Shown: piece after piece, positions 1 to 64,000 of the stretch
Layout of the letters: each line of letters begins with the position of its first letter
How positions within the stretch are numbered: position 1 is the first letter of the stretch
NCBI GenBank assembly: GCA_964016885.1
Contig: OZ024743.1
Span: 316,696,001-316,760,000, forward strand
DNA from: Eledone cirrhosa
Lineage: Eukaryota
Length of the DNA stretch: 64,000 bases
Reading direction: 5' to 3'
Made by a program: the position numbers and the translations under genes
The notes under the pieces: model-generated
The model's input: the letters and a program-made list of their open reading frames with translations, nothing else
Told to the model about the DNA's origin: nothing
Databases searched by the model: none

Positions 1-230
1 CCTCTCCAGGCCTGAGTACAGCAGATTTCTTCCAGAGAAGGATAGAGAGTGAGAGAATGGAAGTGAGAAAGAGATATAGAAGAAGAATCAACCCCAGTAT
101 TAGATCGGTACTTGTTTTACCAATTTCAAATCAATGAAAGGAAAAGTTGATCTCAACTGTGTTTGAACTCAGAAAGCAGAGAGCCAGAACAAATACCACA
201 AAGCATTCTATCCAACGTTCTAACGACCAA
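1..230 (-). mobile_element. tRNA-derived SINE with composite tail (partial at window edge)
   Basis: 1-40 is the reverse complement of CTTCTCTGGAAGAAATCTGCTGTA..TGGAGAGG seen at ~12660-12700 and ~47455-47495; it also carries the rc of the GAGTTCAAA B-box and CTTTCAT body. Confidence 0.65.
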
Positions 231-1423
231 TTTACTGTATTTACAAAAAAGCAAGCTTACAAACACTAGACAATAGATACAGTGAATAAGACAGTGTTCC
301 AGCATGTCAACAATTCAACTCACAAGTGTATAACTCTTTTGATACCAAATCATCTGAAATAACCCCTGATTCTATGATACAAAATTTTATTTTAAAGTGG
401 TTATATTTATCTAAAACCTTTCCATCATAATTTTATGTAAGAACCATCAGTAATAATGAGAAAGTTAATGATATTAAATCTCTCCGAATTTTTGATTATT
501 TTCATAATTATTTAAAATACACAGGTAGAGTATTTTATAAGAAATACAATAATGAAAGGGTTAAATTAACTAACGAATTACATGACAATTGGCTGGGATT
601 CATCTCATAATTATTTATTACAGCTCACAAGGTTTTCAATTTTATAAATAAATCAACTCTTGCTATACAGTTAATTATTCTCACTCTTGTTCAAAATAAC
701 AAGTAATTCTCAGCTGATATGACTTGAGGCTAAGCAACAACAATTTTGAATAACAGTTCAAAATATAAACCAATCAGAGAGCTTCTTATGTATACACTCT
801 GTGTAAAGGGTGACTACATAAAAGGCTTTTAGTTGATTATGTAAGAGGCTCTATCATTGGCTTGTATTTTTAGCTGTTGCTGTTTAGCCCCAGGTTAGTC
901 CTGATGAAGTTAACCTATGAACGAAAGACATAACCTGGACTAACTGATATGCCCTTCTTCTGAAGGATGTGTTATACAAGTATGATTTAGCTGCTATTTG
1001 TAGTGAAGTGAGTAACCATATTAGAGCTGCCTCATTAATTCATATTTTTAACTGTTGAATGTTGTGATGTCATATGAAAATATTCCACCATAATGTTTGA
1101 AAATTAGAGTTATTTTAAGGAAGATGGTTCATATTTATAGTGTAACATATTGGTAAGTAATGTGTCCAAAATATCTTATTTTGTAATTTTTCAAAGAAAA
1201 CATTAGAAAAACTGTGGAGAAATAAAATATATTAAAATATAAAAAATTTCTCATTAAAAAGAATAAATAACTTAGTTTAAATATATTGATAGAAAGAACT
1301 ATTTTAATGATGTGAGGAAATTTTCAAATTTCAATTAAGAGTCTACAAAAATAGTACAGGGTTTAAGTGAAGTTCTGGAAAATGTATATATAAACACACA
1401 TTTATATATATATCATATTAATG

Positions 1424-1720
1424 AAGGCATATGGCTTAGTGGTTAGAGTGTCAGGCTTACAATTGTGAGGTTGTGTGTTCAAGTCCCAGACCAGGCTGTG
1501 TATTGTTCTTGAGCAAGACACATAGCTCCAGTTCACTCAGCTGTAGAAATGAGTTGCCTTTCCCTTAGACAACATTGGTGGCAAGGAGAGGGGAGGCTGG
1601 TATGCATGAGTAACTGCTGGTCTTCCACAAACAACATTGCCTGGACATGTGCCTTGGAGGGCAACTTTCTAGGTGCAAATCCCATGGTCACTGTTGACTG
1701 AAGAGGGTCTTTACCCTATA
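1424..1720 (+). mobile_element. tRNA-derived CORE-type SINE
   Basis: A-box TGGCTTAGTGG, B-box GTTCAAGTCC, CORE-like TTCTTGAGCAAGACAC..CTCCAGTTCACTCAGCTGTAGAAATGAG, shared with 4963-5105. Confidence 0.75.
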
Positions 1721-1854
1721 TCACCATCATCATTTAACGTCTATTTTCCACATTTGCTGGGTTGTCACATTGAGACAAGTGAATATAGTTTTGTTTAATA
1801 AAACAATAAAGTAATGTTGTGCATATGTGATGGTGAAACTAGTATCCTCCACCT

Positions 1855-2300
1855 CTAACTAACTTATCCTCTGCCTCATGGTCTCAGCCGACAGGATGGA
1901 GAATATATTGCCCCAGAGGACAGTGAGGGTGACGTGCAAGAACAGCCACTCCACCTCGAGGGGCTCATACCTGCAAGCCGCCAACTTTGTTCTGATAGCA
2001 GTGAGCAGGGATGTGGTCCGGGGGCAAAGAATGCCGGAAGTCTCCACTGCTACAGACTTTACCACACACCTATCAGAGAGTGGCTGATACTTTGACAGTT
2101 TGCCCTCTTAGGCCTCGCTGGTAGCTGTATACACCAGGTTGACACTAGAGGTGTCACAGCATGTAGCATCCAAGATTAGAGGCCTGCTCCCACCAAACGA
2201 GAAGATTGTGATGCCATCTGGCCTTTTGCCGTACCCTCAGTATAGCACCACCGGCTCGAGCTAAGAAGGAAAGCCTGCACCATCCTGGCCATGCTTTATG
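1855..2300 (-). pseudogene. 3' fragment of CRE-like RLE non-LTR retrotransposon (endonuclease region)
   Basis: Minus ORF VAVETSGILCPRTTSLLTAIRTKLAACRYEPLEVEWLF aligns with LAVETSGVLGPRATSLLTTIGAELASHRCEPRELEWLF at 15020-15325; rc of 2200-2230 encodes a KRPDGIT motif. Confidence 0.85.
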
Positions 2301-2355
2301 ATCTAAGTTTTTCATAAGCTGATATTTAGATCATCACACAAGAAAACTTACTGTG

Positions 2356-2562
2356 AGTAGGGTACGACAACATGGTATAGTTTACTACAGTGTACTACAA
2401 GGTGATATAGTTCACTGCAGGGTATTACAGGCTGGCATAGTTTACTGCAGGGTACTACAGGGTGGTATAGTTCACTGCAGTATGTACAGTACTATAGTGT
2501 GGTATAGTTTACTGCAGGGTACTACAAGATGGTATAGTTTACTATGGAATGATATAGTTCAA
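2356..2562. repeat. 30-bp minisatellite (~6 degenerate copies)
   Basis: Unit GGTGGTATAGTTYACTGCAGGGTACTACAG in tandem. Confidence 0.85.
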
Positions 2563-3756
2563 ACTTAATAGTGCAAGGTGATGCCCCAGCATGACAGAAG
2601 TCTAAGGAATGAAACCCAATAAAAGAATAATCAATCCATTGGAGTCCCTTTCCCAGTAGATCATAGCCACACAAGGGATTGAACTCACTACAAATATTGA
2701 TTCTCTCATAAAAATCTCAATACATTTTATTATTGTTACTAACACAACTAATAATAATAATACTATTTTTTTTACATAACTTTATTTGATTATATTCCAT
2801 AATTATGTAAGTTATAAATAATTGAGCACTCTTATATGATTGAATATCATTCTGTTGTAAATATGATATTAAACAGTAATGTGCTCATGCATAAAGTAAA
2901 TGATATACTTGTAACTGTAAAGTGTGTGATATGAACACTCTGGTGTTTATTTTTGTGGCTTACCAATGTATGAAGTGAGTTACTCTGCCCTAGGTGCCAG
3001 GAAGACACTCGGCAAGAAATTGAAACAAAACTGAAGAAAAAGAAAAAACACAAATAATAACAATAATAATAATGGTTTCTACTTTAGACACAAGGCCAGC
3101 AATTTGAAGGGAAAACAAGCATTTTAAGGTAATTTTCTCTGCTAAAACAGGGGTCAACTTTGTGGGTCCCATGATAGGTTTCTACTCATCATAGAACCCT
3201 TTTCAAGACAATGTTTTTCAGTCAGATGCTCTTCCTGGCACCAAAACCCTTTAGGCCACCTCTTACAATATACAAGAATAGGGTGTACTTATTCTCAACT
3301 GAACATACACAGTGTTTGCTAATCATCAATGTTTACTAACAATTAAGATATCAATGAGATCAATACAATATTGGAAGAAAACTAAAAAGATTCCAACCAC
3401 ATTTAGAGAACATGAATTAATAAATGGGGGTTTTCTTTTATTTTATTTCTAGGTTAGGAGGAAGGGCAGTGTCTATGATCTTTTTTCAGAATATTCTAAT
3501 GGGTCACTGCTTCACAAAGAACATATTTTATAAATCTGGGGGTGCTCTCATTGAAAAGTAGTGACAGACCCATTCCTCTCTTTCTTCCATCAGTCTTGGA
3601 GCCCCATAAGAAAGGCTCATAAACACAGCCCTTTCTCCCTTCCATCAGTCTTGGAGCCCTATAAGAAAGGCTCATAAATACTGCCATTTCTCCTGACTAA
3701 GAAATAAATACTACACAAGCATGTAGGAGAATATACATATATATATATACATATAT

Positions 3757-3801
<45 letters not shown>

Positions 3802-3950
3802 GATCATCATCATCATCATCATCACCGTTTTACGTCCGTTCTTCCACGCTAGCATGGGTTAGACGGGTTGTCCTGTTGTGGGCAGTGTCTGGTCGGCTGA
3901 CCATGCCTTGCTCATACAGGAACTATATATATATATACATATACATATAT

Positions 3951-4024
<74 letters not shown>

Positions 4025-4040
4025 ATACACACATATATAT

Positions 4041-4291
4041 ATGTTGATTTAAAACTGCACTATCCACAAGTGTTTTTTAGCCTTCATATCATGTCCTCCT
4101 GTTTTATCTGATGAAAACACAAATATTATTGCATGATGATGTTTGTTTTTGAAATGCGCATAATAAAATACATGGAACTCCTTTACCCATCTTTTGTTCT
4201 TATATATTATGTATACTCCAGTCCTACAAACTGTAGAGTGCTTCTTATCCGATATCTGCATTGCTTTATTGTACTACAATAAAACTCACCT

Positions 4292-4293
<2 letters not shown>
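4041..4293 (+). mobile_element. Solo 3' terminus (pLTR end) of the Penelope-like family at 32335-35890
   Basis: Closely matches 35720-35890 and rc of 32335-32590; ends AAAACTCACCTCCT; flanked on both sides by (TA)n. Confidence 0.9.
4100..4170 (+). ncRNA. Minimal type I hammerhead ribozyme (family A)
   Basis: Stem I TGTTTTAT/ATAAAATA, core CTGATGA (4108-4114), stem II AAACACAAATATTAT..ATGATGTTTGTTTT, GAAA (4151-4154), palindromic TGCGCA, TA cleavage site. Confidence 0.85.
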
Positions 4294-4326
<33 letters not shown>

Positions 4327-4329
<3 letters not shown>

Positions 4330-4670
4330 GAAATGACAGGAGGCTGGATTTGTGTAAATCCTTGAAAGGTTTATTATACTATGATCATTTCAATGACCGA
4401 GTTCCGTATGAATCCGGTGATATCATCAGGTATTCGAAATATAATACGTGAATGTAATAGGTAAAATCCATGGGGCTGAAAATCGAGACCCGAGGGCGAC
4501 CGCTATTCTGTTCCTTCAACCTCAGCCGGTCGCCTACTCCGTAATAGCACCACCAACTACAAAAACAAAGACGGTTGAACTGCTTTACGTTGAGTACTCT
4601 CTATATTATTGCATTACGATTGACCATACGGAATAGACCAGCTCTATACAGTGGTGAACCTCAAACCTGA

Positions 4671-4675
<5 letters not shown>
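4327..4675 (-). mobile_element. Probable Penelope-like terminal fragment of a second family
   Basis: ~350 bp of unique sequence embedded in (TA)n on both sides; contains a hammerhead on the minus strand followed by AATAAA. Confidence 0.6.
4376..4433 (-). ncRNA. Minimal type I hammerhead ribozyme (family B)
   Basis: Minus strand reads ATAC-CTGATGA-TATCACCGGATTCATACGGAACTCGGTCATT-GAAA-TGATCA-TA-GTAT: 4-bp stem I, intact core, palindromic stem III, imperfect stem II. Confidence 0.75.
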
Positions 4676-4717
<42 letters not shown>

Positions 4718-4962
4718 CTAAGTATTTCTTCATAGGAGCCTTTATGCTTATAGCCTGGTCTAATTGATTTTTTATATGGTTAATTATGCTAATTGGGAGA
4801 GGAAATGGTATATATTTTATCTAATAATTCTAAGGACATGATTTATGATATATTGCTCTGATTATTTAATTTATTAATTCTTCATTGAGCCACAACGTGA
4901 CCAGTTGCCACATATATATCTGTGACTTTATGTAAATCTTTATCTATCTATATATATATATA

Positions 4963-5310
4963 TGGAGGTACATGGCTTAGTGGTTAGAGCATTGGCCTGG
5001 CAAACGAAAGGTTGTGAGTTCAATTCTCAGACCAGGTGATGTGTTGTTTCCTTGAGCAAGACACTTTATTTCACATTGCTCCAGTTTACTCAGCTGTAGA
5101 AATGAGATGATAGGGATTGGGGTCCATATCATTCCATTGCAAAGTGGCCGTGGAGGTGCCACAGCAAAAAAACACCCAGCACTCACTGTAATGAGGTTGG
5201 TGTTAGGAAGGGCATCCAGCTGTAGAAATCAAGCCAGAATCAGTTCCCGTCCCACCCTTGCAAGCAGGGAAAAAGCGGACGTAAAACGAAATGATGATGA
5301 TGATGATGAT
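4963..5310 (+). mobile_element. CORE-type SINE with RTE-like 3' tail ending (GAT)n
   Basis: TGGCTTAGTGG..GAGTTCAATTC boxes, TCCTTGAGCAAGACACTT core, tail GCGGACGTAAAACG..ATGATGATG. Confidence 0.75.
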
Positions 5311-5999
5311 ATACATATACATATATATATATATATACACATATATATATATATATAAAATGAATTCCATTTAGTAACTGAAGTGGAAACTGGTTAGAAT
5401 GACTAAGGAAAGTATTGTAGGGCAGATTTTACAGGCAAAGACAACTCAAGCAGGAGACCTAAAAGTAGACCATGAGCAAGATGGTTGGATAACAGCTATA
5501 AACTCAGTTGGTCTCATTTTGGGATTAAGTTACTTCTGATAGGACCTCTCAGTGGGTGAAGTGAAGAAGAATGAAAATAGAAGAATCTGGTTGATATTTA
5601 AAGAACTAAGCTACATAGCAGAAGGGAGATTCATCATCATCATCGTTTAACGTCTATCTTCCACGCTAGCATTATGAATACATATATCAAAAGGATTAAA
5701 GTCAACAGTTGAGAGACTGTTCTATATATGGAAAGGGTGAAAGGCTGATGATGGTGGTAGTGGCGGTGACAATAGTGATGGTGGTGGCAATGATGGTAGT
5801 ACTAGTGATGATAATGGTGGCAGTGCTGATTATGGTGGTGATGGCACATCAACACACATAACTGCCCACCACCACTGCAAATATGACACCTCTTATCTTG
5901 CAGCAAATAGAAGCTAATTAATACACATCAACATATGTATACCTGCCACCACTACCAGCATCCCCACAGCCACCACTACAATCATTATTCTGTTTGAGA

Positions 6000-6564
6000 C
6001 TGAGTATATAAGCAGAGAAATATGTGATGAAAAAAAATCTGATGGTAAAATGGGGATCTTATTTTCAAGCAACTTCAAAATTCTATGTACATATATGAGG
6101 TGCTAAAATACTTTCGCTTTGGAGATGAATATTACTCTGGTTTCACTTTGGAGGTGGATATTACACTGGTTTCACTAGGGAAGTGAATATTACACCAGTT
6201 TCACTAGGGAGGTCAATATTACACCAGTTTCACTAGGGAGGTGAATATTACACTGGTTTCACTTTCGTATTTTTTATGTTTTGAATGAATATGGCCTTCA
6301 AAATGGTCAGAAATTTGTAAAAAAATCTTTCCATAATGTTGTGAAAGTTTTGAAACAAAAACTATACTCTAAACAACACTTAAAACATTTTAAATACCAA
6401 AATATTAAAACTTCATAAATATATTCTCCAATCATAAGAATTTCAAAACCGCACCATCTAAACATAATGTATTGAATTGCTGCCTTGGTTTATAAAAGGG
6501 TTTTGGATGTTTGACCATTTCTGACATAAAATAGGGAGGTCAACTTATATTTGAGTATATACGG
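6000..6564. mobile_element. Tc1/mariner-pogo type MITE (longer variant, degenerate left end)
   Basis: Right TIR GGTCAACTTATATTTGAGTATATACGG+TA; internal similarity to 11642-11844 and to rc of 46497-46780. Confidence 0.65.
6115..6266. repeat. 29-bp tandem repeat (5 copies) inside MITE
   Basis: Unit GAGGTGAATATTACACYRGTTTCACTAGG. Confidence 0.85.
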
Positions 6565-6754
6565 TAAGTATGTTTTAAATTAACAACACCATAGAAAAAC
6601 AGGAAGTTAAATAATGAGGTTGAGGAGGAGGAGGATGGTAGTGATGAGGAGGATGATGGTGGTGGTGGTGATGATGAGGAGGAGAAGGATGGTGATGGTG
6701 AATAATTTTAAATAATCAGTCATGTCTACAAAGAATCTGTAAAACATTCAAAAC

Positions 6755-9165
6755 AATATAGTCCCACAGAACTAATATAGTCCCACAAAAACAATATAGT
6801 CCCACAGAACCAATATAGTCCCACAGAACCAATATAGACTCCCAGAACCAATATAGTCAAACAGAACCAATATTGTCCCACAGAACCAATATAGTCCCAC
6901 AGAACCAATATAGACCCACAAAACTAATATAGTCCCACACAACCAATATAGACTCACAGAACCAATATAGTCCCACAGAACTAATATAGTCCCACAGAAC
7001 CAATATAGTCTCACAGAACTAATATAGTCCAACAGAACTAATATAGTCTCACAGAACTAATATAGTGCCACAGAACCAATATTGTCCCACAGAACCAATA
7101 TAGTCCCACAGAACTAATATAGTCCAACAGAACCAATATAGTCCCACAGAACTAATATAGTCCCACAGAGCTAATATAGTCTCACAGAGCTAATATAGTC
7201 CCACAGAACTAATATAGACTCCCAGAACCAATATAGTCCCACAGAACTAATATAGTCCCACAGAACTAATATAGTCCCACAGAGCTAATATAGTCCCACA
7301 GAGCTAATATAGTCCCACAGAACCAATATAGTCCCACCGAACCAATATAGTCCCACAGAGCTAATATAGTCTCACAGAACCAATATAGTCCCACAGAACC
7401 AATATAGACCCACAGAGCTAATATAGTCTCACAGAACCAATATAGTCCCACAGAACCAATATAGTCCCACAGAGCTAATATAGTCTCACAGAACCAATAT
7501 AGTCCCACAGAACCAATATAGTCCCACAGAACTAATATAGTCCCACAGAAGCAATATAGTCCCACAGAACCAATATAGACCCACAGAACTAATATAGTCC
7601 CACAGAACCAATATAGTCCAACAGAACTAATATAGTCCAACAAAACTAATATAGACCCACAGAACCAATATAGTCTCACAGAACCAATATAGTCCCACAG
7701 AACTAATATAGTCTCACAGACCTAATATAGTCCCACAGAACCAATATAGTCCCACAGAGCTAATATAGTTCCACAGAACCAATATTGTCCCACAGAACCA
7801 ATATAGTCCCACAGAGCCAATATAGTCTCACAGAACCAATATTGTCCCACAGAACTAATATAGTGCAACAGAACTAATATAGTCTCACAGAACCAATATA
7901 GTCTCACAGAACCAATATAGTCTCACAGAACCAATATAGTCCCACAGAACTAATATAGTCTCACAGAACTAATATAGTCCCACAGAACCAATATAGTCTC
8001 ACAGAACTAATATAGTCCAACAGAACTAATATAGACCCACAGAACCAATATAGTCCCACAGAGCTAATATAGTCCCACAGAACTAATATAGTCCCACAGA
8101 ACTAATATAGTCTCACAGAACTAATATAGTCCCACAGAACCAATATAGTCCCACAGAACCAATATTGTCCCACAGAACCAATATAGTCCCACAGAACTAA
8201 TATAGTCCAACAGAACCAATATAGTCCCACAGAACCAATATTGTCCCACAGAACCAATATAGTCCCACAGAGCTAATATAGTCCCACAGAACTAATATAG
8301 TCCCACAGAACTAATATAGTCTCACAGAACTAATATAGTCTCACAGAACCAATATAGTCCCACAGAACCAATATAGTCCCACAGAACTAATATAGTCTCA
8401 CAGAACCAATATAGTCCCACAGAACTAATATAGTCCCACAGAACCAATATAGTCCCACAGAACCAATATAGTCCCACAGAACTAATATAGTCTCACAGAA
8501 CCAATATAGTCCCACAGAGCTAATATAGTCCCACAGAACCAATATAGTCCCACAGAACCAATATAGACTCCCAGAACCAATATAGTCCCACAGAACCAAT
8601 ATTGTCCCACAGAACCAATATAGTCCCACAGAACTAATATAGTCCCACAGAACTAATATAGTCCCACAGAACCAATATAGTCCCACAGAACCAATATAGT
8701 CCCACAGAACTAATATAGTCTCACAGAACCAATATAGTCCCACAGAGCTAATATAGTCCCACAGAACCAATATAGTCCCACAGAACCAATATAGACTCCC
8801 AGAACCAATATAGTCCCACAGAACCAATATTGTCCCACAGAACCAATATAGTCCCACAGAACTAATATAGTCCCACAGAACCAATATAGTCCCACAGAAC
8901 CAATATAGTCCCACAGAACTAATATAGTCCCACAGAACCAATATAGTCTCACAGAACTAATATAGTCCCACAGAACTAATATAGACCCACAGAACCAATA
9001 TAGACTCACAGGGCTAATATAGTCCCACAGAACCAATATAGACTCACAGGGCTAATATAGTGCAACAGAACCAATATTGTCCCACAGAACTAATATGGTC
9101 TCACAAAACCAATATAGTCCCACAAAACCAATATAGTCCCACAAAACCAATATAGTCCCACAGAA
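6755..9165. repeat. 19-bp satellite (~125 copies)
   Basis: Unit CCCACAGAACYAATATAGT; the 19-aa periodic ORFs correspond to 3 units. Confidence 0.97.
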
Positions 9166-9388
9166 TCAACCAATATGGTTGTACAGAACCAATAAATAGT
9201 GTGTATGGGGGATTAGTGGAATCATTAGAATGTTTGACAAGATGCCTTATATTGTCAGTTCTGCTGCTTTATGTTCGGAGTTCAAATTCTGTCTAGAGCT
9301 TCTAATATCCTCGTTGATTGCCAAGACTAATTACCCAAACATGGGACTACAATAGATTATAAAAGCTGCTATGGGTGAAAGAATGTTG

Positions 9389-9760
9389 TGATGGCAAAGA
9401 CCCACCCACTACTGATAGCAAATACCCACTCACTAGTGATGGAGAAGACACATACATGCTAATCATAGCAAAGGCCCACCCACTAATGATGGGGAAGATC
9501 CATTCACTAGTGATGGCAAAGACCCACCCACTAATGATGGGGAAGATCCATTCACTAGTGATGGCAAAGACCCACCCACTAATGATGGGGAAGATCCATT
9601 CACTAGTGATGGCAAAGACCCACCCACTAATGATGGGGAAGATCCATTCACTAGTGATGGCAAAGACCCACCCACTAATGATGGGGAAGATCCATTCACT
9701 AGTGATGGCAAAGAACCATCCACTAATGATGGGGAAGATCCATTCACTAATGATAGCATG
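9389..9760. repeat. 48-bp minisatellite built of two 24-bp subunits
   Basis: GATGGCAAAGACCCACCCACTAAT + GATGGGGAAGATCCATTCACTAGT, about 6 well-conserved dimers plus degenerate flanks. Confidence 0.95.
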
Positions 9761-10788
9761 GTGACATCTTCATAAAAATAAGTACAGATGGTGATGGTGA
9801 GTATTGGAATGTATGAAATACCACTGGACTTCTCACACACTATCCCTCCTCTTCTTCCTTTTTCTTTTTCTTCATTTCATTTCCTTTTCTTCTTCCCTTT
9901 AACTACACTAAGCAGTTATCATTATTTTCTCCCATTTGTAATAAATAAATATGTATAGTCATAAAAAAGATGCCTGTTAAGTCACTACTTACTGCCCTCA
10001 TCATAACCTTCTTTCATCTATCACTCTCAAAGCATGTTTATATTTGCATATATGCATGTATACAGTTGTGTATGTATATATGTCTATATATGTATGTAGG
10101 GTGACTTTGAACATCCTGCAGGACTAAAAACAAAACCTGTCAAAGGGCAAAGGAACTCTTAGAGTCAATGGCCATCCAAAATCACCGGGAGAGATGACCC
10201 CTTAGCCTTTGTCAAGGCAGAATTCTAGGAGAAGGAAAACTCTGATATAACACCTGCAACCCTGATGGTATCCAATGATGTTGACTTGTTCTTCTTTTTG
10301 GTAAATATCATCTTGGTTAAGAGAGTGGGACTGGCTTTGTGCAGTGCCTTTGCTCACTATAAAAGCTTCACGGCACAGGCATTGCTTTATATCTGGAGAT
10401 CTCTCTGCACTTGTCGTCACATGGTACCATGGGCCCAGCACTATGTGTCAATGATTGTCACAAGTGTGGTGTTTGTACCAGAGTTTTCAAGTCGCTGGCT
10501 GGACTAAAAAGTCACACTCGTTCAGCGCATCGGTAGGGGTTCTCCTACATGGATATAAAGTAGTGGCCGTACTCAAAAACGAGTTGGCAGCCACCATATG
10601 TATGTATGTATGCATATATGTATGTACATTTATATATGTATATACAAATATACATTTTGTTAGCACTCTGAGAATGGTCAGCTCGCGTATGCTTTCATAC
10701 TATTTCTTATAGTGTGAGTAAATGAGAGCAACTGTGCTATAGTAAATCTTTGTATCGGCTCAGTAACTTAAATATATATATATATGTT

Positions 10789-10820
<32 letters not shown>

Positions 10821-11095
10821 TTTACAAAATTATTATTTAAAACATCACAATCCAGAAGAATGGGAATAACATTGTGTAACACACGTCTTTCACTACTGTA
10901 AGCAATCTTTGATTCTTGATGAATAATCAAATTAATTGATTACACTAACAGAAATTGAATAATAATATAACTCCCTCTCTCTATATATATATATAAATAT
11001 AGTCATATATATAGATCAGATAGGGTGTGGTAAAAACCAGGTGGACGATAACCCACCAGAGTACTCGATACTTTGTGTAGTAGAGTGGGTAATAG

Positions 11096-11202
11096 GAAAA
11101 GATTCAGGACCCCGGCGGCTGAGCTCCGGCTGTTTCGACAGCTAGTTTGGATCTAGCTGTCAAAATGGCCAGAGCTCAACCTGCGGGGTCCTGAATCTTT
11201 TC
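11096..11202. repeat. 107-bp GC-rich inverted repeat (hairpin)
   Basis: GAAAAGATTCAGGACCCC...GGGGTCCTGAATCTTTTC perfect outer arms; ~50-bp arms in total with a 7-nt loop TTTGGAT. Confidence 0.9.
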
Positions 11203-11641
11203 ATATATATATGTATTTATACTTGCATATATGTATATTTGATTATGTGTACATATGTATGTGTGAGTGTATATGTGTATGTGGTTGTACATGCAGTTTA
11301 AAGGAAAGGTCGTGTGGAAGGGGGATGTTTTATCTTAATATTTCCTCTTTTATATTTTTCTGTCTTATTCTTTCTTTTTCTCCTCTTCCTCCTCCCCTTA
11401 ATTATCTCACTCCCACTCTCTCACTCACTTGCCTTCTCTCACTTCCACCCGTCCACTTTCACTCTCACCCCCATTCACACTCTCTCTCTACACATATTTC
11501 AGGGTTTGTCTCCAGAAGAATATGGTATAATCGAAGAATCAGAAGAAACAATCGAAGAACAATCAGCCCTTTTGAGAAACACTCCACATTTATAACATTT
11601 TTTTAATTATTCCATAAATTTGTAAAATAATTTTTTAATTA

Positions 11642-11844
11642 CCATATATACTTAAATATAAGCCGAGGAATATGTGACCAAAAAGTTGATGGTAGAAGTG
11701 GGGCTGAGTAGAGGAGGCTTATATTCAGAGTCAATATTTTGACAATTTTTCACCAACTTCAAATTCTATATAAATAAGGTTTGGATTTTTGCTCATTTCT
11801 CCGACATTAAATAGTGGGGTCGGCTTATATTCGAGTATATACAG
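11642..11844. mobile_element. Tc1/mariner-pogo type MITE (~200 bp)
   Basis: TA-CCATATATACTTAAATATAAGCCGA ... TCGGCTTATATTCGAGTATATACAG-TA: imperfect 25-bp TIRs with TA TSD. Confidence 0.8.
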
Positions 11845-12474
11845 TAAATATTTTTAAGACCAATTAAGATCAAAATTACAAATTTCCTTTTGCCTATTTG
11901 AAAACAAAAAGCTTACAAGAATAATCAAACAGCTTAGATTTGCTGACCAGCTCGTAGTGCTTCTGCTGAAAGTGGGGAATAGGTAGAAGATACAAAAGCA
12001 GTTTGTCATTTTTTTATTTTTTTTATTTTTTAATAAAAAATAAAAAAGGAAATGCACTAATTGTCAGATTGGACCAAGGAAACAAAGTTTCCATTGGAAC
12101 TTCCATTACTGATAATATCTGCTAGGCACAACTCTTGATAGAAGGAACAATGTAATATGTGTTGTTTTGCTTAAGAACAGAATGTGCCGTCCAGTCCATG
12201 AATCTACTAGGCCATGTGCTTTCATCAATTTCCCTGAGAATATAACGATATCGATCAATGATGAATTTCAATTTATTTTGAGTGCTGTTATATTGTAATG
12301 CGGTCCATTTTGACCAAACTATAATTGAAAATTGTCTCAAGTCTGTTTTATACACGTGTCATCTCGAAGAGGAGTTTTTGTATTCCAAATGATGTAAAAT
12401 ACAATAAATGTTATGTTTTATAAGAAACAAATATTGCATTGTCATAATTTTTTCATTTTATTCATGCATGTGTG

Positions 12475-12700
12475 TGTAGTCGTTAGAATGTCAGATAGGA
12501 TGCTTTGCGGTATTCGTTTTGGCTGTCTGAGTTCAAATCCTGCCAAGGTCAACTTCACCTTTCATTCATTTGAGTTGAATAAAAAAGTATCAGTCTAGTA
12601 CTAGGATCGATTCTTCCTCTATATCTCTTTCTCACTTCCTTTCTCTCACTCTCTCTATCCTTCTCTGGAAGAAATCTGCTGTATTCAAGTCTGGAGAGGA
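12475..12700 (+). mobile_element. tRNA-derived SINE with composite tail
   Basis: GAGTTCAAATCCTGCCAAGGTCAACTTCACCTTTCAT body; same family as 1-230 and 47262-47500. Confidence 0.7.
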
Positions 12701-13389
12701 GATGGGTTTCACCAATTTTAAGACAAAAAATGTCCTAGAAATTATGTATGTTAATATGGCAGCCCTCCAACATCACCTGGAATAACAGGCCCATGCATGC
12801 ATATGTATATATGTGTGTGAATATAATAACTTCTCTCACCAATTGCTATCAACTTACTGGGATTGAACCAACAAGAAACCCTGTATGTGGTTGCTCAACA
12901 TATGAGTAATAACAGCTAAATTTCTATCAAACTACACCCTTCTATCTGAAACAGTCATCGACCCCTTTTTCAAGCAGTGGGCTGCATAGTATGTGGCTCA
13001 TCATGAGGCAGGTCATACTAGTAAACAATTCAGAAAGCCAAACGGGCTGCAGGTGGCCAGAGTTTGCCCATGACTGGTCTAAAATAAAGAAAAGTTCATT
13101 AGACAATGCATAATCAAGAATACACAAAGGGTACTCTAGAACATCTTTGATCATAAGTCTAGCAGGATCAGAGATAAATTACAAATTCCTCTGGTTCTAT
13201 GAAATTGTCATACTTTCATGTTTTTGGCAAGGTGTTTCTGGCTGGATGCCCTTCCTATCACCAACCACTTTATAGTGTTGACTGGGGACATTATTTGTGC
13301 CCCAGCACTAGAGAGGTTGTCTTACTGGACTAAGAGTTCTCTCCACTGAGTGTCTACTCTCCTAGATGGGTTGCCTTCACTACGGCTTG

Positions 13390-13580
13390 CGGGGACACTA
13401 TAGCAAGAAAAGTGACTGTTAACATCATAGTGAAGGGTAGACTCCATGATGCCTATGTGCAAACCGCAATGTTACATGGCAGTGAAACATCGGCCTTGAC
13501 TGCAGAATACCTGCAGAGGCTAGAAAAAGATGAGTCAATTATGCTCTGATGGATGTGTAATGTTAGTGTACATGAACACT
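13390..13580 (+). pseudogene. RTE-clade LINE ORF remnant, left part
   Basis: Translates VKGRLHDAYVQTAMLHGSETSALTAEYLQRLEKDESIML*WMCNVSVH, resembling the RTE post-RT YGSETW..MLRW region. Confidence 0.75.
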
Positions 13581-15339
13581 GAGGGAGCCGGGATCATCTG
13601 CTTGAGGCCTACCTCAGCTGAGCCCCCTCTGCCTACCCGCTGGCCTACCTCTCATATGGAGCCCCGAGCATGCTCCTAGCTGCTGATACGGTCATACCCT
13701 CGGCTACTGGGGTCCAACAGGGTGACCCTTTGGGACCCCTCCTGTTTGCCCTTGGTATTGACCACATCGCCCGGAGTATCACGGCCTCTCTCAACGTTTG
13801 GTATCTGGATGATGCTACGTTGGGCGGGCCTGTATGGACGGTCTGCCATGACCTTCAATCAGTGATTCTTGCCCTGGCGGGAATTGGCCTCCAGGTCAAC
13901 TCGGCCAAGTTGGAGGTGGTGAACGTCAGCCTGGATGCTACGAGCTTTGCAGCCTCCGTCTTGGATGTGCGGTCCATTCTCCGCCAGGTTCAGGTGACCC
14001 CCAAAAAGAATGTCCTCATCCTTGGGTCACCGATCCACCCGCCGGCCATCCGCTCCATCATCAGGTCCAGGCTTCAACAGCTCCAGACTCTCACAAGCCG
14101 ACTGGGCTTGATTGACAGCCACCCAGCTTTCTTTCTGCTGAGGAACTGCTTCGCCATGCTGAAGCTCCTCTATACACTCCGCAGTGCTCCATGCTACACC
14201 CAGACATCTCTCCTCGCTGACCTCGATACTTGTATCCAAGCAGCAGCCGAAGAGATATGCAACGTCAACTTTGACGACATAGGGTGGCAACAGGCCATTT
14301 TACCAGTCAGGTATGGCGGCCTTGGCCTCCGGTCCCCGATCTCACTATCTTTGCCAGCATATCTTTCGTCGGTAACCTCGTGCCGCGTCCTCGTCAGCAG
14401 GGTTCTTCAAAACACAACAGAACCCTCTGTGTTCAGAGAACGTGAAGCCGCCTGTGAGACATGGGACCGGCTGGGACTTAGCCCATTAGACATCCTTCCT
14501 CCTTCTCCCTTTGTTGACGTCAAGTCCCCCCAACACACTTGGGATGCCATCCAGTGCAGCCTGGCCTCAGACAGGCTCACGCGCCAGCTCGACCAGCACC
14601 GCCTTGCTTGTTTTCGTGCGGCCTCCAAACCCCACAGCGGTGCCTGGCTCCATGCCCTGCCCTCCTTCTCCACTGGCACGCAGCTAGACAACCATAGCCT
14701 GCGAATCAGCGTTTCTCTGAGGCTCGGCCTCCGGATCTGCCAGCCACACCAATGTCGCTGCGGTTCCACCATGGACTCTTTCGGCCTCCACCCACTTTCC
14801 TGTCACCGCAGTGCCGGCCGCATTCCACGTCATGCTGCCCTCAACGAGGTCATTAAGCATGGCTTGGATGCTGCAGGCTTCCCTTCCCAGCTCGAGCCGG
14901 TGGGACTGGATCGAGGGGACGGCAAAAGGCCAGATGGCATGACCATCTTCCCGTTCCGCGGTGGCAAACCCCTCGTCTAGGATGCCTCTTGCACCGAGAC
15001 TTTCTGCAGCCGCAACCTGGTGCAGTCTGCGACTGACCCAGGTTCTGCTGCACGTCGAGCTGAGGGGGCCAAACTCCTCAAATACCGGTCGCTCTCCGAC
15101 AGGTTTGCGGTTGTTCCCCTGGCAGTGGAGACTTCTGGTGTCCTCGGCCCCAGGGCTACCTCCTTACTCACCACCATAGGTGCTGAGCTGGCCAGCCACA
15201 GGTGTGAGCCCCGCGAGCTGGAGTGGCTTTTCCAGCGCGTCTCCCTTTCCGTCCTCCGAGTAAACACCTTCTCCATTCTGTCCACCGGGGCTGTGGGTGG
15301 GCCCCATCGCGTACCAATGCATTAGTTAAATACCATTCT
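13580..15339 (+). mobile_element. 5'-truncated CRE-like non-LTR retrotransposon (RT + CCHC + restriction-like endonuclease); 3' UTR continues at 19534-19550
   Basis: GVQQGDPLGPLLF, WYLDD, GGLGL, CRCG..HPLSC zinc motif, RHAALN, RPDG..LV*DASC (PD-(D/E)xK); premature stops at ~13619 and 14978. Confidence 0.92.
13670..15325 (+). pseudogene. RT-RLE ORF of CRE-like element (one internal TAG at 14978-14980)
   Basis: ORFs 13670-14980 and 15020-15325 read as consecutive parts of one protein; the copy at ~37515 has TGG (W) where this one has TAG. Confidence 0.85.
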
Positions 15340-15561
15340 TGTGGTTAGAAAAAGCTATCTCACTTACCGCTTTTCATAGGCGCCGCTAAATCCCATGGCT
15401 GGTTTCTCCTCTTCCACGTGCGTCCAACTCATTAACACCCGGGAGCTGCTAAACTCGCGTCCACACCGTTCCTGGTCACCACTAGAGAGAGACCGATCTG
15501 CTGGCCCTTCCGGTCAAGCACTCCCCAGCTTCCGGTCACCGCACAACACACCATAGCCACA
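15340..15561 (-). repeat. 3' LTR (222 bp)
   Basis: Direct repeat of 19280-19533; adjacent to the polypurine tract. Confidence 0.95.
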
Positions 15562-15607
15562 CGCCCCCCCCCCCCCCCCACACACACCCCTGATCTCAAG
15601 GATCAAT

Positions 15608-17401
15608 TTACCCCCTCGTCCTTCTGCATATGAAAGTCTGCTGTCCAGGTTGGTGGTTTGCGACTTCTTTGCGATCTCCGCAGTGTTGGGGCGGCACTTT
15701 GGGTTTCCTCTTCCTCGGAGTCCGTTGACACTTGATTCTACGGACAGCCAGGACATGACGTGGTACTCCGTCCACGGACACATTGTTCTGGGAATTTACG
15801 GCCGTCACCGTTCCCCTTCCACATTGAGATGTGCAATGTGCATCTGGGGGCTTAACCCAGACTTCTTCGCCCAACTGCATGAATGCATTCTCTCTCCCCA
15901 CTGGCCGTTGTGGTGGCATGCACGGGTGCCGCCACTCGTATCTGAATACTGCTCTGTGTGGCACCGATTCCTCAACCTGTCCCACCCGAGGGGACATGTA
16001 CCAGAACACTGCCTCCATTGGTGAGATATGGCCCCACTCCGCCATTGCCTTGATCGTCCGGTGGTGTCGTTCCACAATTCCATCCCCGCTCGGCCTGTGT
16101 GCTGCACTGAAGAAACGGTCCACCTTCCATCCATCGAGCATCTCCCTCAGCGCCTCCGAGCGGAACGCTGCGCTGTTGTCCATCAGCAGTTCGTCCAAAG
16201 GGCCCCACTCCAAGAACACCTCTGTCAACGTCCGCATGATTTCCTCGGCCGTTCCAGTCTTCATCTCCCTCCATATCGCCATCCGTCCTGGTCTACAGTC
16301 GAGGTACGTTCCCTGTCGGTAGTGCGTTACATCCACCGCCAATCGCTTCCAGTCGCGATCCACCGGGAGGCTTCCCGTTTCGTGCACACCCGGGGCGGGA
16401 TCAATGGACTGACATCGGACGCAGCCTCTAACCACCCTTTGAACTCTGTGTCTGTTAACGTCCGAGTCGATTCTCCTGGCTAGGAACAGGGTCCTATCCA
16501 CTCCCATGTGGTGCATGTCATGCAACCCTTTCAGATCCGACTCGGTCAGCCGACATACGGCAGCTATCTCATCTTCTACCTCCTCCGGCACTTCCATCCA
16601 GGCTTTCTTCACCCTGGTTAAGACGTCCGCTCTATTTTTCTCTGAGGGCACGAAAACTACGCTCAGCCTCAGGTTGAACTCGGTGGCCAGCTCTCCTAAA
16701 GTTCTCAGGCGGCGCTTTATCAGCATCTCCGCCGCCCCTCTCGTTCGCACTCTCTTCTCACTGGTGAGTACTGATCTCACCCATCCGAGTACAGTAGCCA
16801 AGTCGGTGCGTATCTCGATGGTGCGCAGTCCCCACCTCAGGGCGAGGTTCACCCCTCTCAACACTGCGTCCAGTTCGGCCACATTGATGTGGTTGCAGTC
16901 GTCCTTCTTCCTAAGCCAGGCTGCATCCTCGACCTCAACATCTATCTCCAACGTGACACCCAGCGCTATGCTGCTGGCATCGCACCATACGGTCCCGCTC
17001 TGCGATTTGGGAACATACCAGCGTCCCCGCACTGGGTCGTCGGCCTTCACCCTCTCCACGATCTCCTGCATCATGGCCACCGTCCTCTCTCCCACTCTGT
17101 CACTCCAAGTCACCCCTCCCGCTCGTCTCTTGACAGAGCTGCATGCCGTCCGGAGCCACCCAGCAATAGAGTAGTGACCCACCAACTTTCCACACACCGA
17201 GAAAAGCTCCCGCCTACTCATACTTGGGCCCAGTTCTGGAACTTCATTTCCCCTCTGGAATACCAAGACGCCCGTCCCGTCTCGCCGTAGCCTAAGTCCC
17301 AGCGCGGCTCCTCCTTCCAACGCTTCTGACGGCTTCGCAGCCAGTCCATACCCCTGTAAATGGCTCGTGACCTCCGCCGCCGACACTACAGACTCGTCCA
17401 C
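15608..17401 (-). pseudogene. pol: Pol C-terminal part: RT end, RNase H, integrase
   Basis: RNase H WCDAS..INVAEL..IRTD..NRADVL; integrase HDMHH..CVRC, LAVD, LMDN, IVERHHRTIK. Confidence 0.9.
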
Positions 17402-18345
17402 TAGGATGTTGTCAAGTAGGAGTTAGTGGCCCTCTTCATCTTGTCGGCCTTTCCCAGAATGGTCTTGAGGACCGCCGCCATGATCTTCGGTGCGGAGCTC
17501 AGCCCGAAACCGAGCCTGGTCAGGCAATATGTCCGGCCCTTATACCTGACCAGCTGATACTGCCAGAGCTTCTCATCTATATGCAATTGCAAGTATGCCG
17601 ACTTTAGATCTACGATTGCTGAACCCCCCGTCATGCGTCTCCACTCACGCAGGATTTCGTCACAGACATCCGTGACCTCGCCACCCGTGTGGCATGACAC
17701 GTACTCGTTCAGCTCCCGAAAGTCCAGCACCGGCCTCACCTTGTTCTTCGTGAGTTGCGCCACCGCCATTAACAGCAATACTCCGCACTTCACCTCCTCT
17801 TTCCAGGGAAGCAGTATGCCCTCCCCAATCCATCTCTCTACCTCTCGCTCCTAATGTCTCCCTTCAATGTGTGTTGATAGCAGCCCACTTTGGTCTTCAG
17901 TGTTGGTGGTTCTCCCTTCCAGTACCACTCAACAACCCATCGAACACGGCCTTGAAGTCTTTGTCCTGCACAGTGTAAGCGGGGTATTTCTCCTCGTGGG
18001 CCTTCTGGTTCTCCTGTCGCGTACTCACAGCGCATACCGATGCAGCGCCGCCAAACGACACACCAACGTTGTTCACTGTGACGTCTCCTAGACGACCAAT
18101 TGCGTCCATGCCCATAACCACGCCGATCCCATCCACCATGTTGTCAACTACGATGGCAGAAAGCCTTATTTTCCTTCCCCGTACCGCCATCGCCACCTCG
18201 CTGCGACCTCGGCATTCAATTTTCCTGCCGTTGACTGCCCTTACGCTGCTCTTCCCTCTCCACCTCTGCGCCACCCCCGCGGTCACCAGTGTCGTCGTAC
18301 AGTCCGTGTCCACGAGGGCTCACTGTGGCTTTCCCCTCACGAAGA
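17402..18345 (-). pseudogene. pol: Aspartic protease and RT N-terminal part, frameshifted
   Basis: *ALVDTDCTTT (degenerate DTG), VVMGMD; KVRPVLDFRELN, DLKSAYLQL, TRLGFGLSSAP; YxDD region broken by frameshift at ~17415. Confidence 0.85.
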
Positions 18346-18399
18346 CTTCCACCACGGGCAGCGCCTCTACTCGTAAGGGGCAACTACCGGCGCAGTAGT

Positions 18400-19131
18400 T
18401 CCCTTTGGATTGGATCGTTTCCCTGGTCGCAGTTAGTAGCGATGTGGCCTGGTCGCTTACACCGGTAGCATATTATTTCCGGCCTTGACTCTCTACAGTC
18501 TCTCGCCATGTGCGGGCCCTGGCACCTAAAACAGCGACCTCTAAACGTTCGCGGGCGACCGCGTGCCGTGGTTGCCTCCCTTTCACCATTTCGCTGCCAG
18601 CTGTCTTGAGCCTCTGTAGTTGCTATCGCCGCGACACTTCTTGGCATCTTCTGCTATGATACGGGCTTGCTCCACCAGTGAACACATCTCCATTTCTTTG
18701 TAACCCGGGACTTGCTGCAGTTTCACTGCTATGTCGTCTGGAAATCCATTTATGAACGCCAACCGCACCGTGCGTTCGCATTCCACCTGATATCCAGCCA
18801 ACATGGCCAATCGCCGTATTTCCGCTGCGAAAATGTCAACGCGTTCACCGTTCCATCTAATTCTCGCCAGATTAGCAAAAGCGGCTAACGGTCCCTCTGC
18901 GAACGCTTCCATCATGCGCCTCTCAATCTTTTGCGCATCCCTTTGGCTGTGTTCATCCAACTCAAGGAAGAGTACCAACGCGTCCCCCTCGAGGTTCAGT
19001 GCCATGAGGCCAGCCACATCTTCTATCTTCTGATAGCTTGCGACCAGCCGGACTTTTCGCAGCCAAGCGACAACATCTCCTTCACCGGTAAATGCCCTAA
19101 TCGCTTCGCTCGTTCGTAGTCTCGTCGCCAT
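18400..19131 (-). pseudogene. gag: Short Gag with two CCHC zinc knuckles (one frameshift)
   Basis: ORF 18583-19131 plus CFRCQGPHMARDC and CYRCKRPGHIATNC in the overlapping ORF 18384-18647. Confidence 0.85.
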
Positions 19132-19212
19132 ATCCTAATTTGTCTTGCGGTACGTAATAAAAAAAAACAACAACAGACTCCTCTCTGTTTTTCCAGTAGC
19201 TTTGTTTTCGAG

Positions 19213-19245
<33 letters not shown>

Positions 19246-19279
19246 CAATCAGATCTCAGTTTCCAGTGTCGAAATAGCT

Positions 19280-19533
19280 TGTGGTTAGAAAAAGCTATCT
19301 CACTTACCGCTTTTCATAGGCGCCGCTAAATCCCATGGCTGGTTTCTTCTCTTCCACGTGCGTCCAACTCATTAACACCCGGGAGCTGCCAAACTCGCGT
19401 CCACACTGTTCCTGGTCACCACTAGAGAGAGACCGATCTGCTGGCCCTTCCGGTCGAGCACCCTTCCGGTCAAGCACTCTTCCGGTCGAGCACTCCCCAG
19501 CTTCTGGCCACCGCACACCATACCATATCCACA
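19280..19533 (-). repeat. 5' LTR (254 bp)
   Basis: Direct repeat of 15340-15561 with two extra 16-bp CCCTTCCGGTCRAGCA units. Confidence 0.95.
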
Positions 19534-19579
19534 ATTCTTTCATCTGATATATCTCTAAATTATATTTTGTACAATAATA

Positions 19580-19830
19580 AATTTAGAGAAATTGGTTGTA
19601 GTGTGCAAGAGAGAAGACTGTGTTGGTATGGACATGTGATGCACATGGAAGATAGCAGCTGCATAAAGAAATGCAGAGAAACCCCAGTGGCTGAGACCCA
19701 TGAAGACATGGGATGAGGTTGTAAAGACCGACCTTAAAAAGCTAAACCTTACAACAAAAATGACTAAAGATAGTGTGGACTGACACTATGCAGAGCTGAA
19801 GAAGACCCAACCTGCAGCTTACAATGTGAC
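19580..19830 (+). pseudogene. RTE-clade LINE ORF remnant, right part
   Basis: Translates ..CSVQERRLCWYGHVMHMEDSSCIKKCR..KTWDEVVKTDLKKL, the RL.W.GH..RM motif that follows the 13390-13580 segment in RTE proteins. Confidence 0.75.
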
Positions 19831-20844
19831 CTGACCTACTCTCCTCACTTCCACTAACACTCTCTAACAATTATTCTTAACTTCACTAATTTAACTTCCC
19901 TCCACACACACACACACACAATAGAACATGAGACCATACATAAGCAAGGCACAGGTCCCTGGCCTGCCTGGGAGATCTGTGGCTCCACGTCAGTACTGAC
20001 TTGGTCTGTATGGAACCATCCAACCCTTGCTAGCACGAAAGCGGACGTTAAAATGACGATGATGGTCGTTTCTGTCTATTCGTTGATAACACAAAAAAAA
20101 CATGGTAGAGAAAACTCCGGTGAAGGGAAGGGGGAACCCACTTCCGTTTTCCATTACAAAAAAAAACTCGATTGCGAGTGTTGGAGGTCAGACTAGTTGA
20201 TAGCACAGGAAAAAAAGGGGGGGGGGTACCACTGAAAAGGAAAAGATAGACGAAGCTCTATTCATGTTCATGTTTTTTTCCTATATTTGCAACATAAATA
20301 TTATAGAATATGATAACTTCAGTTTAGTGCCCTCCTCACCTACCCTCGACTTTGTTTCCACATAATTACACTTGATTAATGAAAATTTGCAAATATATAT
20401 TTTCCATGATGCAAATTACGAACATCTTTGAAAAAAATATTGTATATATTCCCGATCGTTAATGCTTTCATTTATTGAATACTTTCGATTTGTGTTATTG
20501 GAAATTATTTCTTCATACCATCCAATTTCACGTCGATAATATCCAGATTTTATACTGGAACGTAAAATATATATATTTTAAAATTACATCAATAAAATCA
20601 TAATGTCCTCATTGGAAGACGTATCTCTGCAAATTTCCATTTCAAAAAGATATCTATAATTAACAGCTTTTCACTAAAAACAATTCTTGTAATGTTATTT
20701 ATCTTGAGAAAGTATTGTGTGTAATGAAAGTACTCGCGGAGACGGAAAAACTTGAACAAAGGACCCTCTGATCAGGAGTACTTTACCCGATTTTATCAAC
20801 TATTGTTTATAGTCTAAAGTCTGTCATGAGCTGGAGGCTTATAA

Positions 20845-21100
20845 GGACGCTGCTTATTCCGGTTTCCGTAGCGTGAAATGACTGTGAGTACAAGACACCC
20901 ACTGGACAGAATGCCAGTCAATCGCAAAGATAAACCTCCAGCTATAGTTGTTGGTACTCATTTTCAGCTGAGTATACTGGAGCAACGTGAAATGATGTGT
21001 TTTTCTCAAGAACACAACACACAACCCAGTGCAGCTCGAAACCACGACATTATGATCATAAGTCCAACACCCTTACCACTAGGGCCACGCGCCTCCACTA
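20845..21100 (-). mobile_element. CORE-type SINE
   Basis: rc contains GGCGCGTGGCCCTAGTGGTAAGG A-box, GGTTTCGAGC B-box and TTCTTGAGAAAAACAC core. Confidence 0.7.
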
Positions 21101-21208
21101 CTGTTTATAGTGAAAGACTCTTATTATGGTCATTTGCGTTGGGGGACACACATTTCAAATTTGAAATTTTACAATGCTTTTTATGTCAACCACTTTCTTT
21201 ATACATTA

Positions 21209-21990
21209 CTAGCAGTAAAGCCCGGCGTTGCTCGGGGTCGCTCAGTAGCTGTGTTAAAGTTACAATGTTAAGTTTCTTTCTTGGCTTAAAAACTGTAGTG
21301 TCTACTGTGCAGACTTGCATGTGGTGTTTTTGATTAATATTCCCTCAACCAACAATATGCCTTATGAAGTTAAGAAAACATAACGATAACCCGAATGTTA
21401 TAACAAAAGAGGATGCTGGGGATAGAAACTGCACTGGTTATTTATTAACAAAGATCGAAAATGTAAACACTGCAACGCAGAGAAAAACATTAGCGTAACC
21501 AAATTATCAGTTATGTCTGTCTGCACGCCTATATCACCTCTCTGCACGACTGTCTGTCTGCACGCCTGAAATATTTGCTTGTTTTACGTAGTCTTTAAAT
21601 AGACTTGTTTTCAAGTAAAAATATTGTTTTAAAATGCTTTTAAATGGAAATGAAGCAAAACGGAAGCTTAGTGTTCGAACTGATGAATTTTGCAGGTCAA
21701 TATTTTGCTGGCTCGACAACTGTTAAAGCCAGCGTAATTTTTTACGTAAGACGCTCAATGTAAACAGAACAAAGGGAAATAACTGATAACTTACGCTCAA
21801 AAATCGATACATTATATTCGATTTCGTCACATAGGGTGGGTCAATTTGAAATTATTTTTTTTCCGATGTCTTCGCTAGGGCTCAATGTACAAGTATAGCA
21901 ATTTCGGTGCAATTCCGTGAGAGATTCTAAGAGGAGATGTGTGCCAAAAATCGATAGACAGACAGACAACCACAGTTTTATATATATAGA
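21209..21990 (-). mobile_element. Non-autonomous Helitron (~780 bp)
   Basis: Minus strand begins A|TCTATATATATAAAACTG and ends CCCGAGCAACGCCGGGCTTTACTGCTAG|T (hairpin + CTAG, A/T insertion site, no TSD). Confidence 0.88.
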
Positions 21991-22009
21991 TAGATTAATA
22001 AAGTTATGA

Positions 22010-22195
22010 CGGTGAATTGGCAGTATCGGTAGAGGGTTGGACGCCATGCTTTCTAGCATAGTTACGTCCCTTTACAATCTGAGTTCAAATCCAGCTGAGG
22101 TTAACTTTGCCTTTCATCCTTACGGGGTCAATAAAATAAAGTACCAGTAATGTACTGGGTAATTGCTGGCCTTGTGCCTAAAGTAGAAACAATTA
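22010..22195 (+). mobile_element. tRNA-derived SINE
   Basis: TGGCAGTATCGG A-box, GAGTTCAAATCC B-box, GCCTTTCATCCTTACGGGGTC.ATAAAATAAAGTACCAG body; copies at 29280, 31690, 46958. Confidence 0.85.
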
Positions 22196-23261
22196 TTAAT
22201 AAAGTTATGAGAAAATAAAATTTTTGGAAGGGGCGGGGCAATTAGACTGTAGTAATGTCCTAGAATCAAACAGTTACAACTGGGTATTGAAACTTCACTG
22301 TTAGGGCCGGACTTTCACCTGCTGAAGCCCGAAGCTATATGTAATTTGAGGCTCTTAAAAAAAATTCAGGTAAAAAAAAAGTTACATTATTATTTTTTAT
22401 ATTAATGTTAATGATAAATAATTTATATATATGTTTGTGTGTGTGTATATGTATATATATATGTATAATTTATAATGATTTAGTGCTAAAGAATAAAAAC
22501 TTGATAAAATAAAAATCCATTTTAAAAAATGAGGCTCCCAAGGGTATGTGGCCCTAAGCTATAGCTTATTTACCTTTGAAACCTTACTGTAGATTTGGCA
22601 TGTCGGTAGTCATATTAACATATGAAAGTGTTTCTGTGTTGGCTGATTTGGTTTTGACGATCCCAACTGATTAAATCACCAGACCTTTGATGTACATCTT
22701 GCTGTTATTGGATCTCCGTTGATTACGATGGTGACGAGTGTGCCAGTTGTTTGATCAACGTGTGTGTAACTGAACATTGCATTGAGACGTACAACAATAA
22801 CGAATTTCTAAAGAAGATTCAGTGTGACACAATGTGTGACAAGGCTGGCCCTTGGAATTACAAATAAAGCTTATTTTGGTAAATTTATAGAACACCTCTC
22901 CCGATTTCAATCGGAAATAATCATTTTTCTTCGGTTTTTCGTGGACTATCAACTAATCTGACCGCCAAACCTTCCGCAAAGGTTTTCCGAGGAAAGAGAC
23001 CTTTGCGGAAGGTTCGGAGGTCAGATTCGTCGATAACATGCGAAAAAAAAAGATAGAGAAAACTCCAGGGGTAGGAGGCACCGTTTTCCGAAAAAAAAAA
23101 TTCGATTGCGAATATATTGGAGGTCAAATTAGTTGATAACACATGATATAAAAAAAAACAAAAAAAAAAACAGGAAAAAAATTATTTCCCATTGAAATCG
23201 AGAGGGATGTTTTCCCTAATAATACTTTTATATATTTTTTTCTCAGTAATGTGATATAAAG

Positions 23262-23673
23262 CAGTGATTCTCAACGTGGACCATTAGGTCCACGAGTGGG
23301 TTTGAAAATGTTTTAAAATGGGCTCAGAGTTTGTTCAAGGAAAATAGATGGGCTTTGAAATTTTATTTTTTTCCCCCACTGGCGTAAAATTATGAAAATA
23401 CAAACTGCTTTACATTATTTCGAGGTTAACTTTGCCTTTCATCCTTACGGGGTCGATAAAATAAAGTACCAGTAATACACTGGGTAATTGCTGGCCTTGT
23501 GCCAAAAGTAGAAACAATTATTTACAATGTAGTCATTAGTCAGGATTTATATTTTCTACTACATTTTGCTTTTGTAAATAAAATGTATTTCTTGTTACAT
23601 GAAATATCTATTTGTGTTTATGTGAACCTGAACTTGGTTTGACGCCACAAGGAGAAAAGGTTGAAACATACTG
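23262..23673. mobile_element. hAT-type MITE with SINE fragment inserted (23420-23522)
   Basis: CAGTGATTCTCAAC ... GTTGAAACATACTG termini; degenerate 8-bp flanks ATATAAAG/AAATAAAA. Confidence 0.55.
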
Positions 23674-24789
23674 AAATAAAATATCTTGCTAAAAAGCATA
23701 ATACGCAGCCAGGAACCGAACTGACGATCGTGCGCTGAACATTCAATTCACTTACGTTTATGACTGAAAATACGAACACACGAAATTTCCATGAAGTCTG
23801 ACGTATCTTCTAGACAAAGGTCAAAGATATTCTAAGCTATTTAATTTTAGATTTTTGAAGACGACTAGAATCAGCTGTACGAAGAAAATAGTTACATCTT
23901 TGTTAAACAAAGATTCTTTGACCTCTTGACTGTGTCTATAGACATCAGAGACCAATATTCTGGCAGTTTGTCTCGGATTTTAGCTGTTACACATCACACA
24001 CAGGATGACAACGGTATGTATCTTCTCGCAGCTAAATGTAACTATCACAAAAGAATTGGTCGACTTTTGGTTAGTGTTAAGTCATATTTTAATTACTTAT
24101 TTTTAGAAACGTATGCATTTATTGAAAATTTAGAAGCTTCAACGTATTTTTTTCTACTATGATAAATAGTCTAACAAATTGGGCATAAACTCCCCTGAAC
24201 AGAAAAAATTGACAGTGTCAATACCATGAAAAGGAAAATTACTTACGACGGTGGGGACATAAAGATATCGGAAGAAAAAAAAAAACACCTGAAAATATAC
24301 TTTAATTAATGAAGAATTAGAGGGAGGGGTTAATGAAATGATTAATTCTTTCATAGCTAAGACACTAGGGCCAATTATGTAGTTCTTATCAGTGCTGGAT
24401 TTAGGACAAATGAGGCCCAGAAGGAGGTAAAAAAGAATTTTGACAGGAAGATATAGCGCTATAAGGTTTCACTTATGATTCCACCTGTGTACATATTCTT
24501 CTATAGAATATGTATTCGGTATATCTCTATCTCTCTATATATATAAAGCGGTAGATGTCTCTGTGTGTGTGTATGATTTTTATGCATTTCCACATTTCTC
24601 TACCGATTTTGATGAATTTTTTTCCAATGTGCTCCAAATTTACCAGGGCAGGTCAACACGTAATTATATTTGCCAAAAGTGTCCTGCTTCTATGAAAAGA
24701 AATCGATAAAACTAAATACATGCTGTAACCCTCTCTCTTACACGTTTCATTCCTCTCACTACTACCATCAAAAATATATGAAACTACAT

Positions 24790-24955
24790 ACATGTTGCAA
24801 CTCTCTTTAAAAGGTTCATATTTTCCTCTACTCCACTCTCAATCTCCTCTGCAACTCTCTTTAAAAGGTTCATCACTCTCTCTACTCCCTCCCCCCCCCC
24901 CCCTCAATCTCCTCTGCATCTCTCTTTAAAAGGTTACTGCCTCCGTCTACTACCC
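24790..24955. repeat. ~55-65-bp tandem repeat (3 copies) in Helitron 5' region
   Basis: GCAACTCTCTTTAAAAGGTT..CTACTCC..CTCAATCTCCTCT repeated. Confidence 0.8.
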
Positions 24956-25224
24956 TTTACAGTTTAGAACAACAAAACTTCTTTTGAAGGAACTCGACAC
25001 AAACTTTGAAACCCAAGCAACACAACAACCATAGCTTCCCTCTCTCTACAATAGATTATTCCCCCTCTCTACAGTCATAATGACACTCGTACATCAAATA
25101 TCAAAATTTAAAAAGCTGATAACACTAAATACATACTGCTCTCTCAACGTTACATTTTACATCAAATAACAAATATTCAAAAGTAACAGCTGAATTTATC
25201 AAACAAAAAAAGGAACAATAACGA

Positions 25225-25530
25225 CCTCTCTATAATTTAACTGCTTTATTCTCTCTTCTCTCTGTCTCTCTTCCCTCCCTATATGACAACACTGCAGAGA
25301 GAGAAACAATGTATATGATCAAATGGAGCGTTCCTTATATTCTCCCCCTCTATAATTTAACTGATTTACTCTCTCTTCACACCCTATATGACAACACTGC
25401 AGAGAGAGAAACAATGTATGTGATCAAATGGAGCGTTCCGTATATTCCCCCTCTCTATAATTTAACTACTTTACTCTCTCTGTCGCTCTTCACTCCCTAT
25501 ATGACAACACTGCAGTGGAGCGTTCCGTAT
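25225..25530. repeat. ~108-120-bp tandem repeat (3 copies) in Helitron
   Basis: CTCTCTATAATTTAACT..CCCTATATGACAACACTGCAG..TGGAGCGTTCC repeated. Confidence 0.85.
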
Positions 25531-25639
25531 TGGCATACGGCTTATCTGGGGCATTTTCAATCGGCTTATTGCAAATAACAACCCGCAAAATAACACTTCA
25601 TATAACAGATTAATGCTATAGACATAGGAATCGGAATGT

Positions 25640-28315
25640 AACCCTTGAACTTTTTCCTGGGCAAAATTATTCGAACAGACATGACCTCATTGCCAGAGTG
25701 TTCAGACTGAAACTGGCTAAACTCATGGCTTTAATTTAAAAAAAAGGTCAGATATTTGGGGCTGTAAAATGACATGTTCACCGTCGAATGGCAAAAACGA
25801 GGGCTGCCACAGCTCACATTTTGATTTGGTTAACTGATAAAATCAATTCAAATGCCATAGACAGCTTCAATTCGGCGGAAATCCCTAGCCCAGCAACTGA
25901 CCAGGAATTACATGACATCGTCAAAGCTAACATGGTCTGTGTGCGTCGGGTCCTAATGAGTATCACACGTGTCTGAAAGGGGGGGCGTGCAGTAAGGGAT
26001 ACCCCAACAAATTTGTTGACGAGACTCAGACTGGTGGCGATAGGTACCCCCTGTACAGGTGGAGACGGCCCGAAAACGGTGGCTTCACCACAACAGTAAA
26101 GGGAGGTCAAGTCGACAATAGATGGGTGGTCCCTTACTGCCCGCTTCTCTTGAAGATGTTAAACGCCCACATCAATGTTGAGTTTTGCAGCTCCGTCAAG
26201 TCTATAAAATACATATGCAAATAGGTAAATAAGGGCTCTGATGAGGTCACAGAATACCTGACGGGGCGGTACATCAGTAGCAATGAAGCTTTTTGGCGCC
26301 TATTTGGTTTACCCCTAAACCAACGTCACCCCGCCATCGTACAGCTTGCGGTACATTTGGAAAATGAGCAAAGGGTTTACTTTACGGACCAAACCGCCGC
26401 CAAGTTGGCCGCCGATCCGAAAGAGACCACTCTGACGGGTTTCTTCAAACTTTGCCAGTTCGATACATTTGCGCAAACAATTGTGTACTCCCAGGTTCCA
26501 TCCTACTTTATATGGTCGAAAAACACTTGGGTGCGAAGAAAGTCAGGTCAGGCTGCTGAAAGACATCCTGGTGTCAAATTTGACAGCCGTCTTGGAAGGG
26601 TTTACACTGTGCCCCCAAGTCAACATGAGTGCTTTCATCTCCGCCTTCTTCTGCATGAAGTTGTAGGCTCACAAAGTTTTTAGGACCTCAAAACTGTTGA
26701 TGGAGAAATATGTGATACGTACCGGGAAGCCTGCTTTAAGCGTGCTCTTTTGGAAGATGATTCGCAATGGGATTCCACTTTAGCAGAGGGTGCTTTGTTG
26801 AAATCGCCTAAAGGTCTACGGGAACTCTTTGCCATTTTGCTTCAAAAGTGTGAATTGGGTGATCCCAAATCTTTATGGGTCAAGTACAGAGGCTTCATGT
26901 CTGAGGATTTCCTGCGCCTGGCTCATCTGCAGTATACTTCAGTGGAAGTTGCTTACAGCGACATTATCTACAATAGGGCACTCATTGATATCGAGGACGC
27001 CCTCCTCGACATGGGTGGGAGTGAGTTGGCGACGTATGGCTTGCCGTCAACCATCAGAGAGGAAGCTAACACGTTGGCCCCGGATTTGTTGCGGGAAACA
27101 GCATATGACATCGAATCTCTTTCCCAATACTTAAAAACTGCTACTTTGCTGCCGGGAGGCAGGACAGCACATTCAACCTTTAAACTCCCCTTAGATTTAG
27201 TAAAAAGTGAGACACCAACATGCAATATCAGCAACAGTTCACACGAAGCTCTGGTTCTCAAAAAATGTTGCCTCATTGTTTGGGATGAGTGCACAATGGC
27301 ACACAAGAGTGCTCTTGAAGCATTGAACAGGACCCTGAAAGACATTAGGGATTCTACGGCTCCTATGGGTGGCGTAACCCTTCTGCTATCAGGGGATTTT
27401 TGGCAAACGCTGCCTGTCATACCCAAAGGGACAAGAGCTGATGAAGTGCATGCATGTCTTAAGTCGTCCATATTGTGGCTCTAGGTGAAGAGTTTGTACC
27501 TGAGCACAAATATGCGTGCTCATTTGCATGGTGACATGTTTGCAGCATTTGCTCAGAATATTTTAGCACTTGGTGAGAGCAAGGTCCCTGCGGATGACAA
27601 GGGCGACATAGCAATCGACTCTCTGTGCAACATTTTGAGCAGCCCTTCTGACTTTTGGGAAGCAGTTTTTCCTAATGTCTCTAACTTTAAAAACCTCGAT
27701 TGGCTCAGAGAAAGAGCCATCCTTGCTCCAAAAAATACCATGGTTAATTTTATTAACGAGCAGCTGATTGAGAAGTTTCCCGGTAAAGAACACATCTTCA
27801 AATCTATCGACCGAACGTCAGACCTCGACGATATCGTTAATTATCCGGTTGAGTTATTAAATTCCCTTGAGCTCCCAGGGCTCCCACTTCACATTCTTAA
27901 GCTTAGGCTTGGCTGTCCCATTATGCTAATAAGGAACTTGCGCCCACCAAAGCAGTGCAACGGTACTCGCATGGTCGTCAAGTCAATGATGCCCAACTTG
28001 ATTGAGGCCACCAATGTAACGGGGTGCGGGAGAGGGGAGAATGTTTTCATTCCAAGGATGAACCTTTTCCCCTCGGCGTCAGATATCCAGTTCGATTTCC
28101 GGCGATCCCAATTCCCGATGAGACCATGTTTTTCCATGTCCATTAACAAGTCACAAGGGCAAACATTGTCGGTGGCGGGCATCCATTTGGGGGAGCCATG
28201 CTTCTCCCATGGCCAACTTTATGTTGCCTGTTCCCGCGTAGGGAACAGGAATGGACTTTTTGCTTACACTCCTCAAGGGATGACACGCAATATCGTCTAC
28301 AAAGAGGTGCTATAG
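25640..28315 (+). pseudogene. Helitron RepHel protein (HUH endonuclease + PIF1-family helicase), disrupted
   Basis: EWQKRGLP/AHILIW (HUH motif, frameshifted), KSIKYICK*VNKG, GGRTAHSTFK, IVWDECTM, SGDFWQTLPV, RAILAPKN, CNGTR, MSINKSQGQT, FSHGQLYVACSRV. Confidence 0.92.
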
Positions 28316-28622
28316 ATGTTGGTGCATGTGCTGGAGCTATGCCGTCTTGAAAACTGGTAGGGTCACCCATAGCGGACAGATCTGACGCCCAGCGGCATCG
28401 GGGCCACCATCTTGCAACTTTGGTCTACTAAATTCGCTATTGGAAGATTATTAACCTACCATTGATTGTCCAAAATGCTAATTGGTTCGTAACTATTAAT
28501 AACCGGTTCAACTGCTTTAGGCACTTAATTGATAAGCTTATGCGCTTTCAAGCTACGTTTACCTGTATGTAACTTTTCATAGCAAATGAACAAACCCGAG
28601 CAACGCCGGGCTAAACTGCTAG

Positions 28623-28655
<33 letters not shown>

Positions 28656-29034
28656 TATTGAAGTTCTTATAGTTGGCGGCCCACCTTACTTAGGTGTCAG
28701 GTGATGCTCAAGGTGAGGGCGCTTCGTTGTTCTTGCGACTTACCCTTGCTAACATTGCCAATATGAGTTCAAAGGGTATTAGAGGGAGACTCGGGCACCC
28801 CTTGTGGTGTGTGACCCATTGATATACTTAATGTTGTCTTAATATTATCTTTCGTTTTGATTCTATATTTCATGTGAAATATTTATGTACTTAGGTAAGA
28901 GAGGTATGTGTGTATATGTTGATTTTTGACAGCTATGGCATTTCGGTTTGTAATTTCAATAATTGATACACAAAACATCATAATCATGAAATTAAACTTT
29001 CTCTCTTTCTCTCTTTCTCTCTCTCTCAGAAGAG

Positions 29035-29041
29035 TGTGTGT

Positions 29042-29126
<85 letters not shown>
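29035..29126. repeat. (CA)n microsatellite
   Basis: About 40 CA units. Confidence 0.95.
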
Positions 29127-29129
<3 letters not shown>

Positions 29130-29279
29130 TCTGTGACATTTAAAACAATATTTACTGTTTAGTACGCCCCATTGACTTTGTTATCTAATGACGTTTTTAA
29201 TGTATATTGTTAAATTAAGGTTTGCAGAGATTCTTTTTTTCATGGTACAAATTAAGAATATGTTGGTTGATATTTAAAA

Positions 29280-29480
29280 ATAATGGTTTCTACTATAGGC
29301 ACAGGGCCAGCAATTTTAGGGGGAGGGGAAAGTCGATTAAATCGACCTCAGTGCATTACTGGTGCTTTATTTTATCGACCTCGTAAGGATGAAAGGTCTA
29401 GCTAACCTCGGCGGGATTTGAATTCAGACCGTAAAGGGCCGTAACTCTATACTGAGAAGCATGGTATCCGACGCTCTATC
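29280..29480 (-). mobile_element. tRNA-derived SINE
   Basis: rc of the 22010/46958 family. Confidence 0.8.
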
Positions 29481-29519
29481 GATATTAAATATTTTAAATT
29501 ATATTTCCGTTCGTTAATG

Positions 29520-31275
29520 TTTTCAAGAACATAGCAGTTGGGTGCACATTGCGACGGCGAAAGTATGTCTGTCCTCGATTTCAGACTGCTTGTCCACCGA
29601 ATTTTCCTTATTCAGCTAGAACTGTGGGGCTGTTGCTGACACCACCTGAGCATTTACCAACTTGCCTTCTGAAACCCTCAAGGTTATCCTCAAGCTATAT
29701 CTCAGAAATGCTTTCAATTCCAGCAGTCGGGATGTCATCCTCCACTCAGTAAAGGAGAGGGTCCCTCAGCTTTACCACTTTGCTTGGGAGCCCTCCATCT
29801 CCTTCGATTACCATTTCATTCTATCTGCACAGCGGTCCAACAGGCTGACCCGCTCGGACCTGCTCTTTTCGCACTGGGCATTGATAACGTCACCAAGATG
29901 GTAGTTGACCTGGACTTAAATGTCTGGTATCTGCATGATGCTTCTTTGGGGGGGGGTCCTCCAGATAAGGAGCTTGCAACCGCGAAGACGAATATTGAGG
30001 AAGTGGGTCATATGAGCCTTCACGTTAACAGTTCCAAATGCGAGCTCTGGCCCCTCAATAACCCAAGCTTCACATAAGTAGGATATAAACATGTTTACAG
30101 AAGCCGTCCCCTCTATCGCGGTTCCTCTCTCACCAGCGTGGTGCTCCCTTGGAGCCTCAATTATGGACCAAGCCTTCGAGTCCATCTTTCGATTTAAGTT
30201 GGCTAACCTCGGGCAACGTTTAAAAAACCTCGAAGCCTCACCAAGAATTTTTTTAATTTAGGAATTATTTATCGAGTTGTATTTCCTCTGAGTTAATCCC
30301 TCTTACAAATTCTCGTCGTCTCTCCAACGCTTAGACGACTTAATATTCGGTGAGCTCGAGTGCCTAGTCAATGTCCTGCTCTCTCCAGACTCCCATGACC
30401 AAGCTGCCTCGCCAAAACGGTTTGGAAGTCTCGGTTTGCGTAAATGCTCTTCTTTGTCTCCATCTTGCTTTCTTTCCTCCATCCATGCTTGCTCCCCTTT
30501 AGTGGGTGACATCCTCTCCTTTCCAACATGGACTAGTTCCACCAGGGAGATGGATGAAGCTTTACAACAGTGGAGAGAGCTGGGGTTGTCAGTTTCTGTT
30601 ACTGATGAGGATAGACAAAAGCAGAGAGTATGGGACAATCTGCGTTCGAACGAAACTTTTAACTCTCTTTGATCAATCTGATCAATTTTCAACTTTCGAC
30701 TCAAGATGCCTCCGTTGTTTGTCCTGTTGCCCGCCACACCAAGCTAAACCTTATCATTAGGTGGGCTCTAGAGTCGGCTGGATTATCCAGAAGTGATGGG
30801 AAGAGACCAGATGGTCTTACCTTTTGCCCCCAGGTAAGAAGCAGGTGTCTCTCATCTGGGACTTTATAGTCAGTGACTGTTTTGCTCCCTCCACATTATG
30901 GATGCGGCGGTAAATGTGAAAGTTACTGCTTCCGTTGCCGAACAGAATAAAATCCTAAAATACCGGGAATTATCAAAGTTATTTTTTCCACTCTGTGGCG
31001 TTCGCGACGTTTGCTGGAGTTGGGCCGCTGACAGTTAAGTTCTTGTCATCGTTGGCGGCTCGCCTTACTGAGGTGTCAGGTGATACCCGTGGGGGTACCT
31101 GCTTGTTTCAGCACTTTAGCCTCGCCATCACCCGCGTGAATTCTGCGAGCGTATTAGCTTCCTTCAAAAATTTCCATTGACCCTTGTAATATGCGGTGTT
31201 GTTGTTTTTTTTTTATTATTCTGAAAGAATTGTGAACAATTTGTAATGTTATTTATACAACTATGAATAAAATAA
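29520..31275 (+). mobile_element. Old, divergent CRE-like RLE non-LTR element (second family)
   Basis: IAVGCTLRR, LYLRNAFNSSSRD, VQQADPLGPALFALGID, LNVWYLHDASLGG, RSDGKRPDGLT, FSLAITRVNSASV; many frameshifts; 3' AATAAA-rich end. Confidence 0.85.
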
Positions 31276-31377
31276 AATATTATTAGTTTAATTTTGCCTT
31301 TCATCCTTACGGGGTCGATAAAATAAAGTACCAAAAAACTATTTAAAATATTTTGTCAACAGAATCGTAATATACAG

Positions 31378-31638
31378 CAGGGGCGTAACTAAGGTATGAA
31401 AAACATAGCATGTCATGGGCTCCACATGACACTTTCCATTAAAGTTGGAGAGTGAAGAAAGAAACTTCTTTAGATGTATGATCTGTTTTTTAATTATCAT
31501 AGGTGAGAAGACACTATGGTGGCTGGATCATTAAACCATTTATATAAATTATTAGGTCCATAGGTAAAAATACAATACTGGGCTAGGACGTAATTTCCCT
31601 GCTTGCCATGGGCACTATGTTGCCTAGTTACGCCTCTA
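31378..31638. mobile_element. hAT-type MITE
   Basis: TIRs CAGGGGCGTAACTA / TAGTTACGCCTCTA; 8-bp flanks ATATACAG vs ATCTACAT (6/8). Confidence 0.6.
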
Positions 31639-31689
31639 ATCTACATTATAGAAAATGTAATTCTATAAATAACGTATATTTCGTTAAAA

Positions 31690-31880
31690 TAATTGTTTCT
31701 ACATTTGGCACAAGGCCAGCAATTATCCCAGTGCATTACTGGTACTTTATTTTATCGACCCCGTAAGGATGAAAGGCAAAGTTAACCTTGGCGGGATTTG
31801 AAATTAGACCGGAAAGGGGCATAACTCTTTGCTGGAAAGAGATATTGCCAATCCACTACCGATACTGCCAATCCACTGCC
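31690..31880 (-). mobile_element. tRNA-derived SINE
   Basis: rc of the 22010/46958 family. Confidence 0.8.
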
Positions 31881-32304
31881 CAATGCGTTATCAATTCAGT
31901 TGTGATGAAAGAAAAGTCTGCATTGGCGTATTAAACTGTGGTTATGCTCTTTTTACCTGGGACATTTTTTTCTAGATTTTTATCGTATAAAGAATACACC
32001 GGGCCTCTACTCGTGTTCGTGCGTGTAAATATTAGAAGTAGCAAGGCTATAAAAATATTTATGATCATTTCGAATGTTATTCAATATACAGCCCCAGTTT
32101 TCCCTCCAAAACAACATTCTAATAAAAGTGTGTATACATTTTGGGGGGACACCCTACACCTAATGTTCCCCCTCCATACACATGCACACATGTATATCAT
32201 GACTCATACCCTATTCACTTCCCTGACATTTGTATATTATTCTATGTACTATACATGCACCTTTGACGTGTTGTAGTGCACCTGAGCACTTTACACAATT
32301 TCAT

Positions 32305-32336
<32 letters not shown>

Positions 32337-32458
32337 AGGAGGTGAGTTTTATTGTAGTACAATAAAGCAATGCAGATATCGGATAAGAAGCACTCTACAG
32401 TTTGTGGGACTGGAGTATGCATAGTATAAGATCAAAAGATGGTTAAAGGAGTTCAATA

Positions 32459-32529
32459 TATTTTATTATGCGCATTTCAAAAACAAACATCATCAAACAA
32501 TAATATTTGTGTTTTCATCAGATAAAACA
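32459..32529 (-). ncRNA. Minimal type I hammerhead ribozyme (family A, inverted arm)
   Basis: Reverse complement of 35781-35851. Confidence 0.85.
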
Positions 32530-33214
32530 GGAGAACATGATATGAAGGCTAAAAAAACACTTGTTGATAGTGCAGTTTTAAATCAACATATGAAAAGTGG
32601 TTTTAGATTGATGTGTGATATTGGGAAAAATATTTTATTTAGAGAGGGGGGGGGAGAAAAGGATGAGAAGGGAAGGAGATGAGAGGGAGAGATGGGTGAT
32701 AGAGAGAAAGAGATAGTTTTTATAACTGAGAGGAGATATATTTTATATAGAGGGGTTGAAAACCGTTGGAAGATACTGTATAAATTAAAAATGTTGAAAA
32801 TTAACGAAGGGAGGATATGTGCGAGGAAAAAATATTATATTTAGGGAGGGGGGGGGGGTTGGAAAGGATGAACAAAAGTGGAGGAGATGAGAGTGAAGGT
32901 GGAAAGGGAGAGATGGGTGATAGAGAGAAAGAGATAGTTTTTATAACTGAGAAAAAGATATAATGTTTTAATATAGAGAGGTTGGGAACCGTTGGAAGAT
33001 AATGTATAAATTAAAGGAATTTGAAAATTAACGAAGGGAAATTATGTATGAAGATAGAGAGAAAAAAATAATAATTGTGGGTGAATATTCTAACGTCAAA
33101 AGAAGAAATGTAGGAATTTTAAAATTAGCAAAGAGAAAAAGTTTATGTGTAGAAGGATTTGAGAAAAATAATGTGAAGTTAAAGTTTGTATATTGAATTC
33201 ATATGTATTAATAA

Positions 33215-34809
33215 ATATTTCGCCTTCACGTCTCAATAATGCTCTATCTTTCGCACTTAAATATTCTGACATCACCACAGATGAACTTCACATCATCCTC
33301 ACCGCACGTAAAACCATCCTAGAGTTCAACAACGAATATTGGACCAGAGCCGATACCTCTAACAACTTCGACATCACAATGGGAGCATCCGATTCATCCC
33401 AATTGACTGATTTAATTGGTATCTTCATTTTGAACTCTTTGAGTCGGAAAATTCCTCAACTTCGCGGTGGAATTTATCGTGACGATGGACTCTTTACTAT
33501 CCTAAATTGCAATATAGTTAAACTTAATATTATTAAGAACAATATACGTAATCTCTTTAACCAACATAACCTAAAAATTGAATTTGATAATAGTATCAAA
33601 CTAGCTAATTTCTTGGATGTATCTCTTAATCTTGACACTGGCCTATATTACCCTTACCATAAAAACAATGAGAATCTTAATTATGTTAACTTTAAATCTA
33701 ACCATCCTACCAATATCAAGAATGCTATAGTTAATAATATTGGAAATAGAATATCTAACATATCTTCTAATAAAAACATCTTTGATGCTAACGCCAATTA
33801 CTATAATAACGCACTTTCTAAAGCCGGCTATCCAGATAAAATCAAATATAATAAAGAAACAAATTCTAGGAAAACTTACAGTAGAATATTTAATCATAAC
33901 CATTCCAATAATTTTAATAAAAGACCTAGATACAAAAACATAATCTGGTATAATGCTCCTTTCTCCATCTCTATTAATAACAATATTCCTAAATTATTTT
34001 TTAGTGCCTTAAATAAATGCTTCCCTCCCTCACATATCTATAGTAAAATATTTAACAAACACACCATCAAATTTTCGTATTCTACATCCTCCAATATTTC
34101 CAACATCATCTCTAAACACAACAACAAAATATTAAATACTAAATCTCTTCCTTCCAATATTGAATTTCATAATAACAGTAATAGTACTCCTGACGTCATT
34201 GTAAACCCTAGGCTAACTTCTGTAAACCCAAATGCAACGTCAAACACAACTTCGCTAAATGTTCATAATCCAACTCTAAATCAAGAAACTATTATTCCTA
34301 TTATTCCTATCGCAAACAACTTCTCCAATCCAATTCCTTCTATAGATAACACTAGATCACTCATTAATAATCTCTCTAATTGCAACTGCCGCATTAAAAA
34401 TAAATGTCCTCTCAACAACCATTGCCTCGATAAAAACTTAATTTATGAATGTAAAATTATAACTAGCGCCAATTCCTTCACCTATTTTGGCTCCACTTCC
34501 ACCTCTTTTAAAGCTCGTCTCTATAATCATCATTCATCTTTCAAATACAAACTTAAAAGAACTAACACTGCTCTCTCAGAACTCATATGGTCCTTAAAAG
34601 ACAAAAACATTAAATATAACATCTTTTGGAAAAAGATTTCTTCTGCATCCTCATACTTGAACAGCTCTCTATCTAAAATCTGTAATCTCTGCCTAAATGA
34701 AAAATTTACCATTATCTCTAACCTAGAATCCATAATAAATAGACGCTCAGATTTGTTTTCTATCTGCCTGCATAAATTCCATAGAACTTTTCACAAAGTA
34801 TACAGTTAA
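33215..34809 (+). CDS. Penelope-like RT (C-terminal part) + Asn-rich linker + GIY-YIG endonuclease; N-terminus missing
   Basis: Uninterrupted ~530-aa frame: FDITMGASDS, GIYRDDGL, NFLDVSL, SNHP, CNCRIKNKCPLNNHC, LIYECKI..TYFGST..FKARLYNH, CNLCLNEK, SICLH. Confidence 0.9.
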
Positions 34810-35780
34810 TATTCAATTCTTTATCAATTTAGAATCTTTTCTCAAAGGCACATATACATACACCTCTTTAAAATATACCCATCTACCTTACTTTAAAGGG
34901 CATTATACACTCTATAATACTCGTTTACTCATTACCCTCATTCTATCTCCTCGTAAAACAATAACATTTGTTTTTGACATTTTGAGTATTCATCCGCAAT
35001 CATTATTATTTTTTCTCTCTATCATAAATCTTTTTAATCTCAATTTCATCCTTAATTTATTATTATTTTTTTCTCCTCATCAACGAACTCATTATTAATA
35101 CATATGAATTCAATATACAAACTTTAACTTCACATTATTTTTCTCAAATCCTTCTACACATAAACTTTTTCTCTTTGCTAATTTTAAAATTCCTACATTT
35201 CTTCTTTTGACGTTAGAATATTCACCCACAATTATTATTTTTTTCTCTCTATCTTCATACATAATTTCCCTTCGTTAATTTTCAAATTCCTTTAATTTAT
35301 ACATTATCTTCCAACGGTTCCCAACCTCTCTATATTAAAACATTATATCTTTTTCTCAGTTATAAAAACTATCTCTTTCTCTCTATCACCCATCTCTCCC
35401 TTTCCACCTTCACTCTCATCTCCTCCACTTTTTTTCATCCTTTCCAACCCCCCCCCCCCTCCCTAAATATAATATATTTTTTCCTCGCACATATCCTCCC
35501 TTCGTTAATTTTCAAAATTTTTAATTTATACAGTATCTGCCAACGGTTTTCAACCCCTCTATATAAAATATATCTCCTCTCAGTTATAAAAACTATCTCT
35601 TTCTCTCTATCACCCATCTCTCCCTCTCATCTCCTTCCCTTCTCATCCTTTTCTCTCCCCCCCCTCTCTAAATAAAATATTTTTCCCAATATCACACATC
35701 AATCTAAAACCACTTTTCATATGTTGATTTAAAACTGCACTATCAACAAGTGTTTTTTTAGCCTTCATATCATGTTCTCC

Positions 35781-35851
35781 TGTTTTATCTGATGAAAACA
35801 CAAATATTATTGTTTGATGATGTTTGTTTTTGAAATGCGCATAATAAAATA
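35781..35851 (+). ncRNA. Minimal type I hammerhead ribozyme (family A)
   Basis: TGTTTTAT-CTGATGA-stem II-GAAA-TGCGCA-TA-ATAAAATA. Confidence 0.85.
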
Positions 35852-35883
35852 TATTGAACTCCTTTAACCATCTTTTGATCTTA

Positions 35884-35921
<38 letters not shown>

Positions 35922-36992
35922 ATATGAAGGTATAAACCCGCCTGTGACACCTAGCAGTTTCAGCTTGTACGTTTCAAGCTTTCTCCAAGGTATATGTTAT
36001 GTTGCATCTCTTTTTATACAACTTCACCAATTCTATTATTGTTACCATTATTACTCTCAAGTTTCTTCTTGTTTTCAGTGCAAGCCTTTCCAATGTCTAA
36101 TAGTCCATACCTTATTATATATTTTCAGTAGCACAAGGTAAGTCATAAAAGGTTGTTCTTTTGTTTTAATTTTGCTATGATCAATATTAATCTTTTACCA
36201 TCCTGTGATGATTTAGCAGAAAATATTTAAAAACAGCTTTGTGAATTCAAATGGTTACAGTATTTTACTGATGGACAGATCATTGTAAACATTTGAAGTA
36301 TTAAAGATTTTAATTTTTAATGTAATGCAGCCATAGTGCTTTTTTGTACTTTCCAAGAATGTCTTGTTAATGTTGTTTGTTAATTCAAATAGTTATACTA
36401 GTGGACAAGTTATTGTAAAACTCTGCAGTATTAGCGTAAAGGCTTCAATTTGTTTAATCTGATGCAGTCATAGTACTGTTTTGTACTTTTCAAGAATGAC
36501 TTGTTAATGTAGTTTCATGCAGGACAGAGCACTGAGGTTGAACTGTGAATGTCAATTGTTAAAAAAAAATTATTGACTGCATGTACAAGAGTCTCCTCTT
36601 GCAGGTATGTCAGTCTATGATAGGTTTCCCATCCCTACCCTTGCTGCTGATACTTTCAGGTGACTGGAGCAAACTGAAGTGAAGTACTTTGCTGAAGAAC
36701 ACAACATATCATCCAGACCATACAGTTTGATACTGAAAGTCTTAAACACAACAGGGACTTTATTAATGGAGATTTGGCTGCTATATTAAACGCCCTCTTG
36801 ATTTCAAAGCAAACTTCCTAACAACTTAAATATTTTTGTGTCCATTTATCAATATTAAGACATTCTACAGCTGCAGCCATCCTTACATAGATCAGACAAT
36901 TCCTCTCAACTATAACATCCCTCCATTTGTCTCCCTTTGTCATTTTCTTTGTGAGGTTCAATTTCTTAGTCAAATTTCACCACAACCTGTGT

Positions 36993-37888
36993 CCGAAGCC
37001 CCTCTATACACTCCGCAGCGCTCCATGCTACACCCAGACATCTCTCCTCGCTGACCTCGATACTTGTATCCGAGCAGCAGCAGCCGAGGGGATATGCAAC
37101 GTTAAGTTTGACGACATAGGGTGGCAACAGGCCACTTTACCCGTCAAGTATGGCGGCCTAGGCCTCCGGTCCCCGATCTCACTAGCTTTGCCGGCGTATC
37201 TTTCGTCAGTAACCTCGTGCCGCGTCCTCGTCAGCAGGGTTCTTCAAAACACAACAGATCGGCGTTTCCCTGAGGCTCAGCCTCCGGATCTGCTAGCCAC
37301 ACCAATGTCGCTGCGGTTCCACCGTGGACTCTTTCGGCCTCCACCCGCTTTCCTGTCGCCACAGTGCCGGCCGCATTCCACGCCATGCTGCTCTCAACGA
37401 GGTCATTAAGCATAGCTTGGATGCTGCAGGCTTCCCTTCCCAACTCGAGCCGATGGGGCTGGATCGAGGGGACGGCAAAAGGCCAGATGGCAAACCCCGG
37501 TGTCAAACCCATCGTCTGGGATGCCACTTGCACCGACACTTTCTGCAGCCGCAACCTGGTGCAGTCTGCGACTGACCCAGGTTCTGCTGCACGCTTGCTG
37601 AGGGGGCCAAACTCCTCAAATACCGGTCGCTCTCCGACAGGTTTGCGTTCGTTCCCCTGGCAGTGGTAACTTCTGGTGTCCTCGGCCCCAGAGCTACCTC
37701 CTTACTCACCACCATAGGCGCTGAGCTGGCCAGCCGTAGGTATGAGCCCCGCGAGTTGGAGTGGCTTTTCCAGCGCGTCTCCCTTGCCGTCCTCCGAGGA
37801 AAGGCCTTCTCCATTCTGTCCGCCGGGGCTGTGGATGGGCCCCATGGCGTACCATTACATTAGTTAAATACCATTCTTTCATCTCATA
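36993..37888 (+). mobile_element. Second copy of the 13580-15339 CRE-like family, 5'-truncated with internal deletions
   Basis: High identity to 14160-14420 and 14705-15339; ends TAGTTAAATACCATTCTTTCATCTCATA followed by TA-rich sequence. Confidence 0.93.
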
Positions 37889-38083
37889 CATATATATAAT
37901 ATATATCTATCCTCCTTTATATACCTGTGCTCATGTCTTCCTTGGCCATCTTCTTCCACAACTTCCTTAAACTGGGAATTCCTGGCATTTTTCACTCAGT
38001 TGTCATCCATACACATTACATATCCTTACTACTACAATTATCTTTCCTGCACACTACGTCTGATTCCTTTTATGCTCAGTTAT

Positions 38084-38225
38084 TCTGTCTCTCTGTCTAT
38101 CTATCTATCTCTCTCTCTGTTTCTGTCTCTGTCTGTCTGTCTGTCTCTCCCTCTCTGTCTGTCTTTCTCCCTCTCTGTCTGTCTCTGTCTGTCTGTCTGT
38201 CTCTCTCTGTCTGTCTGTCTGTCTT
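38084..38225. repeat. (TCTG/TC)n microsatellite, 5' flank of LINE
   Basis: Direct reading. Confidence 0.9.
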
Positions 38226-38399
38226 TGATAGTAGACGTCTTGCACATCGGCTCTTCGATCTGGAATCTTTACTTGGATTATTTGTGAGTGTATTATTTAA
38301 ATTGTTTTCTATTATTGACTCTAACCCCTAGTCTGGGACTGTAGACGTAGGGTAAATATATTTTCACCCCTTTTGGGGTGAAAAAATATTTAATTCAAA

Positions 38400-40108
38400 A
38401 TGTTCATCGATATCGTTGAAAACGAGGAAGCCATATTGGAAGCTAACGCCACGCCTACCAAAAAAAGCGAGAAAGAGGGAACAACAATTCAAACTGTTGA
38501 ACAGCCCCTCCTCTCGAATGAAAAAAAGAATATTAATTCGAGTGAAAACCTAAATTTTGAAGAAAAAAATAACAAGAAAATAAACACCACAAAAGATGAA
38601 ACAAACAACATTGCAACAATGAACGAAGCGAAAGCAACAAAGACAACAAAGTTTCTTTTGCCCAAACGGTCAGGAAAGCTATCGAGTACAAGCCCATAGA
38701 CATCACAAACGCTAAGCAGAACTTGCTAAATGCCAGAAAATGCATATCTTTTGGGGAGGATGGTTCTTTTACGATCAACTCCCCAGAAGAAGTTCGTCAA
38801 CAGGTATATAGGAATACCATAACCTTCAGGACGATATCCAACACAACAAGAAAGCCAGCTCAATTGACAGAAAGTCAAATTGAGCTGGTTCTGAAAGACA
38901 TAAAAGAAGACGTACTCTTTATTGAAAGAGGAAAGCTGTATGCCAGCATTATGGTCCGAATGAAGGACGAAATGCTGGCTCAAAAATGCTCGGTGGCACC
39001 TATAGTGTCACCACAATACACCTTCTCCACGTATAAAGGAAGAAGAACTCAGAGACTAAGAATGTGGAGCTCAACGTCAGAAGTAAATATCTGGTCCGTC
39101 CTGACAGGATTTACGGACCTAGAAAAGGACATCTTTATATCAGCAGGGAAGTCCACCAGTGGACTGTTCGGGGGGAAAAGTCTGGAGGTTCTCTTACAGA
39201 TGACACCTGAGAGAATCGCCGGAATACCCGACCGAGTCCTATTGGATGGGCGATCCTTTATTAATATTACGGTGGAAGGCAGGAAGCCCTCATGTTACCA
39301 CTGCGCTGGCAGAGGTCACCTGAAGACGGCCTGCCCTCTACTAACAAAAAAACCACTGCTACAAACACCACAACAACAAAAACAACCAGCACCACCACCA
39401 CAAAAACAACAAAATACACTACCATCACTACCACAACGACAACAAAAACCAACAACATCAACAACAGCTCAAGAAAACAACCCCAAACACGGTCCCACCC
39501 AGCCCCTCCCCACAGAACACAAATACAAAAACACACGCAGTTCATACACAACCTGGAAATATACCCCTCCCCTCCAATACGGAAGAGGAGCTCATATCGT
39601 CGGAAGACGAGGGGGCTCCCTTCCAAAAAGTGAAAAGGAAAAAACGTACACACACCACACAAACAAAAATAACCCCACCTGACAACACAACACAGACAAC
39701 AAAACGCAAGCTCATTCAAACACAACACAAAAACTCTACATAAACAAAAACAATAAAAACTTAACAGAAAAAATAGAAAACAACCCTTCGGTACAAACCG
39801 AAGGGCCGAATTTTGCAATGGCAATGGGACTCCCTAACCTGAAAATGGTGAAAGTCCCACTTGACATTTTCAAAACATTGAAAAACATTTACCCTGAGGA
39901 CGTGGGGCCACCCTGCACCAGGCCACTCAACCGCGTCCTCCTGAAAGGTTTTCCCCTCCCCTCCTCAAAGACCCACACAATTCCAAACACCCCAACCCCT
40001 CCACACACTAATACCCCCACACCACCACAAACCACCACCCCACCCAACAACCCCTCCACCAGCCCCATGGAAACTGAGCAGCCCGGACCCCGGGACGCAG
40101 AGAGGTAA
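38400..40108 (+). pseudogene. LINE ORF1 (gag-like, CCHC), split in three pieces
   Basis: ORFs 38400-38699, 38723-39682 (CYHCAGRGHLKTAC, Q/P/T-rich tail) and 39818-40108. Confidence 0.75.
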
Positions 40109-40131
40109 GTGCCTCTTTCTTTGCCACCAAC

Positions 40132-43100
40132 ATGGCTGTATTAAGAGTAGGTTGTCTAAATGCGCGTGGCCTGGGCTCACCTTGGAAGCAAGCTAAACTT
40201 CTAAATGACCTCAGGTCACAATGTATAAATGTGATGGTTATTTGCGAGGCCCGGATCAGCAGCGTGCGACAGCTAGCCCCCACCTTTGATGACTTTGAGA
40301 TGCACGCATCTCTCTGTCAGCCCGGAGGTGTGGATGGGGTTGTCGTTCAGCTGCAAAAACATCTGGGTCTCGCTACACAGACGGTACACTTGGACCCGGA
40401 GGGTCGACTCGTGGTTCTGGACCTTGGCAGTGGTGAAGGCGAAGCTTTTAGGCTTGTCGCCGTATACGCCCCCTTTTGGAGCAATGCGGTCGGACTTCTT
40501 CCATCGTCTGGAGACTTTTCTAGGGACGTCCCGCTCCTTGCTTTTAGTGGGGGACTGAAATGGTATCCTAGATGCACGTTGGGACTATGTAGGGGAATGT
40601 CCCGATAGAGGGGGGGTGTAACAGCCTCAAGGGGTTAATCGGCCGATTTGACCTGGCCGATAGATATCGACTAGATTTTCCGACTGTGCTAACCTGGACT
40701 TGGTCAAATAACAGTGGTCAATCTAGATCGTACCTAGATAGGTTCTTAGTTAGAATTAAGGATAGGGACTTTTTAAGTTGTCCAGAAATGCTCATGGTGG
40801 GCTATTCAGACCACAAGTTAGTGACCTGCGTAGTCCACCTTGATAGAACGCATAGGCAGGGACCCGATTACTGGAGGCTCAACTTGTCCTTACCGGCAAG
40901 TAGAGCTTACAGGGACTGGATTAGAACCTTAGTTAAGGAACGGTTGACGGGCGCCATCGTCAACAGCAGGTGGTGGGGCTCTCTAAAAAGAGAGATTAGA
41001 GTAGTTTCAATAGGAATTAGTCAGGAGTTAGCCTCAGATAGAAATAGGAAGGAAAGGGAGTTGGTAGTTAATGTTGAAGAGGCAATGAGAAGCGGCAACG
41101 TGGCCAGAGTGCAAGCGTCGAGAACGGCCTTGAACCAGTTCTTCGACGCGAAACACGAAGGCTGCGTTGTCCGAAGCAAAATACGTGCTCTGGGAAACGA
41201 GGGGACCAAAGCTGTTAGCTGGGCCCGCGTGACAGAAGCGAAAAGTGGGATTAGATCCACTATCCGGTCTTTGCGAGACCAGGATGGACGGGTGATCCTT
41301 GAACCTAAGCAAATATGCGAGGCCTTTCAAATGCACTTTGCCCGATTGTTCGGGAGGGGCGAGGGGCCGGTTGGAGATGTGGATTTATGTCCATACCTCG
41401 ACGGCCTGCCGCGTCTTTCGGACAAGGAGGTGAGGTCCTGCGACGGGCCGATCTCAGCTGCTGAAATACGGGACGTGCTGAGCCTATGCGGGAAACGCAA
41501 ATCTCCAGGGCTCGATGGTCTTCCCTACGAACTATATATTAATATGCCGGACTTGTTCCCCGATCTCCTCGAGGCGGTCTACTGCAACTGGCAACAGAAC
41601 GGGAGAATTCCCTGTTCTGTGACCAAGGGCGTAGTCTCGCTAGTGAGGAAGGACGAGAACAAGGGGGATGACATTAGTAATTTTAGGCCCATAACTCTGC
41701 TAAATGCAGAGTTAAAGATTTTGGCCAAGGTGTTAGCGAAGAGGTTGGCGCTTGTCGTGGGGGGCCTGGTGGGAGATGCGCAGACATGCGCTATCCCGTC
41801 CAGGTCCATCCACGACAACCTCCACCTCATGCGATACATCATAGAGAGGGTTGGGAACGAACCCGGCTTTGGTGGGGCCCTGATAAATTTAGATCAGTCT
41901 AAAGCGTTCGATAGGGTGGACCATGGTTACCTGGATGCGGTGCTAGCGGCGGCTGGGTTCGGACCCGTTTTCAGGGGCTGGATCACTGCCATGCAGCCGC
42001 ATCTGGTCTAGAGTCAAGGTGAACGGCTACCTCTCGGAGCCGTTCGAAATCACCCGCTCCATCCGACAGGAGTGCCCTCTCTCCTCCCTTCTGTATGTAT
42101 TCGCTCTCGAGCCACTACTGCGGAAGTTGTTGTTGCAGGGCATCCCTTTGGAACTGGGATTGCGCAAAGCGGTGTCGGCCTGCGCCGATGACGTAACAGT
42201 AATGGTGTCGACCACCGCGGAAATCGAAGCAATCGGCACCTTACTGGAGGAGTATGAAAGGTTGACAGGGGCTAAGCTGAACCGGGACAAGTCAGTCGTT
42301 TTGCAACTCGGCGAGTGGAGGGGCAAAGCGATGTCGTCCGACGGTATCGTCGGACGGTGGACGGAGGGCCCGGTGAAGTTGCTTGGGGTCTGGTTCGGAC
42401 CGGACCTCCAGGTGGAGAAAAACTGGGGTGAGGTGACGAATAGGGTGTTTGCACTGACCCAAAAGTGGGACGAGTGCAAACTATCCCTGAAAGGTCGGGC
42501 GGAGGTGGCGAACGCTTACATAGCGTCCGTCATCTATTACCGCTTGACTGTCGTGCCTTGCCCGGGTGAGATCCTCGCCAAAATGGAGCGCGCCCTCTTT
42601 TATTTCCTTTGGAAGAAGAGGTCTCCTCTGGTGAGGAGATCCATCTGCTGTCAACACCCTTTGAAAGGAGGGCTGGGGGTGCCGTGGCTAAAAATGCGTA
42701 AACACGCATTGAGGCTAAGGCACCTCCAGGTATTCCTCACCGGTCAACCGGTGTGGGCCCCGTTTGTGAGGCGAGCCTTCCCGAGGCTCGTCTCGCTCAC
42801 CGAGCTGCAGTCCTGGGTGAAGCAAAGACCGAGAAAACTGGGCGACTGGCACACCGAGTGTGCCCAGGCGCTCACGGTTCTCTGGCAGGCGGACCCGGCT
42901 ATCGATGGAGACTCCACCTCGTCATTCTATAGAGGGCTGGTGGTTAGCAGGTGCGACGACGCCCTCGGAGAAACCCTAGGCATGGAGGAGGACGAACTGT
43001 CCAGTCTATTCGGTAGGACTTTCGGCCCGGGACCTATAGACAACTTCCAGAAGTCCTTGGCCTGGCAGTGCTACCGAGGGGCTCTGCCCGTTCGGGATAA

Positions 43101-43565
43101 GCTCTACAGACACGGGCGCCCGGGTAGGGACCCCTCGAAAAAGATTTGTCCCAGATGCGTGCGCGACGAGGAAACCGTCGCGCACGCATTAGTGCACTGC
43201 CCGGGCGTTGCCGATCTGTGGGGCTATGTCGAACAACTGCTGTCACGGGGGGGGGACCAATTAGGTTGACCACCGAGTCCATTGTAACGATCAAGCCGCC
43301 TCCCCCATTCAAAAATGAAGGAGAGGCGGTCTTCCTCTGTGTAATAGCCATGGTAAAAGAGGTTATATGGTGGACGCGTCTGAAAGGGCTGAGGTCGGAC
43401 ACCTTTCTTTCCGGCCAACAACTGGTCCTTTTCTTCCGATACCATTTCGGAAGAAGGATCAGGATGGAGAGAGAGGTGCTCCACTCCAGCCAGTTTTATG
43501 AAAGGTATGTGAAAGTTGCGAGAATGGCCCGTGTGAATGGGCCTTCTCTCTACCTCAGCCTGTAG
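40132..43565 (+). pseudogene. LINE ORF2 (APE endonuclease + RT + C-terminal zinc finger), frameshifted
   Basis: CLNARGL, VYAP, SYLDRFLV, YSDHKLV, KSPGLDG, NFRPITLLN, LDQSKAFDRV, IRQECPLS, ACADDVT, CPRC..ETVAHALVHC. Confidence 0.92.
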
Positions 43566-43786
43566 GTGGAAAAGGAAGAAGGGAGCACCCTCTCTTTGTG
43601 CTCCCGTGAAGAAGGGTCACACATTTTTTTTCGGGGGTGTGTTGACCCCAAAACGATCCCTCCCTATTGAGGACCTTCTTGTTACAATTTTATTTATTAC
43701 ATTTTTCTTACTCGATTTTTATGTAAACCCCCCCCCCATGTACATGTCCCTTTCTTTTGTGCCCTAGTGGCAAATAAACAGAAATT

Positions 43787-43918
43787 TGTCTCTCTCTGTC
43801 TGTCTATCTCTCTGTCTGTCTCTCTGTCTGTCTCTCTGTCTGTCTGTCTGTGTCTCTCTGTCTCTCTCTCTCCTTGTCTCTCTTTCTCTCTCCTTGTCTC
43901 TCTTTCTCTCTCCTTGTC

Positions 43919-43958
<40 letters not shown>

Positions 43959-43996
43959 TTGTCTCTCTTTCTCTCTCCTTGTCCTCTCTCTCTCTT

Positions 43997-44038
<42 letters not shown>

Positions 44039-44480
44039 CTTGTCCTCTCTCTCTGTCTCTCCTTGTCTCTCTCTCTCGTCTCTCTCTCTCCTTGTCTCTC
44101 TCTCTCGTCTCTCTCTCTCCTTGTCTCTCTCTCTCGTCTCTCTCTCTCGTCTCTCTCTCTCGTCTCTCTCTCTCGTCTCTCTCTCTCTCTCGTCTCTCTC
44201 TCTCGTCTCTCTCTCTCTCTCTCGTCTCTCTCTCGTCTCTCTCTCTCTCTCTCGTCTCTCTCTCTCACTCTCTCTCTCTCTCGTCTCGTCTCTCTTCTCT
44301 CTCTCTCTCGTCTCTCTCTCTCTCTTTCTCTTGTCTCTCTCTTCTCTTTCTCTTGTCTCTCGCTTGTCCCTCTCTCTCTTGTCTCTCTCTTGTCCCTCTC
44401 TCTCTTGTCTCTCTTGTCTCTCTTGTCCCTCTCTCTCTTGTCCCTCTCTCTCTTGTCCCTCTCTCCTTTGTCTCTCTTTC
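43787..44480. repeat. Compound (TC)n microsatellite, ~700 bp, 3' flank of LINE
   Basis: Polypyrimidine run with TCTG, CCTTG, TCG and TTGTCC interruptions. Confidence 0.95.
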
Positions 44481-44693
44481 TTTAATAATAACAGATATTT
44501 ATCTATTTTCCAGCATGTTATGCTCGACTGTTTTGATAATATTTCCCATGAATTATACGAGGGTATGTATAATTGTTATTTATTAATACATTTTAGGAAA
44601 TAAATTTTCTCTCAGTAATTAATTTTTTCTTTTTTAATTATGCTAATTTTTTCATGATCTATTTGTGTACAATATTTTAAATATTGGTGCTAC

Positions 44694-44729
<36 letters not shown>

Positions 44730-46496
44730 ACCCAGTCCTCACTGTAAATGTTGTTGGCATTATGAAAGGCATAGAAACCAAGCCAGAAACAGTTCTGTAT
44801 GAACAAGACACAGTCATTTGATCTGACGTCTCTCAATGGGTCAACTTGTCTAACCCATGCTAGCATAGAAAATGGACGTTAAACTGTGATAATGATGATT
44901 ATTATCTTGTCATTGTTTTGCTGAGGAGGCCTAATAAGACTAAAACATGTCCAGACATCTTTTCCCATACTTGCTTAAATAATCTGAGTATAATTTCCAG
45001 TGTATAATCTCTATTTGTTTGGCTTCCTTGGAATGCTAAAAATATTCTCATTGCGTTATATAACTTATTTTATTTTATTTTAGTAACATTTTATTTTACA
45101 AAATTATTTATACAAAAACAAAACACTATTAAAGGGAACACAAAAGAAAAGGAAATGAAAATAAAAATAAAAAATAAAGCAACAAAAGAGAGGGGAAGGG
45201 ACAGACCCTTTTCCCCCAGTCTCAGTGGTTCCTCATCCGTGCCCTGCTGACAGGCACATACATGCCTGCACTTAGGTTTTATTATGAAACAATAAATTTC
45301 CTCTCATGTTTCACAACATGAATGCTACATTAAGTGATAAAATATTTTATTTTTTTCTACAGTACCACATTACCTTTCGTCAGATTGGAACTGCCAATCT
45401 CTTGACAGCTATGTCAATATTTCTACAGCCTGTTATAGCATATTTTTGGTTTGGAAACTATGCATGTTTCATCAACTCTGCCTTAGAAGTTGTAAGTTAT
45501 TTATTACAATCTATTATTTCTTTATTTTTTAAACTTTATTCTTCTTCATATTTTATTTAATTTTTTGTATTTTCTGCTTTTCCAGAAATAAATCTGTTTG
45601 ATTCATTTTTTTCTTTTCCCCTATCGTTATTTATATTTATTACTTGTAAATCAATTTTTTTTTTTCTATATTCAGCAACTTTCGTTGACATTTTTGGTGC
45701 TTCATGGCAATATCTCCAAATGTGTTTTTGGTGAAAAATTCCTATTTTATTAACAGATGTAAAAATTGCACAACAAAAGCAATATATAACCAAAAAAACG
45801 GCACAACAAAAACAGCAACGATGTAAAACTGTGTTAAATATGATTGTCATGTGAAACTAGCAGCAATGGCTTCTGTGGAGTTTTTTCTTTCTTTTTTACC
45901 AAAGATATTTTGGTTTGTCATAAGAAGTAGAAAAATGTTACGTAAATGTTACGTAATGTGGAATTGTTGATAATGTATGAGGATTTCTTTTAAAATGTTG
46001 TATTTTTTTAGATGCTTCCAAGTTTGTTTTATTATAAACTACTTAGGAATTTTAGGTGCTTCTGAGAATGATAAAACTTGTGACATGAATATATCCTCCA
46101 TTATTATCATCATTTTATGGCTGTTTTCCATGCTGGCATGGTTTAGATAGGTTCTTTTGATCTGAGGACCATGCTATGCTCTTACATTCCATGGATTTTA
46201 CAGCTAGATGCCCTTCTTATTGCCAACCAATTTACAGTGTACTGGGTGCATTTTGTGGTATCAGCGCTATCACTTTACAGAATGTACTGGACCCATTTTA
46301 TCATGACTCCTGTATTACCACTTTTACAAAGTGTAATGGGTGCATTTTAGTATGGCTCAAACATTACCACTTTAGTTTGTACTAGGTGCATTTTATTGTA
46401 GCACCAACATAACCACTTGAGTGTGTACTGAATATACCATATATATATATACCATGCTAGCGTGGAAGATGGACGTTAAACGAAAATGATGATGAT

Positions 46497-46780
46497 ACGA
46501 ATATAAGGCAACCCCATATTTTATGTCTGAGAAATAGACAAAAATCCCAACCCCATTTATAAGTCGAGCCAGGTAATTAACGTTTTGACGGTGCAGTTTT
46601 GAAATTCTCATGAGTAGAGAATATATTTATGTAGTTTTATTTTGATATTTAAAATGTTTTAAGTGTTGTTTAGAGTATAATTTTTGTTTCACAACTCTAT
46701 TTTTTGTTTCACAACTCTATTACGTGATATTTTTTTACAAATTTCTGGTCATTTTGAAGGCTATATTCATTCAAAACATA
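46497..46780. mobile_element. Partial inverted copy of the 6000-6564 MITE
   Basis: rc matches 6275-6560 (ATTTAAAATGTTTTAAGTG..TTTAGAGTATA..ATTTTGAAGGC.ATATTCATTCAAAACATA). Confidence 0.7.
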
Positions 46781-46957
46781 TCGTACTGATGTGAATTTAA
46801 TCAACTTTGCCCCTCACCAAAATGACTAGCTTTGTGTGTAAAGTAGGAATTATGTTTGGGTACATCAACTACAAGTTTTACTATTTACAGCTAGAATAAA
46901 AGGATGACAATAGTCATCTAAAACACAACATAATAATGTTTGCTTGCAAATGAATCA

Positions 46958-47148
46958 AGTGGATTGGCAGTATCGGTAGAGGTTCGGACGCCATGCTTTG
47001 ACGCATAGAGTTACGGCCCTTGCCATTCTGAGTTCAAATCCCGCCGAGGTTAACTTTGCCTTTCATCCTTACGGGGTCGATAAAATAAAGTACCAGTAAT
47101 GTACTGGGTAATTTTCTGGCCTTGTGCCAATAGTAGAAACAATTATTA
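46958..47148 (+). mobile_element. tRNA-derived SINE (well preserved copy)
   Basis: TGGCAGTATCGG, GAGTTCAAATCCC, GCCTTTCATCCTTACGGGGTCGATAAAATAAAGTACCAG, tail ATTATTATT. Confidence 0.85.
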
Positions 47149-47261
47149 TTTGATATAAAACTCACGAATGCATTTCCATATTTGCTATGTTAAAGCGAAA
47201 ACTAATTTTGTTTTTAAATCAAAAAGCTGCTTTATTTATGGTTCTCCGTGAGCAAGACAAG

Positions 47262-47690
47262 TGGTGAATTGGTAGTCATTAGAACTTTGGATAAAATACT
47301 TTGCAGTATTTGTTTTGTCTCTCTGCTTTCCGAGTTCAAATCCTGCTGAAGTCACCATAGCCTTTCATCCATTTGAAGTCAATAAAAAATATACCTGTCT
47401 AGGATTGTGGTCAATTCATCCTCTATATCTCTTACTTTTCTCTCACTTTCCATCCTTCTCTGGAAGAAATCTGCTATGTTCAAACCTGGAGAGGAGAGGG
47501 GCTCCATCAGGCTTAAAATGCTCAAGAAATACCATATGCCACTCCTACTACCCCTTCAGGAGTTAAGGGACTATACCATACTATGGAGCAATGACATGGT
47601 CACCTGATCTGATTTGTCTCACAACGATACAACTTGTCTAACCCATGCTGGCATGGAAAATGGACATTGAATGGTGATAATGATGATTTC
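47262..47690 (+). mobile_element. SINE with composite tail ending in RTE-like (GAT)n
   Basis: Same family as 12475-12700; ends CCATGCTGGCATGGAAAATGGAC..GATAATGATGAT. Confidence 0.6.
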
Positions 47691-48641
47691 TCACTTAAAG
47701 TACCATGTAGTAGGATTGAACTTGGAACCATATGTTTGCTTGTATTGGACAACAAGCTTAGCTGCATAGTTACGGCCCTTTATAGTCTGAGTTCAAATCT
47801 CGCCACGGTTAGATTTGTCTTTCATCCTTATGGGGTCAATAAAATAAAGTGCCAGTAATGCACTGAGGTTGATTTGACTTTTCCTTTCCCCCAAAGTTGT
47901 TAGCCTTGTACTGAAATATAATTTAGACATCAACTATAGAGGTTTTGCTACACGTTTCAAGCTATATGTATCAAAAAGGTGGCATATTTATGGTATTTCT
48001 CTGTTCAGTACATCAACTATAGTGGTTTTACTACACGTTTCAAGCTATATGTATCAAATGGGTGGCATCTTTATGGTCTCACTCTGTGAAATTAATGTCG
48101 CTGCAATATTTCAGTTGCTATATACAAAGCACTTGACTTATCGTTTATGGCATGTTATGGTTTTAGCCAGGAATATTAATATTGATATTGGATTTGTCAA
48201 TAAAGGCTGAATGTCTCTCACTTTGATAAACAAAAGAATCAAAAGGAAAGTAAGCAAATGAAATATTTGACAAAGGAGATCGATATATTTGTAATATTTT
48301 ATGTTTTAATTTAATTTTTTTTTTTTTTTTCATAAATCTATCTGTTTGGTTTCAGACTTTTATGGTAATAACATTCTGCTTGAAACTCCTTGTCTTTATA
48401 GAATGGTATAAACACATGCAAAACACCCTTGCACGTTCCAATAGTCACTTGGTATGTTTAGATTTATTAAAATTTATTCTATTTACTTGTCTCTTTGGTA
48501 AAATTTCTATCACATAATACAATGTCTGTTTTATTTCTTTTCCTTATATTACAATAGATAAGTTGTGATTTGTTCTAGCTATCTGTGATTTGAATTCAAA
48601 TCCTGGTCTGGTTTCTTCCCATTCTCATTGCTGAGGGTTGG

Positions 48642-51600
48642 GCACCATGAACAATTGCACCAATGTTCATCTATATAATGTATGTAAGGGACCATGAACA
48701 ATTACACCAATGTTCATCTATATAATGTATGTAGGGGACCATGAACAATTGCACCAATGCTAATCTATATAATGTATGTAAGGGACCATGAACAATTGCA
48801 CCAATGCTAATCTATACAATGTATGTAAGGGACCATGAACAATTACACCAATGTTAATCTATATAATGTATGTAAGGGACCATGAACAATTGCACCAATG
48901 CTAATCTATATAATGTATGTAAGGGACCATGAACAATTGCACCAATGTTCATCTATATAATGTATGTAAGGGACCATGAACAATTGCACCAATGCTAATC
49001 TATATAATGTATGTAAGGGACCATGAACAATTGCACCAATGTTCATCTATATAATGTATGTAAGGGACCATGAACAATTGCACCAATGTTCATCTATATA
49101 ATGTATGTAAAGGACCATGAACAATTGCACCAATGCTAATCTATATAATGTATGTAAGGGACCATGAACAATTGCACCAATGTTCATCTATATAATGTAT
49201 GTAAGGGACCATGAACAATTGCACCAATGTTCATCTATATAATGTATGTAAGGGACCATGAACAATTGTATCAATGTTCATCTATATAATGTATGTAAGG
49301 GACCATGAACAATTGTATCAATGTTCATCTATATAATGTATGTAAGGGACCATGAACAATTGCACCAATGTTCATCTATATAATGTATGTAAGGGACCAT
49401 GAACAGTTGCACCAATGTTCATCTATATAATGTATGTAAAGGACCATGAACAATTGCACCAATGTTCATCTATATAATGTATGTAAGGGACCATGAACAA
49501 TTGCACCAATGTTCATCTATATAATGTATGTAAGGGACCATGAACAATTGTATCAATGTTCATCTATATAATGTATGTAAGGGACCATGAACAATTGTAT
49601 CAATGTTCATCTATATAATGTATGTAAGGGACCATGAACAATTGTATCAATGTTCATCTATATAATGTATGTAAGGGACCATGAACAATTGAACCAATGC
49701 TAATCTATATAATGTATGTAAGGGACCATGAACAATTGTATCAATGTTCATCTATATAATGTATGTAAGGGACCATGAACAATTGTATCAATGTTCATCT
49801 ATATAATGTATGTAAGGGACCATGAACAATTGAACCAATGCTAATCTATATAATGTATGTAAGGGACCATGAACAATTGTATCAATGTTCATCTATATAA
49901 TGTATGTAAGGGACCATGAACAATTGTATGAATGTTCATCTATATAATGTATGTAAGGGACCATGAACAATTGAACCAATGCTAATCTATATAATGTATG
50001 TAAGGGACCATGAACAATTGTATCAATGTTCATCTATATAATGTATGTAAGGGACCATGAACAATTGCACCAATGTTCATCTATATAATGTATGTAAGGG
50101 ACCATGAACAATTGCACCAATGCTAATCTATATAATGTATGTAAGGGACCATGAACAATTGCACCAATGTTCATCTATATAATGTATGTAAGGGACCATG
50201 AACAATTGCACCAATGTTCATCTATATAATGTATGTAAAGGACCATGAACAATTGCACCAATGCTAATCTATATAATGTATGTAAGGGACCATGAACAAT
50301 TGCACCAATGTTCATCTATATAATGTATGTAAGGGACCATGAACAATTGCACCAATGTTCATCTATATAATGTATGTAAGGGACCATGAACAATTGTATC
50401 AATGTTCATCTATATAATGTATGTAAGGGACCATGAACAATTGTATCAATGTTCATCTATATAATGTATGTAAGGGACCATGAACAATTGTATCAATATT
50501 CATCTATATAATGTATGTAAGGGACCATGAACAATTGTATCAATGTTCATCTATATAATGTATGTAAGGGACCATGAACAATTGAACCAATGCTAATCTA
50601 TATAATGTATGTAAGGGACCATGAACAATTGTATCAATGTTCATCTATATAATGTATGTAAGGGACCATGAACAATTGTATCAATGTTCATCTATATAAT
50701 GTATGTAAGGGACCATGAACAATTGAACCAATGCTAATCTATATAATGTATGTAAGGGACCATGAACAATTGTATCAATGTTCATCTATATAATGTATGT
50801 AAGGGACCATGAACAATTGTATCAATGTTCATCTATATAATGTATGTAAGGGACCATGAACAATTGAACCAATGCTAATCTATATAATGTATGTAAGGGA
50901 CCATGAACAATTGTATCAATGTTCATCTATATAATGTATGTAAGGGACCATGAACAATTGCACCAATGTTCATCTATATAATGTATGTAAGGGACCATGA
51001 ACAATTGTATCAATGTTCATCTATATAATGTATGTAAGGGACCATGAACAATTGTATCAATGTTCATCTATATAATGTATGTAAGGGACCATGAACAATT
51101 GTATCAATGTTCATCTATATAATGTATGTAAGGGACCATGAACAATTGTATCAATGTTCATCTATATAATGTATGTAAGGGACCATGAACAATTGTATCA
51201 ATGTTCATCTATATAATGTATGTAAGGGACCATGAACAATTGTATCAATGTTCATCTATATAATGTATGTAAGGGACCATGAACAATTGTATCAATGTTC
51301 AACTATATAATGTATGTAAGGGACCATGAACAATTGAACCAATGCTAATCTATATAATGTATGTAAGGGACCATGAACAATTGCACCAATGTTCATCTAT
51401 ATAATGTATGTAAGGGACCATGAACAATTGCACCAATGTTCATCTATATAATGTATGTAAAGGACCATGAACAATTGCACCAATGTTCATCTATATAATG
51501 TAAGGGACCATGAACAATTGCACCAATGTTCATCTATATAATGTATGTAAAGGACCATGAACAATTGCACCAATGTTCATCTATATAATGTATGTAAGGG

Positions 51601-54600
51601 ACCATGAACAATTGCACCAATGTTCATCTATATAATGTATGTAAGGGACCATGAACAATTGCACCAATGTTCATCTATATAATGTAAGGGACCATGAACA
51701 ATTGCACCAATGTTCATCTATATAATGTATGTAAGGGACCATGAACAATTACACCAATGCTCATCTATATAATGTATGTAAGGGACCATGAACAATTGCA
51801 TCAATGCTAATCTATACAATGTATGTAAGGGACCATGAACAATTGCACCAATGCTAATCTATATAATGTATGTAAGGGACCATGAACAATTACACCAATG
51901 CTAATCTATATAATGTATGTAAGGGACCATGAACAATTGCACCAGTGCTAATCTATATAATGTATGTAAGGGACCATGAACAATTGCACCAATGCTAATC
52001 TATATAATGTATGTAAGGGACCATGAACAATTGCACCAATGCTAATCTTAATAATGTATGTAAGGGACCATGAACAATTGCACCAATGCTAATCTATATA
52101 ATGTATGTAAGGGACCATGAACAATTACACCAATGCTAATCTATATAATGCATGTAAGGGACCATGAACAATTGCACCAATGCTAATCTATATAATGTAT
52201 GTAAGGGACCATGTACAATTGCACCAATGCTAATCTATATAATGTATGTAAGGGACCATGAACAATTGCACCAATGCTAATCTATATAATGTATGTAAGG
52301 GACCATGAACAATTGCACCAATGCTAATCTTAATAATGTATGTAAGGGACCATGAACAATTGCACCAATGCTAATCTATATAATGTATGTAAGGGACCAT
52401 GAACAATTACACCAATGCTAATCTATATAATGTATGTAAGGGACCATGAACAATTGCACCAATGCTAATCTATATAATGTATGTAAGGGACCATGAACAA
52501 TTGCACCAATGCTAATCTATATAATGTATGTAAGGGACCATGAACAATTGCACCAATGCTAATCTATATAATGTATGTAAGGGACCATGAACAATTGCAC
52601 CAATGCAAATCTTAATAATGTATGTAAGGGACCATGAACAATTGCACCAATGCTAATCTTAATAATGTATGTAAAGGACCATGAACAATTGCAGCAATGT
52701 TCATCTATATAATGTATGTAAGGGACCATGAACAATTGCACCAATGTTCATCTATATAATGTATGTAAAGGACCATGAACAATTGCACCAATGTTCATCT
52801 ATATAATGTATGTAAGGGACCATGAACAATTGCACCAATGTTCATCTATATAATGTATGTAAGGGACCATGAACAATTGCACCAATGTTCATCTATATAA
52901 TGTAAGGGACCATGAACAATTGCACCAATGTTCATCTATATAATGTATGTAAGGGACCATGAACAATTACACCAATGCTCATCTATATAATGTATGTAAG
53001 GGACCATGAACAATTGCATCAATGCTAATCTATACAATGTATGTAAGGGACCATGAACAATTGCACCAATGCTAATCTATATAATGTATGTAAGGGACCA
53101 TGAACAATTGTACCAATGTTCATCTATATAATGTATGTAAGGGACCATGAACAATTGCACCAATGCTAATCTATATAATGTATGTAAGGGACCATGAACA
53201 ATTGCACCAATGCTAATCTATATAATGTATGTAAGGGACCATGAACAATTGCACCAATGCTAATCTTAATAATGTAAGGGACCATGAACAATTGCACCAA
53301 TGCTAATCTATATAATGTATGTAAGGGACCATGAACAATTGCACCAATGTTCATCTATATAATGTATGTAAGGGACCATGAACAATTGCACCAATGCTAA
53401 TCTATATAATGTATGTAAGGGACCATGAACAATTGCACCAATGTTCATCTATATAATGTATGTAAGGGACCTTGAACAATTGCACCAATGTTCATCTATA
53501 TAATGTATGTAAGGGACCATGAACAATTGCACCAATGCTAATCTAAATAATGTATGTAAGGGACCATGAACAATTGCACCAATGTTCATCTATATAGTGT
53601 ATGTAAGGGACCATGAACAATTGCACCAATGCTAATCTATATAATGTATGTAAGGGACCATGAACAATTGCACCAATGTTCATCTATATAATGTATGTAA
53701 GGGACCTTGAACAATTGCACCAATGTTCATCTATATAATGTATGTAAGGGACCATGAACACTTACACCAATGTTCATCTATATAATGTATGTAAGGGACC
53801 ATAAACAATTGCACCAATGCTAATCTTAATAATGTATGTAAGGGACCATGAACAATTGCACCAATGCTAATCTATATAATGTATGTAAGGGACCATGAAC
53901 AATTACACCAATGCTAATCTATATAATGTATGTAAGGGACCATGAACAATTGCACCAATGCTAATCTATATAATGTATGTAAGGGACCATGAACAATTGC
54001 ACCAATGCTAATCTATATAATGTATGTAAGGGACCATGAACAATTGCACCAATGCTAATCTTAATAATGTATGTAAGGGACCATGAACAATTGCACCAAT
54101 GCTAATCTATATAATGTATGTAAGGGACCATGAACAATTGCACCAATGTTCATCTATATAATGTATGTAAGGGACCATGAACAATTGCACCAATGCTAAT
54201 CTATATAATGTATGTAAGGGACCATGAACAATTGCACCAATGTTCATCTATATAATGTATGTAAGGGACCTTGAACAATTGCACCAATGTTCATCTATAT
54301 AATGTATGTAAGGGACCATGAACAATTGCACCAATGCTAATCTATATAATGTATGTAAGGGACCATGAACAATTGCACCAATGCTAATCTTAATAATGTA
54401 TGTAAGGGACCATGAACAATTGCACCAATGCTACTCTATATAATGTATGTAAGGGACCATGAACAATTGCACCAATGTTCATCTATATAATGTATGTAAG
54501 GGACCTTGAACAATTGCACCAATGTTCATCTATATAATGTATGTAAGGGACCATGAACACTTACACCAATGTTCATCTATATAATGTATGTAAGGGACCA

Positions 54601-57600
54601 TGAACAATTGCACCAATGTTCATCTATATAATGTAAGGGACCATGAACAATTGCACCAATGTTCATCTATATAATGTATGTAAGGGACCATTAACAATTG
54701 CACCAATGTTCATGTATATAATGTATGTAAGGGACCATGAACAATTGCACCAATGCTAATCTATATAATGTATGTAAGGGACCATGAACAATTACACCAA
54801 TGTTCATCTATATAATGAATGTAAGGGACCATGAACAGTTGCACCAATCCTAATCTATATAATGTATGTAAGGGACCATGAACAATTGCACCAATGTTCA
54901 TCTATATAATGTATGTAAGGGACCATGAACAATTGCACCAATGTTCATCTATATAATGTATGTAAAGGACCATGAACAATTGCACCAATGTTCATCTATA
55001 TAATGTATGTAAGGGACCATGAACAATTGCACCAATGTTCATCTATATAATGTATGTAAAGGACCATGAACAATTGCACCAATGTTCATCTATATAATGT
55101 ATGTAAGGGACCATGAACAATTGCACCAATGTTCATCTATATAATGTATGTAAGGGACCATGAACAATTGCACCAATGCTAATCTTAATAATGTATGTAA
55201 GGGACCATGAACAATTGCACCAATGTTCATCTATATAATGTATGTAAGGGACCATGAACAATTGCACCAATGCTAATCTATATAATGTATGTAAGGGACC
55301 ATGAACAATTGCACCAATGTTCATCTATATAATGTATGTAAGGGACCTTGAACAATTGCACCAATGTTCATCTATATAATGTATGTAAGGGACCATGAAC
55401 AATTGCACCAATGCTAATCTATATAATGTATGTAAGGGACCATGAACAATTGCACCAATGCTAATCTTAATAATGTATGTAAGGGACCATGAACAATTGC
55501 ACCAATGCTAATCTATATAATGTATGTAAGGGACCATGAACAATTGCACCAATGTTCATCTATATAATGTATGTAAGGGACCATGAACAATTGCATCAAT
55601 GCTAATCTATACAATGTATGTAAGGGACCATGAACAATTGCACCAATGCTAATCTATATAATGTATGTAAGGGACCATGAACAATTACACCAATGCTAAT
55701 CTATATAATGTATGTAAGGGACCATGAACAATTGCACCAATGCTAATCTATATAATGTATGTAAGGGACCATGAACAATTGCACCAATGCTAATCTATAT
55801 AATGTATGTAAGGGACCATGAACAATTGCACCAATGCTAATCTTAATAATGTATGTAAGGGACCATGAACAATTGCACCAATGCTAATCTATATAATGTA
55901 TGTAAGGGACCATGAACAATTACACCAATGCTAATCTATATAATGTATGTAAGGGACCATGAACAATTGCACCAATGCTAATCTATATAATGTATGTAAG
56001 GGACCATGAACAATTGCACCAATGCTAATCTTAATAATGTATGTAAGGGACCATGAACAATTGCACCAATGCTAATCTATATAATGTATGTAAGGGACCA
56101 TGAACAATTGCACCAATGTTCATCTATATAATGTATGTAAGGGACCATGAACAATTGCACCAATGCTAATCTATATAATGTATGTAAGGGACCATGAACA
56201 ATTGCACCAATGTTCATCTATATAATGTATGTAAGGAACCTTGAACAATTGCACCAATGTTCATCTATATAATGTATGTAAGGGACCATGAACAATTGCA
56301 CCAATGCTAATCTATATAATGTATGTAAGGGACCATGAACAATTGCACCGATGCTAATCTTAATAATGTATGTAAGGGACCATGAACAATTGCACCAATG
56401 CTAATCTATATAATGTATGTAAGGGACCATGAACAATTGCACCAATGTTCATCTATATAATGTATGTAAGGGACCATGAACAATTGAACCAATGCTAATC
56501 TATATAATGTATGTAAGGGACCATGAACAATTGTATCAATGTTCATCTATATAATGTATGTAAGGGACCATGAACAATTGCACCAATGTTCATCTATATA
56601 ATGTATGTAAGGGACCATGAACAATTGCACCAATGCTAATCTATATAATGTATGTAAGGGACCATGAACAATTGCACCAATGTTCATCTATATAATGTAT
56701 GTAAGGGACCATGAACAATTGCACCAATGTTCATCTATATAATGTATGTAAAGGACCATGAACAATTGCACCAATGCTAATCTATATAATGTATGTAAGG
56801 GACCATGAACAATTGCACCAATGTTCATCTATATAATGTATGTAAGGGACCATGAACAATTGCACCAATGTTCATCTATATAATGTATGTAAGGGACCAT
56901 GAACAATTGTATCAATGTTCATCTATATAATGTATGTAAGGGACCATGAACAATTGTATCAATGTTCATCTATATAATGTATGTAAGGGACCATGAACAA
57001 TTGCACCAATGTTCATCTATATAATGTATGTAAGGGACCATGAACAGTTGCACCAATGTTCATCTATATAATGTATGTAAAGGACCATGAACAATTGCAC
57101 CAATGTTCATCTATATAATGTATGTAAGGGACCATGAACAATTGCACCAATGTTCATCTATATAATGTATGTAAGGGACCATGAACAATTGTATCAATGT
57201 TCATCTATATAATGTATGTAAGGGACCATGAACAATTGTATCAATGTTCATCTATATAATGTATGTAAGGGACCATGAACAATTGTATCAATGTTCATCT
57301 ATATAATGTATGTAAGGGACCATGAACAATTGAACCAATGCTAATCTATATAATGTATGTAAGGGACCATGAACAATTGTATCAATGTTCATCTATATAA
57401 TGTATGTAAGGGACCATGAACAATTGTATCAATGTTCATCTATATAATGTATGTAAGGGACCATGAACAATTGAACCAATGCTAATCTATATAATGTATG
57501 TAAGGGACCATGAACAATTGTATCAATGTTCATCTATATAATGTATGTAAGGGACCATGAACAATTGTATCAATGTTCATCTATATAATGTATGTAAGGG

Positions 57601-60600
57601 ACCATGAATAATTGAACCAATGCTAATCTATATAATGTATGTAAGGGACCATGAACAATTGTATCAATGTTCATCTATATAATGTATGTAAGGGACCATG
57701 AACAATTGCACCAATGTTCATCTATATAATGTATGTAAGGGACCATGAACAATTGTATCAATGTTCATCTATATAATGTATGTAAGGGACCATGAACAAT
57801 TGTATCAATGTTCATCTATATAATGTATGTAAGGGACCATGAACAATTGTATCAATGTTCATCTATATAATGTATGTAAGGGACCATGAACAATTGCACC
57901 AATGTTCATCTATATAATGTATGTAAGGGACCATGAACAATTGCACCAATGTTCATCTATATAATGTAAGGGACCATGAACAATTGCATCAATGCTAATC
58001 TATACAATGTATGTAAGGGACCATGAACAATTGCACCAATGCTAATCTATATAATGTATGTAAGGGACCATGAACAATTACACCAATGCTAATCTATATA
58101 ATGTATGTAAGGGACCATGAACAATTGCACCAATGCTAATCTATATAATGTATGTAAGGGACCATGAACAATTGCACCAATGCTAATCTATATAATGTAT
58201 GTAAGGGACCATGAACAATTGCACCAATGCTAATCTTAATAATGTATGTAAGGGACCATGAACAATTGCACCAATGCTAATCTATATAATGTATGTAAGG
58301 GACCATGAACAATTACACCAATGCTAATCTATATAATGCATGTAAGGGACCATGAACAATTGCACCAATGCTAATCTATATAATGTATGTAAGGGACCAT
58401 GAACAATTGCACCAATGCTAATCTATATAATGTATGTAAGGGACCATGAACAATTGCACCAATGCTAATCTATATAATGTATGTAAGGGACCATGAACAA
58501 TTGCACCAATGCTAATCTTAATAATGTATGTAAGGGACCATGAACAATTGCACCAATGCTAATCTTAATAATGTATGTAAGGGACCATGAACAATTGCAC
58601 CAATGCTAATCTATATAATGTATGTAAGGGACCATGAACAATTACACCAATGCTAATCTATATAATGTATGTAAGGGACCATGAACAATTGCACCAATGC
58701 TAATCTATATAATGTATGTAAGGGACCATGAACAATTGCACCAATGCTAATCTATATAATGTATGTAAGGGACCATGAACAATTGCACCAATGCTAATCT
58801 ATATAATGTATGTAAGGGACCATGAACAATTGCACCAATGCTAATCTTAATAATGTATGTAAGGGACCATGAATAATTGCACCAATGCTAATCTTAATAA
58901 TGTATGTAAAGGACCATGAACAATTGCACCAATGTTCATCTATATAATGTATGTAAGGGACCATGAACAATTGCACCAATGTTCATCTATATAATGTATG
59001 TAAAGGACCATGAACAATTGCACCAATGTTCATCTATATAATGTATGTAAGGGACCATGAACAATTGCACCAATGTTCATCTATATAATGTATGTAAGGG
59101 ACCATGAACAATTGCACCAATGTTCATCTATATAATGTAAGGGACCATGAACAATTGCACCAATGTTCATCTATATAATGTATGTAAGGGACCATGAACA
59201 ATTACACCAATGCTTATCTATATAATGTATGTAAGGGACCATGAACAATTGCATCAATGCTAATCTATACAATGTATGTAAGGGACCATGAACAATTGCA
59301 CCAATGCTAATCTATATAATGTATGTAAGGGACCATGAACAATTGAACCAATGCTAATCTATATAATGTATGTAAGGGACCATGAACAATTGTATCAATG
59401 TTCATCTATATAATGTATGTAAGGGACCATGAACAATTGCACCAATGTTCATCTATATAATGTATGTAAGGGACCATGAACAATTGTATCAATGTTCATC
59501 TATATAATGTATGTAAGGGACCATGAACAATTGTATCAATGTTCATCTATATAATGTATGTAAGGGACCATGAACAATTGTATCAATGTTCATCTATATA
59601 ATGTATGTAAGGGACCATGAACAATTGTATCAATGTTCATCTATATAATGTATGTAAGGGACCATGAACAATTGTATCAATGTTCATCTATATAATGTAT
59701 GTAAGGGACCATGAACAATTGTATCAATGTTCATCTATATAATGTATGTAAGGGACCATGAACAATTGTATCAATGTTCATATATATAATGTATGTAAGG
59801 GACCATGAACAATTGAACCAATGCTAATCTATATAATGTATGTAAGGGACCATGAACAATTGCACCAATGTTCATCTATATAATGTATGTAAGGGACCAT
59901 GAACAATTGCACCAATGTTCATCTATATAATGTATGTAAAGGACCATGAACAATTGCACCAATGTTCATCTATATAATGTATGTAAGGGACCATGAACAA
60001 TTGCACCAATGTTCATCTATATAATGTATGTAAGGGACCATGAACAATTGCACCAATGTTCATCTATATAATGTAAGGGACCATGAACAATTGCACCAAT
60101 GTTCATCTATATAATGTATGTAAGGGACCATGAACAATTACACCAATGCTCATCTATATAATGTATGTAAGGGACCATGAACAATTGCATCAATGCTAAT
60201 CTATACAATGTATGTAAGGGACCATGAACAATTGCACCAATGCTAATCTATATAATGTATGTAAGGGACCATGAACAATTACACCAATGCTAATCTATAT
60301 AATGTATGTAAGGGACCATGAACAATTGCACCAATGCTAATCTATATAATGTATGTAAGGGACCATGAACAATTGCACCAATGCTAATCTATATAATGTA
60401 TGTAAGGGACCATGAACAATTGCACCAATGCTAATCTTAATAATGTATGTAAGGGACCATGAACAATTGCACCAATGCTAATCTATATAATGTATGTAAG
60501 GGACCATGAACAATTACACCAATGCTAATCTATATAATGCATGTAAGGGACCATGAACAATTGCACCAATGCTAATCTATATAATGTATGTAAGGGACCA

Positions 60601-63600
60601 TGAACAATTGCACCAATGCTAATCTATATAATGTATGTAAGGGACCATGAACAATTGCACCAATGCTAATCTTAATAATGTATGTAAGGGACCATGAACA
60701 ATTGCACCAATGCTAATCTATATAATGTATGTAAGGGACCATGAACAATTACACCAATGCTAATCTATATAATGTATGTAAGGGACCATGAACAATTGCA
60801 CCAATGCTAATCTATATAATGTATGTAAGGGACCATGAACAATTGCACCAATGCTAATCTATATAATGTATGTAAGGGACCATGAACAATTGCACCAATG
60901 CTAATCTATATAATGTATGTAAGGGACCATGAACAATTGCACCAATGCTAATCTTAATAATGTATGTAAGGGACCATGAATAATTGCACCAATGCTAATC
61001 TTAATAATGTATGTAAAGGACCATGAACAATTGCACCAATGTTCATCTATATAATGTATGTAAGGGACCATGAACAATTGCACCAATGTTCATCTATATA
61101 ATGTATGTAAAGGACCATGAACAATTGCACCAATGTTCATCTATATAATGTATGTAAGGGACCATGAACAATTGCACCAATGTTCATCTATATAATGTAT
61201 GTAAGGGACCATGAACAATTGCACCAATGTTCATCTATATAATGTAAGGGACCATGAACAATTGCACCAATGTTCATCTATATAATGTATGTAAGGGACC
61301 ATGAACAATTACACCAATGCTTATCTATATAATGTATGTAAGGGACCATGAACAATTGCATCAATGCTAATCTATACAATGTATGTAAGGGACCATGAAC
61401 AATTGCACCAATGCTAATCTATATAATGTATGTAAGGGACCATGAACAATTGTACCAATGTTCATCTATATAATGTATGTAAGGGACCATGAACAATTGC
61501 ACCAATGCTAATCTATATAATGTATGTAAGGGACCATGAACAATTGCACCAATGCTAATCTATATAATGTATGTAAGGGACCATGAACAATTGCACCAAT
61601 GCTAATCTTAATAATGTAAGGGACAATGAACAATTGCACCAATGCTAATCTATATAATGTATGTAAGGGACCATGAACAATTGCACCAATGTTCATCTAT
61701 ATAATGTATGTAAGGGACCATGAACAATTGCACCAATGCTAATCTATATAATGTATGTAAGGGACCATGAACAATTGCACCAATGTTCATCTATATAATG
61801 TATGTAAGGGACCTTGAACAATTGCACCAATGTTCATCTATATAATGTATGTAAGGGACCATGAACAATTGCACCAATGCTAATCTATATAATGTATGTA
61901 AGGGACCATGAACAATTGCACCAATGTTCATCTATATAATGTATGTAAGGGACCATGAACAATTGCACCAATGCTAATCTATATAATGTATGTAAGGGAC
62001 CATGAACAATTGCACCAATGTTCATCTATATAATGTATGTAAGGGACCTTGAACAATTGCACCAATGTTCATCTATATAACGTATGTAAGGGACCATGAA
62101 CACTTACACCAATGTTCATCTATATAATGTATGTAAGGGACCATAAACAATTGCACCAATGCTAATCTTAATAATGTATGTAAGGGACCATGAACAATTG
62201 CACCAATGCTAATCTATATAATGTATGTAAGGGACCATGAACAATTACACCAATGCTAATCTATATAATGTATGTAAGGGACCATGAACAATTGCACCAA
62301 TGCTAATCTATATAATGTATGTAAGGGACCATGAACAATTGCACCAATGCTAATCTATATAATGTATGTAAGGGACCATGAACAATTGCACCAATGCTAA
62401 TCTTAATAATGTATGTAAGGGACCATGAACAATTGCACCAATGCTAATCTATATAATGTATGTAAGGGACCATGAACAATTGCACCAATGTTCATCTATA
62501 TAATGTATGTAAGGGACCATGAACAATTGCACCAATGCTAATCTATATAATGTATGTAAGGGACCATGAACAATTGCACCAATGTTCATCTATATAATGT
62601 ATGTAAGGGACCATGAACAATTGTATCAATGTTCATCTATATAATGTATGTAAGGGACCATGAACAATTGAACCAATGCTAATCTATATAATGTATGTAA
62701 GGGACCATGAACAATTGTATCAATGTTCATCTATATAATGTATGTAAGGGACCATGAACAATTGTATCAATGTTCATCTATATAATGTATGTAAGGGACC
62801 ATGAACAATTGAACCAATGCTAATCTATATAATGTATGTAAGGGACCATGAACAATTGTATCAATGTTCATCTAAATAATGTATGTAAGGGACCATGAAC
62901 AATTGTATCAATGTTCATCTATATAATGTATGTAAGGGACCATGAACAATTGAACCAATGCTAATCTATATAATGTATGTAAGGGACCATGAACAATTGT
63001 ATCAATGTTCATCTATATAATGTATGTAAGGGACCATGAACAATTGCACCAATGTTCATCTATATAATGTACGTAAGGGACCATGAACAATTGTATCAAT
63101 GTTCATCTATATAATGTATGTAAGGGACCATGAACAATTGTATCAATGTTCATCTATATAATGTATGTAAGGGACCATGAACAATTGTATCAATGTTCAT
63201 CTATATAATGTATGTAAGGGACCATGAACAATTGTATCAATGTTCATCTATATAATGTATGTAAGGGACCATGAACAATTGTATCAATGTTCATCTATAT
63301 AATGTATGTAAGGGACCATGAACAATTGTATCAATGTTCATCTATATAATGTATGTCAGGGACCATGAACAATTGAACCAATGCTAATCTATATAATGTA
63401 TGTAAGGGACCATGAACAATTGCACCAATGTTCATCTATATAATGTATGTAAGGGACCATGAACAATTGCACCAATGTTCATCTATATAATGTATGTAAA
63501 GGACCATGAACAATTGCACCAATGTTCATCTATATAATGTAAGGGACCATGAACAATTGCACCAATGTTCATCTATATAATGTATGTAAAGGACCATGAA

Positions 63601-64000
63601 CAATTGCACCAATGTTCATCTATATAATGTATGTAAGGGACCATGAACAATTGCACCAATGTTCATCTATATAATGTATGTAAGGGACCATGAACAATTG
63701 CACCAATGTTCATCTATATAATGTAAGGGACCATGAACAATTGCACCAATGTTCATCTATATAATGTATGTAAGGGACCATGAACAATTACACCAATGCT
63801 CATCTATATAATGTATGTAAGGGACCATGAACAATTGCATCAATGCTAATCTATACAATGTATGTAAGGGACCATGAACAATTGCACCAATGCTAATCTA
63901 TATAATGTATGTAAGGGACCATGAACAATTACACCAATGCTAATCTATATAATGTATGTAAGGGACCATGAACAATTGCACCAATGCTAATCTATATAAT
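48642..64000. repeat. 47-bp satellite array (>320 copies, runs off window end)
   Basis: Unit GGGACCATGAACAATTGCACCAATG(TTC/CTA)ATCTATATAATGTATGTAA in uninterrupted tandem. Confidence 0.98.

What the first reader, a model, noticed from the sequence alone, without database searches (positions are those of the whole stretch)
4041..4675. Two different hammerhead-ribozyme termini tail-to-tail in one (TA)n tract
Seen: a family A hammerhead on + (4100-4170; stem III palindrome TGCGCA) and an unrelated-sequence family B hammerhead on - (4376-4433; palindrome TGATCA). The two fragments are separated only by (TA)n and point towards each other. Known: Penelope-like elements carry minimal type I hammerheads with short palindromic stem III thought to cleave as dimers. 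Inference: two PLE families independently hit the same microsatellite, creating a locus that could self-cleave transcripts from either strand, or these are ribozyme-bearing non-autonomous elements (retrozyme-like).
Basis: partly seen in the sequence, partly recalled or inferred. Interest (0 to 1): 0.75.

Follow-up and report, generated by a model that had tools for sequence, protein, structure and literature searches.

The report
Two Penelope-type insertions sharing TA repeat
The two hammerhead-ribozyme motifs are real, but they are the ends of two separate mobile-DNA insertions that sit in the same TA repeat about as often as chance predicts; one comes from a protein-coding Penelope-like retrotransposon, the other from a 2.8-kb non-coding element that likely borrows the enzyme of that same group.

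Summary
Both hammerhead motifs are present as described, 34 bp of (TA)n apart and convergent. The pairing is ordinary. Family A (19,857 exact cores) is the 3' end (pLTR plus tail) of a Hydra-clade Penelope-like element with an intact 821-codon frame; a truncated parent lies at 32.3-35.9 kb in this window. Family B (5,541 cores) belongs to a 2,797-nt non-coding tandem unit. The B copy here is itself two-armed: hammerhead arm on minus (4328-4534), tail on plus (4536-4677). Such insertions point a 3' end outward on both sides (110 of 115 have one short and one long end), so neighbours usually converge. The same A|B junction occurs 10 times genome-wide (9-17 expected; A|A 70). Each strand carries a lone minimal hammerhead and the mixed stem III is unstable, so a two-way self-cleaving locus is unlikely. 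Of more interest: B shares with coding Hydra families a twice-repeated bulged hairpin just 3' of both end types, probably the reverse-transcription start signal. The scan noted that hairpin before on other DNA of this genome; sequence look-ups found no note on the B unit. No B parent ORF or RNA data found.

The parts
3924..4042 (.). Left part of the (TA)n-type target tract (with CA interruptions)
4039..4293 (+). Family A insertion: single-armed 3' end (pLTR + tail, long end) of a Hydra-clade Penelope-like element; starts at the family's recurrent 5' site about 124 nt before the predicted cut
   Evidence: 243/256 identical to the pLTR of the intact tandem L167; 28 of 89 arms start at -129..-123
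4100..4170 (+). Type I minimal hammerhead A, palindromic stem III AUGCGCAU, predicted cut after 4162
   Evidence: 19,857 cores
4215..4243 (+). Hairpin 1 of A (ACTCC ... GTAGAGTGCTT); the family's short ends lie 4-7 nt 5' of it
4294..4327 (.). (TA)17 left between the two insertions
4328..4534 (-). Family B inverted (short-end) arm, unit positions 2591-2797; one private C>U change in stem II keeps a G-U pair
   Evidence: 206/207 identical to L061; other contigs read G at 4400
4376..4433 (-). Type I minimal hammerhead B, palindromic stem III AUGAUCAU, predicted cut between 4380 and 4379
   Evidence: 5,541 cores
4492..4534 (-). G+C-rich hairpin at the 5' start of the B arm; its sequence differs between B subfamilies while a stem can still be read (by eye)
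   Evidence: z -3.0; subfamily sequences
4536..4677 (+). Family B forward (long-end) arm = tail, unit positions 12-153; begins exactly at hairpin 1 (ACTCC 4536-4540, box GTTGAGTACTC 4589-4599) and ends 1-3 nt before where hairpin 2 would start
   Evidence: 142/142 identical to L061
4676..4714 (.). Right part of the (TA)n target tract
32335..35886 (+). 5'-truncated two-armed parent copy of family A: inverted long-end arm (hammerhead at 32521, minus), RT-EN frame 33172-34809 (545 aa), short-end pLTR (hammerhead at 35789, plus), TA on both sides

Best explanation
The locus is one (TA)n tract that holds two separate insertions, the 3' end of a protein-coding Hydra-clade Penelope-like retrotransposon (A) and a two-armed piece of a 2.8-kb non-coding element (B) that is likely copied by Hydra-clade enzymes; their facing hammerheads are likely a chance by-product of shared TA targeting. 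Mechanism. Shown: both families end in TA, at two fixed sites per family; two-armed insertions nearly always have one short and one long end, both pointing outward; each end lies 0-8 nt 5' of one of two copies of a small hairpin (RCTCC ... GTHGAGYRCTY) that B shares with several ORF-bearing Hydra families; the window's copies contain the uncut hammerhead site. Inferred: the GIY-YIG endonuclease cuts TA DNA; the reverse transcriptase, positioned by the hairpins, primes from the two DNA ends at the two sites; the cDNAs are joined head to head. The B copy here fits two primings on one uncut RNA, since its arms do not overlap and the tail arm stops at the base where the other arm starts. B probably arrived second (it is nearly identical to its master; A's nearest copy is 98%). 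The hammerheads are passengers from the pLTR; they would cleave only as same-family dimers in tandem precursor RNA, or with protein help, and are probably idle here.
For: A parent: 3,896-nt tandem unit, 821-codon open frame right after the tail; all 150 scored RT matches 99-100% identical; motifs DKT, CxCX5C, CxxC-E-N-CxH, no CCHH as defined for Hydra. B unit: 2,797 nt, head-to-tail contiguous in tandem copies, longest ATG frame 86 aa, no PLE protein match (best E 0.18), no Rfam match. End geometry: long+short in 73 of 77 A and 37 of 38 B two-armed insertions; ends at +43..46 and +133..137 (A; hairpins at +51, +141) and +58..63 and +204..206 (B; hairpins at +64, +208) from the cut site. Hairpin 2 box followed by a Hydra ORF start: 82 matches, control 0; hairpin 1 stem found in 17 of 29 representatives, with ACTC/GAGT changed to TCTC/GAGA in one family. 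Adjacency: 14 A-long|TA|B-word junctions, 10 of them B proper, expected 9-17; control A|A 70; 14 of 84 does not differ from the core ratio (p 0.29). Other cross-family neighbours in TA were seen in passing (L009, L231, L240).
Against: No B-type pLTR was found in front of an ORF, so the enzyme that moves B is not identified; whole-segment similarity of the A and B tails is weak (4 of 200 shuffles score as high) and the link rests on two short boxes that I first saw with B in view. Pfam and PDB give no significant match for the A protein; its RT identity rests on a by-eye match to the published Hydra alignment and on E 3e-6 to a Pfam RVT_1-positive RT. Covariation within families is weak: A has 0 two-sided and 10 one-sided pairs and does not beat shuffles; B has 3 two-sided pairs. 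The chance expectation rests on 30-locus samples and 200 kb of random sequence. No empty-site allele was seen. The locus sets for end counts are not all unbiased and were de-duplicated only by identical sequence.
Confidence: 0.85

Rival explanations
1. The convergent pair is a functional, selected module that cleaves read-through transcripts on both strands.
For: Both cores are intact and stems are 97% paired across copies; A has an 8-bp stem I and a 15-bp stem II; in trans dimers with the many other A or B RNAs are conceivable.
Against: No enrichment over chance; intact cores are expected from youth (B arm 206/207 identical to master); one core per strand locally; mixed dimer unstable; no host gene seen in the window, only mobile-element frames; single minimal PLE hammerheads showed no cleavage in vitro (PMC4209133) and the PAc hammerhead needed protein (PMC11167929).
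Confidence: 0.04
2. B is the 3' end of an autonomous PLE family whose coding copies I did not sample; the 2.8-kb non-coding unit is only a deletion or capture derivative.
For: Searches score only the best 40 candidates; B has several subfamilies 70-90% identical and a sister lineage B'; pLTRs can carry captured DNA in trans (PMC3846280).
Against: All read-through copies examined continue into the non-coding unit (30 of 30; older copies L229, L237, L075); no ORF inside any arm of 20 older copies with 5 kb upstream or 30 B' loci; B tail + box + Hydra ORF start: 0 matches.
Confidence: 0.15
3. [quoted passage not shown]
For: More-than-unit copies exist (L061, L063, L223, L242); one hammerhead per non-coding unit; model proposed for PLEs in PMC4209133.
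Against: Tandem genomic masters explain the same copies; 5' ends pile up well upstream of the cut site (A 28 of 89 at about -125; only 4 of 89 at -1..+5; no B arm within 9 nt of it among 69); described animal retrozymes are about 170-400 nt (PMC7229834).
Confidence: 0.25
4. The two arms of B arise by fold-back self-priming of one cDNA (or of an antisense template) rather than by two primings on the RNA.
For: Many A copies are near-perfect palindromes centred on CATATG; self-priming was proposed for PLE inverted junctions (PMC3846280).
Against: The window's B arms share no sequence, so one cannot be a fold-back copy of the other; fold-back does not by itself give one short and one long end in 110 of 115 insertions.
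Confidence: 0.1

Closest known systems
Hydra clade of C-terminal-endonuclease Penelope-like elements, nearest listed family Hydra-1_Obim (Craig et al. 2021, PMC8557442; seen: passages, section 11, supplement part 2 and passages)
   Same: Family A: single RT-EN frame, DKT, CxCX5C linker, no CCHH, CxxC and CxH around E and N, hammerhead near the 3' end, (TA)n target, tandem and inverted copies with a tail.
   Different: Unit is 3.9 kb (published Hydra mostly under 3 kb), RWT for RWK, tail about 90 nt (30-40 bp described for PLEs), about 20,000 hammerhead cores; hammerhead sequence unrelated to that of Hydra-1_Obim. B has the architecture but no ORF.
Minimal hammerheads of metazoan PLEs (Cervera and de la Pena 2014, PMC4209133; seen: parts 1-2 of 4)
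   Same: Type I core, short palindromic stem III, predicted dimer activity; the paper already reports dual motifs 100-700 bp apart on opposite strands and low activity in vitro.
   Different: Those opposite-strand pairs were not resolved by family; here the two belong to different insertions and converge.
Poseidon PAc of Anolis (Frangieh et al. 2024, PMC11167929; seen: parts 1-2 of 4)
   Same: Two internal reverse-transcription start sites define the tail; both DNA strands are cut and extended; uncut RNA is the template; hammerhead needs protein.
   Different: PAc starts lie in an AC-rich stem-loop inside the ORF; here each start lies just 5' of one copy of a duplicated hairpin upstream of the ATG, 90 (A) or 144 (B) nt apart.
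Animal non-LTR retrozymes (PMC7229834, passages; bioRxiv 10.64898/2026.07.22.740005, part 1 of 5 and passages)
   Same: B: non-coding, one type I hammerhead per unit, head-to-tail copies, probable dependence on PLEs.
   Different: B unit is 2,797 nt against about 170-400 nt; copies are mostly dispersed, 5'-truncated and two-armed in (TA)n, not long arrays; circular RNA untested. The preprint's tandem-repeat search had a 1,000-bp period limit and would miss it.
Non-autonomous Chlamys PLEs such as MRC1 (PMC8557442, passage) and pLTR-flanked captured DNA in Adineta (PMC3846280, passages)
   Same: Non-coding elements with pLTRs moved in trans.
   Different: Those resemble their partner's 3' end in sequence; B shares only short cis boxes with coding Hydra families.

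Membership tests
Hydra-clade PLE (family A) | Single ORF with RT and C-terminal GIY-YIG endonuclease | tested here: met
   821-codon frame; matches published Hydra alignment by eye; E 3e-6 to an RVT_1-positive RT; Pfam and PDB themselves give no significant hit
Hydra-clade PLE (family A) | DKT in place of DKG | tested here: met
   HSDKTNN in L167
Hydra-clade PLE (family A) | RWK motif | tested here: inconclusive
   RRLRWT in A; RWK or RWR in sister families of this genome
Hydra-clade PLE (family A) | CxCX5C linker, no CCHH, CxxC and CxH around E and N | tested here: met
   CNCRIKNKC; one C only inside the GIY-YIG core; CNLC-LNEK-INRR-CLH (definition)
Hydra-clade PLE (family A) | Hammerhead in pLTR, (TA)n target, tandem/inverted copies with tail | tested here: met
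Hydra-clade PLE (family A) | Placement in an RT phylogeny with reference Hydra proteins | not tested
   reference proteins were seen only as paper text and were not entered into tools
Autonomous PLE (family B) | RT-EN open reading frame in the unit | tested here: not met
   longest ATG frame 86 aa; tblastn best E 0.18; no parent found
Non-autonomous PLE-type element (family B) | pLTR/tandem/inverted architecture, two fixed 3' ends in (TA)n, many near-identical dispersed copies | tested here: met
Non-autonomous PLE-type element (family B) | Mobilised in trans by a PLE protein | not testable with these tools
   inferred from shared hairpin boxes
Animal non-LTR retrozyme (family B) | Short unit (about 150-450 bp) in tandem arrays | tested here: not met
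   2,797-nt unit, mostly dispersed truncated copies
Animal non-LTR retrozyme (family B) | Non-coding unit with one type I hammerhead | tested here: met
Animal non-LTR retrozyme (family B) | Expressed as linear and circular monomer RNA | not testable with these tools
   needs RNA data or experiment
Type I hammerhead ribozyme (both motifs) | CUGAnGA / GAAA / UH core with three stems | tested here: met
   stems 97.5% and 97.0% paired over 67 and 47 distinct copies; core and stem III were fixed by the search pattern, so their invariance is no evidence
Type I hammerhead ribozyme (both motifs) | Compensatory stem changes among copies | tested here: inconclusive
   A: 0 two-sided, 10 one-sided pairs, not above shuffles; B: 3 two-sided pairs, 6 of 500 shuffles reach the score; stems differ yet pair across families
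Type I hammerhead ribozyme (both motifs) | Self-cleavage | not testable with these tools
   needs in vitro assay

The most novel reading that the evidence does not exclude
B is a long-lived 2.8-kb protein-free parasite of Hydra-clade Penelope elements that kept only three cis signals (hammerhead and two bulged hairpins). The two hairpins each place one reverse transcriptase of a dimer on one uncut RNA, so their spacing sets the length of the PLE 'tail' (90 nt in A, 144 nt in B), and the 349-bp B copy in this window is a minimal record of that double priming. Its hammerhead would cut tandem transcripts into 2.8-kb, possibly circular, monomers about ten times larger than known animal retrozymes.
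Probability: 0.4. Interest if true: 0.6.

Novelty: new variant of a known kind. Interest (0 to 1): 0.33.

Why it matters
The reported pairing matters little: in a genome with tens of thousands of hammerhead-bearing PLE ends aimed at TA repeats, convergent pairs of unlike hammerheads are routine, and similar first-stage findings can be discounted. What could matter is the side result. How PLEs choose their two start sites and form the tail is open; an intact, high-copy Hydra protein (A), a non-coding passenger with a different hairpin spacing (B) and a short shared hairpin give a direct in vitro test of the start signal and of trans-mobilisation, and a compact RNA tag for RT-endonuclease insertion into (TA)n.

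Tried and rejected
Rfam: no hammerhead family matched the region at E<=10 or the window at gathering scores; nothing matched the B unit. Monomer folding does not beat shuffles and B's lowest-energy fold is not the hammerhead. RNA: no RNA holder listed for B. Contigs of four public runs laid on 3810-4950 break at the TA tracts, so no empty-site allele could be seen. B parent: sought in 30 consecutive B loci, 30 read-through loci, 20 older copies with 8-kb context, 30 Hydra ORF starts, 30 B' loci and one genome pattern; none found. The first DNA search for A gave only 57 candidates; this was an artefact of skipped common words, the pattern count is 19,857. Pairing of box 1 with box 2 was considered and rejected: the G>A change in both B boxes would break it, and each box pairs with its own upstream RCTC. 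A pile-up of 5' ends at the cut site was looked for and is weak (4 of 89 A arms). Pfam, PDB gave nothing for the A protein; the protein atlas gave no answer. Paper searches listed no description of a multi-kb non-coding hammerhead element of Hydra type or of the twin hairpin; subscription papers and the supplements of the bioRxiv preprint were not visible. No notes on A, B or the B unit by sequence look-up.

Full report
Observation. A motif scan of the whole window finds four type I hammerhead cores with a palindromic stem III: family A at 4108 (+), 35789 (+) and 32521 (-), and family B at 4429 (-). (TA)17 at 4294-4327 separates the two elements. Rfam does not detect either motif and neither folds better than shuffles, but the core patterns occur 19,857 times (A) and 5,541 times (B) in the 3.0-Gb genome with 0 matches for the reversed patterns.

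Family A. The window holds a 5'-truncated parent at 32.3-35.9 kb with a 545-aa frame. All 150 scored matches to its RT part are 99-100% identical, and tandem copies define a 3,896-nt unit with an 821-codon open frame that starts just after the tail. The protein has DKT, a CxCX5C linker, no CCHH and CxxC/CxH around E and N, the features given for the Hydra clade in PMC8557442 section 11, and follows the published Hydra alignment, including Hydra-1_Obim, by eye; it has RWT for RWK. Pfam and PDB give no significant hit; a pairwise comparison with an RVT_1-positive RT from a neighbouring locus gives E 3e-6. The piece at 4039-4293 is 243/256 identical to that pLTR and tail and starts where 28 of 89 sampled A arms start, 123-129 nt before the predicted cut, a likely transcription start (inference). 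The host is probably a cephalopod (inference from the nearest published family).

Family B. The 343-bp query maps in two parts in most copies. Tandem copies define a 2,797-nt unit (L061, L063) whose end runs into its start. It has internal duplications, a longest ATG frame of 86 aa, no match to two PLE proteins and no Rfam match. Older subfamilies are 70-90% identical and also non-coding where seen; a sister lineage B' with stem III TGTGCA or TGTACA is about 70% identical. No B pLTR joined to an ORF was found in about 140 loci or by a genome pattern. In the window, B is an inverted arm (4328-4534, 206/207 identical) joined through one untemplated base to a forward tail (4536-4677, 142/142). 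So B's short end faces A, and its tail end points away.

Why the pair converges. Arms end in TA at two sites per family: +43..46 and +133..137 from the cut site in A, +58..63 and +204..206 in B (in the unbiased samples 26 of 31 A and 46 of 54 B arms fall in these clusters). Two-armed insertions have one short and one long end, both facing outward, in 73 of 77 A and 37 of 38 B cases (all loci held, not an unbiased set). Any two such insertions in one tract therefore meet 3' to 3'. A genome pattern for A long end, 10-110 nt, B short end gives 14 places on 8 contigs; 10 are B proper including this one, 4 are B'; flanks and arm lengths differ. The same pattern with the A short end gives 70 (27 of the 30 examined have a dinucleotide-repeat spacer). 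With TA-type sequence at 3-5.6% of 200 kb of random genome and end rates from 30-locus samples, 9-17 A|B junctions are expected; 14 of 84 does not differ from the B:A core ratio (p 0.29) and is below the estimated end ratio (p 0.02). The same model expects 23-43 A|A junctions, so it is rough, and any excess is within A, not between A and B. At least a dozen other hammerhead families turned up in the flanks, with 5 motifs in 200 kb of random sequence against 0 in the reversed control. PMC4209133 already mentions opposite-strand pairs 100-700 bp apart.

Would the locus cleave? Each strand carries one core locally; the next A cores are about 28 kb (minus) and 32 kb (plus) away. Stem III duplexes are predicted at -10.5 (A/A), -7.2 (B/B) and -0.8 kcal/mol (A/B). 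Single minimal PLE hammerheads showed no cleavage and dimers little (PMC4209133); the PAc hammerhead needed protein and uncut RNA was the main template (PMC11167929). Both window copies span the cut site, so their templates were uncut. No host gene is evident in the window. Stems are 97% paired across copies; all eight common stem variants of A keep pairing, but they are one-sided and A does not beat shuffles; B has three two-sided pairs.

Link between B and Hydra. Aligning post-cleavage segments showed two boxes shared by A, by other ORF-bearing Hydra families and by B. Each is the 3' side of a small hairpin with a 2-nt bulge, RCTCC ... GTHGAGY. Box 2 followed by a Hydra ORF start matches 82 places, control 0 (loci chosen this way cannot test box 2 itself). 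Hairpin 1 was found in 17 of 29 representatives; 6 had a box but no stem by my rule and 6 no box, some being truncated; one family has TCTC/GAGA for ACTC/GAGT. Ends lie 0-8 nt 5' of the hairpins in A and B and, by eye, in four more families. Box-like words are visible in published Hydra-1_Obim and Hydra-2_Amil DNA. The hairpin spacing (90 nt in A, 144 in B) equals the tail length. The window's B tail arm begins at the first base of hairpin 1; four other copies begin at +63..65, two of them not selected for likeness to this junction. This fits two primings on one RNA, like twin priming of L1 (recalled, not from a call). I saw the boxes before consulting the scan on them; earlier notes describe the same hairpin on other DNA of this genome and are not independent support.

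Verdict. The finding as written is real but ordinary: two independent insertions in a shared target. A is a new, very abundant member of the Hydra clade. B is a non-autonomous PLE-type element, longer than described retrozymes; I found no such element in the searchable papers. Enzyme partner, cleavage, expression and circularity are untested. Papers seen: PMC8557442 (passages, section 11, supplement part 2 and passages), PMC11167929 and PMC4209133 (parts 1-2 of 4), bioRxiv 10.64898/2026.07.22.740005 (part 1 of 5, passages; supplements closed), PMC7229834, PMC3846280, PMC13282606 (passages).

Noticed in passing
window 32335-35886: Two-armed, 5'-truncated copy of the family A Hydra element with a 545-aa RT-EN frame; long end on the inverted arm, short end on the coding arm.
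   Followed up: yes
window 48644-64000: Satellite of 47-bp units, over 327 copies, 95% matches, running off the window end.
   Followed up: no
window 6754-9169 and 9389-9758: 19-bp minisatellite (127 copies) and a 24/48-bp repeat.
   Followed up: no
window 15608-19134 (-): Frames that look like gag and RNase H/integrase of an LTR retrotransposon (by eye).
   Followed up: no
window 13622-14980, 36891-37409, 38600-43269, 26225-28315: Broken non-LTR retrotransposon frames (two kinds) and helicase-like frames resembling a Helitron (by eye); no host gene evident in the window.
   Followed up: no
window 4967-5034 and 3810-3915: tRNA-like head (Rfam 29.6 bits) of a probable SINE; the stretch at 3810-3915 is very high-copy in public contigs.
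   Followed up: no
L211, L216, L217, L218, L323-L352: Sister lineage B' (2,525 candidates), older, about 70% identical to B, stem III TGTGCA/TGTACA instead of TGATCA; no ORF seen in its arms.
   Followed up: partly
L061:3052-4069 (unit 1305-2322): A 510-bp module with a G+C-rich core is duplicated inside the B unit and is kept at 70-80% in older subfamilies; function unknown, possibly a promoter.
   Followed up: partly
alignment A1: Five of the eight common stem variants in hammerhead A are A/G opposite U, which fits wobble tolerance or A-to-I editing fixed by reverse transcription.
   Followed up: no
L009, L231, L240, L242, L167, L169, L170: Other unlike hammerhead families next to A or B ends in TA tracts; at least a dozen families with palindromic stem III in the loci held.
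   Followed up: partly
genome pattern: A|A junctions (70) exceed the rough expectation (23-43), perhaps local re-insertion or linked events of one family.
   Followed up: no
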